Below, piece after piece: positions 1 to 64,000 of a stretch of DNA of 64,000 nt (positions are counted from its first letter, which is position 1; the number at the start of each line of letters is the position of its first letter). Origin of the DNA: Candidatus Falkowbacteria bacterium. Its GTDB lineage: Bacteria > Patescibacteriota > Patescibacteriia > Patescibacteriales > UBA12465. The stretch is taken from contig JBAXJX010000002.1 in assembly GCA_037137655.1 (NCBI GenBank), positions 229,730 through 293,729 of the forward strand, read 5' to 3'. The notes below the pieces were generated by a model, which had not been told where the DNA came from, searched no databases, and saw only the letters and a list, made by a program, of their open reading frames with translations. The position numbers and the translations under genes were made by a program.

Positions 1-426
1 GTAGCTCTGTGAGCTAAGTTCGCGTAAAAATGACCGTTTAATAGTTGCTTCAGGTAGAAGTCTGGAGCCAATCACCAAATCGTAGTCGCCGGCTATTACG
101 GGGTTTATTAGAGCGGGAATATTTTTTAGTGAAACAGCTAGGTCGATGTCCATGTAGGCTAGTATGTCGGCCGGGCTTTTTGATAGATATAATTTTAAGG
201 CCTGTCCTTTTCCGGGTGAGGTGATAAGTTCAAGATTTATTTCAGGATTATTTCTTGTTAATTTTTGAGCGATATTATTTGAATTATCGCTAGAGCCATT
301 AATAATTAAAATTATTTTCCAATCAAAATTAAAATTTTGCTCTTTTAGGTAACTTAAAAGCTTTAGAGTGTTTGACTCTATAATTTTTTCTTCATTATGA
401 ATTGGCAGGCAGAATTCAATTAGCAT
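1..426 (-). CDS. Glycosyltransferase family 2 (polyprenyl-phosphate sugar synthase-like), N-terminal part; the 3' end runs off the window
   Basis: Hand translation of the minus strand from ATG (complement of 424-426): MLIEFCLPIHNEEKIIESNTLKLL...IILIINGSSDNSNNIA...ADILAYMDIDLAVS...DLVIGSRLL. This is a GT-A type N-terminus with a DxD-like DID. It is absent from the ORF track because it is open at the window edge. Confidence 0.65.
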   Translation of the reverse strand, partial: MLIEFCLPIHNEEKIIESNTLKLLSYLKEQNFNFDWKIILIINGSSDNSNNIAQKLTRNNPEINLELITSPGKGQALKLYLSKSPADILAYMDIDLAVSLKNIPALINPVIAGDYDLVIGSRLLPEATIKRSFLRELSSQSY

Positions 427-430
427 GTAT

Positions 431-1822
431 TTAATATTTATAGATTACTGCTCCATTATTATCCCATATTTTTTGATAATTGTCTCGGATGTAAAATTCT
501 ACGGGATTATTAGGATTATGGTGAAACCTTTCTAAATAACTTGGATAAACCAAAACGGCACAACTTGGTTGATTTTTAATCATAAAGTTTTTAGCCTCGT
601 TAAATTGTTGATCCGTGAATTGAGTACTAATTAATGTATCGTATGGTGTGGCCATAATTTTCCCAGTTTCAAAATAAAGGTTTGGTAAAAAAGGTCCGAC
701 ATAAAGATATTTGTTGGGACAGTAAGCTTTAATTTTTTCTATTAGCTCGTTTTTATAAATGAAAGAGTCTAAAGAAAATTTATTGTAAAAGGCCAAGCTT
801 AAAATAGTTAAACTAAGAAGGGAGGTTATGATTAGCGTGATTAGTAGTAATTTAAGCTGGTTGTTTTTTGATTTGGTAAGTGTGCGCTCTATAACTACAA
901 ACAGTAAAATTGAAGCTGGAAACATAATTTGACTAACGTGGGCAATGTCCGGCAAGGCGTAGCTCGTTGCTAATAAAAAAAGCTGAACAATGATTAGTAG
1001 CCAAATATTTTTTGACCTTTCTTTTTTAACGGCGAAAAATAAAAGTAGTAGTAGCCAAATACTGGTTGCGACGATTAGAATGTCTAGTGGATATTGGTTA
1101 GCATTTTTATAGCCGATGAAAGGAAATATGAATAAATCGTAAAGGATGGTTTTGACGGGCCAGAGTAATAAGATACTTATAGGAATAATAGCGGTCACAC
1201 AAAATTTAAGTAGGTTTTGTAAATAAATTTTATTTTTTCCTTGCCAATAAAAAATAATGAAAGATAGAGTGATGGCGCCGAGCAGGGCAGCACCTTTTTG
1301 TTGTAAAAATAATAATGACAAGCCACCTAAAAGTCCAGCCCAGATAATATCTAATCTATTTTTATGGTCCAATGATTTTATTGTGAAAAATAGCGCCCAA
1401 ATCATAGCCACCAGATTGAAAGTATTGTGATTAATAGCAGCCCATGATCCGGACATGATCGCAATAAATAAAAAAGGGACAAGCATTAAATATTTACTCG
1501 AGCTAATTTTTTGAGAGATTTTGTAAATACCGATAGCGCCTAAGAAAATTGTGAAAATGGAAACTAGCTTGGCCACTAAAAAGCTGGGACCAAATATTTT
1601 CCAGAAGCATAAAATAAAATAAAAACTGGCTGGCGGAATAAAGGCGAAAAAATCGCGATAAATATGTAATCCTTGATATAAGCTCCAGGCGCCATTTAAG
1701 GTAACACCTTCATCGGCGCTTAAATAATGATTAAAGTTAAATAAAAAAAGTATGGCTAAAATTAATAACCACACGAATAGATTGAAAATTTTTTTCGGAT
1801 TGTTTTTAATTATTTTTAGCAT
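431..1822 (-). CDS. Polytopic membrane glycosyltransferase, GT-C fold (PMT_2 / ArnT-like, GT39/83-type)
   Basis: 463-aa ORF with more than 10 predicted TM helices. The first exposed loop carries SADEGVTLNGAWSLYQGLHIYRDFF, matching the acidic D-E loop-1 motif typical of GT-C enzymes. The start lies 4 nt after the stop of the upstream membrane protein gene region, giving tight operon packing with the GT2 gene. Confidence 0.55.
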   Translation of the reverse strand: MLKIIKNNPKKIFNLFVWLLILAILFLFNFNHYLSADEGVTLNGAWSLYQGLHIYRDFFAFIPPASFYFILCFWKIFGPSFLVAKLVSIFTIFLGAIGIYKISQKISSSKYLMLVPFLFIAIMSGSWAAINHNTFNLVAMIWALFFTIKSLDHKNRLDIIWAGLLGGLSLLFLQQKGAALLGAITLSFIIFYWQGKNKIYLQNLLKFCVTAIIPISILLLWPVKTILYDLFIFPFIGYKNANQYPLDILIVATSIWLLLLLFFAVKKERSKNIWLLIIVQLFLLATSYALPDIAHVSQIMFPASILLFVVIERTLTKSKNNQLKLLLITLIITSLLSLTILSLAFYNKFSLDSFIYKNELIEKIKAYCPNKYLYVGPFLPNLYFETGKIMATPYDTLISTQFTDQQFNEAKNFMIKNQPSCAVLVYPSYLERFHHNPNNPVEFYIRDNYQKIWDNNGAVIYKY

Positions 1823-3440
1823 AGATAACGCTAAGCTTATCCTGGTAAATAATTTTCCATTCAGCTGAGGTATTTAAATAATCTTTTAATTCGTCCTTTT
1901 TCTCATTTACCTTGTTCTCGTCAATCATGAAAAAATATTTTTCTAACCAACTAAGCTTCATTTTGTTGTCACTGTTATCTAACATGAATAATTTAATATC
2001 ATGCTTATTTATTTTGCTGCTTATTTTTATAGCATCTTTGTCGTAAAAACTTTTGTATTCTTCTAATAAACTATAATTTTCGTAATTGGCTTGAGGCATG
2101 CGACCATCGATAAAAAGTTGTCTAGTTGGATAAGTCCAAATTAGAAATCCGCCCCAAGCATAATTATTGTATAATTTGTAGCTATTGTATTGTGGGTTGT
2201 CTTGTATGAATTTTATAGCCGCACAAGGGTAGCTGCCGCAAAAATCTTGAAAAGGATTTTTAACGCTGTTGCTATCAGCTAGCTTTCCAGCACTAATTAA
2301 AATTAATATTATAATAATAAAAATTTTACCTCCTAATTTGTATAATGATTTTTTTTCTACAACTTGTGGCTTTAAATTATTGAGATCAAGAAAATCTTTA
2401 ATAAAAACAAAAATAATTGGCAGAGATATAATAACTAATAATTGTGTGTGCCGGCGCGACTTTAAAGCCATGGCACTAAAAATAAGTATGAGAGCTAAAT
2501 CTAGTAAGTCTATTTTTTTGGATTTTTTTAAGGCCAAGTAAATGTTCAGACAAATTATGGATAAGGTGAAAGAAATGAAAAGTAATTGTGCGTAACTATA
2601 AGGGAAAAACCATTGTGGCCACCACTCGGCAATTACCGTCATATAATAGGTGTTGCTGTAGGTGAATAGGAAGGAGTAAAGTTCGCCACCATATGGTGTT
2701 AATAAGGTTGTTAGTCCGGCTGCTAGTGCAAAAACAAAGAATATTGATATTTGCTTACCAGTTAAAATATTGGTGTAGTCTAAATATTTTTCCGGGATTT
2801 TTTTGTGTAAAATTAATTCCACAATTTTTACGCCAATAAAAATTCCACAAACAAAAAAGGCGATTAAAAAGGTGCCATGTAGATTTGACCACAGGTAAAG
2901 TAGCGGCAATAAAAACCATAGAATTTTATAGTTTTTATTTTTTTCATAATTTTTTATTATCAAAATAAGTAGAAGAAAAAATAGCAGGCCGATTTCTTGG
3001 AGGCGAATACCAAAACTGGGTAAGGCGGCAATAAGCGCAAAAATTTCCAAGGCCATTATTAAGTAGTCGCTATAGATACTTGTTTCACTTTGTTTTTTTA
3101 TAAAGCGATTTAACAAGAAAAGTATTAATACAATTAATAAGGAGAGGATAATTTCAATTCCTTGATATCCGGTCACGGTATAAGCTTTATACATCAGGGC
3201 CTCTGAGAGCCATTCGTGATCAACCCAACGCGCTCCAGCTAAAGTATAATTTATAGTATTAATATGTGGCACGGCGCCGGTATTGATAATTTCTTGGCCC
3301 ATTTTTAGGTGCCAGCCAAAATCAGGATCAAGGTAAGAAGCTGTACTGTTAAAGCAAATACTAAAGATAAGTAGGTAAAAAAATAACCACAGGACTGCTT
3401 GAAATTTTATTTTAGTAAAAATGTTTATATTTTTCGGCAT
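1806..3440 (-). CDS. Large polytopic membrane protein, possible second GT-C-type glycosyltransferase
   Basis: 544-aa ORF with many TM helices. It has an N-terminal exposed loop LDPDFGWHLKMGQEI...ARWVDHEWLSE and a soluble C-terminal domain. It overlaps the downstream GT-C gene by 17 nt. The function is inferred from architecture only. Confidence 0.4.
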   Translation of the reverse strand: MPKNINIFTKIKFQAVLWLFFYLLIFSICFNSTASYLDPDFGWHLKMGQEIINTGAVPHINTINYTLAGARWVDHEWLSEALMYKAYTVTGYQGIEIILSLLIVLILFLLNRFIKKQSETSIYSDYLIMALEIFALIAALPSFGIRLQEIGLLFFLLLILIIKNYEKNKNYKILWFLLPLLYLWSNLHGTFLIAFFVCGIFIGVKIVELILHKKIPEKYLDYTNILTGKQISIFFVFALAAGLTTLLTPYGGELYSFLFTYSNTYYMTVIAEWWPQWFFPYSYAQLLFISFTLSIICLNIYLALKKSKKIDLLDLALILIFSAMALKSRRHTQLLVIISLPIIFVFIKDFLDLNNLKPQVVEKKSLYKLGGKIFIIIILILISAGKLADSNSVKNPFQDFCGSYPCAAIKFIQDNPQYNSYKLYNNYAWGGFLIWTYPTRQLFIDGRMPQANYENYSLLEEYKSFYDKDAIKISSKINKHDIKLFMLDNSDNKMKLSWLEKYFFMIDENKVNEKKDELKDYLNTSAEWKIIYQDKLSVIYAKNN

Positions 3441-3465
3441 ATTGTTTGATTCTAGCTTAACATAT

Positions 3466-3494
3466 TTGTTTTAATTTTAAAAATATGCTATTAT
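3466..3494 (+). promoter_or_regulatory. Candidate sigma70-type promoter of pilin paralog 1
   Basis: TTGTTT (3466-3471), a 17-nt spacer ending in TGC, then TATTAT (3489-3494), that is, an extended -10. It is followed by the SD-like AAAGGTGGTGA 4 nt before the ATG at 3534. Confidence 0.4.
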
Positions 3495-3533
3495 TTTCAC
3501 ATATTAATATTAAAACTAGAAAGGTGGTGAATT

Positions 3534-3911
3534 ATGAAAAAATTATACAAAAATTTATTAGCTTTAGCCATTTTATCAGTACTTTTAATTCCAGCCGCAT
3601 CTTTTGCTGCTACATTAACAACTAATGACTTGGGCGCTCAATACATCCAAAACAACATTGCTTTGGGCAACAGAGATCCTCGCACCATGATCGCCACTCT
3701 TATTAATACTTCTTTAAGTATCTTAAGTATTATCGCCGTGGTTATCATTTTGATGGGTGGTTTCAAATGGATGACTTCTATGGGTAATGAGGACAAAGTT
3801 GACGAAGCAAAAAAATTGATGGGAGCCGGTGTTATCGGTTTGGTTATCATTTTAGCTGCTTGGGGTATTTCCACATTCGCAATGTCTTCATTGTTGAATG
3901 CAACTAACTAG
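3534..3911 (+). CDS. VirB2/TrbC-like pilin-family small membrane protein, paralog 1 (candidate major subunit)
   Basis: 125 aa. Signal peptide ending ASFA/A, then a two-TM hairpin module around GGFKWMTSMGNEDKVDEAKK. It is the only array member with its own promoter-like element and a strong SD. A 122-nt spacer follows it. Confidence 0.75.
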   Translation: MKKLYKNLLALAILSVLLIPAASFAATLTTNDLGAQYIQNNIALGNRDPRTMIATLINTSLSILSIIAVVIILMGGFKWMTSMGNEDKVDEAKKLMGAGVIGLVIILAAWGISTFAMSSLLNATN

Positions 3912-4033
3912 TGTTTTCTCGTTTTTCCGAAATCGATTTCGAAAAAAATGGTTTGTTCTAAGTTGGAACAAATCATTGCCTTGAATATAAAAAGCTTTGT
4001 GTTCAGAGCGATGATTAAAATCAAAATAATATT

Positions 4034-4450
4034 ATGCGCATAAAAATAATTTTAGTCTCTTTGGTTTTTTGTTTAGCTTTTACGGCTTTAGTAAACCTTG
4101 CTTTAGCCTCAGGTAGCTACGGCCTCGATGATACTGTTAAAGTCGGTAATGTTGGTGCGGCCTTAAATGTTAAACAAGTGGCTGCTGCCGGTACCCCGGG
4201 GCAATTTTTATCGTCAAAAGTTGGTCAAATTATTGGCTCTATTTTAGCTTTCATTGGTGTTATCTTCTTTATTTTAGTGATTTATGCTGGGTTTAAATGG
4301 ATGATTTCTTCTGGTAATGAAAAGACAGTGGGCGAAGCTAAGAACTTATTAATATCAGCTGTTATTGGTTTAATTATTGTTCTCTCAGCTTATTCGATAA
4401 CCGCCTTTGTTGGACGACAACTTACTACTACAAACAGCCCTAGCAAATAA
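4034..4450 (+). CDS. VirB2/TrbC-like pilin-family small membrane protein, paralog 2
   Basis: 138 aa. Signal peptide ending ALA/S; module AGFKWMISSGNEKTVGEAKN flanked by two hydrophobic helices. Confidence 0.7.
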   Translation: MRIKIILVSLVFCLAFTALVNLALASGSYGLDDTVKVGNVGAALNVKQVAAAGTPGQFLSSKVGQIIGSILAFIGVIFFILVIYAGFKWMISSGNEKTVGEAKNLLISAVIGLIIVLSAYSITAFVGRQLTTTNSPSK

Positions 4451-4472
4451 TAACCTCGTTAATTCTAATTAA

Positions 4473-4907
4473 ATGAAATTTAGAAAACTGGCTAAAATTC
4501 TTAATATCTCTCTCTTATCACTTGTCTTTGTCTTTTCCAGTTTTATACCGGGTGTTTTGGCGGCGACCGCAGCCCCAACTTATGATTTTATGAAAAATAG
4601 TGGCGTATCGGCCACAGCTCAAGGAACTGGTCATGCCAATCAAAAGATTTTTAATGGCGCACCAGGGTCAATCGATAGCGGCATTAGTTCTATGATTACC
4701 TTAATTTTGTCGTTTTTGGGTGTGATATTTTTAGTACTGATGATCTATGGCGGTGTTTTATGGATGATTGCTCAAGGCAACGAAAAGAATGTTGATCAAG
4801 CTAAAAGCATTATTACTGATGCGATTATCGGTTTGATTATTGTGGCTTCAGCTTATGCAATTTCCTACTTTGTTCTAAATGTAGCTATGCAAAATTTAAC
4901 AGCTTAA
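4473..4907 (+). CDS. VirB2/TrbC-like pilin-family small membrane protein, paralog 3
   Basis: 144 aa. Signal peptide ending VLA/A; module GGVLWMIAQGNEKNVDQAKS flanked by two hydrophobic helices. Confidence 0.7.
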   Translation: MKFRKLAKILNISLLSLVFVFSSFIPGVLAATAAPTYDFMKNSGVSATAQGTGHANQKIFNGAPGSIDSGISSMITLILSFLGVIFLVLMIYGGVLWMIAQGNEKNVDQAKSIITDAIIGLIIVASAYAISYFVLNVAMQNLTA

Positions 4908-4922
4908 GTCGGTTTAATTTTT

Positions 4923-5369
4923 ATGACAAAATTTTATAAAATTTTATTTAGTTTCTCCTTTATTTTTTTGTCATTTTTACCAGTAGCTCGTGCGGCTAAT
5001 ATGGGTGATGCTTTTTTGGTTGACGATAAACATATTTGTGCTGGACAATATCAAGACTCCTTGGATTGTGTCGCCGCTAAAGCTAATTATCAAGTTTTAA
5101 ATGAAGCTACTCCGCTGCAAATAACTAGTAATATTATTACAGTTTTATTATCACTTTTGGGTATTATATTTTTGATCTTTATGGTTTATGCTGGAATTTT
5201 ATGGACTACGGCCGGGGGTGATGAAAAAAAAGTGGAAAAAGCTAAGGCGATTATCAAGCAAACGCTTATTGGTTTAATCATTGTGTTAGGAGCGTATGCT
5301 ATATCATATTTTGTAATGGGGGCTTTGATGTCGAATGGTAAACTTGGACCAGTTACGCCTGCCGCTTAA
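4923..5369 (+). CDS. VirB2/TrbC-like pilin-family small membrane protein, paralog 4
   Basis: 148 aa. Signal peptide ending ARA/A. The variable region has 2 Cys. Module AGILWTTAGGDEKKVEKAKA flanked by two hydrophobic helices. Confidence 0.7.
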   Translation: MTKFYKILFSFSFIFLSFLPVARAANMGDAFLVDDKHICAGQYQDSLDCVAAKANYQVLNEATPLQITSNIITVLLSLLGIIFLIFMVYAGILWTTAGGDEKKVEKAKAIIKQTLIGLIIVLGAYAISYFVMGALMSNGKLGPVTPAA

Positions 5370-5400
5370 TAATGTTTATATTATTTAAAATAAAAAGTTT

Positions 5401-5850
5401 ATGAAAAAAAGACTATCCCAAATTTTTATCACTCTATGTTTAACGGCGATTTTAAGTTTACCTTATTTTGTTTTAGCGCAAACCACTGATATTACCGGTG
5501 GGACTGCTATTCCTGGTTCGTCACCGGCTAAAACTCAATCAGCTGGCGCGGGGAGCGCTTTAGATAAGTTACAACAAGTTGGCACGGTTAATGGTCCTTA
5601 TGCAGCAGCTGATTCTAGCTCGCTCGCAACAATTGTTGGTAGTATTATTAGTGTCGCTTTGAGTCTGTTGGGAATTTTATTTATAACTCTAATCGTGGTC
5701 TATGGTTATAAATGGATGTCGGCTGGTGGTGATGAAAAAGAAGTGGACTCTGCTAAAACTGCGATTAAAAACGCTGTAATTGGTTTAGTAGTAACAGTTA
5801 GTGCTTATGCTATTTGGGGATTTGTTTCTAATTACTTATTGTCACAATAA
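5401..5850 (+). CDS. VirB2/TrbC-like pilin-family small membrane protein, paralog 5
   Basis: 149 aa. Signal peptide ending VLA/Q; Gly/Ser/Thr/Ala-rich variable region; module YGYKWMSAGGDEKEVDSAKT. Confidence 0.7.
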   Translation: MKKRLSQIFITLCLTAILSLPYFVLAQTTDITGGTAIPGSSPAKTQSAGAGSALDKLQQVGTVNGPYAAADSSSLATIVGSIISVALSLLGILFITLIVVYGYKWMSAGGDEKEVDSAKTAIKNAVIGLVVTVSAYAIWGFVSNYLLSQ

Positions 5851-5856
5851 AATAAT

Positions 5857-6384
5857 ATGATAAAAAAGATAAAAAAATATTTTTTACTAATCCCGACTCT
5901 TGCCTTAGCTTTTGTGCTAATCAGTACTCCAGCTTCGGCGGCGATTTTAAAACCAGGTACTTTGGATAAAATAAATGCCTCAGCTGATCAAACTGGTGCA
6001 CAAGCTGGCTATGAAGGCACAACTGATGTGGCCGGTATTGTGGCCAATTTAATTAAAACTGCTCTAAGTCTATTGGGTGTAATTTTTGTCGTTTTAGTAA
6101 TTTTAAGCGGTTATCAATGGATGACGGCTGGTGGCGATGAAAAGGTGATCGAAACTGCTAAGAGTCGCATTAAGAATGCGGTGATTGGTCTTGTGATTGT
6201 GTTGGCGGCTTATTCCATAACTAATTTTGTCTTTAATAACCTAAGTGCTAGTACGGGTGGAAGTAATAGCGGTGGCGCTGTTGATACGACAGTGACTGGC
6301 GGGACGCCTATTGGTAGTCCTAATGGTAGTAGCGCTGGATGTACCCCCCCACAATACTTTGATGGACAGGCTTGCGTAAACTAA
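5857..6384 (+). CDS. VirB2/TrbC-like pilin-family small membrane protein, paralog 6, with a Gly/Ser-rich C-terminal tail
   Basis: 175 aa. Signal peptide ending ASA/A; module SGYQWMTAGGDEKVIETAKS. It has an extra C-terminal tail, STGGSNSGGAVDTTVTGGTPIGSPNGSSAGCTPPQYFDGQACVN, containing 2 Cys. Confidence 0.7.
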   Translation: MIKKIKKYFLLIPTLALAFVLISTPASAAILKPGTLDKINASADQTGAQAGYEGTTDVAGIVANLIKTALSLLGVIFVVLVILSGYQWMTAGGDEKVIETAKSRIKNAVIGLVIVLAAYSITNFVFNNLSASTGGSNSGGAVDTTVTGGTPIGSPNGSSAGCTPPQYFDGQACVN

Positions 6385-6401
6385 AATAATATTTTCTCAA
6401 G

Positions 6402-6434
6402 AAAAAAAGGCTTTCACATCGTGAAAGCCTTTTA
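6402..6434. terminator. Bidirectional intrinsic terminator between the pilin array and the convergent gene
   Basis: 13-bp stem aaaaggctttcac / gtgaaagcctttt (6405-6417 / 6421-6433) with a 3-nt loop. The A-run on one side and T-run on the other allow it to work on both strands. Confidence 0.7.
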
Positions 6435-6448
6435 AGTTAAATTTTTTG

Positions 6449-7282
6449 TTACCAGCCACCGTTAGCCATTGTTCCGTTCCAAGCATTAACATTACAATTA
6501 ACATGAGCGCAATAAGCTTTGTTATGATAGTAATCATTAGCTGCTCCGGCACGAACGATAATGTGTCGACCTTGTTGTTGTTGGCCGGCCACATAATAGT
6601 AAACATTGTATTCACCATTAGGAAGAAACATTTCTTTTTCTTCACCAATTTGTAAATAAACTCTAGTAGCCATGGCTCCTTTGATGTTTTTTGAATTAGC
6701 ATCAGCTGGAGTAATTTCCACATAAGCTTGTGGAGTTTGTCCATAACGTGTACTTCGAGCTGCTTGTCCGGATGCGGTGTAAGTGAATAAGCAGTTAGGT
6801 CTCATTTGCATTAAACCCATTGAATCTTTAGCCATTTGTGCAAGTTGCATATTGGCAACGGTGTTTGAGTACTGCGCTTGATTAACATAATTGTTAACAT
6901 TGATAGTATTCATTTTTACACGTTGACCTCTTTCAGTTGTTTTTCCGATTGTCTCAACTTGATTTTTAGCGATAGAAGGAATTGGTGCTGGCTTTTCAGC
7001 TTTAGCCACCTTTTCTTCTGGTGCTTTAACTTCTTTGGCTGGAGTTCGAAAGGCGATTTCTTGTTTTAAAGAATCGATGTCTTTGTTGAGTTGTGCAACT
7101 CTGTCTGACCAAAGAAACTTTTTAGCTTCTTTTAAAGAGTCTTGTTTAATTGCAATTTGTTCTTTAAAACCTTTTATTTGTTCTTCACCATTTGTTTGTG
7201 CTTTTCCGCTTAATACTACGAATAACATAAACATAATCATTGCTGGAATAACGAATATTCCTTTTGCTCTTGTTGCTCCCAT
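6449..7282 (-). CDS. Hypothetical exported or membrane-anchored protein (N-terminal TM, coiled-coil segment, Lys/Pro/Glu-rich linker, beta-rich C-terminal domain)
   Basis: 277-aa ORF. SD TAAGGAGGG (complement of 7294-7302) lies 11 nt upstream of the ATG, and a perfect consensus promoter lies upstream. I recognise no family. Confidence 0.6.
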   Translation of the reverse strand: MGATRAKGIFVIPAMIMFMLFVVLSGKAQTNGEEQIKGFKEQIAIKQDSLKEAKKFLWSDRVAQLNKDIDSLKQEIAFRTPAKEVKAPEEKVAKAEKPAPIPSIAKNQVETIGKTTERGQRVKMNTINVNNYVNQAQYSNTVANMQLAQMAKDSMGLMQMRPNCLFTYTASGQAARSTRYGQTPQAYVEITPADANSKNIKGAMATRVYLQIGEEKEMFLPNGEYNVYYYVAGQQQQGRHIIVRAGAANDYYHNKAYCAHVNCNVNAWNGTMANGGW

Positions 7283-7353
7283 AATCTGTAAAGCCCTCCT
7301 TAGGCTGGTTTTTTATATTTGATTCTTAATGTACATTCAATTTAACTAAAATA

Positions 7354-7382
7354 ATTATATCACGTTTTTCATCAAATGTCAA
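7354..7382 (-). promoter_or_regulatory. Perfect consensus sigma70-type promoter (TTGACA-17-TATAAT) for gene 6449-7282
   Basis: On the minus strand: TTGACA (complement of 7377-7382), a 17-nt spacer, TATAAT (complement of 7354-7359). The 19-nt core ataattatatcacgttttt (7351-7369) is repeated exactly at 48066-48084. Confidence 0.7.
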
Positions 7383-7424
7383 TACTGAGTGGCTAAAGTC
7401 CCATAAATAGGCCTTTTATCGACT

Positions 7425-7453
7425 TTGACAAAAGCCACTAAGTGAACTAAAAT
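7425..7453 (+). promoter_or_regulatory. Candidate promoter of glyA-folD-recQ
   Basis: TTGACA (7425-7430), a 17-nt spacer, TAAAAT (7448-7453). It is divergent and back-to-back with the 7354-7382 promoter. Confidence 0.5.
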
Positions 7454-7483
7454 TAAGATATTAATTATTAATAAAAAACGTCT

Positions 7484-8728
7484 ATGTTTAATGCGGAAAA
7501 TTTAAAACAGACCGATCCGTTAGTTTTGGAAATTATTAATAAAGAGTTACTCCGTCAAAATGAAGAATTAGAATTAATTGCTTCGGAAAATTACGCTTCG
7601 GCGGCGGTGCTAGAATCTATGGCTTCAGTATTGGCTAATAAATATAGTGAAGGTTATAGTGGTCATCGTTATTATGGCGGTAATCAGATTATTGATGAGA
7701 TTGAAGATTTAGCGATTGCGCGCGCCAAAGAACTTTTTGGCGCCGCCCATGTTAACGTTCAACCACTTTCCGGTTCACCAGCTAACGCAGCGGTGTATAT
7801 GGCTTTCTTGGAGCCAGGTGATAAAGTTTTAGGTTTAAGATTGGATCACGGCGGACATTTATCGCATGGTCACGCGGTAAATTTTTCCGGCCGTTTATAT
7901 AATTTTGTGCAATATGGTGTGAATCCAGAAACTGGAATTATTGATATGGATGAAGTTAGAGAAATCGCTTTGCGCGAAAAACCAAAAATGATTGTAGCTG
8001 GCTTTAGTGCTTACTCTCGGGAAATTGATTGGCAGAAATTTAAAGATATTGCTGATGAAGTTGGAGCTTATACTTTTGCGGATATTGCGCATATCGCTGG
8101 ACTTGTGGCCGCTGGCGTTGTTAGTAACCCAGTGCCAATTTTTGATGTTGTTTCAACTACCACTCATAAAACTTTACGCGGACCACGCGGGGCGATAATT
8201 ATGTGCCAAGAAAAATTTGCCAAGCAAATTGATCGCGCGGTTTTCCCAGGAATGCAAGGTGGTCCACATGATCACATTACCGCGGCGAAGGCCGTCGCTT
8301 TTGGTGAAGCGCTAAAACCGGAATTTAAAGATTATGCGACGCAAGTTATAAAAAATGCTCAAGCAATGGCGGCTGATTTTATAAAATTAGGCTACAAAAT
8401 TGTTTCTGGCGGAACTGATAATCATTTATTTGTAATTGATTTAAGCTCAAAAGGTTTGGTAGGGAAGGAAGCGGAAAAAGCTTTAGAGGCAATTGGTATT
8501 TCGGTTTCACGTTCAACTATTCCGAACGATCCAAATCCACCAATGAATCCGTCAGGGCTTCGTTTGGGAACGGCTGCAATTACAACTCGTGGTTTGAAAG
8601 AAGCCGAAGTGAAACAAGTTGTAGAACTTATTGATACGGCCTTGCAAAATAAAGACAATGAAGCTAAGTTACAAGAATTGAAGGAAAAAGTTAGAACTTT
8701 ATGTTTACAATTCCCAGTATATAAATAA
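7484..8728 (+). CDS. glyA: Serine hydroxymethyltransferase
   Basis: 414 aa. LELIASENY, SEGYSGHRYYGG and TTTHKTLRGPRG (PLP-lysine region) are classical SHMT motifs. Confidence 0.95.
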   Translation: MFNAENLKQTDPLVLEIINKELLRQNEELELIASENYASAAVLESMASVLANKYSEGYSGHRYYGGNQIIDEIEDLAIARAKELFGAAHVNVQPLSGSPANAAVYMAFLEPGDKVLGLRLDHGGHLSHGHAVNFSGRLYNFVQYGVNPETGIIDMDEVREIALREKPKMIVAGFSAYSREIDWQKFKDIADEVGAYTFADIAHIAGLVAAGVVSNPVPIFDVVSTTTHKTLRGPRGAIIMCQEKFAKQIDRAVFPGMQGGPHDHITAAKAVAFGEALKPEFKDYATQVIKNAQAMAADFIKLGYKIVSGGTDNHLFVIDLSSKGLVGKEAEKALEAIGISVSRSTIPNDPNPPMNPSGLRLGTAAITTRGLKEAEVKQVVELIDTALQNKDNEAKLQELKEKVRTLCLQFPVYK

Positions 8729-8734
8729 GATATT

Positions 8735-9595
8735 ATGATGAAATTAATTGATGGCAAAAAAATTGCTGAAAAAATTAAAAATAAAATTGCCGCTGAAGTT
8801 TTTACTTTTGGCGAACGTCGCCCGAACTTGGCGATTATTTTGGCGGGCGACCGAGAAGATTCTAAACTTTATGTTTCACTTAAAGAACGTGAAGCAAAAA
8901 AAGTTGGCATTGATACCCATGTCTATAAGTTAAATGATTATGATTCCGAACAAACTTTGTTGGATTTAATTGGCTTCTTAAATAATGATGAATTAGTGGA
9001 TGGTATTTTAGTGCAATTACCTCTACCAGCCAAATATGACACTGCTAAAGTTATTAGGGCGATTGATCCGGCAAAAGATGTGGATGGTTTTCATCCCGAG
9101 AAGCCGGACTATATTGTATCGCCAGTTATCGCTTCAACTCTAAAATGTTTAGAAGAAATTAAATTTGACTTAAAAGATAAACAAGTTGTTCTATTATATA
9201 ATTCAGAAGTTTTTGGTGACTCTATGACTGAGGCATTAAATGTTTTTATGCCGAGTTTAATTAAAATTTCTTTGAAAGATTTTTCCACTCTAGACATTTC
9301 AGATAAAGCTAAAAAAGTAGCCGAAATTACAGCTGTGACTAAAAAAGCCGATGTGATTATTAGTGCTTTAGGTTTACCAGGCTTTGTAATTGCTGACATG
9401 TTGAAACCGGAAGCGGTTTTGATTGATATTGGAATTTCTAAAATCGAAGAAAAAGTTTTTGGTGATGTAGACGCCGATGGTGTCAAAGATGTGGCTGGAT
9501 TTTTAACTCCGGTCCCAGGTGGCATTGGTCCGATGACGATTGCAATGTTGTTTAAGAACGTTTTGGAAATTCATAAGCGCCGCTACGGTATTTAA
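8735..9595 (+). CDS. folD: Bifunctional methylenetetrahydrofolate dehydrogenase / methenyl-THF cyclohydrolase
   Basis: 286 aa. YVSLKEREAKKVGI, ILVQLPLP, DVDGFHP and a C-terminal TPVPGGIGPMT are FolD motifs. It lies 6 nt after glyA. Confidence 0.9.
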   Translation: MMKLIDGKKIAEKIKNKIAAEVFTFGERRPNLAIILAGDREDSKLYVSLKEREAKKVGIDTHVYKLNDYDSEQTLLDLIGFLNNDELVDGILVQLPLPAKYDTAKVIRAIDPAKDVDGFHPEKPDYIVSPVIASTLKCLEEIKFDLKDKQVVLLYNSEVFGDSMTEALNVFMPSLIKISLKDFSTLDISDKAKKVAEITAVTKKADVIISALGLPGFVIADMLKPEAVLIDIGISKIEEKVFGDVDADGVKDVAGFLTPVPGGIGPMTIAMLFKNVLEIHKRRYGI

Positions 9596-9612
9596 TTATT
9601 ATTACTCTACAT

Positions 9613-11382
9613 ATGGATAAGTTTGACTCGCAAAAACAGCAGTTAAAAGAATTGCTCAAAATTCACTATGGCTTTGATGTTTTTCGCCCTGGACAGGAAC
9701 GGGCGATTGACGATGTTTTGCGTGGCAAAGATACAATCGTCGTGATGCCGACCGGTGGTGGTAAATCTTTAATTTATCAATTACCAGCCTTAGTCTTGGA
9801 CGGTATTACAATTGTGATTTCGCCCTTAATATCTTTAATGAAAGATCAAGTTGATTCGTTAACCCGCAATGGTATTCCGGCCACTTTTATTAATTCATCA
9901 ATTTCACCAGAGGAAGTACGTTCTCGTTTAAATAAATTAAAGGAGGGGCGTTATAAAATTGTCTATATTGCACCGGAAAGATTTTACAATCAGGATTTCA
10001 TGGAAAATTTAAAAGAGATTAAAGTCTCTTTGTTTGCGATTGATGAGGCTCATTGTATTAGTTCTTGGGGGCATGATTTTCGTCCAAGTTATTTGCGTCT
10101 TCGTCGTGCGATTGATTTAGTTGGTCGCCCAACTATCGTCGCTTTAACTGCGACCGCAACACCAGAAGTGCGCTTAGATATTGCTAAGCAATTAGAATTA
10201 AAAGATTATGATTTAGTGATTACCGGTTTTGCCCGTAAGAATTTACAATTTGGCGTGATGCATGCTAGTGAATCTAATAAGGAAGAATTAATTTTGGATA
10301 TTTTAAAAAGTGCTGATCATGGTTCGGGTATTATTTATGTGGGCACAAGAAATAAAGCTGACAGCTTAGTGGAAGTTTTAAACAATAATGATATCAAGGC
10401 AATCGCTTATCATGCCGGCATGGATAATGAAAGTCGCGATTGGGTGCAAAATAATTTTATGAAGGGTGACGCTCAAGTTGTGGTTGCCACTAATGCTTTT
10501 GGGCTTGGTATTGATAAACGTGATGTGCGTTTTGTGATTCATCATGATATGCCGGGAACAGTTGAGGCTTATTACCAGGAAGCGGGTCGGGCCGGACGTG
10601 ATGGTAAAGAAAGCTTTTGTTTATTGTTATTTTCTCCGAAAGATAGATACTTGCGCGAATTTTTTATTAAAGGTGATAACCCAAGTCCTAATATTATTTT
10701 GGAAATTTATGATTTTTTGTGTAACTACAAAGGGCCGAAAGATGGTGATTCAATTTTAATAACTTATTCTGATATTTCAAAAAATTTATCTGAGAATACG
10801 CCGGACATGGCGATTGGTACGGCCTTAAAAATCTTGGAACGTGAAGGTTACATCGCTCGTCCTAATGAGAAAACAACCAATGCTTTTCTTAAAGGTTTGG
10901 TTGATATGGAAAAAATGTTGGAGCTGATCGGAAAGAGAGCTAAGACTCAGGCTGATGTTTTAGAAAAAATATTTGGTCGCTTTAAGGAAAATTTATATTC
11001 TGGTTGGCAAGTTAATTTTGAAGATTTGGCTGAAATTTTAAATGTAAAAAAAGATGCTATTACCAGAACTTTTAAAAAATTAGTGGATCTTGGGGCAGTG
11101 GAATATCAACCGCCATTTAAAGGTACGGAAATTAAAGTTTTAAAATTTGTTCATCCTGATGATGTCCAAATTGACTTCCGTGCACTTAAAGAAAAATTAA
11201 ATCGCGCTTACGAAAAATTGGACGAGATGGAAGGCTATGCCCATTCTTTGGGTTGTCGTCAGGAATATATTTTAAAATACTTTGGTGATGAAAATATTTG
11301 TCGTTGCGGCAAGTGTGATGTTTGTTTACGCCCACCACAAAAACAAGCGGCGGCAAAGAGAAGCTTTTTGGGGGATTATTGA
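9613..11382 (+). CDS. recQ: ATP-dependent DNA helicase RecQ
   Basis: 589 aa. MPTGGGKS (Walker A), DEAHCISSWGHDFRPSY (DEAH plus the RecQ aromatic loop), a zinc-binding Cys cluster and a C-terminal Cys-rich end. Confidence 0.9.
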   Translation: MDKFDSQKQQLKELLKIHYGFDVFRPGQERAIDDVLRGKDTIVVMPTGGGKSLIYQLPALVLDGITIVISPLISLMKDQVDSLTRNGIPATFINSSISPEEVRSRLNKLKEGRYKIVYIAPERFYNQDFMENLKEIKVSLFAIDEAHCISSWGHDFRPSYLRLRRAIDLVGRPTIVALTATATPEVRLDIAKQLELKDYDLVITGFARKNLQFGVMHASESNKEELILDILKSADHGSGIIYVGTRNKADSLVEVLNNNDIKAIAYHAGMDNESRDWVQNNFMKGDAQVVVATNAFGLGIDKRDVRFVIHHDMPGTVEAYYQEAGRAGRDGKESFCLLLFSPKDRYLREFFIKGDNPSPNIILEIYDFLCNYKGPKDGDSILITYSDISKNLSENTPDMAIGTALKILEREGYIARPNEKTTNAFLKGLVDMEKMLELIGKRAKTQADVLEKIFGRFKENLYSGWQVNFEDLAEILNVKKDAITRTFKKLVDLGAVEYQPPFKGTEIKVLKFVHPDDVQIDFRALKEKLNRAYEKLDEMEGYAHSLGCRQEYILKYFGDENICRCGKCDVCLRPPQKQAAAKRSFLGDY

Positions 11383-11471
11383 CATTTGTTGTTTGTTATG
11401 TTAATATTGATATAGTTCATTGAGAGAAGAACAATAGAAAAAATAGTAACACAAACTAAAAAAGGGAAATA

Positions 11472-11873
11472 ATGAATAAGACAGGTTTGATAGGTACGCC
11501 CTATCAGAGAATTCTAGTTATCGAGGATGAATTCACTAACCAGTATCTATTTGAATTAAATCTCAAGGATAGTGGAATTGAAGACATTAAAGCTTTTAAC
11601 CTTAGAGAAGGCAAAGAACTTTTTGATAAATTTGATGGAGACTTTGACTTTGTTTTAGTTGATGCTTGCCTGGAATCAAAACAACCTGATTCCATGGAGT
11701 TAATTGCTTACATTAAAGATTCTGGTTTCGCTGGAGAAATTGTGGCCATTTCATCAAATGATGATAGAAATGATTTACTAATTGCAGCTGGAGCAACCCT
11801 TAAGTTTCTTAAAACTGAAACAGGTAAGATGCTCAAAAACTACAGGTGTTATCACAAAATTATTAAAGGTTAA
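11472..11873 (+). CDS. Stand-alone response-regulator receiver (CheY-like) domain protein
   Basis: 133 aa. ILVIEDE acidic pocket, VLVDACL candidate phospho-Asp, AISSN and a conserved Lys near the C-terminus. It has no output domain, and there is no kinase gene in the window. Confidence 0.55.
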   Translation: MNKTGLIGTPYQRILVIEDEFTNQYLFELNLKDSGIEDIKAFNLREGKELFDKFDGDFDFVLVDACLESKQPDSMELIAYIKDSGFAGEIVAISSNDDRNDLLIAAGATLKFLKTETGKMLKNYRCYHKIIKG

Positions 11874-11879
11874 GTTAAG

Positions 11880-11906
11880 TGGAAGCAAAACAAGCTTCCA
11901 TTTTTT
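11880..11906 (+). terminator. Intrinsic terminator after the receiver gene
   Basis: Stem tggaagc / gcttcca (11880-11886 / 11894-11900) followed by a T-run at 11901-11906. Confidence 0.6.
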
Positions 11907-11918
11907 ATTTTTACAAAC

Positions 11919-11950
11919 AAAAAACCCATCTCAATTGAGATGGGTTTTTA
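11919..11950. terminator. Bidirectional terminator-like palindrome
   Basis: aaaacccatctcaattgagatgggtttt: 12-nt arms (11923-11934 / 11935-11946) flanked by an A-run and a T-run. It sits between convergent genes. Confidence 0.6.
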
Positions 11951-11967
11951 AGTAAGTAAACTATTGT

Positions 11968-12963
11968 TTAGTTGCTACCACAACTTGCGGCTGCGCCACC
12001 GGCGCTAGTACCAGTACCAAAACCTGGGGCTGGGGAAGCAGAGCTCAAAGCTAATTTACATTCAGCTGGTTGAGTTGTGAAAGCAGAACAAACGCTAGCT
12101 AATAAACTAGCTGAGTCACGACCGCTTTGTGATTCAACGCCATTGATAATCAAGGTTGGTGATCCACCAACGCTATATTTAGCATTGTCAGCTTTGTATA
12201 GATTTACAACTGGGTAGCTACCTTTCTTTTCAGTTCCAGTAGTTACGCTGAATTGTTTGTCAGTTTTTGCTGCACAAGTATTTAATTTAGCAGTGTCAAT
12301 TTTAGTTGAAGCTAAACAAGCAGCGCTATCGCCTGCGCCCAAGAAACATTTCAAGTAAGAAATGTATTTAGGTGTTTGTTCTTTGTTGATACAATATTGG
12401 TTTAATTCTTCTTTTAATTCTTTATCACCATGCATTGAGTAATCAACGAATTTAATTTGAATATCAGCCTTAGCTTTTAAAGCTTCAATTACTGGAATCA
12501 TACCTTTTTCGATTTGAGTACCGTAAGGACAATGACTCATAACAAATAATTCTACAACTGGTTTAGCAGTTTTTGGAATGTTTTGTTGTACTGGAGCGCT
12601 AGCTGAATCAGTGCTAGTAGCACCACCTTTAGTAGCAGCCGCTTTATCCTCGATTTCTTTAACGTTTAAAGCATTTGGGAAAAAGATAGAGCCGTCTTTA
12701 GTGGAGTAAGAATCAATAACTTGACCGGAGCCGATATCGATTGTCATTTTGTATAGACCATTTTCTTCGGCAACTTTTTGAATAGTTGCTTTGCTACCTG
12801 GAGTCATCAAATTATCATTGATGAAAGTTTCCATTTTAAGTTTAGCAGCTTCCGGAGTGATTGTTGTACTCTTAGAAAACAATTTGGAGTCACAACCGCC
12901 GAGACTAAGAGAAACGGCAACAAGAAGTGACAACGCGGAAATACGGGCGAAGTTTTTCTTCAT
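11968..12963 (-). CDS. Lipoprotein with a thioredoxin/DsbA-like domain carrying a monothiol CPYG site
   Basis: Lipobox LSLGG/C after MKKNFARISALSLLVAV. I start at the internal ATG (complement of 12961-12963) rather than the track start at 12999. FVMSHCPYGTQ sits in a thioredoxin-fold-like context, followed by a Cys-containing helical insert and a Gly/Ala/Ser tail. Confidence 0.55.
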   Translation of the reverse strand: MKKNFARISALSLLVAVSLSLGGCDSKLFSKSTTITPEAAKLKMETFINDNLMTPGSKATIQKVAEENGLYKMTIDIGSGQVIDSYSTKDGSIFFPNALNVKEIEDKAAATKGGATSTDSASAPVQQNIPKTAKPVVELFVMSHCPYGTQIEKGMIPVIEALKAKADIQIKFVDYSMHGDKELKEELNQYCINKEQTPKYISYLKCFLGAGDSAACLASTKIDTAKLNTCAAKTDKQFSVTTGTEKKGSYPVVNLYKADNAKYSVGGSPTLIINGVESQSGRDSASLLASVCSAFTTQPAECKLALSSASPAPGFGTGTSAGGAAASCGSN

Positions 12964-13094
12964 AGTTTTTAATTTTAGGGTCGGATTATTTGCGAACACC
13001 TAATAAAATTAATTATAAATAAAATAAGTGGTCTAAGTGGTCTTAGAGCCTGGTGTTATTATAGAGCTTTTTGTGAAAAACATCAAATTTGTCT

Positions 13095-13808
13095 TTAGCG
13101 GGCGGTTTCTAGAAATTTTGCAATACTGTCTGGTAGTGGCGCTTGAAATTTTTGTCGAACACCTTCTAAATCGTTAAATTCAAGTTCAGTTGATACCAAG
13201 AAGACGCGATCCAGTTTATTTTTAAGATTTTTTAATTTGGTGATGCGGGTGCAATATAAATTATCGCCAACGATTGGGTGTCCGTAGGCAAAAAGATGAA
13301 CGCGAATTTGATGAGTACGTCCAGTTTTAATATTTACTTTAAGTAAGGTGTAATTAACCATCTTTTTGATAACTGAAATTGAGGTTACGGCATGACGAAT
13401 TTTATCATCACTGTGATCGGCAAAGTTTTTTGGCACGGCCGCCATTTTAAATCCGGCTGTAGCGCGCTTGATCGGAAAATCAATTTCATCCTCATCTTTG
13501 GAAAGTTTACCGTAGACAAGGGCGGTATATTCTTTTTTAATAGTACGATCTTGAAATTGTGCTTTAAGGCTGTCGTAGGTCTCTTGGTTTTTACAAACCA
13601 CCATTAGACCGCTAACATCGCGATCAAGACGATGAACGATGCCAGGGCGCATTGGATCTTCACCGACATTTTTAATGTCGGGATATTTTTTTGTTAACCA
13701 ATCAACTAAAGTTTCGCCAACAATCCCAATTCCGCCGTGCACTAATAGGCCGGCTGGTTTATTGATAACTAGATAATCTTTTGTCTCGGAAATTATTTCT
13801 GCTTCCAT
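13095..13808 (-). CDS. RluA-family 23S rRNA/tRNA pseudouridine synthase (lacks an S4 domain)
   Basis: 237 aa. HRLDRDVSGLMV (catalytic Asp motif) and GRTHQIRVH are RluA/RluD family signatures. Confidence 0.85.
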   Translation of the reverse strand: MEAEIISETKDYLVINKPAGLLVHGGIGIVGETLVDWLTKKYPDIKNVGEDPMRPGIVHRLDRDVSGLMVVCKNQETYDSLKAQFQDRTIKKEYTALVYGKLSKDEDEIDFPIKRATAGFKMAAVPKNFADHSDDKIRHAVTSISVIKKMVNYTLLKVNIKTGRTHQIRVHLFAYGHPIVGDNLYCTRITKLKNLKNKLDRVFLVSTELEFNDLEGVRQKFQAPLPDSIAKFLETAR

Positions 13809-13818
13809 ATTTTTTTTG

Positions 13819-15267
13819 TTATTTCTTTTTCATTAATAAAAACATTTTAATGTCATCTAAGTCTATAGCTCTTAGTAGATAAAGTACAGCCCCATACATT
13901 GCTGTGGCCAAAATTAGAGCTATAAATAATCCGCCAGCGTTGCGATAAAAATTGTGGGGCAAAAGGATTAAGACTTCAGCCATAAAACAAGAGGCCCAAA
14001 TTGATTTTAAAAATATTTTGTTTTTTGGGAAAAAATTAGTATAGCGATAAGCAAGAAAGGCTAAAAAAATGGTAATCGAGGCTTCACTATAAATTGTTAC
14101 CCAAGCAGCACCGATGTAGGAATATTTTGGAATAAAAATTAGATAGCCAACGAGCGATGTGATAGCGGTAAAAACGTAGGCCGGAATGGTTTTTTTGGCT
14201 TTGTCTACGGCAATAAGGGCGTGGGCAAAAATAGCACTAATAAAGATTAGGCCAGCCGCACCGATTAAAATGCGCAACGCTAAGCCTGATTCTGCGAAAC
14301 TATCGCCACCGACTAAAGTCATAATTTCCGTACTTAGAAATTGGGCCCCAATAATGAAAGGAATAGCTAATATTAGCATAAAGTCGTATGATTTTTGAAA
14401 GACGGCTTTAAAATAATCAAAGTTTTTGGTCGCCCACGCCGCTGTTAAAATTGGTAAAACAATGCCGCAAAACATATAAGGCACGGTGATTAAAATATCG
14501 ATTACGCGATAAGCGGCACCATAAATACCAACATCCCCTTGGTTTTTAACTAATGATAGAATTAAGGTGTCAGTTTTTAGATAAATCAGATTAAAAACAA
14601 TAGTGACGGCGAGGGGCCAAGATTTTTGGAAAATACTTTTCCAAAGGGAAAAATCCCAAGCTAAGTTTATGCGGGTAAATTTGCGGGAGAAATAAAGTTG
14701 TAAAAAAAAGCTTAAGGCACTGGAGATAACTAGGGTAAATAGAATGAAGTTAAGCCCTAAATTGAAATAAACACCAGCCACTACGCCAAGTAACATGGCG
14801 ACTCGACTAAGGATTTCGGCCCAAGCTACATAATGCATGGTTAGCTTTTTTTGGAATAATGCTACAAGCACTTGGCTTAAGGCTGGGAAGATAAAGGATA
14901 AACTGGCAATTAAAATACCTAATTTAATGGCGCCGGAATAAGGCAAAAAGAAAGCGATAATTGGGCCTAAAACTATTAAACTAACAATAGATACTAGGCG
15001 GAGAGTAAAAAGATTATTTAGAATTTTGTTTTCTAAGTGTTCATTGTCAGGGTGACTAATCATTTGAACAGTCACTAGGGTTAATCCTAGATCGGCAATA
15101 ATAGCGAAAAAAGACAAAAAATTAACGATCGTGGTGTATTCGCCATAAGAATATTTTCCTAGGTAGCGAGTCATCAAAACAACGGAAAAGACCCCTAAAA
15201 CTGTGGATAAAACCTTGCTAATAATTTGGATACTGGCGTTTTGAGCGATTTTAGCTTTCAAGCTCAT
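13819..15267 (-). CDS. MOP-superfamily oligosaccharide/polysaccharide flippase (Wzx-like)
   Basis: 482 aa with roughly 14 TM helices. The N-terminus, IQIISKVLSTVLGVFSVVLMTRYLG, is typical of polysaccharide biosynthesis flippases. Confidence 0.6.
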   Translation of the reverse strand: MSLKAKIAQNASIQIISKVLSTVLGVFSVVLMTRYLGKYSYGEYTTIVNFLSFFAIIADLGLTLVTVQMISHPDNEHLENKILNNLFTLRLVSIVSLIVLGPIIAFFLPYSGAIKLGILIASLSFIFPALSQVLVALFQKKLTMHYVAWAEILSRVAMLLGVVAGVYFNLGLNFILFTLVISSALSFFLQLYFSRKFTRINLAWDFSLWKSIFQKSWPLAVTIVFNLIYLKTDTLILSLVKNQGDVGIYGAAYRVIDILITVPYMFCGIVLPILTAAWATKNFDYFKAVFQKSYDFMLILAIPFIIGAQFLSTEIMTLVGGDSFAESGLALRILIGAAGLIFISAIFAHALIAVDKAKKTIPAYVFTAITSLVGYLIFIPKYSYIGAAWVTIYSEASITIFLAFLAYRYTNFFPKNKIFLKSIWASCFMAEVLILLPHNFYRNAGGLFIALILATAMYGAVLYLLRAIDLDDIKMFLLMKKK

Positions 15268-15350
15268 AGAATTGTTTTTTATTTGGTCTTATGTTAATAT
15301 AATCATAATCACATTTGCATCAAATATTGTCAAATTAATTTAAAAAATAT

Positions 15351-15749
15351 ATGAAAATTGGTCTTAAGCGTTTTTCAGTTTTATCATTTTTGTTAATTTT
15401 ATCTTGCGCTTGGTTTGTTACTGCTACACAAACAGTGTCAGCAGCTGTACCGCAATATGGTATGGATACTGTCGGATCAGTTAGTTACGGTACAACCCAA
15501 AGTGGTGCGACTGATGTGCGTACTATCGCTGCCAGGATTATAAATGTAACTCTAAGTCTTTTGGCTATAATTGTCGTGTCTTTGATCATTTTCTCCGGTT
15601 ATCAATGGATGACGGCCGGTGGTGACGAAAAAGTTATCGATACAGCCAAGAGTCGTATGTCTAATGCTGTTATCGGTTTAGTGATCGTTTTGGCGGCTTG
15701 GGGAATTTCTACTTTTGTTATGTCGACAGTCTTAAATGTCGCAAAGTAA
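15351..15749 (+). CDS. VirB2/TrbC-like pilin-family small membrane protein, paralog 7 (unlinked copy upstream of ftsK)
   Basis: 132 aa. Signal peptide ending VSA/A. Module SGYQWMTAGGDEKVIDTAKS: 32 of 35 residues match paralog 6 across the core, and the C-terminal helix resembles paralog 1 (LAAWGISTF). Confidence 0.7.
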   Translation: MKIGLKRFSVLSFLLILSCAWFVTATQTVSAAVPQYGMDTVGSVSYGTTQSGATDVRTIAARIINVTLSLLAIIVVSLIIFSGYQWMTAGGDEKVIDTAKSRMSNAVIGLVIVLAAWGISTFVMSTVLNVAK

Positions 15750-15790
15750 TAATTTGCAGTTATTGAATAAAAAATTGATACTTACCTACC

Positions 15791-18415
15791 ATGGCTAAAA
15801 GAAAATACAATAAAAACGATGGCGGAATTGATCCGTTAGAAAATATAAATCTTTCTAAAGTTAATTTAAATGCTAATGCCAAACGCAGTATTTTGGTGGT
15901 TTTTGTTTTTATTTTAGGTCTAATTAGTTTGTTGGGTTTATTTAATTTGTCTGGTCAGGTTGGATCATTGTTGTCTAAAATTTTATCTTCATCTTTTGGT
16001 TGGGGTCGTTGGATTTGGCCATTAATTCTAATGCTTTGGGCTTGGTTTTTGTATAAAGGCAAAAAATACCATGTCACTCGCTTTAATTATTTGGGCTTAT
16101 TTTTGTTTTTAATAGCTTATCAAAGTTTATTTCATTTTTTTATTTCTGAGGCCAATTCTAAGGCTTACGCTGAGGCTGGTTCCGGCGGTGGTTATGTTGG
16201 TCTGTATTTAAGCAGTTTTTTTACTAATATTTTTGGCTTCTGGGGTGGTTTAGTGTTTTTGGTGGCTCTATTCTTCGTATCAGTAATTTTAATTTTAAAT
16301 ACCTCACTTCATAATATTGTTGGCAGTCAAAGTTTTATTGGCCGAGCCTTGATTGAAGTTAAAAATTCTTTTGCTAAATTGTTTTCCAAAAATACCGATG
16401 AACTTGAGACGGCTGATTATGTCGAAGCACCAGCCAAGTTAGCCTCTAAGGCGGAATTAGAGGATGAGGATGAAAGTGAGGAAGAGGAAGTGGAGGAAGA
16501 GGAACCGCAACAAATCTCTGAATTTTTTAAAGAAAAAGTTATTAAAGTTAAGGCTACTCCTGCTGCTCCAGTTGAAGCTGCTCCGGCTAAAACTGATTGG
16601 AAAACTAAAAAAATTAAAATCGATTTACCATTAGAACTTTTATCAACTAAAACTGGTCAAGCTGCTGGTGGTGATATTGAACGCAACTCTTATATTATTA
16701 AAAACACACTAGAGCAGTTTGGTATTCCGGTTGATATGGCTGAGACAAGTGTTGGGCCAACCGTAACCCAATACACATTTAAACCATCAGATGGTATTAA
16801 ACTTTCCCGTATTACCGATTTGGCTAATAATTTATCCTTGGCTTTAGCAGCTCATCCAATTAGAATTGAAGCCCCAATTCCAGGTAAAGCTTTAGTTGGA
16901 ATTGAAGTGCCGAATAAGTCTAAAGCGGTGGTTGGTCTTCGTGAAATTTTGGAAGATAAGGCCTTTAAAAATCGCAATAGCAATTTAATGGTGGCACTTG
17001 GCAAAGATGTTTCTGGTGAAAATTGGTTATTTGATATTACTAAAATGCCCCATTTATTGGTGGCTGGTGCGACTAATTCTGGAAAATCAGTTTGTTTAAA
17101 TACAATTATTGTTAGTTTGCTATACCAAAATGGTCCAGAAAATTTGCGCTTTATTATGGTTGATCCGAAGCGGGTAGAATTACCAGCTTATAATGGTATC
17201 CCTCATTTACTAACTCCAGTAATTACAGAAGTACCAAAAACTATTAACGCCTTGAAGTGGTGTATGAATGAAATGGATCGTCGTTATGATATTTTAAATA
17301 AAGTTGGTAAGAAAAATATTCAATCATATAATGATAGTACTAAGGAAAAAATGCCTTATATTATTTTTGTGATTGATGAATTAGCTGATTTAATGGTGGC
17401 CGCTGCTAAAGACATTGAGGGCAGTATTATTCGTTTAACCCAAATGTCACGCGCGGTTGGTATCCATTTAATTTTAGCCACTCAACGTCCAAGTGTGGAT
17501 GTTATTACTGGTCTAATCAAGGCTAATGTTCCGGCTCGTATCGCCTTTTCGGTGGCGTCTGCAATTGATTCTAAAACTATTTTGGATAGCTCTGGCGCGG
17601 AAAAACTTTTAGGTAAAGGTGATATGTTGTTTAGTGCAGCTGGTTTATCTAAACCAAAAAGAATCCAGGGCGCATTAGTAGATGACGATGAAATTACGGC
17701 GATAACTGATTATATTAAAGAGAAAAATGGTCCAGTTGAATATTTAAGTGAAGTTGTGGAACGTCAAAAAGTTGGTGGTGTTGCTGGTATTGGTCTTGAT
17801 GGTACCACTGGCGATGAAGATGAGTTATTACAAGAAGCTAAGGAAATCGTGATCGGTATGGGTCGAGCCTCAACTTCATTATTGCAACGTCGCTTGCGTA
17901 TTGGTTATGGTCGCGCCGCCAGTATTTTAGATTACCTAGAAGAAGCGGGGCTCATTGGTCCTTCAAACGGTTCTAAGCCACGAGAAATTTTAATTAGCAA
18001 AGAACAATACGAACAATCTGTTGATCAACAACAATCTATGGCTGGTATGCCAGTTCATAGTCGTACTAGTGCTGCTATTCCAAATAGTTTCTTGGGAGAT
18101 GAGATTGATACTGAAGACGGCAATGATGGCACTTTAGAATTTGAAAGTGAAATAACATCACCAGTATTTGAGCCTGAAGTTACTATTGAACATCAGGTTG
18201 CAGTTGAACCAGATGATGCAGCTGAATCTGACGAAGAATTGGAAGAAGACTTGGAGGGTGAGTCGGAAGAAGAATTAGAAGAAGAATCAGGAGATGATGG
18301 TGAAGATGATGACGCGGCTGACGATGTTTTTGTTAGTAAAGAAGATGATAAAAAAGATACTAAACATGAAAAAATAATTGACGATGAAGATGACGGACGC
18401 TATTTTTCTAAATAA
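15791..18415 (+). CDS. ftsK: DNA translocase FtsK/SpoIIIE with acidic linker and an unusual acidic C-terminal extension
   Basis: 874 aa. N-terminal TM helices; motor domain LLVAGATNSGKS (Walker A) and FVIDELADL (Walker B); gamma wHTH SLLQRRLRIGYGRAASILDYLEEAGLIGP. About 130 further residues rich in D/E follow. Confidence 0.9.
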   Translation: MAKRKYNKNDGGIDPLENINLSKVNLNANAKRSILVVFVFILGLISLLGLFNLSGQVGSLLSKILSSSFGWGRWIWPLILMLWAWFLYKGKKYHVTRFNYLGLFLFLIAYQSLFHFFISEANSKAYAEAGSGGGYVGLYLSSFFTNIFGFWGGLVFLVALFFVSVILILNTSLHNIVGSQSFIGRALIEVKNSFAKLFSKNTDELETADYVEAPAKLASKAELEDEDESEEEEVEEEEPQQISEFFKEKVIKVKATPAAPVEAAPAKTDWKTKKIKIDLPLELLSTKTGQAAGGDIERNSYIIKNTLEQFGIPVDMAETSVGPTVTQYTFKPSDGIKLSRITDLANNLSLALAAHPIRIEAPIPGKALVGIEVPNKSKAVVGLREILEDKAFKNRNSNLMVALGKDVSGENWLFDITKMPHLLVAGATNSGKSVCLNTIIVSLLYQNGPENLRFIMVDPKRVELPAYNGIPHLLTPVITEVPKTINALKWCMNEMDRRYDILNKVGKKNIQSYNDSTKEKMPYIIFVIDELADLMVAAAKDIEGSIIRLTQMSRAVGIHLILATQRPSVDVITGLIKANVPARIAFSVASAIDSKTILDSSGAEKLLGKGDMLFSAAGLSKPKRIQGALVDDDEITAITDYIKEKNGPVEYLSEVVERQKVGGVAGIGLDGTTGDEDELLQEAKEIVIGMGRASTSLLQRRLRIGYGRAASILDYLEEAGLIGPSNGSKPREILISKEQYEQSVDQQQSMAGMPVHSRTSAAIPNSFLGDEIDTEDGNDGTLEFESEITSPVFEPEVTIEHQVAVEPDDAAESDEELEEDLEGESEEELEEESGDDGEDDDAADDVFVSKEDDKKDTKHEKIIDDEDDGRYFSK

Positions 18416-18425
18416 GTAAAAAAAT

Positions 18426-19877
18426 ATGGAACCTATAAAACAAATAGTAAAAAAAATTATTCCCCGTCAGTTTTTTAAGAAACTGCAACCAACTTATCAT
18501 TATTTGCTAAGTTTTGCGGCAGCTACTTTTTATGGTTACCCAAGTAATAAATTGGTAGTTATTGGAATTACTGGTACTACCGGCAAAACTTCCTCGGTTT
18601 ATTTAATTTCTAAAGTTCTAGAAACGGCTGGTTATAAAGTTGGCTACACTTCAACTTCCATGTTTAAGGATGGACAAAATGAATGGATGAATGACAAAAA
18701 AATGACTATGGTTGGTGGTTTTTTTACTCATAAATTGTTGCGTAAAATGGTTAAAAATCGCTGTCATTATGCTATTGTGGAAACTACTTCGGAAGGTATT
18801 CGCCAATTCCGCCATCGCTTTATAAATTACGATACTTTAATTTTCACTGGTCTTTATCCAGAACATATTGAATCACACGGTACTTATGAAAATTATAAAA
18901 AAGCTAAAGGTGAGCTTTTTGCGCACCTAAAAAAATGCAAAACAAAGTATATTAATGATTACAATACAGTTGTAACCCCAAAAAATGAATTGAAAAAATT
19001 GGACTTAAAACGGGTTAAAAAAACTATCATTGCTAATTATGATGATGCTGAGACGGGATATTTTTTAAATTTTTGGGCTGAGCGTAAAATGGTTTATACT
19101 AATAATTTCGAAACAAGCCCAGAGGGTTTAAGTGCTGAAATTTTAAATACTTTAGAAATTGCTGAATATAAAAATATTAATTTAAGTGCTTTTGGCACTG
19201 CTTTTGATGTTGCGCTGCGACCTGATAATTTTGCTTCACCTAAGGATAAGTTAAAAGAGATTAATATTAAGTTGAAATTGCTCGGATCTTTTAGTGCTCA
19301 AAATGCGATGAATGCTTTGTGTGCTGGTTTAGCCCAAGACTTGAGCCTTAGTGAAATTAAGCGTGGTTTGGAGAACGTGAAGGGCATTGCTGGCCGTATG
19401 GAAATGATTAATGAGGGGCAGCCATTCTCGGTGGTGGTAGATTATGCTTATGAGCCTAAAGCAGTGATTAAGCTGTACGAGGCCATGGATCTTTTACCTC
19501 ACAATAAGATTATTCATATTTTAGGTTCTTGTGGTGGTGGTCGTGATAAGGCCCGTCAACCAATCTTGGGAGATTTGGCTGGTAAAAAGGCGGATTATGT
19601 GGTTGTGACTAACGAAGATCCTTACGATGATGACCCAATGGAAATTATTAACAATGTTTTTGTGGGCGCAGAAAAAGCCGGAAAAACGGCTAATGAAAAT
19701 CTATTTAAAATTTTAGATCGGCGTGAAGCCATTGCTAAGGGCTTATCCTTGGCTAAACATGGCGATATTGTGCTTGTTACCGGTAAAGGTAGTGAGCAGG
19801 CAATTTGCTTGGCCAAAGGTAAAAAAATGCCTTGGGATGATCGTCAAGTAGTTAAAGAGGAAATCCTCCGAATGTAA
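18426..19877 (+). CDS. murE: Mur ligase family protein, MurE-like (UDP-MurNAc-L-Ala-D-Glu:diamino acid ligase)
   Basis: 483 aa. GITGTTGKTS P-loop, LYPEHIESHG, VDYAYEP and TNEDPYDDDP correspond to MurE motif positions. Substrate specificity is not determinable from the sequence. Confidence 0.7.
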   Translation: MEPIKQIVKKIIPRQFFKKLQPTYHYLLSFAAATFYGYPSNKLVVIGITGTTGKTSSVYLISKVLETAGYKVGYTSTSMFKDGQNEWMNDKKMTMVGGFFTHKLLRKMVKNRCHYAIVETTSEGIRQFRHRFINYDTLIFTGLYPEHIESHGTYENYKKAKGELFAHLKKCKTKYINDYNTVVTPKNELKKLDLKRVKKTIIANYDDAETGYFLNFWAERKMVYTNNFETSPEGLSAEILNTLEIAEYKNINLSAFGTAFDVALRPDNFASPKDKLKEINIKLKLLGSFSAQNAMNALCAGLAQDLSLSEIKRGLENVKGIAGRMEMINEGQPFSVVVDYAYEPKAVIKLYEAMDLLPHNKIIHILGSCGGGRDKARQPILGDLAGKKADYVVVTNEDPYDDDPMEIINNVFVGAEKAGKTANENLFKILDRREAIAKGLSLAKHGDIVLVTGKGSEQAICLAKGKKMPWDDRQVVKEEILRM

Positions 19878-19901
19878 CCTTGTCTGTGGATAAGTTGGGG
19901 A

Positions 19902-19930
19902 TTGACAAAAGCCGGAAAATATAATATTAT
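19902..19930 (+). promoter_or_regulatory. Candidate promoter in the rpoB leader region
   Basis: TTGACA (19902-19907), a 17-nt spacer, TATTAT (19925-19930). The 12-mer TTGACAAAAGCC is shared with the glyA promoter at 7425-7436. Confidence 0.35.
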
Positions 19931-20144
19931 TGAGGTAATGCTTTTAAATAACTAATCTTTTAAAAGTGACTATTTCCGTTTTTAAGTAAAATTTAATCGT
20001 TGTTAAACTCAAACCGCTTTCCATGGTATTGGGCTTTTTTTGTTGACGTTAGCAGTTTAACGGCCTTTTTGCATCATTTTATTCAATTTTTAAATAATAT
20101 TTATAATAAAAACAACCTTTAGTCTTTGATTCAGAAGGGAGGGG

Positions 20145-23100
20145 TTGTCTACGAAAAATATGTCCAATACAATTGCTCCGAAGAGTTCACCGAAGCTTGG
20201 AGAACGAAAATATTTTTCCAAAGTCAATGAGAATGCTGAGATGCCAGATCTGATTGAAATTCAGAAAGATTCTTATAAATGGTTTTTGGATGAAGGCTTA
20301 GCTGAATTGTTTGACGAAATATCGCCAATCACCGATTTTAACAATCGTAACTTGGAGTTATACTTTGGCGAATACTATTTAGACAAGCCAAAATTCAATG
20401 AAATTGAAAGTCGTGAGAAAAATATTACTTACGAAGCACCGTTACGCGTTAAAACTACTTTAGTTAATAAGAAAACTGGTGAAGAAAACAAACAAGAAGT
20501 CTTTTTGGGTGATTTTCCATTGATGACTGATAAAGGTACATTTATTATCAACGGTATTGAAAGAGTTGTTGTTTCTCAACTTATTAGAAGTGCCGGTGTA
20601 ATGTTCACTTCCGAATTTATTAAAGGTAAAAAATATTACGGTGCCAAAATTATTCCAAATCGTGGCGCTTGGTTAGAAGTGGAAACTGATGCCAACAAAG
20701 TTTTGTGGATCAGAATTGATCGTAAGAGAAAAGTGGCCGCAACATCTGTGTTGCGTGCTTTTGGTATTGCTGACGATGAAGAAATCAAAAAATTATTCAA
20801 AGATATTGATATCACAAAAGACCCTGATGAACCTGGTTATATCGATGCTACTTTAGATAAAGATATTGCTAAAGATGAAGCGGGTGGTTTGCAAGAAGTT
20901 TATCGCCGTATTCGTCCAGATGATTTAGCGACTGCTGAAAATGCGAAGAGTTTAATTTACTCCATGTTCTTCCGCTTTGATCGTTATGATTTTGGTCGTG
21001 TTGGTCGTTACAAATTAAACCGTCGTTTTAACGAAACTTTACCAATTGATAAAGAACATAGAATTTTACGTCGTGAAGATGTTATCAATATTTTACGTGA
21101 AGTTATTAAATTAAATATTACTAAGGGTGAAGAAGATGATATCGACCATTTAGGTAATCGTCGTATTCGGGCTATCGGTGGTTTAATCCAAAGCCGTTTC
21201 CGCGTTGGTTTGGTTCGTATGGAAAGAATCATTAAAGATAAAATGAGTACTTCTGATATCGGAACTTTGACTCCAAATAAATTAGTTAACGCTCGTCCCG
21301 TGATTGGTGTAGTGAAAGAATTCTTTATGTCTTCTCAATTATCTCAATTCATGGATCAAGTTAATCCACTAGCTGAATTGGAACACAAGCGTCGTTTGTC
21401 AGCGATGGGTCCTGGTGGTTTGTCTCGTGAAAGAGCGGGCTTTGATGTTCGTGATGTGCACACTACTCACTATGGTCGTATTTGTCCGATTGCGACTCCT
21501 GAAGGTCCAAACATTGGTTTGGTTGGTCACTTAGCTTGTTTTGCTAAATTAAATAATTACGGTTTCTTGGAAACTCCATACCGTAAAGTTAAGCATGAAA
21601 ATGGTGGTCATTATGTGACTGATGAAACTGTTTACTTAGACGCTTTTGAAGAAGAAAAATATATTACTGTGGATTGCACAATTCCAACTGACAATAATCG
21701 TAAATTTATTGTTGACCATTACGATGTGCGTAAATATGGTAAACCAGCGACTGAGTTAGTAGAAAATATTGATTTTGTTGGTATTGCTCCAAACCAAATT
21801 ATTTCTGTAGCCACTTCACTTATTCCGTTCATGGAACACAATGATGGTCAGAGATCTTTAATGGGTACAAACATGCAACGTCAGGCTGTGCCTTTGGTTA
21901 AGAGTGAGTCTCCATATGTTGGTACTGGTGTTGAAGCTCGCGCTGCGATTGATTCTGGTCATGTTATTTTGGCCGAAGATGATGGTGAGGTTATTCGCGC
22001 TGATGCTTTGACAATCGAAGTCCGTGATAAAAAAGATAAAGTTCGAAAATATAATTTAAATAAATTTTTACGTTCCAACTCACTTACTTGTATTAATCAA
22101 CATCCACTTGTGAATGTTGGTGACAAAGTTCGTCGTGGTCAAATTATGTCTGATGGTCCAGCAATTGATGCTGGTGAATTAGCTTTGGGCCGTAACGTTT
22201 TGGTAGCCTTCATGACTTGGGATGGTTTCAACTATGAAGATGCCGTGATTATTTCTGAACGTTTAGTACGTGAAGATGTTTATTCTTCGATCCATATTGA
22301 AAATTACACTATGGATGTGCGTGATACTAAACTTGGACCGGAAATCATTACTAATGATATTCCAAATATTTCCGAAGAAAAATTAAAGAATTTGGATGAA
22401 GACGGTATTATCCGTATTGGCGCTGAAGTTTCTTCTGGTGATATCTTGTGTGGAAAAATTACTCCAAAAGGTGAAACAAAATTAAGTGCTGAAGAAAAAT
22501 TATTACGCGCTATCTTTGGTGAAAAAGCGAAAGACGTACGTGATTCTTCTCTATATTTAGAGCATGGTGAACACGGTAAAGTGGTAGATATCAAAATCTT
22601 CTCTCGCGAAGATGGTGATAAATTATCCACTGGTGTTTTGAAATCTATTCAAGTTTCCGTGGCTAACTTAAGAAAAGTTCAAGTTGGTGATAAGATGTCT
22701 GGTCGTCATGGTAATAAAGGTGTTATTTCTAAAATCGTTCCAGCTGAAGATATGCCTTACATGGAAGATGGTACTCCAGTGGATGTGATTTTATCTCCTT
22801 TGGGTATTATTTCTCGTATGAACTTGGGTCAGTTGCTTGAAACTCATATGGGTTTTGCCGCTAAGAAGTTGGGTTACAAATGTGCAGCTCCAGCTCTAAA
22901 CGGTATTACTGAGGAACAAATTAAATCAGAATTGAAACGGGCTGGATTACCAGAAGATGGAAAAGTTGATCTTTACGATGGTAAGACTGGTGATAAATAT
23001 GACAACAGAGTTACAGTTGGTATTAAATACATGTTGAAATTAAATCACATGGTGGAAGATAAGATTCACCAACGTTCTATCGGTCCATACTCATTAATTA

Positions 23101-23507
23101 CGCAACAACCTTTAGGTGGTAAAGCGCAATTTGGTGGACAGAGATTCGGAGAAATGGAAGTTTGGGCTTTGGAAGGTTACGGTGCAGCTCATACTTTGCA
23201 AGAAATTTTAACAATTAAATCCGATGACGTTACTGGTCGTTCTAAGGCTTACGAAGCGATTATCAAAGGTGAAAAGATTCAAAAACAAAATGTTCCAGAA
23301 TCATTTTCAGTGTTAGTTTCTGAGTTAAAAGGCCTTTGTTTGAATGTAGAATTATTAGGAGGCACTCCAAGTGTAGAAGGTGAAGATGGTGTTGAAATTG
23401 AAACCATTATTCCAGATGCAATTGAAGAATATAAAGCTATGACTGAAAAAGAAGCTCCAGTCATATCTGAAATCGCCGCCGCTAGTCCGGTAATTGATGA
23501 AGAATAA
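20145..23507 (+). CDS. rpoB: DNA-directed RNA polymerase subunit beta
   Basis: 1120 aa with unmistakable RpoB motifs throughout (for example GNRRIRAIGGLI, SQLSQFMDQ, GRHGNKGV). The start is a TTG at 20145, preceded by SD GAAGGGAGGGG. An ATG at 20160 is an alternative start. Confidence 0.95.
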   Translation: MSTKNMSNTIAPKSSPKLGERKYFSKVNENAEMPDLIEIQKDSYKWFLDEGLAELFDEISPITDFNNRNLELYFGEYYLDKPKFNEIESREKNITYEAPLRVKTTLVNKKTGEENKQEVFLGDFPLMTDKGTFIINGIERVVVSQLIRSAGVMFTSEFIKGKKYYGAKIIPNRGAWLEVETDANKVLWIRIDRKRKVAATSVLRAFGIADDEEIKKLFKDIDITKDPDEPGYIDATLDKDIAKDEAGGLQEVYRRIRPDDLATAENAKSLIYSMFFRFDRYDFGRVGRYKLNRRFNETLPIDKEHRILRREDVINILREVIKLNITKGEEDDIDHLGNRRIRAIGGLIQSRFRVGLVRMERIIKDKMSTSDIGTLTPNKLVNARPVIGVVKEFFMSSQLSQFMDQVNPLAELEHKRRLSAMGPGGLSRERAGFDVRDVHTTHYGRICPIATPEGPNIGLVGHLACFAKLNNYGFLETPYRKVKHENGGHYVTDETVYLDAFEEEKYITVDCTIPTDNNRKFIVDHYDVRKYGKPATELVENIDFVGIAPNQIISVATSLIPFMEHNDGQRSLMGTNMQRQAVPLVKSESPYVGTGVEARAAIDSGHVILAEDDGEVIRADALTIEVRDKKDKVRKYNLNKFLRSNSLTCINQHPLVNVGDKVRRGQIMSDGPAIDAGELALGRNVLVAFMTWDGFNYEDAVIISERLVREDVYSSIHIENYTMDVRDTKLGPEIITNDIPNISEEKLKNLDEDGIIRIGAEVSSGDILCGKITPKGETKLSAEEKLLRAIFGEKAKDVRDSSLYLEHGEHGKVVDIKIFSREDGDKLSTGVLKSIQVSVANLRKVQVGDKMSGRHGNKGVISKIVPAEDMPYMEDGTPVDVILSPLGIISRMNLGQLLETHMGFAAKKLGYKCAAPALNGITEEQIKSELKRAGLPEDGKVDLYDGKTGDKYDNRVTVGIKYMLKLNHMVEDKIHQRSIGPYSLITQQPLGGKAQFGGQRFGEMEVWALEGYGAAHTLQEILTIKSDDVTGRSKAYEAIIKGEKIQKQNVPESFSVLVSELKGLCLNVELLGGTPSVEGEDGVEIETIIPDAIEEYKAMTEKEAPVISEIAAASPVIDEE

Positions 23508-23533
23508 TTAATTTTTTAAATATTTCAAAACAT

Positions 23534-26500
23534 ATGCTGAATCCAATTAAGACTACCGATTTTGATGCCATCCGTTTAAAGTTGGCATCACCGGAAGAAA
23601 TACTGGGCTGGTCTCACGGCGAAGTTATTCGTCCTGAAACTATTAACTACCGCACTCAAAAACCAGAACGCGATGGTTTGTTCTGTGAAAAAATCTTTGG
23701 TCCAACCAAGGATTGGGAGTGTGCTTGCGGTAAGTATAAAAAAATTCGTTACAAAGGCATCGTTTGCGATAAGTGTGGCGTGGAAGTTACTCGCTCTTTT
23801 ATCCGTCGTGAACGCATGGGCCATATCACTCTACAAGTTCCAGCAACTCATGTTTGGTTTTTACGTGGTTTATCATCCAAGATCGGCTTGATTTTAAATT
23901 TATCAATTCAATCTTTGGAAAAAGTTGTGTATTTCGCTAATTTTATTGTGACTGATGTTGATGAAACAATGAAAGAATCAACTTTAGAACAAGTTAAACG
24001 CGAATACAAAACTAAACACAAACAAATTGTTGATGCTTATGATCGCGAAGATAAAGCAGCGGTTGATAAAAAAGCTAAAGATGAAGCTTTGAAAACTAAA
24101 GAAGAAAAAATTGCTCGTTTAGACGATGATGTGGAAGAAGCGAAAAAAGAATTGAAAGATTTGAAACCTCTATTAATTTTAACTGAACAAGAATATCAAA
24201 ATTTAAGTTTGAAATTCGGTTATCTTTTTGAAGCTGGTATTGGCGCTGAAGCTATCCGTAAATTATTGTCTAAAATCAACTTAGATAAAAGTATTACTAA
24301 GTTGGAGGAAAAATTAGAAAAGGCAGTTGATATTAAGAGAGATAAATTAGTAAAAAGATTAAAACTTTTAAAGAACTTTAAGAATAATAATATTCGTCCA
24401 GAATGGATGATCTTGTCGATTTTACCAGTGATCCCACCAGATTTACGTCCGATGGTGGCACTTGATGGCGGTCGTTTTGCGGCTTCTGATTTAAATGATT
24501 TGTACCGTCGTGTTATTAACCGTAATAATCGTTTGAAACAATTGATCGATTTAAATGCTCCAGAAGTTATTTGTCGTAACGAAAAGCGCATGTTGCAAGA
24601 AGCGGTTGATTCATTATTGGATAACTCTTCTCGTAACACCAAGACTATCACTGCTTCAACTGGTCAAAAGAGACAATTGAAATCTTTAGCTGATACTTTG
24701 AAAGGTAAACAAGGTCGTTTCCGTCAAAATTTATTAGGTAAACGGGTTGATTACTCTGGTCGTTCAGTTATCGTGGTTAATCCAAAATTAAATTTGGATC
24801 AATGTGGTCTACCAAAAATCATGGCTTTGGAATTATTCAAACCATTTATCGTTAGTCAATTAATTAAAAATGAAGTAGTGCACAATGTGCGTAGTGCTTC
24901 TCGTTATATTGATGCTGGACACGATGATGTTTGGGATATTTTGGAAAACATTGTTTCTAAAGCTTATGTGCTTTTAAACCGTGCGCCTACTCTTCATCGT
25001 TTAGGTATTCAAGCTTTCCGTCCGATTTTGATTGAAGGTAAAGCGATTCAAATCCATCCTTTAGTTTGTACAGCTTTCAACGCCGATTTCGATGGTGACC
25101 AAATGGCTGTTCATGTACCACTTACTGAAGAAGCGGTGGCTGAAGCACGTGATTTAATGCTTTCGACTCACAACTTACTTAAACCAGCGACTGGCGATCC
25201 AATTGTTACTCCTTCTCAAGATATCGTTTGGGGTGCTTACTATATTACTTTCGCTAACAAAGATTACGAAGCATGTGCTAATGAAAATATGAAAGCTTTT
25301 TTTAGCGAAGATGAAGCTAAATTAGCTTACGAACATAAATACATTGATTTGCATGAAGCAATTCGCGTTCGAATTGATGGCACTTTAATGAAAACTACAG
25401 TGGGTCGTTTAATTTTTAACGACATTTTACCACAAAAATTGCGCTACTTAAATGAAGTGGTGGGCAAAGGAAAACTAAGAAACTTAATTCGTGATTGTTT
25501 AAATATTTACGGTGAAGATGAAACTGTGGCCTTTATTGATCACTTGAAGAATAAATCTTTTGCCTTTATCACTAAATCTGGTTTATCATGGGGCTTTGGT
25601 GATCTTCCAAACTTGCCAGCGAAAGATGCTTTGATTACTGATGCGAGTGCTGAAGTTGAGAAGATTCGTGAACAATTTGAAGAAGGTTTACTAACCGAAA
25701 GTGAACGTTATAGTAAAGTTATTGAAACTTGGACTAGTGCCAAAGAAAAAATCGCTGAAATCTGTAAAAAGAGTTTGGTGGATATTCTACCACTTTTCTC
25801 TATGATTGAATCTGGTGCTCGTGGCTCTTGGTCACAACCGGTGCAGATTTTAGGTATGAAAGGTTTGGTGACTTCACCTTCTGGTGCAATTATTGAATTA
25901 CCGGTTAAAGGAAACTTTAAAGCTGGTTTCGGTGTGTTGGAATATTTTATTTCGACTCACGCGACTCGTAAAGGTTTGTCCGATACCGCTCTTCGTACCG
26001 CTTCGGCTGGTTACTTGACTCGTCGTTTAGTTGACGTGGCTCAAGATGTTATTATTTCTGAAGAAGATTGTGGCGATACAGAAGGTTTGATTCTATACAA
26101 GAAAGATGCGATGGCTGTGGGTGAAGATTTCTACAAAAAGATTTGTGGTCGTTTCTTGGCCAAAGATTTGTTTGATAAAGCTGGTAAAAAACTTGGTGAT
26201 GCCGGTGATTTGGTTAGCGACGCTTTGGCGCTTGCTGCTCGAACAGCTGAAATTGATGAAGTTTGTATTCGCTCTGTTTTGAGCTGTCATTTGCATAAAG
26301 GAGTTTGTGCTAAATGTTACGGTTACGATTTGGCTTATAATAAACCAGTTAAACTTGGTACTACTGTTGGTATTATTGCCGCTCAATCGATTGGTGAACC
26401 TGGTACACAGTTGACTATGAGAACCTTCCATACTGGTGGTGTGGCTGGATCAGACGATATCACTCAAGGTTTGCCTCGTGTGGAAGAAATTTTCGAAGCT

Positions 26501-27235
26501 CGTGCTCCGAAGAAAAAAGCGGTTATTGCCGAACAAGATGGTCGCATTGAAATTGAAGTTGGTGAAAAAATCATTAAAGATGCGAAAGGCAAAGATCTTG
26601 TCGTTAGTAACTCCCAAGAAAAAATTATTCGCGTTCACTTTACTGAAAGTGTTGGTAAGGGCAAGGATGAGGCTATGATTAGAGAATATGTTTTACCTCG
26701 TGGCACTATGGTTTTTGTGAAAGACGGTGACACAGTTAAGAAAGGTGACTTATTAACTGAAGGTAGTTTGAATCTAAAAGAAGCCTATAAACTTTGTGGT
26801 CGCTTGGTTGTTCAACGTTATATCATTAAAGAAATTCAATATGTTTACTCTTCTCAAGGTCAACCTTTGAATGATAAACACGTGGAAATTATTGCGCGTC
26901 AAATGTTCTCCCGCTATACAGTTTTAGAGTCTGGCGATACTAATTTATTACCAGGTGAAGTAGTGGAAGAAGAAGTTTTCTTTAAAGCTAACTCGGAAGT
27001 TGAAAAAGGTGCTGAAGGTGAAAGAATGTTGCTTGGTATCACTAAGACCTCTCTTTCTACTGACAGTTTCTTGTCAGCTGCGTCCTTCCAAGAGACACCT
27101 CGCGTGTTAATTGAAGCGGCAGTTTCCGGTAAGATTGATTATCTTGATGGTCTAAAAGAAAATGTTATCATTGGTTGTTTGATCCCAGCTGGTACTGGTT
27201 ATAAGGGCAAACAAAAACGTGATATCTATAAATAG
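23534..27235 (+). CDS. rpoC: DNA-directed RNA polymerase subunit beta'
   Basis: 1233 aa. Zn-finger CACGKY...CDKCGVE, catalytic [12 protein letters not shown], and trigger loop/bridge helix regions are recognisable. Confidence 0.95.
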
Positions 27236-27250
27236 TTAGAGGCTCGATAT

Positions 27251-27283
27251 AAAAAAAGACTCCGCTCAAACGGGGTCTTTTTT
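27251..27283 (+). terminator. Intrinsic terminator after rpoC
   Basis: Stem gactccg / cggggtc (27258-27264 / 27271-27277) followed by a T-run at 27278-27283. Confidence 0.75.
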
Positions 27284-27297
27284 GTTACTCTAATCCT

Positions 27298-27306
27298 TGC
27301 TATAAT
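27298..27306 (+). promoter_or_regulatory. Extended -10 element (TGCTATAAT) only 12 nt upstream of the ATG at 27319
   Basis: TGC at 27298-27300 plus TATAAT at 27301-27306. No good -35 is present; that position is the terminator T-run. This implies a very short (about 5-6 nt) leader. Confidence 0.35.
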
Positions 27307-27318
27307 ATAAGTAGTTTT

Positions 27319-28698
27319 ATGAACAAATTACGCCTAAAAATCAGAATAATTTTATGGTCAATTTTAGCGTTGGCTGTTTTCGTTTTTGTTTATTTGGCGG
27401 TCGTGCCGGATGGTTACATGGTGTATGAGAATAATTTTTCTGGCAGTATTTGGCATGGGCAAAATTTTATTGAAAAATTTAGTCCAGCGGAGCGCGTTGA
27501 AAATGGCCATGGTTTTATAAAAATTTCGGGTGACCCAGTTTATTTTTCTTTGTTCACGCCACGTAAATTTGAAAAGGCGCGTATCACAATGACCTATAAA
27601 AATTTAAATGAAGCGCAAAATCCAGTAATGGAATTAGGCTTGTTGATGGATAAAACTGTCTGGGCCTATAAAATGGAGCCACTCCAAAATAAGTTAATCG
27701 AAAATTTATCTAACTCTTGGACTAAAATAGAAAGTAATGGCTTAACTTTTTTACAACGGACTAAAAAATATAATAACTTGGATCAATTTTTGCAGTCTAA
27801 TCCGAAGCGGGAAGACTTGGCTCTGTATAATTATGATTTAAAAGCTCCTTTTGTTTTAAGCGATTACAAATCAACAAGCAGCTGGCAAAATTACCCATCT
27901 TTACGTGGGGCTTACCAATTTTATGTTTATATTAAGAAAGAAGATTTAAATTTAAAATTAGAATTAGCGCGTTTGGAAAATTTAGATACACCTGATGAAG
28001 CAATTGTATTAGTGAGTGATCAAGCGGGCCAAGAAGTTTTTCGCCAGAATATTTCTGACAGTAAAAAATTAGATTTGAATCTAAAAAATTTAAAAGAGGG
28101 GACTTATAAAGTAGAATTGCGGACGGGTGATAATATCATCACTAAAAGTTTAGCAACTACCCAAAATAAATTAGTTTTTATTAATCGGGTTTGGGCGATG
28201 ACACCGACAGAATTTTTAGCGGATAACAATATTGTAAAAGTGCGCACAGTCGCTCCGGCTAGTATGGGTGAATTTAATTTTGGGGGAGAGAAGTTTAATA
28301 TTGATAAAACTTATGAGCCATTTAATTTTAATTTAAATAGTCACGCCGAGTTTAATGCTGTAAAAACCAATCATCCCGACTTGATTGTGGAAAGCAATGG
28401 TTTGTTTGCTTTTTCGGAAGCGGCTTATTTTAATCCCGATTTTAAACGCTTTAATGCTGATTTAGATTTAAGTAAAATTAATTATGTTTTAGCTAATTAC
28501 CAAGCACCGACCGAGCTCAACGGTGATAAGGTGGTGACACTTGATTTTGAGTTGTCCAACGCTTACCGCGAATTTAATAAAAACAGTTTTATGATTTCTA
28601 TTCCCGGCGCTGACAGTAGCACGGATATAATCATTAAAGATGTTAAAATTCAGTTGTGGGGACAGAATATTATTGAAAAAATAAAACAGAGTTTATGA
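27319..28698 (+). CDS. Hypothetical N-terminally anchored extracytoplasmic protein
   Basis: 459-aa ORF with a single N-terminal TM helix (IILWSILALAVFVFVYLAVV). I recognise no family. It is the first gene of an overlap-coupled chain. Confidence 0.6.
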   Translation: MNKLRLKIRIILWSILALAVFVFVYLAVVPDGYMVYENNFSGSIWHGQNFIEKFSPAERVENGHGFIKISGDPVYFSLFTPRKFEKARITMTYKNLNEAQNPVMELGLLMDKTVWAYKMEPLQNKLIENLSNSWTKIESNGLTFLQRTKKYNNLDQFLQSNPKREDLALYNYDLKAPFVLSDYKSTSSWQNYPSLRGAYQFYVYIKKEDLNLKLELARLENLDTPDEAIVLVSDQAGQEVFRQNISDSKKLDLNLKNLKEGTYKVELRTGDNIITKSLATTQNKLVFINRVWAMTPTEFLADNNIVKVRTVAPASMGEFNFGGEKFNIDKTYEPFNFNLNSHAEFNAVKTNHPDLIVESNGLFAFSEAAYFNPDFKRFNADLDLSKINYVLANYQAPTELNGDKVVTLDFELSNAYREFNKNSFMISIPGADSSTDIIIKDVKIQLWGQNIIEKIKQSL

Positions 28699-28889
28699 AA
28701 GAAAAGATAATTATTGTAATGGAAGAACTTTTTTACGCCTTATCCTTGGCCATGATAGTTTTTGGTGTTATGGAGGCGTTGAAGGCGCGCTCAATTTTAA
28801 ATTATTTTAACCTTGATATCTTGTTGATAGTTTGGTTGGTAAATGCTATTATTCTATTGATAATTAAAAATAAAAATATAAAATTATGA
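28695..28889 (+). CDS. Small two-TM membrane protein
   Basis: 64-aa ORF with 4-nt ATGA overlaps to both neighbours (28695-28698 and 28886-28889), arguing for real translation. Confidence 0.45.
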   Translation: MKEKIIIVMEELFYALSLAMIVFGVMEALKARSILNYFNLDILLIVWLVNAIILLIIKNKNIKL

Positions 28890-30871
28890 GTAAATTGAAA
28901 ACATTATTTGAGCCAAAATCGGTCGCTGTTATTGGTGCCTCTGGTAATCCAGAAAAACTTGGCTGGCAAATTTTAAACAATATTAAAAATGGCGGCTTTA
29001 AGGGTAAGGTTTACCCGATTAGCTTAAAGGAGAAAAAAATCCTTAATCATAAATGTTATACTAGTATCAGTGCAGTTAAAAGTGCGATTGATTTGGCCGT
29101 AATTGTTATTCCCGGAAAGTTTGTGCTCGATGAAGTTAAAAAATGTGCAGCCGCCAAAGTGGCTAACGTTGTGATTATTAGTGCTGGTTTCGGTGAAATT
29201 AATGAGGCCGGAAAAAGATTGGAAACTGAAATGGCGACGATTGCGCGCAAGGCCAATATGCGTATCGTTGGTCCAAATTGTTTAGGTATTATTTCGGCGG
29301 CCGTTAATTTAAACGCGACCTTTGCTAAATTTAATCCCCATGCCGACATTAAACGCCGTAATAACATTGCGGTAATTTCTCAGTCTGGTGCGGTTGGTAG
29401 CGCAGCACTTGATTTTATCGCTTCTAAAAATATCGGCTTCTCTTCATTTATTAGTTTAGGTAATAAAGCCGATTTGGATGAAGGTGATTTCTTTCAACAT
29501 TTTTTTCATGACAACAAAACTGATTTGGTCGTGGCTTATTTAGAAGAAATAAAAAATGGTTTGAAGTTCATGAATACCGTGTCACGCTTGGCTAAAATAA
29601 AGCCAGTGGCAGTTTTGAAGGCTGGCCGCACCCAAAAAGGTGGTTTGGCGGCGATGTCGCATACCGGTAGTTTAACGGCTAGTAATGATGTTATTGTTAC
29701 TGCTTTAAAAAGATCTGGGGCAATTGTTTTGGATAATGTTTCTGATATGTTCAATTTAATGCGCTTAATTAAAAAGCCAATAACTTTGGACAGTTTTGAT
29801 TTTAATATTGTATCTAACGCTGGCGGACCACTAGTGATGACAGTGGATGAAATTTCTTCCGCTGGTTATGGTTTAAATAAGGCTTTGGATATTATTGGTG
29901 ATGCTGACGCTAAAAAATATCAAAAAACTTTAGTGGCATTGTTGGCTGATAAAAAGATTAATAATATTTTGGTTATTCTAACTCCACAAACCAGTACGGA
30001 AGTGGAAAAAACTGCTGAGATTATTGGTCGTCTAGCGAAGCGTCATACCAATAAATTGATCTGCGCTAGTTTTATTGGCGGTGAAGCGGTGTCTGAGGGT
30101 AAGAAAATTTTAGCGAAGTATATGGTACCGAGTTATGATTATCCGGAAGAAGCGGTACGGGCTATGGGTAAATTTATGGAGTACCAAAAAATAGTTAAGA
30201 AATTAAAAGTGTTTGCTGCACCAAAAATATTTTCCGAAAATTATTCTCCAGCTGGTGCTGCGCAAATGGATTATTTAGAATCATTTCAAGTTTTATCTGA
30301 TTATAATATTCCGGCCATCGAAACAATTAAAGTTGATAAAGATAGTTTGGGCGGTATAAAATATCCAGCTGTGCTAAAAGTGGTAGGTAAAGATTTAATT
30401 CATAAAACTGATCGTCAGGCCGTATTTATAAATGTTCCAAGTATGGTTGAAGCAGGGGATATTCTAACGAATAATGAATTGTTAAAAGACAAGGATAATT
30501 ATTTAGTGGCCCAACCAATGGTTAAGTCTGATTATGGTTTAATTTTAGGTTTTCGCCGCGACCATTCCTTTGGCCCGATTTTAATGATCGGCTATGGTGG
30601 AATTTATACGGAAATTTTTAAAGATGTTCAATTGGAAGTTGGTGATATTGATAAGACTCGGGCTATGGCCATGATTGAAAAACTTCGAGTTTACCCAATC
30701 TTAAAAGGCGCTCGCGGTGCCAAGTCTTACGACCTTGATTCTTTGGCGGATATTTTAGTTAAGTTAGCTAAAATTGCCTCAGAACATTATGAAATTAAAG
30801 AATTTGATATCAACCCAATGTTGGCCACACATGATGGCTTTACCGCAGTTGATGTTCGAATAATTATTTAA
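28886..30871 (+). CDS. Acetyl-CoA synthetase (ADP-forming), fused alpha/beta (CoA-binding + succinyl-CoA-synthetase-like + ATP-grasp)
   Basis: 661 aa. N-terminus LFEPKSVAVIGASGNPEKLGWQIL, phospho-His loop MSHTGSL, and a C-terminal ATP-grasp region PAVLKVVGKDLIHKTD. Confidence 0.8.
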   Translation: MSKLKTLFEPKSVAVIGASGNPEKLGWQILNNIKNGGFKGKVYPISLKEKKILNHKCYTSISAVKSAIDLAVIVIPGKFVLDEVKKCAAAKVANVVIISAGFGEINEAGKRLETEMATIARKANMRIVGPNCLGIISAAVNLNATFAKFNPHADIKRRNNIAVISQSGAVGSAALDFIASKNIGFSSFISLGNKADLDEGDFFQHFFHDNKTDLVVAYLEEIKNGLKFMNTVSRLAKIKPVAVLKAGRTQKGGLAAMSHTGSLTASNDVIVTALKRSGAIVLDNVSDMFNLMRLIKKPITLDSFDFNIVSNAGGPLVMTVDEISSAGYGLNKALDIIGDADAKKYQKTLVALLADKKINNILVILTPQTSTEVEKTAEIIGRLAKRHTNKLICASFIGGEAVSEGKKILAKYMVPSYDYPEEAVRAMGKFMEYQKIVKKLKVFAAPKIFSENYSPAGAAQMDYLESFQVLSDYNIPAIETIKVDKDSLGGIKYPAVLKVVGKDLIHKTDRQAVFINVPSMVEAGDILTNNELLKDKDNYLVAQPMVKSDYGLILGFRRDHSFGPILMIGYGGIYTEIFKDVQLEVGDIDKTRAMAMIEKLRVYPILKGARGAKSYDLDSLADILVKLAKIASEHYEIKEFDINPMLATHDGFTAVDVRIII

Positions 30872-32514
30872 TGCTAAAAAACTTTTTCAACAAACAAACT
30901 AACAGCATTACAGTCGCCGCTTTCATGGTGGGCTTCTCTTCGCTGTTGTCTCGTTTTTTGGGAGTTTTTCGGGATCACATTTTAGCTGGTGAACTTGGAG
31001 CCGGACAAACTCTTGATGTTTATTATAGCGCTTTTAGAATTCCAGATTTTATTTTTAATCTTCTAGTGCTAGGTGCTTTGTCGGCCGGGTTTATTCCATT
31101 ATTTTCTAGCTTGATTAAGGATTTTAAAAGTTACAATAGTTTTGGTTTATTTAAATTCTTGAATCAAGAAGCGTGGGATTTAGCCAATAACTTATTAAAT
31201 GTTTTAGTGTTGTTCGTGGCCGGTCTTAGTTTATTAGGTATTGTTTTTGCGCCAACTTTAATGCGTTTAGTGGCCCCAGGTTTTACGCCTGAAGCCCAAG
31301 CCATGTCAGTCTCTTTGTGTCGTATTATGTTTTTGTCACCGTTGTTTTTATCAATCTCAGGAATTCTTGGTGGTATTCTACAATCGTTTAAAAACTTTTT
31401 TGTTTATTCACTCGCGCCAATTTTTTATAACATCGGTATCATCGTTGGTGTTTTATATTTTGTGCCGCGCTGGGGTGTTAGTGGTTTAGCTTGGGGTGTA
31501 GTTTTGGGCGCTTTGTTACACATGGCGATTCAAATTCCGGCTGTGAAGAGCTTAGGTTTTGTTTATCGCTTTAAAATAAATTTGCGTGATGCTAATTTTA
31601 AAAAGATTGTGCGCATGATGATTCCACGAACTATGGGTTTAGCGATTTCTCAGGTGGATTTATTGGTTACCACAATTATTGCTTCTAGTTTAGTGCCAGG
31701 CTCTTTAACTATTTTTAATCTTTCTAATAATCTCCAGGCGTTTCCGGTTAGCCTTTTTGGTATCTCTTTTGCTGTCGCCGCTTTTCCGGTTTTGTCGCGG
31801 GTGGCGGATGACAATAAAAAAATGATTGAGAGTTTTTCTTCGACGGTGCGCCAGATATTATTTTTAATTGTGCCAGCAACCGTGCTCTTTATTTCCTTGC
31901 GCGCCCAGTTGATTCGCGTGGTGCTAGGTTCCGGTGCTTTTTCTTGGCGCGATACGGTTTTAACTATTGATACTTTGGGATTTTTATCGCTCAGTCTTTT
32001 TGCCCAAGCGATTATTCCGCTTCAAACTAGAGTTTTTTATGCGCGCAAGGATTCACGCACGCCATTTTTTATTGGCCTAGTGACAGTCGCCGCGGATATT
32101 ATTTTTTGTTTAACCTTTTCTAAAACTATGGGTGTGGCCGGATTGGCCTTAGCTTTTTCTTTATCGAGTATTTTGAACTTTGTTTTATTATGGATATGCT
32201 TACTATTTAAATTGGGTGGTTTAGATCAGAAACGAATCTTAATTTCAGCTTTAAAATTCTCCGGCGCAGCGGTGGCGTCTGGTTTTGTTATTCAGGGTAT
32301 GAAGAGCATAGTTCTACCGTTTATTAACATGGAAACATTCTCTGGTGTTTTGGCTCAAGGTGGTTTAGCGGCGACGGCTGGTTTGGTTGCTTATGTTTTA
32401 TTGTGTTGGTTATTTAGAACAGAAGAATTGGCTGATTTTAGCGGCGCAATTTCTCGTCGTTTACCATGGCGCAAGGCTAAATTAGGCGATCAAGGCGAAG
32501 TTCGGGGGATTTAA
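30871..32514 (+). CDS. murJ: Lipid II flippase MurJ (MviN)
   Basis: 547 aa with about 14 TM helices. LSRFLGVFRDHILAGELGAGQTLDVYYSAFRIPDF is the canonical MurJ N-terminus. The ATG overlaps the upstream TAA (TAATG). Confidence 0.85.
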   Translation: MLKNFFNKQTNSITVAAFMVGFSSLLSRFLGVFRDHILAGELGAGQTLDVYYSAFRIPDFIFNLLVLGALSAGFIPLFSSLIKDFKSYNSFGLFKFLNQEAWDLANNLLNVLVLFVAGLSLLGIVFAPTLMRLVAPGFTPEAQAMSVSLCRIMFLSPLFLSISGILGGILQSFKNFFVYSLAPIFYNIGIIVGVLYFVPRWGVSGLAWGVVLGALLHMAIQIPAVKSLGFVYRFKINLRDANFKKIVRMMIPRTMGLAISQVDLLVTTIIASSLVPGSLTIFNLSNNLQAFPVSLFGISFAVAAFPVLSRVADDNKKMIESFSSTVRQILFLIVPATVLFISLRAQLIRVVLGSGAFSWRDTVLTIDTLGFLSLSLFAQAIIPLQTRVFYARKDSRTPFFIGLVTVAADIIFCLTFSKTMGVAGLALAFSLSSILNFVLLWICLLFKLGGLDQKRILISALKFSGAAVASGFVIQGMKSIVLPFINMETFSGVLAQGGLAATAGLVAYVLLCWLFRTEELADFSGAISRRLPWRKAKLGDQGEVRGI

Positions 32515-32557
32515 TTTATTGTTTGACCAAGACGCTAAAATCGTCTAAGATAGGTGT

Positions 32558-34366
32558 ATGTCTCAAAATATTGATAAAATTAGAAATTTTTGTATTATTG
32601 CCCACATTGATCACGGTAAGTCGACTTTGGCTGACCGGATGTTGGAATTGACCGATACCGTTGATAAACGCAAGATGAAAAACCAGATTTTAGATGGTAT
32701 GGATATTGAACGGGAACGCGGTATTACGATTAAATTACAACCAGTAACCATGAACTATAGTGGTTATCAGTTAAATTTAATTGATACTCCGGGTCATGTG
32801 GATTTTTCTTACGAAGTGTCACGATCTTTGGCAGCGGTGGAAACCGCTGTGCTTTTGGTTGATTGCACGCAAGGTATTCAAGCTCAAACTTTGGCTAATT
32901 TATATTTAGCCTTAGAACAAGATTTACATATTATTCCAGTGGTTAATAAAATTGATTTACCAGCCGCTAATGTTCCAAAAACTAAAGCTGAAATTATTCG
33001 CTTGCTTGGATGTCGCGAGGAGGAAATTTTATGCGCCTCCGGTAAAACCGGTGAGGGTGTTAATAGTATTTTGGATGCCGTGATTTCATCTGGCCCAGCC
33101 CCACGCGAAGGTGATGATACCCGCTTTCCTCGTGCTTTAATTTTTGATTCTAAGTATGATGAATATAAAGGTGTAGTAGCTTTTGTGCGTGTCTTTGACG
33201 GCTCGATAAAAAAAGGCGACAAAATTAGATTGATTGCGACTGGCGCCGTGAGCGAAGTTTTAGATATCGGTATTTTTAAACCGGATTATTGTTCTACTGG
33301 TGAACTTAAAACTGGCGAAATTGGTTATATTGTGACTGGTTTTAAAAACGTCGGTGAATGTCGCGTGGGTGATACTATTACTTTTCCTTTTGCAGCCGGT
33401 GAAGTTGAACCACTCTCTGGTTATAAAGAAGTGAAGCCGATGGTTTTCGCTGGTATCTTTCCGTCTGAAGGCGATGACTTGCAAGATTTGCGCGACGCCA
33501 TGGAAAAATTAAAATTAAATGACAGTGCCTTAGTATATGAACCGGAAAGATCCGAAGCTTTGGGTGTCGGTTTTCGTTGTGGCTTTTTAGGTTTACTTCA
33601 TTTGGAGATTTTTCAAGAACGATTACGTCGCGAATATAATTTAGATATTATCGTGACCATCCCAAGTGTGGCTTATAAAGCTATTAAAACTAATGGTGAG
33701 GAAATGGTAGTGCGCACTCCACAAAAATTACCAGAGCGTTCTGAATTATTAAGTATTACTGAGCCGTGGGTGACTTTAGATATTATCACACCAAAAGAAT
33801 ATATTGGTAATATCATGCAGTTAACCCAAGAAAAGCGTGGCGTCTATAAAAATACCGAATATATTTCCGTCGACAATGTTGATGCTCGTGTAATTTTGCA
33901 TTATGACATTCCAATGTCAGCCATCTTAACCGATTATTACGATAAGATTAAAAGTGCTTCTGCCGGTTATGCTTCGATTAATTATGAATATTTAGATTAC
34001 CGTGAAGCTGATGTAGTGCGCTTAGATATTTTAGTAGCCGAAGAGCCAGTAGAGTCACTGGCGACAATTGTTTATAGTGACGATGCTTTCCGCGAAGGTA
34101 AAGCAATTGTTAATATTTTAAAAGATACGTTGCCAAAGCAAATGTTTGTTTTGAAAATTCAAGCAGCTGTGGGCGCAAAGGTTGTGGCCGCGGAAAGAAT
34201 TTCGGCGATGCGCAAAGATGTGACCGCTAAGTTATACGGCGGTGATGTTAGTCGTAAACGTAAACTTTTAGAAAAACAGAAAAAGGGTAAGAAGAAAATG
34301 ATGGCGATGGGTAAAGGTAGCGTTGATATCCCGTCCGATACTTTTGTTAAAATTTTAAAAAGATAA
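32558..34366 (+). CDS. lepA: Translation elongation factor 4 (LepA)
   Basis: 602 aa. IRNFCIIAHIDHGKSTLADR, DTPGHVDF, NKIDL and the LepA-specific C-terminal domain. Confidence 0.95.
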   Translation: MSQNIDKIRNFCIIAHIDHGKSTLADRMLELTDTVDKRKMKNQILDGMDIERERGITIKLQPVTMNYSGYQLNLIDTPGHVDFSYEVSRSLAAVETAVLLVDCTQGIQAQTLANLYLALEQDLHIIPVVNKIDLPAANVPKTKAEIIRLLGCREEEILCASGKTGEGVNSILDAVISSGPAPREGDDTRFPRALIFDSKYDEYKGVVAFVRVFDGSIKKGDKIRLIATGAVSEVLDIGIFKPDYCSTGELKTGEIGYIVTGFKNVGECRVGDTITFPFAAGEVEPLSGYKEVKPMVFAGIFPSEGDDLQDLRDAMEKLKLNDSALVYEPERSEALGVGFRCGFLGLLHLEIFQERLRREYNLDIIVTIPSVAYKAIKTNGEEMVVRTPQKLPERSELLSITEPWVTLDIITPKEYIGNIMQLTQEKRGVYKNTEYISVDNVDARVILHYDIPMSAILTDYYDKIKSASAGYASINYEYLDYREADVVRLDILVAEEPVESLATIVYSDDAFREGKAIVNILKDTLPKQMFVLKIQAAVGAKVVAAERISAMRKDVTAKLYGGDVSRKRKLLEKQKKGKKKMMAMGKGSVDIPSDTFVKILKR

Positions 34367-34370
34367 TTCT

Positions 34371-34478
34371 ATGAAATTCAAAAAGAAAAAGGTTATAAAA
34401 GTTATTTGGATTATTATTTCTTCAATCGTCGTTTTTTCGATGGTGGCTTGGTCAGTTGGTATCGCTTTCTTAAAATAA
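34371..34478 (+). CDS. Possible 35-aa single-TM micro-protein
   Basis: Hand-found ORF MKFKKKKVIKVIWIIISSIVVFSMVAWSVGIAFLK filling the lepA-recJ gap. It is below the track size cutoff and there is no SD. Speculative. Confidence 0.25.
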   Translation: MKFKKKKVIKVIWIIISSIVVFSMVAWSVGIAFLK

Positions 34479-34487
34479 AATTAAATT

Positions 34488-36209
34488 ATGATTTGGCAAT
34501 TAGCCCCAAAAATTCCGACGGATTCTACTTCGGCTGAATTAACTTATCATCCGCTGATTTTGCAATTGCTTTATAATCGCGGCTTTAAAACTCCAGTTGA
34601 AATTAGGGAGTTTTTTGGTGATGATATGAGCTTGGAGGAGACTGGAAAAAAATACGATCCGTTTTTGTTTCGCGATATGAATGCGGCGGTGGACTTGGTT
34701 ATCTCTCACATTAAAGCTGGTAATAAGATCATGATCTATGGTGATTATGATGCTGATGGTGTGACCGCTACGGTGGTGCTGTATGAAACTTTAAAGCTTT
34801 TACGGGCCGATGTCTCTTATTATTTACCGGATCGCGTGAGCGAAGGTTATGGCTTAAATACAGCGGCAGTAGAAACACTGATTAAAGATAATTTTAAATT
34901 AGTTATTACGGTGGATACTGGTATTCGCAGTAAGGTTGAGGCTGACGTGGCCATCGCTGGTGGTATGGATGTGATTATTACTGATCATCATATGTTGCCA
35001 GACGATCCGGATGATTTACCACAATGTTTAATAATTGATCCAAGCGATGCGACCGATAATTATCCTTGTCGTTTTTTGGCCGGTGTTGGTGTTGCCTTTA
35101 AATTAGTGGAGGCGATACTGACTAAATCAAAATTAGATGAGGAGCAACGTCAAATAGTTTTAGATCGAAATTTAGATTTAGTGGCGATTGGCACAATCGC
35201 TGACTTAGTTAGACTTTCGGGTGAAAATCGTTTATTGGTGAAGCGCGGTTTGGAAGTTTTAAATTCCACTCGCCGTCTCGGCCTACAAAAATTAATTGCT
35301 ATCTCCGGAATTATTGAGGACGCTAAAATCGATTCTTGGAATATTGGTTTTCAAATTGGACCACGCTTAAACGCGGCGAGTCGCATTGATCATGCTAATA
35401 CTGCTTTAAAGCTTTTAATAACAAAAGATGAGGCTGATGCTGTGGCCATCGCAGCCGATTTGAATGATAAAAACATTGAACGGCAAAATATTACCAAAGA
35501 GATCATGGCTGAGGTGGAAAAACAAATTGATCCAAAAAATATCCCACCGATAATTGTTGGTTTATGTAGTTTTGAATATACAGCTTGGAATGAAGGTGTG
35601 ATTGGTTTGGTGGCTGGTCGGATTACAGAAAAATATTATCGTCCGACTTTAATTATTACCCATACGCATGATGGTTATAAGAGTTCTGGTCGTAGTATTC
35701 CGGAATTAGATTTAATTGGCGCTCTAGAAGATTGTGCAGAGTTTTTAGATAAATACGGTGGTCATCCAATGGCTTGTGGCTTTTCCATTTTTAGCCAAGA
35801 AAAGTTAGATAAATTTTTAGTGGCGATAAAGGAAAATGTTGGCATGAAATTAGAAGGCTTGGAATTATCACCAAAAATAAATATTGATTGCGAAGTTGAT
35901 GCTAGTATTATTGATCGTGACTTAATTGCTAAGATTGCTTTACTCGCGCCATATGGTCAAAGTAATCCGCAACCAAAATTTGTGTCTTACCAAGTTTTGG
36001 TTAATGATATTATGGTGATGGGCAAAGATGGTCAACATATTAAAATTCGCTTAAACGGTATTTGGGCTTTGGCTTTTGGTAAGAGTGAAGAGTATAGTAT
36101 TTTTAAAATTGGTGATTTGGTAGACGTGGTTTATTATTTGGAGATCAATGAATTTAAGGGTCGGAGCGAACCACAAATGAAAATTGTTGATATAAAAATT
36201 TCACAATAA
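34488..36209 (+). CDS. recJ: Single-stranded-DNA-specific exonuclease RecJ
   Basis: 573 aa. DHH family motifs IYGDYDADGVT, ITVDTG and ITDHH, plus a DHHA1 region. Confidence 0.9.
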   Translation: MIWQLAPKIPTDSTSAELTYHPLILQLLYNRGFKTPVEIREFFGDDMSLEETGKKYDPFLFRDMNAAVDLVISHIKAGNKIMIYGDYDADGVTATVVLYETLKLLRADVSYYLPDRVSEGYGLNTAAVETLIKDNFKLVITVDTGIRSKVEADVAIAGGMDVIITDHHMLPDDPDDLPQCLIIDPSDATDNYPCRFLAGVGVAFKLVEAILTKSKLDEEQRQIVLDRNLDLVAIGTIADLVRLSGENRLLVKRGLEVLNSTRRLGLQKLIAISGIIEDAKIDSWNIGFQIGPRLNAASRIDHANTALKLLITKDEADAVAIAADLNDKNIERQNITKEIMAEVEKQIDPKNIPPIIVGLCSFEYTAWNEGVIGLVAGRITEKYYRPTLIITHTHDGYKSSGRSIPELDLIGALEDCAEFLDKYGGHPMACGFSIFSQEKLDKFLVAIKENVGMKLEGLELSPKINIDCEVDASIIDRDLIAKIALLAPYGQSNPQPKFVSYQVLVNDIMVMGKDGQHIKIRLNGIWALAFGKSEEYSIFKIGDLVDVVYYLEINEFKGRSEPQMKIVDIKISQ

Positions 36210-36213
36210 TTGT

Positions 36214-36627
36214 ATGAAAAAATTTATAATTTATACGGATGGTGGATCGCGCGGTAATCCAGGACCAGCTGGAATTGGCGCAGTGCTTTACGACGAAGAT
36301 AAAAAAGTGATTGCGGAAATTGCGGAGTTCCTTGGCGTAGCTACTAACAATCAGGCCGAATATAAAGCGGTGATTGCTGCTTTTAAAAAAGCTAAAGAGT
36401 TGGGCGGGGAAGAATTGGATTTTTATTTAGATAGCGAATTAGTGGTTAAACAATTGCGCCGGGAATATAAAGTTAAGCATCCAGATTTGGCGCCATTGTT
36501 TTTAGAAATTTATACTTTAAGTTTGTCTTTCAAAAAAATTACTTATACGCATATTCGCCGGGAGTTTAATAAGGCAGCGGATAAATTAGCCAACATCGCA
36601 ATGGACGAGGGAATGGGAATAGTATAA
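36214..36627 (+). CDS. rnhA: Ribonuclease HI-type RNase H
   Basis: 137 aa. IYTDGGSRGNPGPAGIG, TNNQAEY and NKAADKLA are RNase H fold catalytic DEDD positions. Confidence 0.8.
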   Translation: MKKFIIYTDGGSRGNPGPAGIGAVLYDEDKKVIAEIAEFLGVATNNQAEYKAVIAAFKKAKELGGEELDFYLDSELVVKQLRREYKVKHPDLAPLFLEIYTLSLSFKKITYTHIRREFNKAADKLANIAMDEGMGIV

Positions 36628-36636
36628 TGTTAAAAT

Positions 36637-36663
36637 AAAAAAGCGGCATCTAGCCGCTTTTTT
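36637..36663. terminator. Bidirectional intrinsic terminator between rnhA and the convergent por-operon end
   Basis: Stem aagcggc / gccgctt (36641-36647 / 36653-36659) with an A-run upstream and a T-run downstream. Confidence 0.75.
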
Positions 36664-36679
36664 GTTTGTTTAAAAAATA

Positions 36680-37732
36680 TTATTTGGCTTGATTTTTTAA
36701 AGAGGTGCAATTGCCACCATTTAAATTATGGCCACTGCTACCACACGCCGCTGATAGTTGTGGGAATTCAAAATGCCAACATTCACTGGCTAGCAAACAA
36801 AAGCCGGTTTGTTCCATACAGTCTTGTAATTTGTATTGAGCGGTTATACTTTTGCCGCCGGTAAGTGGATCAACACCCCAAACGTCAATCGCCTGGCCGC
36901 TGGTATGCGGACAGCGAGTGCCCGGTGTAAATGGGCAACAAGTTAAAACTGAACATTGGGCTTTGGCGACGCAACTAGTCGCGCCCCCACAATTTTTACT
37001 GTAAATTTGTTTTTGTTGTTCCTCGGTCCGAGAGGCGCTGGACACTCTTATTTTGTAACCACTATCTTTCATGCACTTGCTGGCCGCGATTAATTTTTCG
37101 GCCATAGCGGCAGTCATTTTTTGCCCACCACTTTGATCAATTATGTTTGCGTCGCTCGGAAATGTCCAACCGTTTTCGTCGATATTACCAATGCTAACTG
37201 GATCGGTACCATCTTCTTGTTTTTCCACGATCCCAATATTTATCGCTTTTAATCCGACTAAGTCCGGATTAATTTGAATTAATAGCGCATAACATGAGAG
37301 ACCAATAATTAAACCAACGACGCTGCCGTTAATCCACGATTTAGCTGTGTTGATACGGGTGGCATTGCCGGCGGAAGTCATATAGATGATACCACCAAAC
37401 ATAATAGAGATAGCTGATAAGATGCCAATAATTCCCATACTGTAACCAAAAATCGCTCGAATATAAATTGCGATATAAGGCAAAGAACATTGTGTGCTGG
37501 CGCCGTCAACGCTACAACTTGCGACATACTGTTCGGACAGTTTATCGATTCCAGGAATACTGACATTAAGTTTATCGATGGGGTTAAGCGGAACAAATGG
37601 TTTTTTGCCTGGATCGTTAGTTTGGGCATGGCCGATGTTTACTAGAGTGGTAAGGTTTAAACAAAAAAACAGCGCAATCGTTAGTGCGAATATTTTTTGC
37701 TTGGTTTTATTTTTGGCTGGTTTGTAAACCAT
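36680..37732 (-). CDS. Fusion protein: pilin-family two-TM module + C-terminal peptidase M15 (VanY / D-Ala-D-Ala carboxypeptidase-like) domain
   Basis: 350 aa. Signal peptide ending GHA/Q; module MFGGIIYMTSAGNATRINTAKSWINGSVVGLIIGL. The C-terminal domain carries SASRTEEQQ, HTSGQAID (HxxGxAxD) and WHFEF, the M15 zinc-ligand pattern. The start overlaps the porB 3' end by 26 nt. Confidence 0.75.
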   Translation of the reverse strand: MVYKPAKNKTKQKIFALTIALFFCLNLTTLVNIGHAQTNDPGKKPFVPLNPIDKLNVSIPGIDKLSEQYVASCSVDGASTQCSLPYIAIYIRAIFGYSMGIIGILSAISIMFGGIIYMTSAGNATRINTAKSWINGSVVGLIIGLSCYALLIQINPDLVGLKAINIGIVEKQEDGTDPVSIGNIDENGWTFPSDANIIDQSGGQKMTAAMAEKLIAASKCMKDSGYKIRVSSASRTEEQQKQIYSKNCGGATSCVAKAQCSVLTCCPFTPGTRCPHTSGQAIDVWGVDPLTGGKSITAQYKLQDCMEQTGFCLLASECWHFEFPQLSAACGSSGHNLNGGNCTSLKNQAK

Positions 37733-38633
37733 AGCGGGTAATATTTTTATTGGCTAAATCTTGAATGTGAGCCAAGTCTTTTTTGAAAACTTCATTTTTA
37801 AATAAGTGACCAAAGCGACCTTGTAATTTTAAATACTCATCGACGCTTGGTGTTGGTGTTGGTAAATTCATTTTGCGACTCAAAACGCCGTTCTCGTATT
37901 CAAGTAATGGATACAATCCGGTTTGGGCTGCGAGCTTGCCAAGTTTAACTGACATGTCGGTATTTATTTTCCAACCTGGAATGCAAGGGGAAAGAATTTG
38001 GATATAGCTTGGGCCTTTAATGCTCAAGGCCTTTTTAACTTTAGCTGTAATGTCATCCGGAAAACCGGCGGTACTTTGAGCCACATAATTTAGGCCGTGT
38101 GCTAAAGCAATCGCAATCATATCTTTTTTAACTTCAGTTGATCCTGGTACATTGGGACAATTTTCTCCGACACACTCTGAGTTTGGTGCGGTCGTTGTGC
38201 TCGCACCATAAGGCGTGGCACCGGAAGATTGAATGCCAGTATTGGAATAGGCTTCTGTATCAACGCAAATATATAAAAAATCATCGCCGCGTTCCCAGGC
38301 ACCACTAATAAGTCCAAGACCAATATCAAACGTAGCACCATCACCACCGATAGTTACGACTTTAATATTCTTTTTGCCTTGTTGTTCTAATCCAGCTCTA
38401 ACGCCAGAGGCGACCGCGGCCGCATTTTCAAATAGAGAATGAATCCATGGCAAACCCCAAGAACTAGTTGGATAGGCGCTAGTTGTAACTTCAGAGCAGC
38501 CAGTGGCATTAGTTAAAATAGTGTTTTCATCGAGCCCGCGCATAACCGCATGAAGAGCGATTAATTCACCGCAACCAGCACAAGCGTTGTGACCAGGGGA
38601 GAGAAATTGTTGTTTATTTAAAGATTTTTGCAT
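37707..38633 (-). CDS. porB: 2-oxoacid (pyruvate):ferredoxin oxidoreductase beta subunit (TPP-binding)
   Basis: 308 aa. SPGHNACAGCGE and GGDGATFDIGL are PorB/TPP-binding motifs. Confidence 0.9.
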   Translation of the reverse strand: MQKSLNKQQFLSPGHNACAGCGELIALHAVMRGLDENTILTNATGCSEVTTSAYPTSSWGLPWIHSLFENAAAVASGVRAGLEQQGKKNIKVVTIGGDGATFDIGLGLISGAWERGDDFLYICVDTEAYSNTGIQSSGATPYGASTTTAPNSECVGENCPNVPGSTEVKKDMIAIALAHGLNYVAQSTAGFPDDITAKVKKALSIKGPSYIQILSPCIPGWKINTDMSVKLGKLAAQTGLYPLLEYENGVLSRKMNLPTPTPSVDEYLKLQGRFGHLFKNEVFKKDLAHIQDLANKNITRYGLQTSQK

Positions 38634-38667
38634 ATTTCAGTATATAAATTATTACTAAGTTTTATTT

Positions 38668-39807
38668 TTATTTGTGGCAACAGTAATAACCCGAGCCACA
38701 ACTAAGATCAGTTGCTTGCTGTCCTATTCCCACTATAGCACCACCAATACCAGTAACAACTGCACCAACACCGGTAACAGCTCCAGCGGCAGCGCCAACA
38801 GCTGTGCCTTTAGCCACGGCACTAGTTCCATCCCAAGAATATCCCGTTGGGCAATTATAAACACTTCCCGGATTATTCATACAAGTGCCTCCCTGGGTAC
38901 CGCATTTTCCTCCCGGGCCTGGTGTTTTTGCACAACAATGAATATCATTACCGCAATCACTGCCGCCAGTTATCCATTGCTCGGTTTCATCACAGGTGCG
39001 TTTGCATGTCCCCCAATTAGAATAACCACACACTTCACCTTCTAATTTGGCATTGGAATCATGATAATAACAATATTGCCCACTTGGACAGTTTTCGTTT
39101 AGATCACTTGTCCAGCCAATTGGTTTTGGGTTTTCCACAAAACAATAACCGCCACTTGCACCACAAGGTTGACCTTTAGTTATGGGTTGATAACCGCTGC
39201 CAGTGTCGATACATAATTGATTGTCGTTTAATTGGGCTAAACCTATTGCTTCACAACTAACAGGTTTTTTAGTGGCTCTATCAATTTTTTGTCCTTGATC
39301 ATTGGTCGTGACCGCAAATGTTTGAATTGTTTTTCCACAACAGGTTATGGTTTCGATATGCTCGACGGATTGGATTTTTGTTGGCTTAATATTTACCAAT
39401 GAAGTATTGACCGTGCCAAGAATTGTATAAGCGCCGAGCACTAAAAATAAACCAATAATACTTGAGGTGATAAAACCTTTGGCTTCTTCAATCTTGGAGC
39501 TATTACCCTGAGAAGTAATCCAAATAATTCCGCCCAGCATTAACATAATGGCCGCAACAATTCCAACAATCGCAATTGCATAACCATAATAAGCTTTAAT
39601 GTAGTTGATGATTGGGGCGGTTGATGATTCTAGTGGTACTCCGACAGTGGCCGTAAATTGTGATCCTGGGATTGTGACAATGGGTGTGAAAATGACAGCT
39701 GGTTTATCGGCTGCTTGTGCACTGGGAACAATAATAAAAAATGATCCGATAAAAAAAGACAGAGCAATCAGGCAAAATAATTTTGGCACAATAGTTTTAT
39801 GGCGCAT
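38668..39807 (-). CDS. Fusion protein: pilin-family two-TM module + 20-Cys C-terminal domain ending in a glycine zipper
   Basis: 379 aa. Signal peptide ending AQA/A; module MLGGIIWITSQGNSSKIEEAKGFITSSIIGLFLVL. A domain with 20 Cys (hand count) follows, then GTAVGAAAGAVTGVGAVVTGIGGAIVGIG (GxxxG repeats) and a terminal SCGSGYYCCHK. Confidence 0.7.
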   Translation of the reverse strand: MRHKTIVPKLFCLIALSFFIGSFFIIVPSAQAADKPAVIFTPIVTIPGSQFTATVGVPLESSTAPIINYIKAYYGYAIAIVGIVAAIMLMLGGIIWITSQGNSSKIEEAKGFITSSIIGLFLVLGAYTILGTVNTSLVNIKPTKIQSVEHIETITCCGKTIQTFAVTTNDQGQKIDRATKKPVSCEAIGLAQLNDNQLCIDTGSGYQPITKGQPCGASGGYCFVENPKPIGWTSDLNENCPSGQYCYYHDSNAKLEGEVCGYSNWGTCKRTCDETEQWITGGSDCGNDIHCCAKTPGPGGKCGTQGGTCMNNPGSVYNCPTGYSWDGTSAVAKGTAVGAAAGAVTGVGAVVTGIGGAIVGIGQQATDLSCGSGYYCCHK

Positions 39808-39811
39808 ATTT

Positions 39812-40996
39812 TTATTTAATAAATTTTATTTCCTTTTTATTAGTACTTGTTAAATCTTTAATAATTACCTTGACTATTTTTTGACTAACATCGCGTCCGC
39901 CCAGTCCGATAATATAATTTTTAACCACGCCGGAATATTGGCCAAACAGCGCTGCCCGTAAATCCGTGAATAATGGACCATGAGCACCAAGACTAATTGC
40001 TTTTTCGAGCACAGCAATCTTTTTAACTTTTAATTTTTTTATGATATCAGCTAAATCCGCGGCTGGGAAAGGACGGTAAGTTTTAATTTTCAAAATACCG
40101 ATTTTATTTTTATCCTTTGAATTATTAATAACTTCTTTAATGGTGCCAACAACTGAGCCCATCGCCACCAAAATTATTTGGGGATTTTTTGGACCACTGT
40201 ATTCAAATAATCCATTATTATTAGGATTGATTTTATTGTCGTTATTTATAATCTTATTGTAAAGCGTGAATTCTTGTTTAATAGTTTTGATTGCCGCGTT
40301 CATATCTTCATGTAATTCTTCACGAATTTCCATGTAGTCATTGGGTGTTGCAAAAGCACCTAGGGTCATTGGATTTTTGGGATCAAGAAATTCGCCTGGT
40401 GTTGGTTTGTATTTTGGTAGATATTTTTTTATTAGTTTAGTTTCAGGAATATAAACTGCTTCATAAGAATGCGTTAAAATAAAACCATCAACATTAACCA
40501 TGACAGGCAATTTTAAACTTTCAGCTAATTTGTAAGCCATGATGTGTTGATCAACTGCTTCTTGATGATTTTCAGCAAAAAGTAAAATCCAACCACTATC
40601 ACGAATTGTCATGACATCCTGTTGATCATTCCAAATATTAATTGGAGCGGAAACAGCACGGTTAGCGCAGGTAATAACTAACGGTAAACGCATACCAGCA
40701 GCATTAAACAAAACTTCAATCATGAGAAGTAAACCTTGAGATGATGTGGCGCTATAAGTTCGAGCACCGGTCGCTGCCGCACCTAAAACAATCGAGGCGG
40801 CCGCGAATTCACTTTCCGCCTTTAGATAAGAAAAGCTCGCTTCACCATCGGCTTTAGCCTTAGCTAGGTCTTCCACGATATGAGTTTGGGGTGTAATTGG
40901 ATAGGCAGAGACAACGTCGATGCCAATATTTTTAACAACCTCAGAGATGGCATTGGAGCCTTCAAGAATGCGCATTTTTTGTTTAATATTTTTCAT
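39812..40996 (-). CDS. porA: 2-oxoacid (pyruvate):ferredoxin oxidoreductase alpha subunit
   Basis: 394 aa. EGSNAISEVVKNIGIDVVSAYPITPQT and TSSQGLLLM are PorA signatures. Confidence 0.9.
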   Translation of the reverse strand: MKNIKQKMRILEGSNAISEVVKNIGIDVVSAYPITPQTHIVEDLAKAKADGEASFSYLKAESEFAAASIVLGAAATGARTYSATSSQGLLLMIEVLFNAAGMRLPLVITCANRAVSAPINIWNDQQDVMTIRDSGWILLFAENHQEAVDQHIMAYKLAESLKLPVMVNVDGFILTHSYEAVYIPETKLIKKYLPKYKPTPGEFLDPKNPMTLGAFATPNDYMEIREELHEDMNAAIKTIKQEFTLYNKIINNDNKINPNNNGLFEYSGPKNPQIILVAMGSVVGTIKEVINNSKDKNKIGILKIKTYRPFPAADLADIIKKLKVKKIAVLEKAISLGAHGPLFTDLRAALFGQYSGVVKNYIIGLGGRDVSQKIVKVIIKDLTSTNKKEIKFIK

Positions 40997-41000
40997 ATAA

Positions 41001-41267
41001 TTATTTTATTTCCTTTTCCATGGCAATGGCCTTAACTGGGCACTCGGACGCACAAACGCCACAACCCTTACAATAATCATAATTGATTTGGGCTTTAGCT
41101 TTATTATCCGCATTTAAAATCATATTAATAGTGGCGTCAGGACAAAGTTTGGCACATAGAGTGCAGCCGATACATTTTTCTGGCGTCACAACTGGACGGA
41201 AAGTGCGCCAGCCACCAGTTTTATTTTTTAGACTTGTATTTGGTTTTACGCTTAATGATTTTTTCAT
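41001..41267 (-). CDS. porD: 2-oxoacid:ferredoxin oxidoreductase delta subunit (2x[4Fe-4S] ferredoxin)
   Basis: CIGCTLCAKLCP and CKGCGVCASECP clusters. I use the internal ATG (complement of 41265-41267), 4 nt after the porG stop, instead of the track start at 41306. Confidence 0.8.
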   Translation of the reverse strand: MKKSLSVKPNTSLKNKTGGWRTFRPVVTPEKCIGCTLCAKLCPDATINMILNADNKAKAQINYDYCKGCGVCASECPVKAIAMEKEIK

Positions 41268-41271
41268 ATTT

Positions 41272-41847
41272 TTAGTGTTCGTTATAAGCTCGCTTAGCGG
41301 CGGCAATATTGGCGCTGATTATTTTTTCACCTTTGCTATTTAATTTTTCGGAAATTGCTTCGTGCAAGCTATTTAAACTAATCAATTTAGTAAATTTAGC
41401 AAAGACACCTAAAATAGTGGTATTCATAATGTTGCGACCTAAAACTTCTAGCGCAATTTTGGTGGCATCAGTTACAAAAATATTTTTAGTAGCCGGCATA
41501 AAACTTTGGATTTTTTCGGTCTTAATTTTATTGGCAATTTCCTCAGCTGAGGATGAAGTGTTTACAAGTATTTTAGTATTCTTTTTAGCGCCAAATAAAA
41601 TATCATCACTTTCTAGTAAGGTAGCATCTTGGACAATAATAATGTCTGGTTCATAAATATGCTCGCGCACCGTTATTGGTGTTTCGGAAATACGAGCAAA
41701 AGCTTGAATCGGAGCGCCACTTCTTTCCACTCCAAAAAAAGGAAAGGCTTGGGCATAGAGACCACTTTTAAAAGCGGCAATGGCAATTAATTCGGCGCTA
41801 GTGACAACGCCTTGGCCGCCACGACCATGAATTCTTACTTGGATCAT
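41272..41847 (-). CDS. porG: 2-oxoacid:ferredoxin oxidoreductase gamma subunit
   Basis: 191 aa. IRIHGRGGQGVVTSAELIA is the PorG N-terminal signature. Confidence 0.9.
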   Translation of the reverse strand: MIQVRIHGRGGQGVVTSAELIAIAAFKSGLYAQAFPFFGVERSGAPIQAFARISETPITVREHIYEPDIIIVQDATLLESDDILFGAKKNTKILVNTSSSAEEIANKIKTEKIQSFMPATKNIFVTDATKIALEVLGRNIMNTTILGVFAKFTKLISLNSLHEAISEKLNSKGEKIISANIAAAKRAYNEH

Positions 41848-41851
41848 AGAT

Positions 41852-42583
41852 TTATTTTTTTAGTAAGGTTTCGATAATGTTAATAAAGTTTGTTTGTGGA
41901 ATAACTCCTTCATGAGCGACACCGTCAAAATACCAAGTAGGCGTTGCTTTTATTCCAAGTGCTGTCGCATCAGCCATATCAGCTTTAATTTGGGGTAAAT
42001 ATTTTTGACTACTTAGACAGCTGTCGAATTTAGTTTTATCTTTAACGCCAGCTGTACTAGCCACGGCGTATAAATTATTTATATCCAAAGTATCTTGTTG
42101 GGCAAAAATTTCATCATGCATCTCCCAAAATTTTCCTTGTTCACCGGCACATCGTGCCGCCAAGGCTAACTCTAAAGAATTTTGATGACCAATCATGTCA
42201 CGAAAAACTACCTTTACTTGGTTATTGTAGCGCAAGGCAATATATCTGATAATTGGAGCTGATTCCTTACAGAATGGACAAGCCAAATCGGAAAATTCGA
42301 CGATGGTTAATTTTGGTGTGGAAGTTCCCAAGGTGTAATTTCTGATACTACCATCAGTTAAGATTCGATTGTTTTGTTGGCTTAATTTTTGTTGACTTAA
42401 ATATTTGTCTTGGTTAATTTCTACGGCTTTATTATAAACCCATAGAGCACCGCCACCAAGCGAAATTAGAATAATAAATAAAATAACTATAATAAGACAG
42501 CCCCACCATTTTTGGTACCATTTTTTGCGGGGACGATAATCAGCTTTTTGCTTTAGTTGTGCTAGACGCTCTTCGATTCCCAT
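41852..42583 (-). CDS. Membrane-anchored DsbA/thioredoxin-family thiol:disulfide oxidoreductase
   Basis: 243 aa. N-terminal TM helix, CPFC active site (FSDLACPFCKE) and a DsbA-like helical insert. Its stop lies 4 nt before the porG start. Confidence 0.8.
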   Translation of the reverse strand: MGIEERLAQLKQKADYRPRKKWYQKWWGCLIIVILFIILISLGGGALWVYNKAVEINQDKYLSQQKLSQQNNRILTDGSIRNYTLGTSTPKLTIVEFSDLACPFCKESAPIIRYIALRYNNQVKVVFRDMIGHQNSLELALAARCAGEQGKFWEMHDEIFAQQDTLDINNLYAVASTAGVKDKTKFDSCLSSQKYLPQIKADMADATALGIKATPTWYFDGVAHEGVIPQTNFINIIETLLKK

Positions 42584-42644
42584 TGAAAAAAAGCTTAATT
42601 TTTAGTATGATTGAATTATAGCATTATTTGCTAAATAAATCTAT

Positions 42645-43169
42645 ATGAAAAAAGCCTGGCTACTTTTATTTTTGTTCTTGTTTTTTTGTCCATTTTTAGT
42701 GCGCGCCGCTGCGCCGTTGGATAGCGATAATGATGGCTATCCTGATACAATGGAGATTAATAATGGCTACAATCCTTTTAGTTCCTCTACCGTGAAACTT
42801 CCGAAGCGCATTGAAGTGGAACTCAAGACACAAAAATTGCGCTATTATCTTGGTGATATTAAATTGGGGGAGTTTAAAATTTCAAGCGGCAAAGCTAGCA
42901 CGCCGACGCCGAAAGGTGATTTTACCGTGCAGAACAAAAAAGTTCGTCCAAAGTCATCATTGTATAAAAATTTATGGATGCCATATTGGGTGGGTTTAAA
43001 TATTTCTGGTTACGGTATTCATGAGTTGCCTGAATGGGGTAAAAATATTAAAGAGGGTGCGGCTCATTTGGGCACGCCAGTTTCGCACGGTTGTGTGCGT
43101 TTAGGTGTTGGTCCGGCCAAACAGATTTATGATTTTGCTAGCGTTGGCACGAAGGTAAAAATTTATTAA
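42645..43169 (+). CDS. L,D-transpeptidase (YkuD domain) with an N-terminal TSP3-like acidic repeat
   Basis: 174 aa. Signal peptide; DSDNDGYPDTMEINNGYNPF; catalytic SHGCVRL motif. Confidence 0.8.
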   Translation: MKKAWLLLFLFLFFCPFLVRAAAPLDSDNDGYPDTMEINNGYNPFSSSTVKLPKRIEVELKTQKLRYYLGDIKLGEFKISSGKASTPTPKGDFTVQNKKVRPKSSLYKNLWMPYWVGLNISGYGIHELPEWGKNIKEGAAHLGTPVSHGCVRLGVGPAKQIYDFASVGTKVKIY

Positions 43170-43178
43170 AACAAAAAA

Positions 43179-43955
43179 ATGAAAATAATTTCTTGGAATA
43201 TTAATGGTTTGCGTGCAGTGGTTAAAAAAGGCGATTTAGTCGCTTTTTTAGCTAAGGCCAATCCCGATATTTTATGCTTACAAGAAATAAAAATATCGGA
43301 AGCTAAAGTGGAAAAAGAAAATTTGCAATTCCCGGGCTATTATTTATTAACCAATGGCGCACAGCGCGAAGGTTATAGCGGCACAGCCATGTTGGTGCGT
43401 GAAAGTTTATTTACTAAAATGCCTAAAGCAGAAAATGGGATTGGTGTCCCGGAATTTGATGATGAAGGTCGAATTCAAATTTTAGAATTACCGAAGGCTT
43501 ATGTTGTGAATGTTTATTTCCCGAATGCCAATGCTGAACTTTCGCGTTTAAATTATAAATTGAACTTCAATAAGGCCTTACTTAAACATTTAAAAAAGTT
43601 AGAAACGAAAAAACCGATTATTATCACTGGTGATTTTAATGTCGCTCATCAAACAATTGATTTAGCGCGGCCAAAAGAAAATGACGGTAGTGCCGGTTTT
43701 ACAAGGGAAGAGCGCGAATCGATGGATGAATTTTTAGCGGCTGGTTTTATTGATACTTTCCGTTATTTAAATGATGGACTAATCCAATATTCGTGGTGGA
43801 GTTATCGCATGGGCGCTCGCCAACGGAACGTGGGGTGGCGGATTGACTATTTCTGCGTATCCGATAAGATTAAGAAAAGCCTAGAAAAAGCTTATATTTT
43901 AGATCAAGTTTTAGGTTCTGATCATGCCCCAGTGGGGATTGAAATTAAATTATAA
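43179..43955 (+). CDS. xth: Exodeoxyribonuclease III (AP endonuclease)
   Basis: 258 aa. SWNINGLRA, LCLQEIK, GDFNVAH and SDHAPV are ExoIII/APE family motifs. Confidence 0.9.
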   Translation: MKIISWNINGLRAVVKKGDLVAFLAKANPDILCLQEIKISEAKVEKENLQFPGYYLLTNGAQREGYSGTAMLVRESLFTKMPKAENGIGVPEFDDEGRIQILELPKAYVVNVYFPNANAELSRLNYKLNFNKALLKHLKKLETKKPIIITGDFNVAHQTIDLARPKENDGSAGFTREERESMDEFLAAGFIDTFRYLNDGLIQYSWWSYRMGARQRNVGWRIDYFCVSDKIKKSLEKAYILDQVLGSDHAPVGIEIKL

Positions 43956-43959
43956 TTAT

Positions 43960-46368
43960 ATGTACGACCACAAAATCATTGAAAAAAAATGGCAAAAAAT
44001 TTGGCAGGAAACCGAATTATATAAAACCAGTAATGACGCAACTAAACCGAAATATTATATTTTAGATATGTTTCCGTATCCATCCGGCGCCGGACTACAC
44101 GTTGGCCATCCGAAAGGTTATATTGCCACCGATATTTTGGCACGTTTGAAAATGATGCAGGGCTTTAATGTACTACATCCAATTGGTTGGGATGCTTTTG
44201 GGCTACCGGCCGAAAATTATGCTATTAAAACTAAAACTCATCCTCGAGTGGCGACGGAAAAAAATATTGCTGTATACAAAGAACAGTTAGAAATGTTGGG
44301 CTTTACTTATGATTGGAGTCGGGAAATTGATACGACTGATCCAGCTTATTACAAGTGGACACAATGGGCTTTTATTCAAATGTTTAAAAAAGGTTTGGTG
44401 TTTCAATCAAGTGAACCAATTAATTGGTGCCCTTCATGTAAAACTGGACTTTCCAATGAAGACGTGGAGGATGGTGCTTGTGAACGTTGTGGTACGCCAG
44501 TGGAGCAAAAGCCATTACCACAATGGGTGATTAAAATTACTGATTATGCTCAAAGATTATTGGATGACTTGGAAAAATTACCGCATTGGGAGGATTCGAT
44601 TAAGGACATGCAACGCAATTGGATTGGTCGCAGCGAAGGCGCCGAAATCGATTTTAAAATTAAAGATAGTGATGTTACAATTCGTGTTTTTACTACTCGT
44701 GTGGATACGATTTTTGGTTGTACTTATGTCGTTTTAGCCCCAGAAAATAGCCTAATTGAAGAGTTAAAAGCTAAGATTGTTAATTTAGCGGCAGTTAATG
44801 AATATTGTGAATCAGTTAAAAATAAAACCACTTTAGAACGCACCGATTTAAATAAAGATAAAAGTGGTGTCTTACTTCAAGGGTTAAAAGCGATTAATCC
44901 GTTTAACGGGGAAGAGGCGGATATTTTTGCGGCGGATTATGTTTTAAATTCTTATGGTACTGGTGCTGTGATGGCGGTACCCGCTCATGATGAGCGTGAT
45001 TTTGCTTTTGCTGAAAAATATAATATTCATGTTAAAACTTCCATTCGTCCGGAAAACGATGGCTTAGCTTTGGGTTGTTTTACGGAAGACGGCGTGCTAG
45101 TTAATTCCGGTGAATTTACCGGTTTGAAATCAGACGTGGCGCGGCAAAATATGATTACCTGGTTAGAAAAAAATAATTACGGTAGTCGTAAAATAAATTT
45201 TAAAATTAAAGATTGGGTTTTTTCTCGTCAACGTTATTGGGGTGAGCCAATTCCACTTATTCATTGTGAGAAATGTGGTGTGGTGGCGGTTCCGGAAGAT
45301 CAATTGCCAGTTACTTTACCGGATGTGGAAAGTTATGAACCAACCGGAAACGGAGAATCACCACTCGCTGGTATTGCTGATTGGGTGAATACCACTTGTC
45401 CAAATTGTGGTGGCGCTGGTCGCCGCGAAACTAATACGATGCCGCAATGGGCTGGTTCATCGTGGTATTATTTACGTTACATTGATCCGAAAAATGATAG
45501 CGCTTTAGTTGATAAGGATTTGGAAAAATATTGGTCACCGGTGGATTTTTATGTGGGCGGCGCGGAACATGCGACCCGTCATTTAATCTACGCCCGTTTT
45601 TGGCATAAATTTTTATTTGATATCGGTGTAGTTTCTCACGATGAACCGTTTACACGATTACAACACGTTGGTTTGATTATGGGAGAAGATGGTCAAAAAA
45701 TGTCCAAACGCTGGGGAAATGTGATTAATCCGAATGATATTGTGGAGCAATTTGGCGCTGACGCTTTGCGCATTTACGAAATGTTTATGGGGCCATTTTC
45801 CCAAGCTGCAGCTTGGAATAGTGGTGGACTTTCCGGTACTCGTAAATTTTTAGATCGCATTGATGCTATTACCTTTTCTGATCGCGTTGATGGTCGCGCT
45901 TTGAATGGTAGTTTTCATAAAACGATTAAAAAAGTCGGTGAAGATATTGCGGATTTTAAATTTAATACGGCAATTTCCTCTTTGATGATTTTGATTAATG
46001 AAATTTACGGTCCAGATAATAAAGGTGACATTAGTAAAACAAATTATATTCTATTATTACAATTGCTTGCACCATTTACACCACACTTAGTGGAGGAATT
46101 ATGGGCGCGCGCCGGGGAAGCTAATAGTGTCTTTAAATCCACTTGGCCAACTTATAGTCAGGAATTATTGCGTGATGATAACATTTCTTTGGCCGTGCAA
46201 ATTAACGGTAAATTGCGCACAACAATTGACTTGCCAACCGATACCCCGGAAGATGTAGCTAAATCGGCCGTCTTGGCGAATGAAATTATTCAAAAATGGT
46301 TGGAAGACAAAGAGATTGTAAAAATAATTTTCGTCCCGAACAAATTAATGAATATTGTGATTAAATAA
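43960..46368 (+). CDS. leuS: Leucyl-tRNA synthetase
   Basis: HVGHP (HIGH) and KMSKRWGN (KMSKS), plus a CP1 editing domain. I start at ATG 43960 (MYDHKIIEKKWQKIW), 4 nt after the xth stop, not at the track start of 43924, which overlaps xth. Confidence 0.95.
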   Translation: MYDHKIIEKKWQKIWQETELYKTSNDATKPKYYILDMFPYPSGAGLHVGHPKGYIATDILARLKMMQGFNVLHPIGWDAFGLPAENYAIKTKTHPRVATEKNIAVYKEQLEMLGFTYDWSREIDTTDPAYYKWTQWAFIQMFKKGLVFQSSEPINWCPSCKTGLSNEDVEDGACERCGTPVEQKPLPQWVIKITDYAQRLLDDLEKLPHWEDSIKDMQRNWIGRSEGAEIDFKIKDSDVTIRVFTTRVDTIFGCTYVVLAPENSLIEELKAKIVNLAAVNEYCESVKNKTTLERTDLNKDKSGVLLQGLKAINPFNGEEADIFAADYVLNSYGTGAVMAVPAHDERDFAFAEKYNIHVKTSIRPENDGLALGCFTEDGVLVNSGEFTGLKSDVARQNMITWLEKNNYGSRKINFKIKDWVFSRQRYWGEPIPLIHCEKCGVVAVPEDQLPVTLPDVESYEPTGNGESPLAGIADWVNTTCPNCGGAGRRETNTMPQWAGSSWYYLRYIDPKNDSALVDKDLEKYWSPVDFYVGGAEHATRHLIYARFWHKFLFDIGVVSHDEPFTRLQHVGLIMGEDGQKMSKRWGNVINPNDIVEQFGADALRIYEMFMGPFSQAAAWNSGGLSGTRKFLDRIDAITFSDRVDGRALNGSFHKTIKKVGEDIADFKFNTAISSLMILINEIYGPDNKGDISKTNYILLLQLLAPFTPHLVEELWARAGEANSVFKSTWPTYSQELLRDDNISLAVQINGKLRTTIDLPTDTPEDVAKSAVLANEIIQKWLEDKEIVKIIFVPNKLMNIVIK

Positions 46369-46383
46369 AATAATTTAACTAAA

Positions 46384-46412
46384 TTGACAAAATTTTCATA
46401 GTGTGGTATAGT
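46384..46412 (+). promoter_or_regulatory. Candidate promoter of lipoprotein gene 46450-47151
   Basis: TTGACA (46384-46389), a 17-nt spacer ending in TGG, then TATAGT (46407-46412). Confidence 0.5.
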
Positions 46413-46449
46413 ATTAGTATATTTAAAAACTAACTTTCTAACAAAAACT

Positions 46450-47151
46450 ATGAAAAAGTTATTTATTTTGACTTTGATTTTTCCAGTTTTGTTTTTAGCG
46501 GGCTGTGCGAGTAAAGTAGCGGATAATAATGCACCTATTAATAATAATATTGAGCAAGTCCCAGTTGTTAGTGAAAATACTCCGGTAGCTACCACTTCTC
46601 AAGTGGCAGCACCAATCGTTGTGTCTTCAACTTCAGAGAATGTCGCAACAACTAATAATGTAATTCCTAAAGACTGGAGTCTCATTAAAAATGATAAGTA
46701 TTATTTTGAGTTTTATGCCCCATCCGATTCTTCTAGTACCGAAATATTATTTGGTCAAAAACAAGTGATACCGCAATGGCAAAATGGGGTTTCCGTAAAA
46801 AAGGAAGTTGTTTCTAATTATTATAGTTTAGAAAAAAGAGCAGACTCAGGATTAAATGCCTTTTACTCTTTTAAAGTAATTGTTTATCCTAATACAAATA
46901 AAATCTTGAAAGATATCAGCAGCTGTAAGGCGGGAGATTCAGAGATTAGTTGTGAAAAGGTTAAAATTAACGGCACTGTAGATGCTTACAAAATTACTTA
47001 TAATTCAACCCAGGCCGTTCCAGGATCAGATTTCCATTTTATCTATAAGGGAAGTTACTATGTAATTCAACATTCTATTAAGCCACAGTATAAGTCAAAT
47101 GTTTCTAATGTTGGAGCAGATGTTTTTAAAACATTTAAATTGTTAGAATAA
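46450..47151 (+). CDS. Hypothetical lipoprotein
   Basis: 233 aa. Lipobox FLAG/C. I recognise no family. Confidence 0.6.
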   Translation: MKKLFILTLIFPVLFLAGCASKVADNNAPINNNIEQVPVVSENTPVATTSQVAAPIVVSSTSENVATTNNVIPKDWSLIKNDKYYFEFYAPSDSSSTEILFGQKQVIPQWQNGVSVKKEVVSNYYSLEKRADSGLNAFYSFKVIVYPNTNKILKDISSCKAGDSEISCEKVKINGTVDAYKITYNSTQAVPGSDFHFIYKGSYYVIQHSIKPQYKSNVSNVGADVFKTFKLLE

Positions 47152-47172
47152 AATAAATATTTAAGTATATTT

Positions 47173-47200
47173 AAAAAGAGCCTCATTTTGAGGCTCTTTT
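47173..47200 (+). terminator. Intrinsic terminator after 46450-47151
   Basis: Stem gagcctc / gaggctc (47178-47184 / 47190-47196) followed by a T-run. Confidence 0.7.
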
Positions 47201-47227
47201 GTTGTTATGTTGACAAAAATGTTATAT

Positions 47228-47259
47228 GAAAAAAGGACAACGTATTTTGTTGTCCTTTT
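47228..47259 (-). terminator. Intrinsic terminator of minus-strand gene 47275-48018
   Basis: Stem ggacaac / gttgtcc (47235-47241 / 47249-47255). On the minus strand it is followed by a T-run (complement of the a-run at 47229-47234). Confidence 0.7.
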
Positions 47260-47274
47260 GAAGTTTTGTTTGAT

Positions 47275-48018
47275 TTATCGTTTATCATCAACTATTAGTA
47301 ATCCGTTGGCATAAGAGAATTGGTTATTGCCTTCATCGGTAATAGTTAGAGTAGCAACTCCGGTATGATAACTTGTGGGTGATATCATATTTACTCCGAT
47401 TGTCCATCTCTCTGGTCCTTGTCCTAAATTTAAAGTGTCGATAGCAATGTTTGGATTACCGGCACTATCATTTTTAAATGTATAATTTCTAGTATAGAGT
47501 TTATTGGTTCCGTAGAAATAAATTTTAGCTGTGTTTGTTCCTGAATTTAAAGCTAAAATAAAATTTTTATTTGGAAATAACCATAAACCGTTATATATTC
47601 CTTCTTTGCCCGTAGTTAAGGTAAAAGTTCCATAATCATTGTATCCTATTGGAACTTTGTTGGCTAAAATATAATCGTTATATTTTTGGCCATCACTAAT
47701 GTTAACTTGCAAAGTTGAATTACTTAATAAATCAAACTTTAAAGCTTCTAGGCTGTTAGCGTTTGGGTTATTAAATTTTCCATCTTTAAAATAATAGACA
47801 AGAGGAGAACCATGATAGTTAGTACCGCTTCCAGAAAAATAAAATAAATCATTTTCTTGAGCTTCGAATCCTGCTTTTGGTTGTTGGCGTTGTTTGTATT
47901 CTTTGTATTTTTTATTTTGATTGTTGTTGGGTGTCAATTCCTCATCTTTCTTGCAAGATGTAAAAACTGTTAAAATAGCTATTATAGCTAAACCGATTAA
48001 TTTTACTGCTTTTGTCAT
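47275..48018 (-). CDS. Hypothetical lipoprotein (beta-rich)
   Basis: 247 aa. Lipobox-like VFTS/C followed by KKDEE; consensus-like promoter upstream. I recognise no family. Confidence 0.6.
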   Translation of the reverse strand: MTKAVKLIGLAIIAILTVFTSCKKDEELTPNNNQNKKYKEYKQRQQPKAGFEAQENDLFYFSGSGTNYHGSPLVYYFKDGKFNNPNANSLEALKFDLLSNSTLQVNISDGQKYNDYILANKVPIGYNDYGTFTLTTGKEGIYNGLWLFPNKNFILALNSGTNTAKIYFYGTNKLYTRNYTFKNDSAGNPNIAIDTLNLGQGPERWTIGVNMISPTSYHTGVATLTITDEGNNQFSYANGLLIVDDKR

Positions 48019-48068
48019 GGTTATATAGTTTTAAATTGTGAATGAGCTGAACTATTTTTGATAAGATA

Positions 48069-48097
48069 ATTATATCACGTTTTTAGCAAAAAGTCAA
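48069..48097 (-). promoter_or_regulatory. Near-consensus promoter (TTGACT-17-TATAAT) for gene 47275-48018
   Basis: On the minus strand: TTGACT (complement of 48092-48097), a 17-nt spacer, TATAAT (complement of 48069-48074). It shares the 19-nt core with 7351-7369. Confidence 0.65.
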
Positions 48098-48133
48098 TAT
48101 ATTGTAAAATAAGCTAGCAAAATCAGCATTTTT

Positions 48134-48489
48134 AGCCTCTTATGAAATACCGCACCTGAAGCGGGCGAAGCTTTCTTGGAAAGGTTGAGCAAGCGCGAAA
48201 TCTTTTCAAAAAGATTTGCACGCTTCACCCCACACGGTTAACGGCATTCTACCGGAGACTATAAAGAGCGAATATCATGATTAATTAAAATAACCGTCTT
48301 TTTAGTCTTCGGTATCTCGGCTTGAATCATCTAATGCTTATAATTTCGCTTCGTCTTGAGACTCAGCTATCTTCAACGCTTTTATAGTCTGGGGCGAATC
48401 TGGCAAAATTTTTAAAAAAGATCTCACTAGCGTTCGAACTTTTTTAAAAGTTTCGACCAGCTTCGGATACGGTGGGCTCGGTGAGGGCT
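48134..48489 (+). ncRNA. Candidate large structured non-coding RNA, class unassigned
   Basis: A 585-nt gap has no ORF of 60 aa or more on any frame and looks more GC-rich than neighbouring spacers. Long-range complementarity: 48134-48156 with 48471-48489, and 48256-48270 with 48377-48390 (14 bp with 1 bulge). Local hairpins sit at 48192-48224 and 48435-48455. A strong hairpin at 48500-48530 and then the rsmA promoter follow. Confidence 0.45.
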
Positions 48490-48499
48490 TCCAAATATA

Positions 48500-48536
48500 A
48501 ATTGGAGGTCACAAATTGTGACTTCCAATTTGTCGG
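48500..48536 (+). terminator. 14-bp hairpin, probable terminator of the upstream RNA
   Basis: aattggaggtcaca / tgtgacttccaatt (48500-48513 / 48517-48530). The single non-Watson-Crick pair is G.U on the plus strand but C.A on the minus strand, favouring plus-strand function. The downstream tract is T-rich but interrupted. Confidence 0.5.
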
Positions 48537-48537
48537 T

Positions 48538-48566
48538 TTGATATTTTAATTATAAATGAGTATAAT
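48538..48566 (+). promoter_or_regulatory. Candidate rsmA promoter
   Basis: TTGATA (48538-48543), a 17-nt spacer, TATAAT (48561-48566). Confidence 0.55.
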
Positions 48567-48603
48567 CATGGCATAATATATATAAATTTTTTCTAATAAT
48601 AAA

Positions 48604-49446
48604 ATGAATAATTTACTTTCCCGCACACTCGAGCTTTGTAAAATGTATGAGATTTATCCGTCCCGGTCTAAAGGGCAGAACTTTTTGATAAACGAAAAGG
48701 TTTATGACGATATTATTGTGGCGGCTGATTTAAAGAAGACCGACATTGTTTTGGAGGTTGGCCCAGGCTTGGGATTTTTAACGGAAAAGTTGGCGGCTAA
48801 TTGTAAAAAATTAGTGGCCGTAGAACTAGATGATAAGATTTTTAATTATTTGCAGATTAAAAAAATCAGTCAAAAATTGGACAATGTAGAATTATTAAAT
48901 AGCGATATTTTACAAGTTAGAGTTAAGGAAGTGTTACCGGTCAAATATAAAGTGGTGGCCAATTTGCCTTACAATATTACTTCAATATTTTTAAGAACAT
49001 TTTTGGAAAGTGATTTTCGCCCCCAATTATTGGTCTTAATGTTGCAAAAAGAAGTGGCGGAACGCATTACCGCTAAAGCTGGAGAGATGAGCTTGCTTGC
49101 TTTATCGATTCAATATTTTGCGAGTGCTGAAATTATTGAAATTGTTCCGGCCTCTGATTTCTATCCAGCCCCGAAAGTGGACAGTGCTATTGTAAAAATT
49201 GATACGAGTGATTCATCCAAAATTGATTTTGCGGAGGCGAAATTATTTTTCCGTCTGGCGCGCATCGGGTTTAGTGCTAAACGTAAAATGCTCAAAAAAA
49301 ATCTTGGTAACGGTGTGAAAATACCGGCCGAAACTATTGAACAAGTACTCGTTGATTTGGGATTAGATGTTAAAATTCGTGCTCAAGATTTATCCCTCTC
49401 TGATTGGAAAAACTTATTTGCCAAGTTACGCAATTTCATGCTATAA
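48604..49446 (+). CDS. rsmA: 16S rRNA (adenine1518/1519-N6)-dimethyltransferase
   Basis: 280 aa. KGQNFL, VLEVGPGLGFLT (SAM binding) and ANLPYNITS are KsgA/RsmA motifs. Confidence 0.9.
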   Translation: MNNLLSRTLELCKMYEIYPSRSKGQNFLINEKVYDDIIVAADLKKTDIVLEVGPGLGFLTEKLAANCKKLVAVELDDKIFNYLQIKKISQKLDNVELLNSDILQVRVKEVLPVKYKVVANLPYNITSIFLRTFLESDFRPQLLVLMLQKEVAERITAKAGEMSLLALSIQYFASAEIIEIVPASDFYPAPKVDSAIVKIDTSDSSKIDFAEAKLFFRLARIGFSAKRKMLKKNLGNGVKIPAETIEQVLVDLGLDVKIRAQDLSLSDWKNLFAKLRNFML

Positions 49447-49458
49447 TTTAAACAAATT

Positions 49459-50304
49459 ATGGAGGAAAATAACGGTGTAAAAAAAGCTCAACCGTTTACC
49501 ACGCGACAAAGAAAAATTGTCGCTTATTTTAGTATTTTTAGTTTGGCGGTAATAATTTTTATGTTCATGCAAATTCGTTACAGTATTCGCTCGCCCTTTA
49601 TGGCGCCTAAAAATTATTCCAGCTATTTAGCTAAACAAAATCAACCAAGTACATCTTCCGCTAGTATTGATATGACCAATGTTGATTGTCGTGCTGCGGC
49701 CATCTCTTCACCAGATAATTTAGTTCTACGTAATCGTGATACTGATGGCGATGGTTTGTCGGATTATGATGAACTTTGTGTTTATAATACTTCACCATAT
49801 TTAGCCGACTCTGATAGTGATGGTTTTTCTGATAAAGAAGAGGTTGTAAATAATACTGATCCAAATTGTCCAGCTGGCCAAACTTGTGCCACTATTTTAG
49901 ATGCTAGCAAGAATACTTTTTCGAGCTCATCCTCAGTTACGGCTATGACTCCGGAGGAATTAGCAGCAATTCAAACCTTGTCCGGTTCAGCTAGTGATGC
50001 GACAGCGGTTAGAAAAGTGTTATTGGCTAATGGTATGGATAAAACCACTTTAGATGCGATGAGTGACGCAGAATTATTAGCTGCAATCAGTAATAGTACA
50101 AGCACTGCGCCAACAAACACGGTGAAAACACCAAGCATTGGTGGTACCGGAACAAGTACTGTGTCACAAAGCGTGTTATCAGGTACGGCTGACACTAGTG
50201 TTTTACGTAAAATGTTAATAGACAATGGTGTTAATAAAGCGGCGGTAGACGCATTAAGTGATGATGATTTGCGTGCTGCTTATGAAAAGACTTTGAATCA
50301 ATAA
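49459..50304 (+). CDS. N-terminally anchored protein with TSP3-like Ca-binding repeats and a duplicated helical module
   Basis: 281 aa with a TM helix. DTDGDGLSDYDE and DSDSDGFSDKEE repeats. Two copies of a roughly 30-aa module (ATAVRKVLLANGMDKTTLDAMSDAELLAAI and TSVLRKMLIDNGVNKAAVDALSDDDLRAAY). It lies 34 nt upstream of the giant gene. Confidence 0.6.
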   Translation: MEENNGVKKAQPFTTRQRKIVAYFSIFSLAVIIFMFMQIRYSIRSPFMAPKNYSSYLAKQNQPSTSSASIDMTNVDCRAAAISSPDNLVLRNRDTDGDGLSDYDELCVYNTSPYLADSDSDGFSDKEEVVNNTDPNCPAGQTCATILDASKNTFSSSSSVTAMTPEELAAIQTLSGSASDATAVRKVLLANGMDKTTLDAMSDAELLAAISNSTSTAPTNTVKTPSIGGTGTSTVSQSVLSGTADTSVLRKMLIDNGVNKAAVDALSDDDLRAAYEKTLNQ

Positions 50305-50338
50305 AAGATAAAATTTGTAAATATTTTTTTAAAATACT

Positions 50339-53300
50339 ATGAAGAAAAAATTATCCGGCGTTTTACTTCTCGTTTTGATTGCATTTGGTTTTTTAATGCC
50401 AAACATTTCTCATGCTACTCCAGCTGATACGATCGGTGGTCCAGTTGCAATTATTAGAAAAGTGACTGATGTTGTTCAAAGTAAATTTAAAGACACTTTG
50501 CAAAAAGTTGGTTCAGCTCTTTTGAAGGGCGCAATTTCTAAAGCTTTAAATAAAATTGCGATTGATGCGGCGACTTATGCTGGTTCTGGCGGTGAAGGCC
50601 AAAAACCTCTCTTTGTAACTAAGGGCTTAGGTGCTTACATGAAAGATATTGGTGATAATGCGATTGGTGATGCCATGGAACAATTCGCTCAAGGCACTGG
50701 TATTAATATTTGTTCGCCTAATTTGGATTTTAAATTGAAAATTGGTTTAGGTTTATCAGCTCTAACAGAACAAAAACGTCCAAGTGACTCAGCTTGTAAA
50801 TTTTCTACCATGTCTCAAAACTGGAAGAATGATATCAATGCTAAATGGGCCGCTTTTCAAAGTCCGGATCTTCTTAAGAATGTTGCCGGATCTTTTAGTT
50901 TAAGTGCTCCAGCTGGTATCAACGCTTCTTATAGCGTGTTGTCTGGTGCGGCTGATACTTCTAAAACAAAAGTTAATGATGCTACTAATGGTCAATTGAT
51001 TGGTAAAGGCTGGCTTACTCCGACTAATATTGGTGGTCAAGTAACAACTGCGCCTGGACAAGCCGAAGCTGATTTAGCCAACATTAAACAAACTCAACAA
51101 GCTTCATTGTTACAAACTACTGGCAACGTCTTTGTTGATGCTGGTAAGGTTTTTGTTAACCAATTAGCGGTCACAGCTTTTAATCGAGCTTTGAAAAAAT
51201 TAGCTACTGGTGATGTTGGAAATATTATTCCTGGCGTAACTGTCGGTAGTGACGATTGGTGGCATAAACAAATCATGGCTGTTACTACTTGTGATCGCAC
51301 CCCACTTGATGGTTGTAATGCTAGTTCTAAAAACGATCAAGACCAAAGTAAATGTTATGCTGGCTACTCTTGTAATTCTGATTGTAAATGTGTGGACGAC
51401 AATGCTGCTGTTGCTAGCACTGATAATCTTTATAATCCAAATGCCGTTAATAATACTGGCGGCATCAAGGCTATTACTCAAAGCTTACAAACTTTTGCTA
51501 AACCAAAATTCAATGTTCAAGCCGATCTTAATGTTTTAGCAAGTTTAAACTCTTGTCCTGATGCTGGCCCTTACGGCGTTGGTCCAACTGATTGTGTGCT
51601 TGATGATAAATTCATGCAAGCCGTGCAAGAAAAGAAAACTGTGGCTGAAGCAATTTCCGAGGGAACTTTAGATCCAACTTGGAAAATGACAGCGGATGAT
51701 AATAAAACTTATCAAGACGCTTATACAATGCGTGATATTAAAATCTTAGGCCAATATCGTATTTTACCAGTTGGTTGGCAACAAATAATTGCTACTTCGA
51801 CAATTAACAAAAATCCAAATATAACTTTGGGCGATGCCATGGCTTGTTTTGATCCTAATGATGCTTATACTAATTTTAGTCCTAATTTTAATTCTGATGG
51901 TAATGGTGATATTTGGTGCCAAGGATTAGTTGATCCTAATTGGGTTTTGAAAGCACCACAAACACAATGTGCTAAACTTGGTGTGGGTAATCAACTTTTA
52001 AGTAAGGATGTTACAACTGAAGGAGTTTTGATAACTCGTAATGATAATTATTGCGCCGATGTTCAAAGTTGTATTTCAGAAAACAAAGATGGTTCTTGCA
52101 ATAAATTTGGTTATTGTACTCAAGAAAAGCGAACTTGGAATTTTGCTTCTGATGCTTGTGACCCAGTTTACAATACTTGTAATACTTATGTAGGTTCTGA
52201 TGGTACTCAAGCTTCTTATTTGGCCAATACTTTAGATTATTCTAATTGTACTGGTAACCAAGCTGGTTGTAAGTCTTATGCGACGACTGGTATTTATAGT
52301 TCTTCCTCCAATACTATGAATTGGGGAACTGATAATTTAAAATATTTTAACAAAACTGTTGGTATTTGTGATGCTGGCAACGAAGGTTGTTCTGGTTTTA
52401 TCCGCACCAATAATTACCATAATTTTTTAGTGAACGGTGATTTTGAAGATAATTCTAATTTAGCTTTTTGGGGAGTTGGTTCTGGTGGAATTTCTATTAC
52501 CACTTCCGGTTACGCCTCAGCTCAAGCCATTGCCTTCTCAACTAACGGTTTAGGTCGAACGATAGCGGTTGGTCCAGCTGATTATAATGTTGCCGATGAA
52601 GCTTATACTTTGTCTTTCTACTCTAATTGTACTGCAACAACTACAGCTTATTTGGGCACAGCTAATAATATGGCCATGAAGTCTCTTCCTTTTTCTTCGG
52701 GAAATACTTGGTCTTATCATTATTTAACTAATGTTTATCCGCATGACGCTGGTACAAACCAAATATCATTTTCGATTATACCAGAATCAGGTTCTTGTGT
52801 AGTTGATAAAATTAAATTGGAAAAAGGTTTGGACTCTTCGGCTTATTCTGAATATGGTACTAACGATACAATTTATGAAAAAATCTTACCTAAATATTTA
52901 GAATCAGTTTGTTATGTAAATACTGGTAGTGCTAAAAATTATAATTTGCAACCATTTGCTCCGGCGATTTGTCAAAAATTTGCAAAAAAATGTAATGCCG
53001 ATGAGGCTGGTTGTGAACAATACAAAGCTGCTGGCGATGCTTTGCCAGTGCAAGCTGTCGCTAAAGCGGCTGATTATTGTACCGCAGAATGTGTTGGTTA
53101 CGATACTTATATTCAACGCGAAACAGCTTTTAATTCTTCTACGGCCGCTAATATCATTCCAAAAACAGCGAGCGCTTGTAGTGCGGCCGCCGTTGGTTGT
53201 AATGAATTCACTAATTTAGATGCTGTTGCTAAAGGCGGTGAAGGCAAAGAGTATTACACTTATTTGCGTCAATGTGTAAAACCAAGCGAAACTAAATGTG

Positions 53301-56300
53301 GTGATTTCTACACTTGGGAAAATTCTGGTGGTCAACAATCATTTAAAACTTATAACTTAGAACTTGGGGCGGTTGTGGCGGATGGTCCAATGACATCGGG
53401 CGCCACAGCTTATGCTTTTGCGGGTAATAAAGGTGGTTCGGATTGTTCGTCTAGTACCTATAAATTATTGCCATCTGATCCAAACTATAATTCTGATTGT
53501 CGTGAATTCTATGACAAGGCTGGTAATATTTCGTATGCCAATTTAGGTCAAACTATAACTTGTAATGATAATTGTTTGCCTTACCGGGTGACTGATAATA
53601 TTGGTGGTGACAAATGTACTTCAATTGGTGGTACGGCGGATACTAGTGCGTCCAGCTCTTGTATCGTTTATGCTGTTCCAGGTGAAGGCCGCACTTGTAG
53701 CGCTGCGGAAAATGGTTGCCGAGAATATAATGGTAACTATGGTAACAATATTAAAATTGTTAAATCATTTGATTTTGAAAATGGGGTTAATCCGTTTACT
53801 TTTGATACTCAACAGAGTTCTGCTAGTGTTGTGCCTGAATCAAATATTCGCGATGGTCATTCTCTTAAAATTGTTAACGAGGGAAGTATTGGTTATCAAA
53901 CAAGTCAGTGGCAAAAATTGACCTTTAATTTAAATCTAGCCGATAAAACAATTGCTTTCTTTAAAGATGTTTTAAATAAATTGAGTTTAGCAGCCTTCGC
54001 CGCCTCAACCGTTCCAGATCATGGCGTGGCCGTTGATATGACCGGCTCAGCCGTTCAAGGTGCGGCTTACACTATTAAATTTTTAGCTAAAGCTTCATAT
54101 AATTCTTCGATTAATATTGATTTTACCAACGGTAAAAACGCCGCTCAATTCTTATCAACTGCGCAAGAAGGAGCTTCGGCTTATATCCCGGGTGATAATA
54201 CTTGGAGATTGTATCAGATGTATTTACCAAGCCTTGATCATGATGTTTCTAAAGTCGAGGGATTGGTTCTCTCTACTGGAGTAAAAGATGTTTACATTGA
54301 CAATATCGTTCTAACCCAAATTACTGATCGTTATTATTTGCTTAAAGATTCTTGGAAGACTCCTGATTCTTGTTACTATGATATTTTTGGTAAATATCAA
54401 GGTACAAATTATAACTTGGGTTGTAACGCTTATGCCGATCGTGATAACAGTACTCATTATTTACGTAATTTCTCCAAGATTTGTGGCGCTACTTCGGTTG
54501 GTTGTGAGGCAGTAGTTGATACTGGTAATAGCAGCGCAGCCACAACAACCCCAAATTATATTTATGCGATTTATGATTCCACTAAACTTTGTGGTGCGGA
54601 CAATAAAGGTTGCAGTCGTTTAGGCCAAGCTTTGTTGGCAAATCGCGATGTGTCAATTCAAAATGTTTATAGTGATGTTTATGTTAAAGATAATCCAGAT
54701 AATTACACTACTCCGACTAAGGCTGGCATTACTTGTTCGTCTGATGCTGTTGGTTGTGAAGAATTTAAGAGCACAGATGGTTCTTTGAATTACTTTAAAA
54801 ACCCAGGTTCAAATACTTGTGAATGGCGCGCCGGTAAAGGTGATCCAAGTAATAAATGGTATCGCAGCGCTTCGATGCGATGTGATTATAATACATCAAC
54901 TAAACCGGGTATTGATGCCGTCGGCGGTGCAGTAACTGAGCAATATAACCGTTTATGTTTGCGGGATACAGATTGTACTGTTGGTGCGACTAAAGGAAAA
55001 TGTATCGTGGATACTAATGATTATTTATGTCCAGTGGAAATGGCTAAAACTTTAGGTTTTGGTGGTACTGCAATTTATCAACCAAGTGGCGCGACTGGTA
55101 TTTGTAAATCGGATGCGGATACTTGTACTGAATTAATCGATCCTCAAAGTGGTTTTATGCCAAATTTAGTTTTGGATCCAAGTGGTTATAGCGGTACGTA
55201 TAAGAGTGATAAATGGAGTGTTAGCACGGCTGTTAAACCAATTCTTGGTAACCTTCAATTCCTTGAGGGACAAAATATAAATCCGTTGTTAGCTCCAAAT
55301 AAACTATATAAGATTTCAGTTGAAGGAGTTGCTCCTCCGACATCAGCCTTAAATGGTGATGTGGTTTTGTATTGTAATGCTAATGTTAAAATTTTGCGTT
55401 CGGATAATAGTTTAACTGACTTTAATCCAGCGACCGACCCTAACTATCAAGGAAATATAAGGGTAAGTGTTGATCAAAATAGCGTTAATAATTCTATTAC
55501 TTTCTATACTGGAACAGGTGACTCTAATGTAAAAAGTTTTTCTTGTGCGGTGTATAATCCAGATAAAGGTAAAATAATTTCTCTAAAAGAAGTCGCGATT
55601 GATTATCAATTGGCTAAAGATTTAGATCGCCAATCTTGTAATGGTACTCCAAATACTGATTCTGGTTGTGTCTTGTTTAACGAAAGAGGTGTAGCGGCTA
55701 GCAGCACGGCGCCATTCGGTCAAAAATTAGCGACCTTGGGTTATAACGCTGGCAAGTCTTATGATTATTCTCGTATCTATAGTACTTGTGGTGGTGTTGG
55801 CCAAGTACCTTGTAACAGTAATTCATTGATCAAAGCCACACCGGATCGTTCTTGTGCAAAATGGTTGGCGTGTGATGATTACGCTTTAGATGGTAATAAC
55901 CAAGTTTGTAGTCATTACGCTGAATGTACGGCCGCAGATGATAGTGGTCAATGTAATACCTTCTTGCAAACATCACCTAATACGGCCCATGTCTTTTCTT
56001 CCACAAATGATCAAAATTCTTCTGGTTTTTCGTTGTTGAATAATTTCTACTTCAAGGATATGAAGCAGGTGGGAAGTGATATTTTTCATCAAGACTTTGA
56101 AAAAGCTTGTGTGAGCGGTGAACAATTTTGTACTGGTCATATAATAAGTTCTCCTGATGATTTAACAACCTTAAAAAAGAATTCACGCGCAGATTATCCG
56201 GGCCATGGTAAGAGTTTTATGGCGGCGGACAACGTTGCTGCTATTGCCGGATTTGATGTAGCTCCAAATACGGATTATTACATTAATTTTTTGGTTAATG

Positions 56301-58576
56301 GTGATGATTTGATTGGTCGTGGTCTTGATTTGGCAGTTAATGACTCAAAAAAGACTGATGCGGGTGGATGCAGTAATCTGGACTGTGTTTATCCTGGTGG
56401 TGCAAGTAGCAATTGGGGTCACCCAGTTATTTATCGTAGTGGTGGATCGGCATTGAATGTTTTGTCTGACGGTAAAAAAATTATTGATGGTAGTGGTTGG
56501 CAAAGAATGGTGGCGAAGATTCATGTTCCAACAGGTACAACTAAAATTAATTTACAATTTTACACTTCTGAATCCGGTTATTATGTATATATTGATGATA
56601 TTAATATTGAATCAGTGTTGCAGGTAGCTGACAACACTTTAATCGCCAAGGATTGTCGCTTGTATCCTAAGACCGACAGCTTAACTTGCGAAAGTGATAA
56701 TAAGAGTGTGGTAGCTAATGGTCTTTATGGTTATTGTTTGCAATACGATTCAAAAAATCCAAGTGTTTGCTTGATGTGGTACCCAGTTGGTGGCGACGGT
56801 AGCAGTGTTGATAATTATAGTGCTAATAATATGTTTACTGGTTTTACTAGTACTGGTTTAACGCCGCACTGGTGTATGAATGTTGCGGTTAACGCTACAC
56901 CAGTGGAACACAGGGAAATGAGAGTGTTGTCTTATTTAGGTTATTGTACTGCTGATACTGCTAATCATCCGACTGAGGCCGCAAAATGCAATCAACAGCT
57001 CGACTCTCAGGGTAATGGCGTTAGGGATTATTTTGGACGCTCCTTAGTTTATCCAGCCTTAAATTCTGTACCAGCGACAAAAGATAGTAGGGCTATATTC
57101 CCCGGCTATGTCGAAGGGAATGCTGATTATGATTATTTTACGGTTTCGTATGAAGCGCCGGGAACTCATGATATTTGGCAAGCACTGATTCAAGTGCCGA
57201 AAAACAGCAATTCATACACTTTTTACGACTTAATCGGCGGTTGGGGTATGCCAACCACCCCAACTTGTGAAGCTAATACGGATAATACATGTGTCCCAAA
57301 AGGCTCCACTGTAATTAATGGCGGTTGGTGGGCTAAAGGTAGTAGTTATACTCAGTCCGGTAATAGTAATTATCAAATTGTTAGTGCTGACCCTATCGCT
57401 CCGGGTAGCGCAAATGAGAATTGTATTTCTCTTGATTTTGTCTCCGCTGGTAATTGCGGTGGCGGTAGGGATTGTACAAACGTTTCAGCAAGTAAGCCTG
57501 TTGGCGGTGCCGTAGACCCAAGTAAAATTTCTATTTGCGTTAATACGTTGGTAAATGGTTGGTATAAATCTGATTTACCTACCGCTCTCGCTGGTTTTGC
57601 TAAATTTCATGTTAGTGATTATTTCAATGGCACTTACCAGGACTTTTTTACTCCTGCCGGTGGTGATTATGATGGTTATAAAATTATTTATCTTGATCAG
57701 GGAGAAAAAACCAATAGTAGTCCTGCCGGGCAGCCAAGTTTGTGGAATGGAACTATGGTAAGAAATAATTTTTCCGACGAGCCCTTAACTTGTAATACTT
57801 ATACCACGCCGCCGCCAGGAGACTATGATCCATTAATTACTTGGTATGACCGTGCAAAAGACACTAAGACTAACTGGAGTGCATTAACAGGTAGTGCTTA
57901 TGTTGGATATTACACTGCTGATACTAATAATGCCCCATTTAGTGCTGTTAGCACTAAAGTAGCTAATTGTTATTTAAAGTCTGGTACTTGTGGTTTACCG
58001 TATGGTTGTAGCGGAACTGGTTGTCGATATTTATCTGCTACTGGTGGGGTGTTAAGCTTAAATAGCTCAATCCAGGATACGATTTTTAACACTAATAATA
58101 CTGACGGATATGCTCGTTTTAAACCTATTATTAAAAATTTGTTTTTAAATGCGGGTGTTGATGATTACACAATTACTGATGGTAACTTGCCAAATCCAAT
58201 CAATAGTACTAATCCTGAACATATCGGCAAGTGCCCCACTGGTAGTCCTTGGTGCGCTACTTGGCCGACCGTTGATGGTCCAGTGCTAATGGACAAAAAA
58301 GGTGCTTTAGTTGGCGGCGCTATGAGTCCGGGGTATTATACTTTAAAATTTGGCGTCACCGTTAATTCAAACCAATTGCCTTTATATAAAATGCGTATCG
58401 ATTGGGGTGATGGTAGTAACGTTGAAAAAACAGTGATTGATCCTCGAAATGGTGCTGCGCCTTTTGTTTTTGTTCATTATTACTCCGCCGCGCCAACAAC
58501 CGATATTAAAATTACCGTTATGGATAATTGGAGATCATACGGCACCGCAACCAGGATTAATGGACTTTGGAAGTAA
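50339..58576 (+). CDS. Giant secreted Cys-rich surface protein (2745 aa) with jelly-roll/CBM-like modules and a C-terminal PKD-like domain
   Basis: Uninterrupted 8.2-kb ORF. Signal peptide ending SHA/T. Recurrent G-C-x-x-[FY] knots (GCSGF, GCKSY, GCEQY, GCNEF, GCREY, GCEEF). NGDFE...VDKIKLE, FDFENG...YIDNIVL and ...YVYIDDINIE modules. C-terminal IDWGDGS PKD-like motif. Confidence 0.8.
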   Translation: MKKKLSGVLLLVLIAFGFLMPNISHATPADTIGGPVAIIRKVTDVVQSKFKDTLQKVGSALLKGAISKALNKIAIDAATYAGSGGEGQKPLFVTKGLGAYMKDIGDNAIGDAMEQFAQGTGINICSPNLDFKLKIGLGLSALTEQKRPSDSACKFSTMSQNWKNDINAKWAAFQSPDLLKNVAGSFSLSAPAGINASYSVLSGAADTSKTKVNDATNGQLIGKGWLTPTNIGGQVTTAPGQAEADLANIKQTQQASLLQTTGNVFVDAGKVFVNQLAVTAFNRALKKLATGDVGNIIPGVTVGSDDWWHKQIMAVTTCDRTPLDGCNASSKNDQDQSKCYAGYSCNSDCKCVDDNAAVASTDNLYNPNAVNNTGGIKAITQSLQTFAKPKFNVQADLNVLASLNSCPDAGPYGVGPTDCVLDDKFMQAVQEKKTVAEAISEGTLDPTWKMTADDNKTYQDAYTMRDIKILGQYRILPVGWQQIIATSTINKNPNITLGDAMACFDPNDAYTNFSPNFNSDGNGDIWCQGLVDPNWVLKAPQTQCAKLGVGNQLLSKDVTTEGVLITRNDNYCADVQSCISENKDGSCNKFGYCTQEKRTWNFASDACDPVYNTCNTYVGSDGTQASYLANTLDYSNCTGNQAGCKSYATTGIYSSSSNTMNWGTDNLKYFNKTVGICDAGNEGCSGFIRTNNYHNFLVNGDFEDNSNLAFWGVGSGGISITTSGYASAQAIAFSTNGLGRTIAVGPADYNVADEAYTLSFYSNCTATTTAYLGTANNMAMKSLPFSSGNTWSYHYLTNVYPHDAGTNQISFSIIPESGSCVVDKIKLEKGLDSSAYSEYGTNDTIYEKILPKYLESVCYVNTGSAKNYNLQPFAPAICQKFAKKCNADEAGCEQYKAAGDALPVQAVAKAADYCTAECVGYDTYIQRETAFNSSTAANIIPKTASACSAAAVGCNEFTNLDAVAKGGEGKEYYTYLRQCVKPSETKCGDFYTWENSGGQQSFKTYNLELGAVVADGPMTSGATAYAFAGNKGGSDCSSSTYKLLPSDPNYNSDCREFYDKAGNISYANLGQTITCNDNCLPYRVTDNIGGDKCTSIGGTADTSASSSCIVYAVPGEGRTCSAAENGCREYNGNYGNNIKIVKSFDFENGVNPFTFDTQQSSASVVPESNIRDGHSLKIVNEGSIGYQTSQWQKLTFNLNLADKTIAFFKDVLNKLSLAAFAASTVPDHGVAVDMTGSAVQGAAYTIKFLAKASYNSSINIDFTNGKNAAQFLSTAQEGASAYIPGDNTWRLYQMYLPSLDHDVSKVEGLVLSTGVKDVYIDNIVLTQITDRYYLLKDSWKTPDSCYYDIFGKYQGTNYNLGCNAYADRDNSTHYLRNFSKICGATSVGCEAVVDTGNSSAATTTPNYIYAIYDSTKLCGADNKGCSRLGQALLANRDVSIQNVYSDVYVKDNPDNYTTPTKAGITCSSDAVGCEEFKSTDGSLNYFKNPGSNTCEWRAGKGDPSNKWYRSASMRCDYNTSTKPGIDAVGGAVTEQYNRLCLRDTDCTVGATKGKCIVDTNDYLCPVEMAKTLGFGGTAIYQPSGATGICKSDADTCTELIDPQSGFMPNLVLDPSGYSGTYKSDKWSVSTAVKPILGNLQFLEGQNINPLLAPNKLYKISVEGVAPPTSALNGDVVLYCNANVKILRSDNSLTDFNPATDPNYQGNIRVSVDQNSVNNSITFYTGTGDSNVKSFSCAVYNPDKGKIISLKEVAIDYQLAKDLDRQSCNGTPNTDSGCVLFNERGVAASSTAPFGQKLATLGYNAGKSYDYSRIYSTCGGVGQVPCNSNSLIKATPDRSCAKWLACDDYALDGNNQVCSHYAECTAADDSGQCNTFLQTSPNTAHVFSSTNDQNSSGFSLLNNFYFKDMKQVGSDIFHQDFEKACVSGEQFCTGHIISSPDDLTTLKKNSRADYPGHGKSFMAADNVAAIAGFDVAPNTDYYINFLVNGDDLIGRGLDLAVNDSKKTDAGGCSNLDCVYPGGASSNWGHPVIYRSGGSALNVLSDGKKIIDGSGWQRMVAKIHVPTGTTKINLQFYTSESGYYVYIDDINIESVLQVADNTLIAKDCRLYPKTDSLTCESDNKSVVANGLYGYCLQYDSKNPSVCLMWYPVGGDGSSVDNYSANNMFTGFTSTGLTPHWCMNVAVNATPVEHREMRVLSYLGYCTADTANHPTEAAKCNQQLDSQGNGVRDYFGRSLVYPALNSVPATKDSRAIFPGYVEGNADYDYFTVSYEAPGTHDIWQALIQVPKNSNSYTFYDLIGGWGMPTTPTCEANTDNTCVPKGSTVINGGWWAKGSSYTQSGNSNYQIVSADPIAPGSANENCISLDFVSAGNCGGGRDCTNVSASKPVGGAVDPSKISICVNTLVNGWYKSDLPTALAGFAKFHVSDYFNGTYQDFFTPAGGDYDGYKIIYLDQGEKTNSSPAGQPSLWNGTMVRNNFSDEPLTCNTYTTPPPGDYDPLITWYDRAKDTKTNWSALTGSAYVGYYTADTNNAPFSAVSTKVANCYLKSGTCGLPYGCSGTGCRYLSATGGVLSLNSSIQDTIFNTNNTDGYARFKPIIKNLFLNAGVDDYTITDGNLPNPINSTNPEHIGKCPTGSPWCATWPTVDGPVLMDKKGALVGGAMSPGYYTLKFGVTVNSNQLPLYKMRIDWGDGSNVEKTVIDPRNGAAPFVFVHYYSAAPTTDIKITVMDNWRSYGTATRINGLWK

Positions 58577-58610
58577 TGTGCTTGTGCAATTAAATAGATA
58601 TGAAAAATAA

Positions 58611-58649
58611 AAAAGCTTCAGTATTCATACTGAAGCTTTTGTTTTTTTT
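58611..58649. terminator. Bidirectional intrinsic terminator after the giant gene
   Basis: 13-bp stem aaaagcttcagta / tactgaagctttt (58611-58623 / 58628-58640), followed by a T-run and preceded by an A-run. Confidence 0.8.
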
Positions 58650-58661
58650 AATTTTTATTGT

Positions 58662-59396
58662 TTATTGCGCCAATATGTTGGTGCCGTCAATTGTTAATGT
58701 TTTAACTAAATCTGACTCAACGTTTAGAGCAATATTGATACCATCTTTACTAATCGAGAAAGGTTGACTGCTAGTGTAATAAGTTCCACTAGAAAGATCT
58801 TTCGCGATTGCCCAGAAAGCAGCTGTTTTGTTTAATAAATACCATGGCAGTGTGATCGTCATAGTTTTAAGATCTCCAGAATAAGATTTGTTATCAATCG
58901 TCATGCCGAATTGAGTTATTTTTTCTTGCATAACCGGATTGAAGGTGGCGCTAAAATTAACTCTCAGGCGACCATCAGTAATGGTAAAAGTTTTTTCCAC
59001 ATAACTTGAGTCACCTTTAACATTTTTAGCAACAAGGATAACGCTATATGTTACTGATGTGGCATTTGGTCCAAAGGCCATGGAATTGCTAATCATTGAA
59101 TAATAGAAGTTTTCGGTCGCGCTATTAGCTTTTTTTTGGTCAGCCTTATTACTTTTAAATACCCAATACCAACTAGTAGCATTGGTCGAAGTGTTAGTAA
59201 CATTTACGGCTACCGAATCATCTTTTAGATTGATTGTTTCGGAAGCGAAAGTGAAGTTAGCTACTGGCAATTTGTTCACTGGATTAGTAGTGTCTATATT
59301 GTCAGGTTTTGGATCATCTTTTTTTGGTTTACAACTGGTAAACGTGCTAATGACAAGTGTCAAAAGCAAAATTGGGATTATTACTAGATTTTTCAT
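58662..59396 (-). CDS. Hypothetical lipoprotein with a PKD/Ig-like segment
   Basis: 244 aa. Lipobox-like TFTS/C followed by KPKKDD. PVANFTFASE...TSWYWVF is PKD-like. SD AGGAGGAG (complement of 59405-59412) and a perfect consensus promoter lie upstream. Confidence 0.6.
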   Translation of the reverse strand: MKNLVIIPILLLTLVISTFTSCKPKKDDPKPDNIDTTNPVNKLPVANFTFASETINLKDDSVAVNVTNTSTNATSWYWVFKSNKADQKKANSATENFYYSMISNSMAFGPNATSVTYSVILVAKNVKGDSSYVEKTFTITDGRLRVNFSATFNPVMQEKITQFGMTIDNKSYSGDLKTMTITLPWYLLNKTAAFWAIAKDLSSGTYYTSSQPFSISKDGINIALNVESDLVKTLTIDGTNILAQ

Positions 59397-59475
59397 GGTG
59401 TCAGCTCCTCCTGCGGGCTTTGTTTTATATGTTAGTAGATTTTATTTTTAAAGACCAGTACATTAATTGCTTATA

Positions 59476-59504
59476 ATTATAGCATGCGGCGGGGAATTTG
59501 TCAA
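59476..59504 (-). promoter_or_regulatory. Perfect consensus promoter (TTGACA-17-TATAAT) for gene 58662-59396
   Basis: On the minus strand: TTGACA (complement of 59499-59504), a 17-nt spacer, TATAAT (complement of 59476-59481). Confidence 0.7.
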
Positions 59505-59521
59505 TGTCACCTCACCCTTAA

Positions 59522-59553
59522 TCCCTCTCCATCCATAAATGGACGGAGAAGGA
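59522..59553 (-). terminator. GC-rich hairpin after the antitoxin gene (terminator/insulator-like; no clean U-tract)
   Basis: On the minus strand: ttctccgtcc...ggatggagaggg, about 13 bp including G.U pairs that are only valid on the minus strand. It lies between the TA operon end and the next promoter. Confidence 0.4.
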
Positions 59554-59564
59554 GAGTAATTTTA

Positions 59565-59897
59565 TTAGGCGCGCGTCATATTATTTTTAATTGGCAGGCT
59601 AAAGTTATATATTCTAGCCCAGTTTTCAGCGCCAAAACCCAGAACGGTCTTTATTTTTATTAAAGTGCTGTTGCGGATGTCGACATTGCCACTTTCTAGG
59701 TTTGAGATCATTTTTTGGGTGGTTTTGGTGGCAGCTGCTAAAGCTTGTTGGCTTAAATTATGAGCCAATCTGGCCTGATATATTTCTACTCCAAGTCTAA
59801 TACGTGCCGCCGCCTCTTCGGAGTAGGCTAAAAATTTTTTATCTTTTCGTGCTTCAGCGATTGGGTCGGTGCTAATTTTTTTATTGATATCTTTCAT
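59565..59897 (-). CDS. XRE-family HTH antitoxin (HigA-like)
   Basis: I start at the internal ATG (MKDINKKISTDP..., complement of 59895-59897). The HTH is NLSQQALAAATKTTQKMISNLESGN. It overlaps the toxin gene 3' end by 17 nt. Confidence 0.75.
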   Translation of the reverse strand: MKDINKKISTDPIAEARKDKKFLAYSEEAAARIRLGVEIYQARLAHNLSQQALAAATKTTQKMISNLESGNVDIRNSTLIKIKTVLGFGAENWARIYNFSLPIKNNMTRA

Positions 59898-60285
59898 AAT
59901 TGTTAGGATTATTAATAAATTTGCGATAGTAATCGTTGGTGGTTTCGTAATATTTTTCAATAGCCGCCCGCTCTTTATTCGTTGTATAATTGTCTGGTTT
60001 TTCAAAAGCGTTTAATAAAACAATTACATTTTTATAGCGAAAATATAAAATTCTAATGACAGTGTTTTTATCCTTGCGACTTTTTATTTCAAAAAAATTA
60101 TAGTTATGTAATGGCAGGGAAATTGGTGGTGTTGGTCGACCATTGTTAATAGCAACAAATTTTATTTTTTGATCGATTTCGGCCAACAATCTTAATTTTC
60201 GGTCATGACTTAATTTTATAGAATATAAATAGTGTTTTACTGGGCAAATAACTAAAACATCGTCAAAATAGTAAACAATTTCCAT
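59881..60285 (-). CDS. RelE/ParE-superfamily toxin, HigB / Gp49-like
   Basis: 134 aa. FFEIKSRKDKNTVIRILYFRYKNVIVLLNAFEKP matches the Gp49/HigB-type core. The toxin-first gene order is typical of higBA modules. Confidence 0.7.
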   Translation of the reverse strand: MEIVYYFDDVLVICPVKHYLYSIKLSHDRKLRLLAEIDQKIKFVAINNGRPTPPISLPLHNYNFFEIKSRKDKNTVIRILYFRYKNVIVLLNAFEKPDNYTTNKERAAIEKYYETTNDYYRKFINNPNNYERYQ

Positions 60286-60301
60286 ATCAAATACCTAGCC
60301 C

Positions 60302-60331
60302 AATTATATCTAATAAGATATAATTAGTCAA
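60302..60331 (-). promoter_or_regulatory. TA-operon promoter (TTGACT-17-TATAAT) with an embedded perfect palindromic operator
   Basis: On the minus strand: TTGACT (complement of 60326-60331), a 17-nt spacer, TATAAT (complement of 60303-60308). The palindrome aattatatct-aata-agatataatt (60302-60325) has 10-nt perfect arms covering the spacer and -10. Confidence 0.65.
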
Positions 60332-60403
60332 GATGTTAAAATTTATAATTATAATAATAGCTTTTTAAAGTTAAATTTTTTCTAAATAATAATTAACGAG
60401 TAG

Positions 60404-60432
60404 TTGACATTTTCTAAGAAAAGAGGTAAATT
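60404..60432 (+). promoter_or_regulatory. Candidate promoter of gene 60493-61197
   Basis: TTGACA (60404-60409), a 17-nt spacer, TAAATT (60427-60432). The SD GGGAGGGGG precedes the ATG. Confidence 0.5.
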
Positions 60433-60492
60433 ACTTTATTATTAGGTGAAAAAACGTTCTTTTAAAAAACCCACGGGAGGGGGTAATATATT

Positions 60493-61197
60493 ATGGAAAA
60501 TAGCTTTGTAAACTCAGTTTCAGAGAAGCGGGGTAAGTTTATCGTTTGCGCTTTTGCAATATGTATTTTTAGCGTCTTTGCTTATGTTTGGCTAAGTTTT
60601 GATGGTTATTTTTCTACGGAAAAAAATCCTGACTCAATTTCAGCCAACTTTAGTGTTCGTCACAATATTCGCTTGGATGATGAAATAGCTTTCATCAGCC
60701 CGGATAATAAGGCTCATGGTTATCGTTTACTCGAATGGTCAATGGTCGGTCTTGGTCGGGAATTTCTCTCCACTGACACCAATCCAACCTTTGAGATTGA
60801 TACACCTGGGACTTATATTTTGTCTCTAGCGGCTTATCCGACTAATGAAAAGTCTGATAAATGGCGTTCGTTTAAAGACACATTGGTTGTCGTTACGGAT
60901 AATCGTTTGCGGGCAAAACTACAAGTTGATCCGGCAGTGCTTTATTTTCCGGGAGATAAATGCGAAATTCGTTTTAAATCAGAGCAATTTCAAGTCAATC
61001 GGTCTTTGCGTTATGGTCAAAATGACTTTGCTTTACCGCGCTTTTTGTTAAGACTTAAAGTGGAGATCGTTGTGACAATTTGTCATCTCGATTCAACTAC
61101 TGAAACTTGGCAACAGAGAACTTTTGCTCAAGAAAAGGTAATAAGCGATTCACTGCTTTTAAAAATCGGTTCCAAGAAATCATCTTCAAAAAACTAA
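60493..61197 (+). CDS. Hypothetical N-terminally anchored protein with a PKD/Ig-like segment
   Basis: 234 aa with a TM helix (FIVCAFAICIFSVFAYVWL). ANFSV...LEWSMVGLGREFLSTDTNPTFEIDTPGTYILSLAAY resembles a degenerate PKD domain. Confidence 0.55.
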   Translation: MENSFVNSVSEKRGKFIVCAFAICIFSVFAYVWLSFDGYFSTEKNPDSISANFSVRHNIRLDDEIAFISPDNKAHGYRLLEWSMVGLGREFLSTDTNPTFEIDTPGTYILSLAAYPTNEKSDKWRSFKDTLVVVTDNRLRAKLQVDPAVLYFPGDKCEIRFKSEQFQVNRSLRYGQNDFALPRFLLRLKVEIVVTICHLDSTTETWQQRTFAQEKVISDSLLLKIGSKKSSSKN

Positions 61198-61217
61198 GTC
61201 TAAAAACTAGACCAAGT

Positions 61218-61250
61218 GACCCAAGCAATATTTGCTTGGGTCTTTTTATT
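61218..61250 (+). terminator. Intrinsic terminator after 60493-61197
   Basis: Stem gacccaagca / tgcttgggtc (61218-61227 / 61232-61241) followed by tttttatttt. Confidence 0.75.
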
Positions 61251-61301
61251 TTCCGCCTTATTTGGTATAATTTATTTATAAAAACTAGAAAAATTTTAGA
61301 T

Positions 61302-61778
61302 ATGCCTAATCCCAAAAAACTTATTAAGGTTGCTGTTTCTGGATATTTTAATCCGTTGCATGTCGGCCATTTAGAAATGATTAGTTCCGCCAAAAAGCTT
61401 GGTAATTATTTGATTGCGATTGTAAATAATGATGCCCAAGTGAAATTAAAAGGCTCGGTACCATTTATGAGCGAAGCCGATCGTTTGGCAATTATTGCGG
61501 CACTACGCGATGTGGATGAAGTTTTTTTGTCGATTGATAAGGATGCGACAGTTTGTAAATCGCTAAGTAAAATAAAACCAGATATTTTTGCTAACGGTGG
61601 TGATCGTAAAAATTTAAATGACGTGCCAGAATATGGCGTTTGTCAAAAGCTGGGCATTAAAATGGTAGATGGCTTGGGTAAAAAAATTCGCGCCAGTTCG
61701 GTTTTAATTGCGACAGCGGCGGAGAAAAAAGAAAAATTATGTGGGGAAATAAACAAAAACAAAAAAGCAAAAAAATAA
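61302..61778 (+). CDS. Cytidylyltransferase-family nucleotidyltransferase (HxGH class; TagD / RfaE-domain-II-like)
   Basis: I start at ATG 61302 (MPNPKKLIKVAVSGYFNPLHVGHLEM; HxGH motif). The extended -10 TGGTATAAT lies upstream at 61262-61270. The track ORF start at 61107 runs through the upstream terminator and was rejected. Confidence 0.7.
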   Translation: MPNPKKLIKVAVSGYFNPLHVGHLEMISSAKKLGNYLIAIVNNDAQVKLKGSVPFMSEADRLAIIAALRDVDEVFLSIDKDATVCKSLSKIKPDIFANGGDRKNLNDVPEYGVCQKLGIKMVDGLGKKIRASSVLIATAAEKKEKLCGEINKNKKAKK

Positions 61779-62587
61779 AGCGTTGGTTTTTTATTGGAAC
61801 TCTAATTCTGTTAGTAGTTTTTTTGTCATACACTTATGAACGTCGTTTGCAAAATAAATTAGCCGTAGAAGCAGCTCGGGCCAAAGCGGCTTTGAGCGCG
61901 GAAAAATCAATCACTTTAATTGAAGGTTGGAATTTAAAAGAAATCCAAACTTATTTAGTGAAGCGCGGTTTTGCCGATGCGAAAGATTTAACGAGTTTAA
62001 AAATGAAAGATTATCGCGGTGATTATTTGTTTATGGCTGATGCGCCGGCTAATGCTAGTTTGGAAGGTTACTTTTTTCCAGACACTTATCGGGTTTATGC
62101 TAGTTCTACTCTTGATGATATTGTGAAGAAATCATTGGATAATTTTCAATCCAAATTTACCGCTGATTTTTTAATGGAAGCTAAACGACAAAATAAATCA
62201 GTCTATCAAATTTTAACCATGGCTTCGGTTTTGGAGAAAGAAGTGAAGAGTGAAAGTGATATGAAAATTGTCTCCGGTGTTTTTTGGAATAGAATAAAAA
62301 ATGGCCAAGCTCTACAATCATGTGCTTCTTTGGCTTATATTTTGGGCGTAAACAAGCCCCAGTATAGTTATGAGGAAACACGGACACCTTCAGCGTACAA
62401 CACTTATTTAAATAAAGGTTTGCCACCCGGACCAATTTGCAGTCCAAGTTTAAAAGCAATTCGGGCCGCGCTTTATCCGACACAAAATGATTATAATTAT
62501 TTTTTATCCGATCCAGCGACCGGTAAAACTATTTTTTCTAAAACTTACGAAGAACATTTACGCAACAAAAATAAGTATTTAAAATAA
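61739..62587 (+). CDS. mltG: Endolytic murein transglycosylase MltG (YceG-like)
   Basis: 282 aa. N-terminal TM helix; EGYFFPDTY, ASVLEKE and LPPGPICSPS are YceG/MltG motifs. It overlaps the upstream gene by 40 nt. Confidence 0.85.
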   Translation: MWGNKQKQKSKKIKRWFFIGTLILLVVFLSYTYERRLQNKLAVEAARAKAALSAEKSITLIEGWNLKEIQTYLVKRGFADAKDLTSLKMKDYRGDYLFMADAPANASLEGYFFPDTYRVYASSTLDDIVKKSLDNFQSKFTADFLMEAKRQNKSVYQILTMASVLEKEVKSESDMKIVSGVFWNRIKNGQALQSCASLAYILGVNKPQYSYEETRTPSAYNTYLNKGLPPGPICSPSLKAIRAALYPTQNDYNYFLSDPATGKTIFSKTYEEHLRNKNKYLK

Positions 62588-62597
62588 ATTAAAATAT

Positions 62598-64000
62598 ATG
62601 TTTCAAGACACAAACCCATCTCCAATTACACCACCAACAAGCGCTCCGGTGGTGCCTAAAGCTCCAGTTGTTAAACCGGCGCTGCCGGAAACGGGAAATG
62701 TGTCTTTTGCGGGGCGCGGTAATGGCGAAGGGTTTCCGGTCGGTCAAGTTGCCGCAGCCGGGATAGTCCTCTTGCTTATGATCGGCGGTTTAATATTTGG
62801 CGCGGTTAAATTTGTTAATCGTCCTACAACTCCGAAGTCGGTGCAAAATCAAAACGCTACTACCAGTGGCGCTGGTTTAGATTTGGCAGCGAGCAGTACT
62901 CCTGGTTTACCGAATGCTAGCTCAACTGGTTTGACGACGGATAATGGTTTGGCGGATAGTCAAAAAATTGAATATTTAACTTTTGCTGATTTCTACAATG
63001 AACCAAGTAAGAGCTACCAAGTAAATTTAAACAATTATAATTTACCTTTAGATATTAAAACGGCGGTTTTGAATTATTATGATGTTTCTCGTAAATTAAA
63101 TATTGATAATAATTTAACCGAGCTTAACAATTTGGGTTTCACAACCATGGATAATCAACTTAAATCAGTTGATGATAAAACTTTGCCGGCCGATAATTTT
63201 TTCAGCGCTTATAAAACTTTAAATACTTTAGGTTTACCATTACTTTTTACTTCTGATTTTATAACTTATTATTACCAAAATATTAATAAGAAAATTTTTA
63301 AAGATATTGAGAAAAATGTTTTTTATAATAACATGTGGGATATTTCTTCCAAGATGTTTGAAGTAGCGCGTGATCGTTACAATCAACGCTTAGCCCAGGT
63401 CGGTAATATTAATGATCCGATTTTGGAAGGGGCGCGTATGGAGATGGCTTATTTTGCGACTGCGTTGGAAATTATGCAACCAACCAAAGAACAAATTGGT
63501 AATAACTCCGATCGAAGTGCAAAAGAATTATTTACAAATGCCGAGGCTAAATATTATGCCTTTACTGTGCCGGAATATTTGAAAGTTGATGTGGATAGAG
63601 AAGTGGCACTTATTCGCGAGCACGGTCAAAAAATTAAATCCCCAGTGTTATTATACCCAGTTGATTACAGTGACTTCGCCTTACCGGTTGATTATGTAAA
63701 TAGCGCGAAATTAACTAATTTTTATTTAACTACTCGTTGGTTAAACTCACCATTTCCAGCTTATTACCAAAGTGCGGCTTGTCCAAGTTGTTCTTTGGAT
63801 ATCGATGATTGGCGCGTGCGCGTGGTGGCTGCTAATTATATTGCCCAAGACTTGTTTAATGATTATTATTTGAAAGCGAAGTGGGCGGGAATTTATAAAG
63901 TCATGGGTTACTTTAAAGGTTTGCGCGGTGGTTTAACTTTTGTTAATTTCCGTGATGCTTTATCCGAAGTTTTTGGTACGGATGCTAAGATTGAAGAATT
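62598..64000 (+). CDS. Hypothetical membrane-anchored extracytoplasmic protein (possibly DUF3160-like), 5' part; it runs off the window
   Basis: Hand translation from ATG 62598: MFQDTNPSPITPP... then a TM helix (AAAGIVLLLMIGGLIFGAV), and the frame stays open to the window end. The family call is from memory of similar architectures and is uncertain. Confidence 0.5.
   Translation, partial: MFQDTNPSPITPPTSAPVVPKAPVVKPALPETGNVSFAGRGNGEGFPVGQVAAAGIVLLLMIGGLIFGAVKFVNRPTTPKSVQNQNATTSGAGLDLAASSTPGLPNASSTGLTTDNGLADSQKIEYLTFADFYNEPSKSYQVNLNNYNLPLDIKTAVLNYYDVSRKLNIDNNLTELNNLGFTTMDNQLKSVDDKTLPADNFFSAYKTLNTLGLPLLFTSDFITYYYQNINKKIFKDIEKNVFYNNMWDISSKMFEVARDRYNQRLAQVGNINDPILEGARMEMAYFATALEIMQPTKEQIGNNSDRSAKELFTNAEAKYYAFTVPEYLKVDVDREVALIREHGQKIKSPVLLYPVDYSDFALPVDYVNSAKLTNFYLTTRWLNSPFPAYYQSAACPSCSLDIDDWRVRVVAANYIAQDLFNDYYLKAKWAGIYKVMGYFKGLRGGLTFVNFRDALSEVFGTDAKIEE

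Follow-up and report, generated by a model that had tools for sequence, protein, structure and literature searches.

Seven co-directional genes occupy positions 36680-42583 on the minus strand of a 64-kb stretch of Candidatus Falkowbacteria DNA (the window). In minus-strand order these are a dsbA-like gene, porG, porD, porA, a gene for a pilin-like domain fused to a Cys-rich domain (slot 1), porB, and a gene for a pilin-like domain fused to an M15-like domain (slot 2), and the successive junctions measure 4, 4, 4, 4, 34 and -26 nt, the last being an overlap of porB with the slot-2 gene. These identities, order and spacing had been proposed in an earlier, sequence-only reading, of which every coordinate was reproduced by the ORF list and the identities were recovered with Pfam and NCBIfam. 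Downstream of the cluster lies a bidirectional intrinsic terminator (36637-36663), common to the convergent RNase H gene, whose hairpin GCGGCTAGATGCCGC has an A-run and a T-run on its flanks and folds with a dG of -15.8 kcal/mol (z -3.8). It had been described as the sole terminator, and it remains so: the terminator-like sites inside the cluster are all weak, lie within coding sequence and are not enriched (9 against 8.2 expected from shuffles), and scanning and folding of the cluster found no internal U-tract terminator. A stable hairpin without a U-tract is predicted where the slot-1 gene ends.

At the other end, the divergent intergenic region (42584-42644, minus strand) contains a candidate operon promoter, an extended -10 element TGcTATAAT read directly at 42623-42615, 31 nt upstream of the dsbA ATG, and a weaker promoter-like site from a consensus scan (42651-42623) overlaps this region. 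Inside the cluster, which is AT-rich, promoter-like matches number 37 against 23 +/- 5 expected, one of them (38759-38732) being an extended -10 candidate some 100 nt ahead of porB. The divergent gene adjoining dsbA encodes a YkuD L,D-transpeptidase (42645-43169), and a MurJ gene is found at 30871-32514 in the same window.

All four POR-type subunits are present on the minus strand. The gamma subunit PorG, also called PorC (191 aa, 41272-41847), matches PF01558 (9e-41) and TIGR02175 PorC_KorC with 204 bits (cut-off 81), and the delta subunit PorD (88 aa, 41001-41267), a ferredoxin-like protein with two CxxCxxCxxxCP motifs for 2x[4Fe-4S], matches the PorD model (4e-31) and TIGR02179 PorD_KorD with 105 bits (cut-off 60). 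The porD start placed earlier at 41267 is an ATG and the public gene call has the same 88-aa form, the longest ORF offering a TTG at 41306 as an alternative. The alpha subunit PorA (394 aa, 39812-40996) has the POR_N domain (4e-75) and domain II (PFOR_II, 2e-23) and matches PorA_Arch (2e-128), and the TPP-binding beta subunit PorB (308 aa, 37707-38633) matches PorB NF008819 (3e-95) and TPP_enzyme_C (4.5e-18), contains the TPP motif GDG...N, with GDG at aa 97, and has four cluster-ligand cysteines, C18, C21, C46 and C217, which are invariant in six orthologues. The archaeal and Thermotoga equivalog cut-offs for PorA/B/C/D are missed (PorA, for instance, scores 429 bits against 550). By its family matches and motifs the enzyme is assigned as a POR-type four-subunit 2-oxoacid:ferredoxin oxidoreductase, whose predicted substrate is pyruvate or 2-ketoisovalerate. 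Four-subunit porGDAB/porCDAB operons are known from Thermotoga, Pyrococcus and methanogens, with porEF added in some methanogens. The present locus shares with them the four subunits, the gamma-delta-alpha-beta order and all cofactor motifs, but adds a non-POR gene between alpha and beta, a gene after beta and a leading dsbA-like gene; plain G-D-A-B occurs in an outgroup locus that also contains a nuo operon.

The leading gene (41852-42583, minus strand) encodes a DsbA-like thiol:disulfide oxidoreductase of 243 aa, which matches the Pfam models Thioredoxin_4 (3e-25, 89.8 bits) and DSBA (6e-14, 52.6 bits) above cut-off and, weakly and below cut-off, TraF (E 7e-4). Its active site CPFC is at aa 102-105 (nt 42269-42280), and hydropathy places a single N-terminal transmembrane segment at aa 22-52, compatible with a signal anchor, so the protein is predicted to be membrane-anchored. 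An intact CxxC is retained by 28 of 34 orthologues, and three loci that do carry pilins (L007, L015 and L031) have the degenerate form CxxS/T; the motif shows no significant association with the presence of pilins (p=0.053), the samples being not independent. No DsbB or VKOR re-oxidising partner was recognised among the inspected genes of the window.

The slot-1 fusion (379 aa, 38668-39807, minus strand) consists of a signal peptide, a VirB2-like hairpin at aa 64-138 (nt 39394-39618) and a Cys-rich, beta-rich domain at aa 151-379 (nt 38671-39357), which holds 20 Cys in 229 aa. The protein matches T4SS_pilin PF18895 with 31.8 bits (cut-off 26.6) and a family pilin HMM, built from 95 relatives, at 2e-44. 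A two-helix hairpin is modelled by AF2 in the proteins of both slots, in agreement with hydropathy; in slot 1 it is formed by H64-98 and H103-133, and the beta domain has a pLDDT of 70-85. This C-terminal domain has no Pfam match even at E<=10 and only 4 matches among 1.84 billion representatives. Its last Cys module contains a Gly/Ala/Val-rich hydrophobic insert of GxxxG type (aa 328-364, nt 38716-38826, hydropathy peak at aa 336-362), and a comparable insert is found in the relative L026/P0008. Across relatives, 49 of 50 slot-1 proteins match T4SS_pilin and no other Pfam domain, and the Cys count is even in 36 of 50 (p=0.0013); slot 1 always carries a fast-evolving Cys-rich domain of disulfide type, unrecognisable by family. 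Cys makes up 5.5% and 4.6% of the two fusions against 1.44% across the proteins of the window, so that the earlier description of both as extremely Cys-rich was right about enrichment and generous in its adverb for the whole proteins, yet apt for the slot-1 domain.

The slot-2 fusion (350 aa, 36680-37732, minus strand) is composed of a signal peptide, a VirB2-like hairpin at aa 85-159 (nt 37256-37480) and a putative LAS/M15 VanY-like metallopeptidase domain at aa ~190-330 (nt 36743-37165). Its pilin region matches the family HMM at 3e-40 and no Pfam model at 0.01, yet PF18895 is matched by 35 of the 39 proteins grouped with it. The metallopeptidase domain matches VanY at 2e-5 with 24.8 bits, narrowly under the cut-off of 25, and a precomputed Pfam record PF02557 exists for the protein. 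The motifs SASRT (232-236), HTSGQAID (276-283) and ECWH (317-320), kept in seven homologues, correspond to the M15 signature of zinc ligands H-x6-D plus a later H, the catalytic E of E-x-x-H and an upstream substrate-binding Arg. A sequence search of the PDB reached LdcB/DacB at just E 0.6-0.9. In the AF2 model the domain has a pLDDT of 73-89 (whole-model mean 62), and the 19 best Foldseek matches are all LAS folds (probability 0.75-1.0, E 4e-3 to 0.2), those at the top in the PDB being Ply500, LdcB, VanX and VanY with a probability of ~1 but E ~4e-3. The N-terminus MVY.. is conserved in homologues, which supports the start overlapping porB. The domains recognised in slot 2 and up2 are VanY (6), SLT (4), M15 (2), NlpC/P60 (2), 3D (2), C39_2 (1) and Amidase_2 (1), and slot 2 is occupied by interchangeable putative peptidoglycan hydrolases of VanY/M15, SLT, 3D, NlpC/P60, amidase and C39-like types, whose activity is predicted from these domains.

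The hairpin is the same PF18895/VirB2-like domain that is found in the T4SS pilins of Patescibacteria, whose arrays, reported from 383 assemblies, are essential in Southlakia (Wang et al. 2023, PMC10633639; Quinonero-Coronel et al. 2025, PMC12102498). The products described here differ from those pilins in their length of 350-379 aa, in their C-terminal domains of ~200 aa and in their position inside a metabolic operon, and a definition by small size (~70-150 aa mature) and a nearby T4SS leaves them out. The genes virB4, virB6 and virD4 are absent from the 64-kb window, and no T4SS machinery gene adjoins the fusions. For these reasons they are named pilin-domain fusions, not pilins. Six short pilins in a classic array (3534-6384) and one further pilin (15351-15749) are encoded in the same window, and the gene at 15791-18415 encodes a true FtsK. 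No mention of pilin fusions with C-terminal domains was found in PMC10633639 or PMC12102498, and no description of a POR/pilin-fusion composite operon in the searchable literature.

Relatives were collected by porB-anchored scans, which gave 47 non-redundant loci with both porA and porB; the 80 metagenomic loci comprise solely the best matches to porB and sample one clade, not all Patescibacteria. One or more T4SS_pilin (VirB2-like) fusion genes lie between porA and porB in 43 of the 47 loci, so the interruption of the canonical porGDAB order, pointed out in the sequence-only reading, is not confined to the Candidatus Falkowbacteria genome at hand. That reading would have seen a lineage-specific accident if relatives had an uninterrupted porGDAB with the fusion genes elsewhere; few do, and with dsbA adjoining porG in 32 of 33 loci an accident is mostly set aside. 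The fusion directly after porA (42/47) is the positional orthologue of slot 1, and a further fusion is found downstream of porB in 25 of 69 loci. In the porB tree the interleaved arrangement spans two large clades, with porB identities of 53-73%. Tight junctions recur: from porB to the pilin gene they are <=13 nt in all of 26 loci (mode -4, a 4-nt overlap), and from the pilin gene to porB <=40 nt in 31 of 33. Near toxin-antitoxin (TA) inserts, the gaps in clade II relatives reach several hundred nt. The A-P-B block is intact in L067 and L084 despite a split operon. The nearest neighbour of a slot-1 pilin domain is also from slot 1 in 54 of 56 cases, and that of a slot-2 domain from slot 2 in 27 of 28; judged by these domains, each slot is an orthologous lineage of its own. 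In L011/L012 a second pilin-amidase gene follows a foreign 70-aa remnant of a porB 3' end, which has 67% identity with the resident porB and points to cassette exchange between genomes. A Ddl gene is present in L095.

The two gene sets can also exist apart. The locus L092/L093, which is syntenic (leuS, xth and rpoC flanks), contains dsbA(CPFC) and four pilin fusions, the first 6 nt after dsbA, and tblastn detected no por genes in that locus; in L089 dsbA lies inside a pilin-fusion cluster without POR, and in L091 and L094 pilin fusions occur with porB as the sole por gene or with none. Conversely, dsbA-porGDAB without pilins occurs in three lineages (L075, L077/78 and L086). The porA-porB gap also houses TA and 23S-IVP genes in relatives and in this respect behaves as a permissive accessory slot. 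The tie of the envelope module to POR is separable. What the sequence-only reading said of the layout is upheld, and the tie that it drew from DsbA to the Cys-rich fusions, one of genomic context, gains independent support from the clusters without POR. The fusions that it called effectors are candidates for such a role. Its welding of surface genes to energy metabolism is not supported as a functional statement, since the dsbA-pilin module can remain in a locus that has lost POR and dsbA-POR occurs without pilins, and "dedicated" oxidative folding overstates the link in view of the CxxS/T loci.

The explanation that we favour, and hold to be somewhat probable, is that Falkowbacteria-type Patescibacteria have an ancient composite operon, which combines POR with an interleaved and co-transcribed cell-wall module that is anchored by pilin domains, assisted by DsbA and not dependent on POR. 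One unit would be a complete four-subunit pyruvate:ferredoxin oxidoreductase (gamma-delta-alpha-beta), and the other an envelope module made of the membrane-anchored DsbA-like oxidoreductase and exported signal-peptide/VirB2-like hairpin proteins, which share their N-terminal part and differ in their extracytoplasmic C-terminal domains. Transcription would begin at the extended -10 upstream of dsbA, cross all seven genes and end at the 36637-36663 terminator. Sec would export the fusion proteins, the hairpin anchoring them in, or directing them within, the membrane, and DsbA may introduce the disulfides of their C-terminal domains. The slot-2 hydrolase would cleave peptidoglycan stem peptides at the cell surface, its target being the cell's own wall where a pilus/T4SS is sited (in a role like that of VirB1), a host wall or both, and the Cys-rich slot-1 partner may be a variable surface ligand. 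The interleaving itself would be historical, yielding co-expression of an envelope module independent of POR, and may have been preserved because disrupting it would disrupt an essential operon. Extracytoplasmic DsbA-type proteins fold pilus or secretion components in other bacteria, such as MdbA of Actinomyces and BdbD of Bacillus, and F-type T4SS have the thioredoxin-fold TraF/TrbB. The locus likewise pairs a membrane-anchored CxxC thioredoxin fold with Cys-rich exported proteins, but the putative substrates are VirB2-like fusions, not sortase pilins or T4SS periplasmic subunits.

Co-transcription would fail if the genes were merely co-directional neighbours, with internal promoters driving the fusions and porB separately. 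The excess of promoter-like hexamer pairs, the extended -10 before porB, the 34-nt gap there with the hairpin at the slot-1 gene end, and the wide clade II gaps near TA inserts are consistent with this; regulatory DNA has no space in four gaps of 4 nt and an overlap of 26 nt, junctions are as tight in relatives, no internal U-tract terminator was found in the cluster, and a stop of transcription would orphan porB from porGDA, so we regard it as very improbable. Somewhat more weight, although it too seems unlikely, is given to housekeeping autolysins, in which the hairpin would be a generic anchor of the clade and the fusions would remodel or bind the own wall and scale with growth, with no T4SS or host link. 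T4SS genes are not adjacent, and cell-wall genes are neighbours (YkuD, MurJ, and Ddl in L095); VanY/LdcB-type carboxypeptidases make the tetrapeptide donors used by L,D-transpeptidases, which a slot-2 enzyme of this type would supply. Against a fixed role stand the varied bond specificities in one orthologous slot (peptidase, amidase, lytic transglycosylase, NlpC/P60, C39-like), the fast evolution of the slot-1 domain, with its 4 detectable relatives, and the swapping of entire cassettes between genomes, and such traits are typical of conflict or host-interface genes.

An adaptive coupling, by which surface proteins are purposely co-regulated with POR, host attack or attachment tracks pyruvate catabolism and the interleaving is selected, is in our judgement improbable. 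The arrangement is kept in 43/47 loci over deep divergence, the porB/pilin overlap suggests translational coupling, A-P-B survives the operon split in L067 and L084, and pilins stay with porB despite the absence of upstream porGDA in L091, L014 and L026. However, any retained gene trapped in an essential operon would show position conservation, the syntenic POR-less L092 retains the module, pilin-less dsbA-porGDAB operons occur, and the selfish TA modules and IVP genes sharing the gap indicate that insertions are tolerated at this point, not that the design is tuned. The layout, in which the surface genes are interleaved with those of POR, the core fermentation enzyme, is an old one and conserved widely in a clade of ultra-small Patescibacteria.

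A bolder extension, which we consider just as improbable as the adaptive coupling, makes the VirB2-like hairpin a delivery or display module, with the fusions in or alongside the T4SS pilus breaching a host wall, DsbA as their dedicated maturation factor, and the POR embedding tying production to catabolic state. Such a pilus would carry an interchangeable wall-cutting head, the "missing VirB1" of Patescibacteria T4SS, and also a hypervariable disulfide-knotted ligand or membrane-active domain. T4SS-associated peptidoglycan hydrolases such as VirB1, PrgK and TraG of pIP501, which are attached to secretion or pilus machinery, include lytic transglycosylase, CHAP/NlpC-P60 and amidase types. The enzymes predicted here are likewise wall-cutting and of varied catalytic type, but the putative hydrolase forms a single protein with the pilin-like domain, and its link to a T4SS would be hypothetical. 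Most Patescibacteria with VirB2 have no recognisable VirB1 (PMC12102498). The fusions may also be compared with polymorphic toxins: no immunity gene follows slot 2, where the window has the terminator and the convergent RNase H gene and relatives have no conserved small gene, and the domains are predicted peptidoglycan hydrolases, not classic toxins. Polymorphic toxin and effector systems join a constant N-terminal trafficking domain to a swappable C-terminal enzymatic domain, and the locus shares with them a constant N-terminal module, a C-terminal domain that varies across orthologous positions, and fusion cassettes imported with a flanking gene fragment.

The seven genes of the minus-strand cluster are found with the identities, order, coordinates and spacing proposed in the sequence-only reading, all of which are reproduced by the ORF table and by Pfam and NCBIfam searches. 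The first gene encodes a DsbA-like protein (41852-42583), which matches Thioredoxin_4/DSBA models and has a CPFC motif. It is followed by genes for subunits of pyruvate:ferredoxin oxidoreductase (POR), porG (41272-41847), porD (41001-41267) and porA (39812-40996), by a pilin domain fused to a Cys-rich domain (slot 1, the fifth gene, 38668-39807), which matches T4SS_pilin (PF18895), by porB (37707-38633), and by a pilin domain fused to an M15 domain (slot 2, the seventh gene, 36680-37732), which has a borderline VanY match. Both fusions are named simply "pilin" by NCBI. The junctions measure 4, 4, 4, 4 and 34 nt, and the last is a 26-nt overlap. The porD start proposed at 41267 agrees with the public annotation of this contig (ENA ERZ4201038 NODE_1, 965 kb, labelled Candidatus Falkowbacteria by NCBI), in which porD is likewise 88 aa long. 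POR appears intact, since PorD has two [4Fe-4S] motifs and PorB has GDG at residue 97 and four invariant Cys. Two parts make up the cluster, an entire POR and an envelope module that can be separated from it.

The genes form a conserved, tightly packed and co-directional cluster with a plausible promoter at one boundary and a strong terminator at the other, and it would be read as a single transcript. An extended -10 box, TGcTATAAT, can be read from the sequence at 42623-42615, upstream of dsbA. The hairpin at 36637-36663, 3' of the cluster and bordered by A- and T-runs, is a convincing candidate for the bidirectional terminator that had been proposed there. The claim that the cluster lacks an internal terminator also holds, as the number of terminator-like sites within it does not exceed that in shuffled sequence, and all of them are outside the intergenic gaps. 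A stable RNA hairpin at 38673-38700 (UGUGGC...GCCACA), which covers the last slot-1 codons and belongs to a fold of -14 kcal/mol (z -3), is excluded as an internal terminator because an A-run, and not a U-run, comes after it; it may have a role in the processing or stability of the mRNA, or be a mere by-product of Cys and Gly codons.

Relatives were collected by porB scans of one genome per species and of metagenome contigs, and 86 loci were annotated locally before redundancy was removed; they represent only the closest porB clade (53-73% identity), and the taxonomic labels of several MAGs are unreliable. Of the 47 non-redundant loci in which porA and porB are both present, 43 are interrupted between the two by one or two pilin-domain genes and 4 are uninterrupted, and the pilin gene directly follows porA in 42 of the 43. 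The pilin calls are upheld by Pfam in 84 of 89 proteins. A pilin fusion is located immediately after porB in 25/69 loci, and a dsbA-like gene adjoins porG in 32/33. The porB-pilin junction is at most 13 nt in 26/26 loci, usually a 4-nt overlap, and the pilin-porB junction is at most 40 nt in 31/33. Two operons that have been split (loci L067 and L084) still hold porA, pilin gene and porB together. The porB tree has two large clades and a basal grade, which mixes uninterrupted and interrupted loci. Clade I, which includes the window, has the order dsbA-porG-porD-porA-pilin-porB, with or without a final pilin gene, and converges on rnhA-recJ, while clade II has dsbA-porG-porD-porA, one or two pilin genes, small genes and porB, and converges on rpoC. 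Since the interruption and the dsbA linkage are kept in relatives, the interleaved arrangement is not a lineage-specific accident.

The N-terminal part of both fusions consists of a signal peptide and a hydrophobic hairpin of two helices, as seen in hydropathy and in AlphaFold models built from alignments of 8-10 sequences. An HMM made from relatives matches the slot-1 fusion at 2e-44 and the slot-2 fusion at 3e-40, and it also picks up seven short, unfused pilins in other parts of the window. Six of these are tandem VirB2-like genes (125-175 aa) at 3534-6384 and the seventh, at 15351-15749, is immediately upstream of ftsK, an arrangement of the classic Patescibacteria "pilin array" type. No virB4, virB6 or virD4 is present within the 64 kb.

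The slot-2 C-terminal domain, as judged from its residues, has the LAS/M15 signature, and SASRT, HTSGQAID and ECWH are kept in its homologues. Its model has a pLDDT of 73-89 and its best fold matches in the PDB are all LAS enzymes (Ply500, LdcB, VanX and VanY), with modest scores (VanY 24.8 bits against a cut-off of 25; Foldseek E about 4e-3).

The slot-1 C-terminal domain has 229 residues with 20 Cys in repeated CG..GG.C ... C.G..CC modules, and its beta-rich model reaches a pLDDT of 70-85 for residues 150-290. It has no match in Pfam, even at E<=10, nothing significant in the PDB, and only four matching proteins among 1.84 billion representatives. The 50 slot-1 proteins share a Cys framework with a CC doublet directly after the hairpin and four Cys columns conserved in at least 90% of them. 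Their Cys count is even in 36/50 (p=0.0013), which is what disulfide-bonded extracellular domains should show. The domain is predicted to be extracellular because it is downstream of the signal peptide and the two-helix hairpin; this location, the even Cys count and the lack of CxxCxxC rule out an Fe-S or porE/porF-like accessory of POR. Residues 260-292 (38932-39030) form a module with the spacing C-x7-C-x3-C-x12-C-x5-CC, which fits the beta-defensin pattern; Foldseek gives weak local matches to big defensins that are not significant (probability about 0.6, E 1.3). The last Cys module contains a hydrophobic insert of about 37 residues, rich in Gly, Ala and Val and of GxxxG type (residues 328-364, 38716-38826), and a relative of 656 aa (L026 2805-4772) has a similar insert in the corresponding position. 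The insert may be a third membrane segment or act on membranes.

The two slots behave as separate lineages of pilin domains. Domains encoded after porA are most similar to other after-porA genes in 54/56 cases, and those encoded after porB to other after-porB genes in 27/28, which argues for a long residence of the fusions. A recent arrival of the slot-1 fusion by horizontal transfer is ruled out, as its GC3 (0.295) is that of the por genes; the GC3 of slot 2 is somewhat higher (0.39). None of the 50 slot-1 proteins has a recognisable C-terminal domain. The 39 proteins of slot 2 and of the second position upstream contain VanY (6), SLT (4), Peptidase_M15 (2), NlpC/P60 (2), 3D (2), Peptidase_C39_2 (1) and Amidase_2 (1) domains, most of which are recognised peptidoglycan hydrolase families. 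In two loci a second pilin-amidase gene comes after 70 residues left over from the C-terminus of a foreign porB (L011 4048-4260; L012 2417-2629); this remnant shares 67% identity with the resident porB and keeps the usual 4-nt overlap with the pilin-amidase gene. It marks the import of a cassette through recombination at the porB junction, and whole cassettes therefore transfer between genomes along with that junction.

The sequence-only reading regarded the surface genes as apparently welded to POR in transcription, and the evidence is against a functional tie. A look-up unbiased towards por examined the genomic context of sequence homologues of both fusions; loci L090 and L095 repeat the window layout and the other four differ. 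L092 (4184-11450; contig Ga0558126_00090, 668 kb) and L093, which are syntenic and have leuS and xth on one side and rpoC on the other, contain dsbA (CPFC) followed after 6 nt by four pilin fusions (one Cys-rich, one M15 and two C39-like) and a toxin-antitoxin pair, and tblastn detects no por gene at this locus. This suggests complete loss or relocation of POR in the L092 relative, which would bear on its energy metabolism. In L089 a dsbA (CAEC) is inside a run of five pilin-domain genes without POR, L091 has three pilin fusions and porB with ruvC upstream instead of porGDA, and L094 has a pilin-M15 gene beside rpoC without porB. Conversely, L075, L077/78 and L086 have dsbA-porGDAB without a pilin gene. 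The unit that stays together is dsbA with the pilin fusions, and POR is separable from it and vice versa. The space between pilin gene and porB in clade II also contains HigB/RelE, ParE, Phd/YefM, RelB and DUF2283-type toxin-antitoxin genes and 23S-rRNA-IVP genes (L018, L032, L036, L046, L051, L061, L065 and L073), so this gap tolerates unrelated inserts; the DUF2283 insert is paired with a conserved 71-aa partner.

The proposal that DsbA is dedicated to folding the fusions stands in part. The strongest present argument for such a role is that dsbA recurs next to pilin fusions where POR is absent, but three pilin-bearing loci have a CxxS/T active site. Among 34 orthologues, CxxC is found in 28 and CxxS/T in six, three of which are the pilin-bearing loci. 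An intact CxxC is present in 27/30 pilin-bearing and 1/3 pilin-less loci, a correlation that is suggestive only, as it is not significant (p=0.053) and the samples are non-independent. No DsbB or VKOR is seen in the window. A thioredoxin-like lipoprotein (11968-12999, minus strand) was rejected as a second DsbA, having CPYG for CxxC and a Thioredoxin_4 match below the cut-off (E 2e-4).

Sec would export the fusions and the hairpin would serve as their anchor, leaving the C-terminal domain outside; DsbA would form the disulfides of this domain. The slot-2 enzyme would then cleave peptidoglycan stem peptides, and the slot-1 domain may be a rapidly diversifying surface ligand. The wall being cut could be the cell's own, for pilus opening (a VirB1-like job) or growth, or that of a host. 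Neighbouring YkuD and MurJ are compatible with self-remodelling, and interchangeable bond specificities, extreme divergence and cassette exchange are compatible with a role at an interface or in conflict. The YkuD L,D-transpeptidase, which has a TSP3-type repeat, is the divergent neighbour of dsbA (42645-43169), as in L010 and L095. Elsewhere in the window, a single ORF of 2745 aa with a signal peptide (50339-58576) encodes a putative giant surface protein of a type typical of these genomes.

Much of bacterial diversity belongs to the Patescibacteria, which live on other cells. To our knowledge, Southlakia is the only species in which the essentiality of VirB2-like pilins was tested. These pilins and their arrays are already described in Patescibacteria, and they are essential in Southlakia (PMC10633639, PMC12102498, PMC12857230); most genomes with VirB2 lack VirB1, according to a 2025 survey (PMC12102498). 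The full-text literature searched, whose coverage is incomplete, describes neither pilin-hydrolase fusions nor their pairing with DsbA, nor any por operon that pilin fusions interrupt. The underlying kinds are known (POR operons, the VirB2-like pilin family and DsbA-assisted folding of surface proteins), and the locus is not rated as a new category. It defines a widespread family in which a pilin-like domain is fused to swappable peptidoglycan hydrolases or to a fast-evolving Cys-rich domain, together with a DsbA-like enzyme. The fusions are specific candidates for the steps of wall breaching and host recognition, and they address the questions of pilin function and of what substitutes for the absent wall-opening enzyme VirB1. 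The por locus also shows clearly how, in a reduced genome, an essential metabolic operon can act over long periods as a landing site for envelope and selfish genes, and it warns that operon membership alone is a poor guide to function.

In two distant Patescibacteria (L005 6992-7915 and L006 4982-5881), a lone porB, about 45% identical, follows a PAP2-like membrane protein with no further por gene within 7 kb, and the POR genes are scattered. An ADP-forming acetyl-CoA synthetase, which would use the POR product, is encoded in the window at 28886-30871, 6 kb from the operon and on the opposite strand. GC skew is positive in all 2-kb bins of 1-64000 except 38001-40000, which is within the por cluster; it follows the coding strand, the por operon being among the few minus-strand gene blocks, and a comparable strand disparity is described in Microgenomates (PMC7143001).

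Follow-up and report, generated by a model that had tools for sequence, protein, structure and literature searches.

Several families of intergenic repeats in bacteria, among them the ERIC, RUP and Correia elements and the Rickettsia palindromic elements, are palindromic or foldback in nature, resemble MITEs, and measure a few hundred bp or less. The element described here comes from the ~965 kb genome of a member of Candidatus Falkowbacteria (CPR/Patescibacteria) and was studied within a window of 64 kb, that is, the whole stretch of DNA that was analysed. Like these repeats, the element is non-coding, intergenic, lineage-specific and fast-evolving, and its long terminal inverted repeats fold the whole unit on either strand. 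In contrast to them, each of its arms is itself a hairpin kept by compensatory changes, and its size, 355 bp, exceeds that of most of them. Of the features by which MITEs and foldback elements are recognised, the terminal inverted repeats are present, if imperfect, while a single copy was seen in place of many and no target-site duplication was recognised.

The structured RNAs of bacteria offer a second comparison. RNase P RNA, tmRNA and the rods of the 6S/Ms1 type share with the element a length of 350–400 nt, paired ends, a multi-domain or rod-like organization, and GC enrichment within an AT-rich genome; however, none of them gave a covariance match at E ≤ 10, the position of the element is not conserved, and these RNAs do not have the global palindromic symmetry that it displays. 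A third comparison may be drawn with the hairpin-rich single-strand origins, such as the sso of rolling-circle plasmids and the f1 intergenic region. By analogy, the element may be likened to these origins as a non-coding block of several hundred nt made up of tandem imperfect hairpins, linked to mobile DNA, and conserved in structure but not in sequence. Unlike them, it has no replication gene nearby, and no homology to them was found.

A non-coding gap in a lineage-specific insertion

The element lies in the gap from 48019 to 48603 between a lipoprotein gene on the minus strand (47275–48018) and rsmA (PF00398), which is the longest internal non-coding gap within the window. The initial annotation had described this gap as devoid of ORFs of 60 aa or more and as richer in GC than other spacers, and both observations hold. 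When the ORF scan was extended to those of at least 20 aa, all were 44 aa or shorter, most began with GTG or TTG, and none was convincing. The two longest, of 44 and 33 aa, lie on the minus strand, have neither an ATG nor a Shine-Dalgarno sequence, and are not called as genes in any assembly checked. A hydrophobic, toxin-like core is also absent from the gap ORFs, none of which contains a transmembrane-like stretch. Scored by codon usage, almost all frames throughout the gap come out negative, as against +0.2 to +0.5 for the flanking genes. The GC content of the core is 0.39–0.405 as opposed to 0.21–0.30 in most other spacers, with one further spacer (59397–59564) reaching 0.39.

The gap belongs to a lineage-specific insertion of 2.2 kb (46369–48603) that separates leuS (43924–46368) from rsmA (48604–49446) and contains two orphan lipoprotein genes in addition to the non-coding element. 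In 19 of 30 relatives with RsmA proteins that are 44–58% identical, an ORF of ~800 aa ends 3–48 nt before rsmA. In the related loci L086 and L087 (78%), this ~800-aa ORF is leuS according to the gene tables and is separated from rsmA by 4 nt; in L088 (74%), the sequence places leuS directly before rsmA in the same manner. Because most relatives join leuS to rsmA directly, 46369–48603 is an insertion into a conserved synteny block whose order is POR, DsbA, YkuD, EEP and LeuS, followed by RsmA, a TSP3 protein and a giant protein. The last two, a TSP3-repeat protein (49459–50304) and a protein of ~2700 aa with no Pfam domains (50339–58576), also follow rsmA in the 74–78% relatives L085–L088. Elsewhere in the window, the genes for subunits of pyruvate:ferredoxin oxidoreductase have among them one (38668–39807, minus strand) whose 379-aa product contains a type IV secretion pilin domain (PF18895, E 1.5e-7).

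The two lipoprotein genes, 46450–47151 on the plus strand and 47275–48018 on the minus strand, are convergent and encode lipoboxes but no Pfam domain. No homologue of the 247-aa product of the second gene was found among 5.8 billion proteins. The spacer between the two genes (47152–47274) holds two back-to-back terminator-like hairpins; together with the spacer at 3912–4033, it is short and folds very strongly (z = −5.9 and −5.3, respectively).

A relative at 78%, L085, has an intact, divergent ORF6N gene (E 3e-22) directly upstream of the same rsmA promoter. The promoter and 5′ UTR of rsmA (48536–48603) are nearly identical to positions 251–325 of the L085 locus, while the RsmA proteins are only 78% identical. 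Since the lineages in which leuS abuts rsmA have no room for such a promoter, it seems to have arrived with the insertion. Transposase, integrase, Rep and invertase genes were not found among the neighbouring genes scanned. No target-site duplication or direct repeat was seen by eye at the ends of the element, which, like the lack of a transposase or integrase, counts against an origin in mobile DNA. In two independent Logan runs, the contigs break off at 48085 and pick up again at 48461, thereby bracketing the element, and within the first lipoprotein gene an ENA assembly and a Logan contig both break, at points 25 nt apart (46562 and 46587). These breaks may represent strain-level structural polymorphism or poor coverage of hairpin DNA.

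Palindromic symmetry and folding

The folding of the region is exceptional on both strands. Positions 48130–48489 have a folding z of −6.6 on the plus strand and −5.4 on the minus strand, making them the strongest outlier in the window (89 tiles; mean −0.58, standard deviation 1.17, minimum −3.05 outside the locus), and the slightly longer stretch 48125–48540 has values of −6.7 and −7.9. The helices paired by hand in the initial annotation are located as it described. The closing helix joins agcctc (48134–48139) and accgcacc (48149–48156) to gagggct (48483–48489) and ggtgggctcggt (48471–48482), with a pair probability of 0.91–0.95 for the outer part, and the long-range partners agactataaagagcg (48256–48270) and cgcttttatagtct (48377–48390) are likewise present.

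These helices are parts of a larger symmetry. The left arm of a large imperfect palindrome (48134–48248) pairs with the right arm (48374–48488) in a single register (i+j = 96622) with zero gaps. Of the 115 positions, 64 form Watson-Crick pairs (56%) and 12 more are G:T, for a total of 66%. A background of 20000 samples gave 30.4 ± 5.0 pairs with a maximum of 51, so that the observed 64 correspond to a z of ~6.7. The mismatches are evenly balanced, with 12 of the G:T and 12 of the A:C type.

Each arm in turn contains a hairpin unit. The first, D1, spans 48157–48227 (full repeat unit 48145–48236) and was delineated from an inverted repeat (I4), the helices of the minimum free energy (MFE) structure, and a 25-pair consensus hairpin that it shares with the second unit. 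That second unit, D3, spans 48395–48465 (unit 48386–48477) and is an inverted copy of D1; the plus strand of D1 aligns with the minus strand of D3 over 92 nt at 60% identity and with no gaps. The central segment between the arms (48249–48373) has a strong hairpin of its own (inverted repeat I7), in which 48250–48267 pair with 48297–48314 through 12+5 bp at probabilities of 0.87–0.98; for 48256–48270, the long-range partner at 48377–48390 is an alternative. The element is thus composed of a hairpin unit of ~92 nt that was duplicated in inverted orientation around a core of ~125–150 nt.

The MFE structure of the minus strand is a rod in which the left half pairs with the right half. On the plus strand, the local hairpins D1 and D3 compete with the long-range rod, each with a probability of ~0.5. 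Without the 3′ hairpin that follows the right arm, the MFE energies are −114.5 for the plus strand and −112.6 for the minus strand, a difference of ~2 kcal/mol; with it, they are −139.9 and −130.3, and the plus strand is more stable by 9.6 kcal/mol. The MFE structure of the plus strand contains 7 internal G.U pairs and one A.C 1x1 mismatch, whereas that of the minus strand contains 6 G.U pairs and four A.C mismatches. The extreme scores on both strands arise from the inverted DNA symmetry of D1 and D3 around the core, and since G:T and A:C are equal in the arms and the energies of the two strands are nearly so, the plus strand is not singled out. A predicted competition between rod and hairpins at even probability is not what would be expected of an optimised RNA fold. 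Gapless symmetry, the 12:12 balance, near-equal energies and fold competition are signatures of an inverted DNA duplication and not of an RNA optimised on one strand. From this analysis, the initial annotation was correct in that the region is non-coding, exceptionally foldable and outside Rfam, while the independent plus-strand RNA unit that it proposed is not established: the region has the form of a nested palindrome at the level of DNA, the two strands fold to almost the same degree, and the wobble pairs have no net strand bias.

The hairpin may nevertheless be more than a by-product of the duplication. When D1 and D3 were compared over the 25-pair hairpin, 15 pairs were unchanged, 4 were changed on one side, 6 were changed in a compensatory manner, and none was broken. 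Equal retention was seen in 5 of 500 shuffles, and controls slid along the sequence gave 0–1 compensatory pairs. D1 has its G.U pairs on the plus strand, whereas in D3 they belong to the minus strand. Because D1 and D3 keep every pair despite 40% divergence, the hairpin itself would appear to be maintained; as a comparison of two paralogous sequences within one element, in opposite orientations, the result is no more than suggestive. Conversion between the arms could give the appearance of selection on these pairs. Taken at face value, the retention of 25 of 25 pairs with 6 compensatory changes points to a possible function over neutral decay and in this respect counts against a relic.

Searches for related sequences placed the element outside known RNA families. 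Rfam returned no matches at gathering thresholds in the whole window, in agreement with the failure of the initial annotation to assign a class, and at E ≤ 10 the gap gave only hairpin matches of 14–21 bits to miRNA, leader and thermometer models. The Rfam classes left unmatched include RNase P RNA, tmRNA, SRP RNA, 6S RNA, riboswitches, ribozymes and the large ornate RNAs. ARAGORN reported neither a tRNA nor a tmRNA, and Rfam gave no match over twenty related rsmA loci. Candidate motifs for RNase P (P4/CR-I, CR-V) and tmRNA were rejected on inspection by eye, and a CRP-like site was rejected since its half-sites are in reverse order.

No similarity was found either when the gap was compared to 88 related loci with blastn and nhmmer. 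Phage records matched the 3′ hairpin only, and plasmid records gave no match. Exact k-mer scans of viral contigs and one metagenome returned only chance matches of 18–23 nt, and degenerate patterns of the positions invariant between D1 and D3 had 0 hits in viral contigs. A covariance model of the D1/D3 hairpin recovered only the two known copies from the window and 69 other loci (464 kb), and a 17-nt arm motif was not found outside the element. The element is therefore present as a single copy in the 64 kb examined of the ~965-kb genome, with no second one in 464 kb of other DNA, which counts against an origin in mobile DNA.

Transcription signals and the ORF6N palindrome

Two strong promoters flank the element, both directed outward and both with a score of 11/12. 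The promoter of the lipoprotein gene (48069–48097, minus strand; TTGACT-17-TATAAT with a TG) points away from the element. The rsmA promoter (48538–48566, plus strand; TTGATA-17-TATAAT), first noted in the initial annotation, is conserved together with the 5′ UTR in L085. A weak promoter-like site on the plus strand (48083–48110; TTAGCA-16-TAAAAT, 9/12) is the only candidate for an RNA starting near 48117. Since shuffled sequences give 2.7 ± 1.9 such sites per 800 nt, the site is not evidence on its own.

At the other end, a terminator consensus scan of 47900–48700 found none. A 14-bp hairpin had been proposed here in the initial annotation; it is present at 48499–48531 (stem P 0.97), with a single G.T that is a wobble on the plus strand only. 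Its tail, AAUUUGUCGGUUUG, is only moderately U-rich, and the hairpin is followed by UUUGUCGGUUUG 5 nt before the −35 of rsmA. Together, the hairpin and UUUGUCGGUUUG could act as a plus-strand terminator.

The hairpin has another identity, however. By tblastn and HMM matches on both strands, 48499–48531 carries a motif of the ORF6N domain (PF10543); the plus-strand translation is NWRSQIVTSN and the minus-strand translation NWKSQFVTSN. The hairpin is identical at 31 of 32 nt to the corresponding part of an intact ORF6N gene in the gut phage contig MT839845.1, including the same G.T, so that stem, wobble and encoded motif are all shared with the phage copy. Rather than a dedicated terminator, the 3′ hairpin is thus a copy of a palindrome of ORF6N genes, and its G.U already exists in an intact phage gene. 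This palindrome may be defined by 14-bp arms, a 3-nt loop, a core of TCACA-WWT-TGTGA, and an encoded N/x-L/W-K/R-S-Q-F/I-V, all of which are found in the window copy. The copy in the window has 13 of 14 Watson-Crick pairs plus the one G.T, within the range of 12–14 of 14 among 12 distinct ORF6N genes, and the ORF6N gene of L085 has a perfect 14-bp palindrome that encodes NLKSQFVISS. Copies are located at L085 11–39, L089 3215–3245, L092 2643–2673, L014 ~1922–1952 and L102 701–732.

The window copy differs from the rest in that it stands without a gene; the other cases, 12 of 12, lie inside an ORF6N frame. Two ORF6N profiles searched against six frames of the gap matched only profile positions 77–88, the 10-residue motif of the hairpin. 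The peptides flanking the hairpin scored no better than shuffles (221/2000 and 213/2000), and Pfam searches of the three minus-strand frames gave nothing meaningful. Because its flanks have no ORF6N match, 48499–48531 is an orphan fragment rather than a recognisable pseudogene. It lies beside the D1–core–D3 arrangement.

Within ORF6N genes, the palindrome is better preserved than the protein would require. Among the 12 genes, some of them from CPR bacteria and others from gut phages, the mean is 12.6 of 14 pairs as compared to 6.7 ± 0.5 when synonymous codons are randomised, and identical residues use identical codons in 75–83% of cases inside the motif versus 38–40% outside. Covariation was also observed: a change from L to W is offset by synonymous Ser codons, and a change from SS to LK tracks the opposite arm. 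These patterns point to a nucleic-acid-level element within ORF6N genes. ORF6N proteins have been described as regulators within the integrative modules of mobile elements (bioRxiv 10.64898/2026.05.20.726742). No description of the palindrome was found in the titles and abstracts of the ORF6N papers listed. In L092 (2429–2961) and L093 (3001–3533), the ORF6N frame is split into ORFs of 98 and 77 aa immediately after the hairpin, and in the protein P0125 the hairpin motif occurs twice in tandem (WKSQFMT ... LKSQIVTSS). Both cases suggest that the palindrome is especially prone to frameshift or rearrangement.

Competing explanations and their implications

Taken together, the element is perhaps best explained, if tentatively, as a nested palindromic module or a relic of DNA of the mobile-element type. 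Several lines of evidence were counted in favor of this reading. Within the element, they are the symmetry of the arms, the identity of D1 and D3, the 12:12 balance, the near-equal energies and the competition between folds. Around it, they are an insertion that is absent from most relatives, an orphan lipoprotein, the ORF6N gene of L085 and the ORF6N palindrome, which is otherwise known from genes of phages and integrative elements. The lack of a homologue in Rfam, in the 88 loci, in phage and plasmid records beyond the hairpin, and in viral contigs was also counted, as were the contig breaks at 48085 and 48461 in two runs. On this explanation, an element bearing ORF6N would have entered between leuS and rsmA, where one is still found in the sister lineage L085, and palindrome-prone rearrangements would then have removed the ORF6N gene and left its hairpin behind. 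The hairpin may have been maintained in single-stranded DNA or in any transcript, either by selection or by arm-to-arm conversion. Its present activity would most plausibly be in cis, as a hairpin-rich spacer or terminator between outward-facing promoters, and a trans-acting RNA of a known class is not the favored present role. Against a relic, DNA without a use would be expected to disappear from a small, compact genome, yet the long GC-enriched gap persists; moreover, the promoter-like site and the hairpin with its U-rich tail are placed as a plus-strand RNA gene needs them.

The main alternative, serious though less probable, is that the plus strand of the locus encodes an orphan, lineage-restricted structured RNA of ~400 nt, which might serve the inserted element by binding a protein or by regulation. 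Such an RNA would begin from the weak promoter at 48083–48110, be closed by the 5′–3′ helix, and contain D1, the core and D3, with an exapted ORF6N hairpin terminating it before the rsmA promoter. It would account for the GC enrichment within an AT-rich genome, the retention in a compact genome and the maintained hairpins, and it agrees with the extreme folding z that is unique in the window, the lack of a coding signal, and the closing helix at P 0.91–0.95. The 7 internal G.U pairs to one A.C in the plus-strand MFE structure, the advantage of 9.6 kcal/mol when the 3′ hairpin is included, the retention of all pairs in both paralogous hairpin domains with 6 compensatory changes, and the hairpin with UUUGUCGGUUUG 5 nt before the −35 of rsmA are also in its favor. 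However, the minus strand folds almost equally (z −5.4 to −7.9), D3 offsets the G.U pairs of D1 with its own on the minus strand, and the arm mismatches are 12 G:T to 12 A:C. The fold is also ambiguous, with P ~0.5 for D1 and D3; the promoter, at 9/12, is at chance level; the terminator scan was empty; and no homologue was found in any collection searched.

A further reading, in which the hairpins themselves are the functional entity, is unlikely. The element would then be a module that works through its hairpins, as RNA or as single-stranded DNA, and that belongs to an uncharacterised mobile element of CPR bacteria; it would have been built by the inverted duplication of a 92-nt domain. The ORF6N palindrome would act in cis as an autonomous element of a kind not described before, for instance in termination, as a junction for recombination or as a hairpin that binds protein; it was kept from CPR bacteria to gut phages by synonymous-site constraint and persists here without its gene.

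More improbable is a functional site at the level of DNA, either a single-strand origin of replication or packaging or a recombination site that acts as folded DNA, which would have been stranded when the genes of its element were lost. Compensatory conservation in two inverted copies, with wobbles each on their own ‘sense’ strand, would suit such a site, as would the association with a palindrome from a mobile-element gene and the contigs that break on both sides in two runs. The comparison is drawn mostly by analogy from general knowledge, and it is opposed by the absence of Rep, integrase and transposase from the neighbouring genes scanned; by eye, neither core sites of the attC type (RYYYAAC/GTTRRRY) nor inverted repeats at the contig break points were found.

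A decayed protein gene, derived from ORF6N or from some other gene within the insertion, with GC content and chance repeats mimicking structure, is very improbable. The hairpin does encode the ORF6N motif N-W-K/R-S-Q-F/I-V-T-S-N, an intact ORF6N gene occupies this site in L085, and the minus strand has weak ORF6N-like traces in KNFARFAPDY and a stop-free run of 56 codons. As the ORF6N profiles match the 10-residue motif only, the flanks are at the level of shuffles, the minus-strand frames have no meaningful Pfam match and codon usage scores negatively in almost all frames, this reading is largely refuted except for the 33-nt hairpin itself.

Equally remote is an inverton, that is, an invertible promoter switch, or a locus for a type I toxin–antitoxin system or small protein: the position directly upstream of a lipoprotein gene, the bounding inverted repeats, the bracketing assembly breaks and the long 5′–3′ pairing that is typical of type I toxin mRNAs would fit, but the arms are only ~60% complementary, no invertase or recombinase occurs among the neighbouring genes scanned, both flanking genes have strong promoters of their own outside the element, and no ORF reaches 45 aa, is plausibly hydrophobic or has a Shine-Dalgarno sequence. 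The inverton in particular was rejected on the lack of inverted repeats at the break points 48085 and 48461.

With a palindromic module or relic of mobile-type DNA as the preferred reading, the locus illustrates how DNA palindromes of mobile origin, rather than an RNA gene, can give rise to a very strong folding signal (z below −6), to an enrichment in GC and to plausible signals for promoter and terminator. The gapless register of the arms, the balance of G:T to A:C and folding on both strands are tests of symmetry that expose such an origin. If the element is transcribed, it would be a rare case of an orphan structured RNA from a CPR bacterium. The hairpin in the coding sequence of ORF6N genes, kept at synonymous sites across very distant hosts, may matter more than the element itself, and it could have a role in regulation or recombination.
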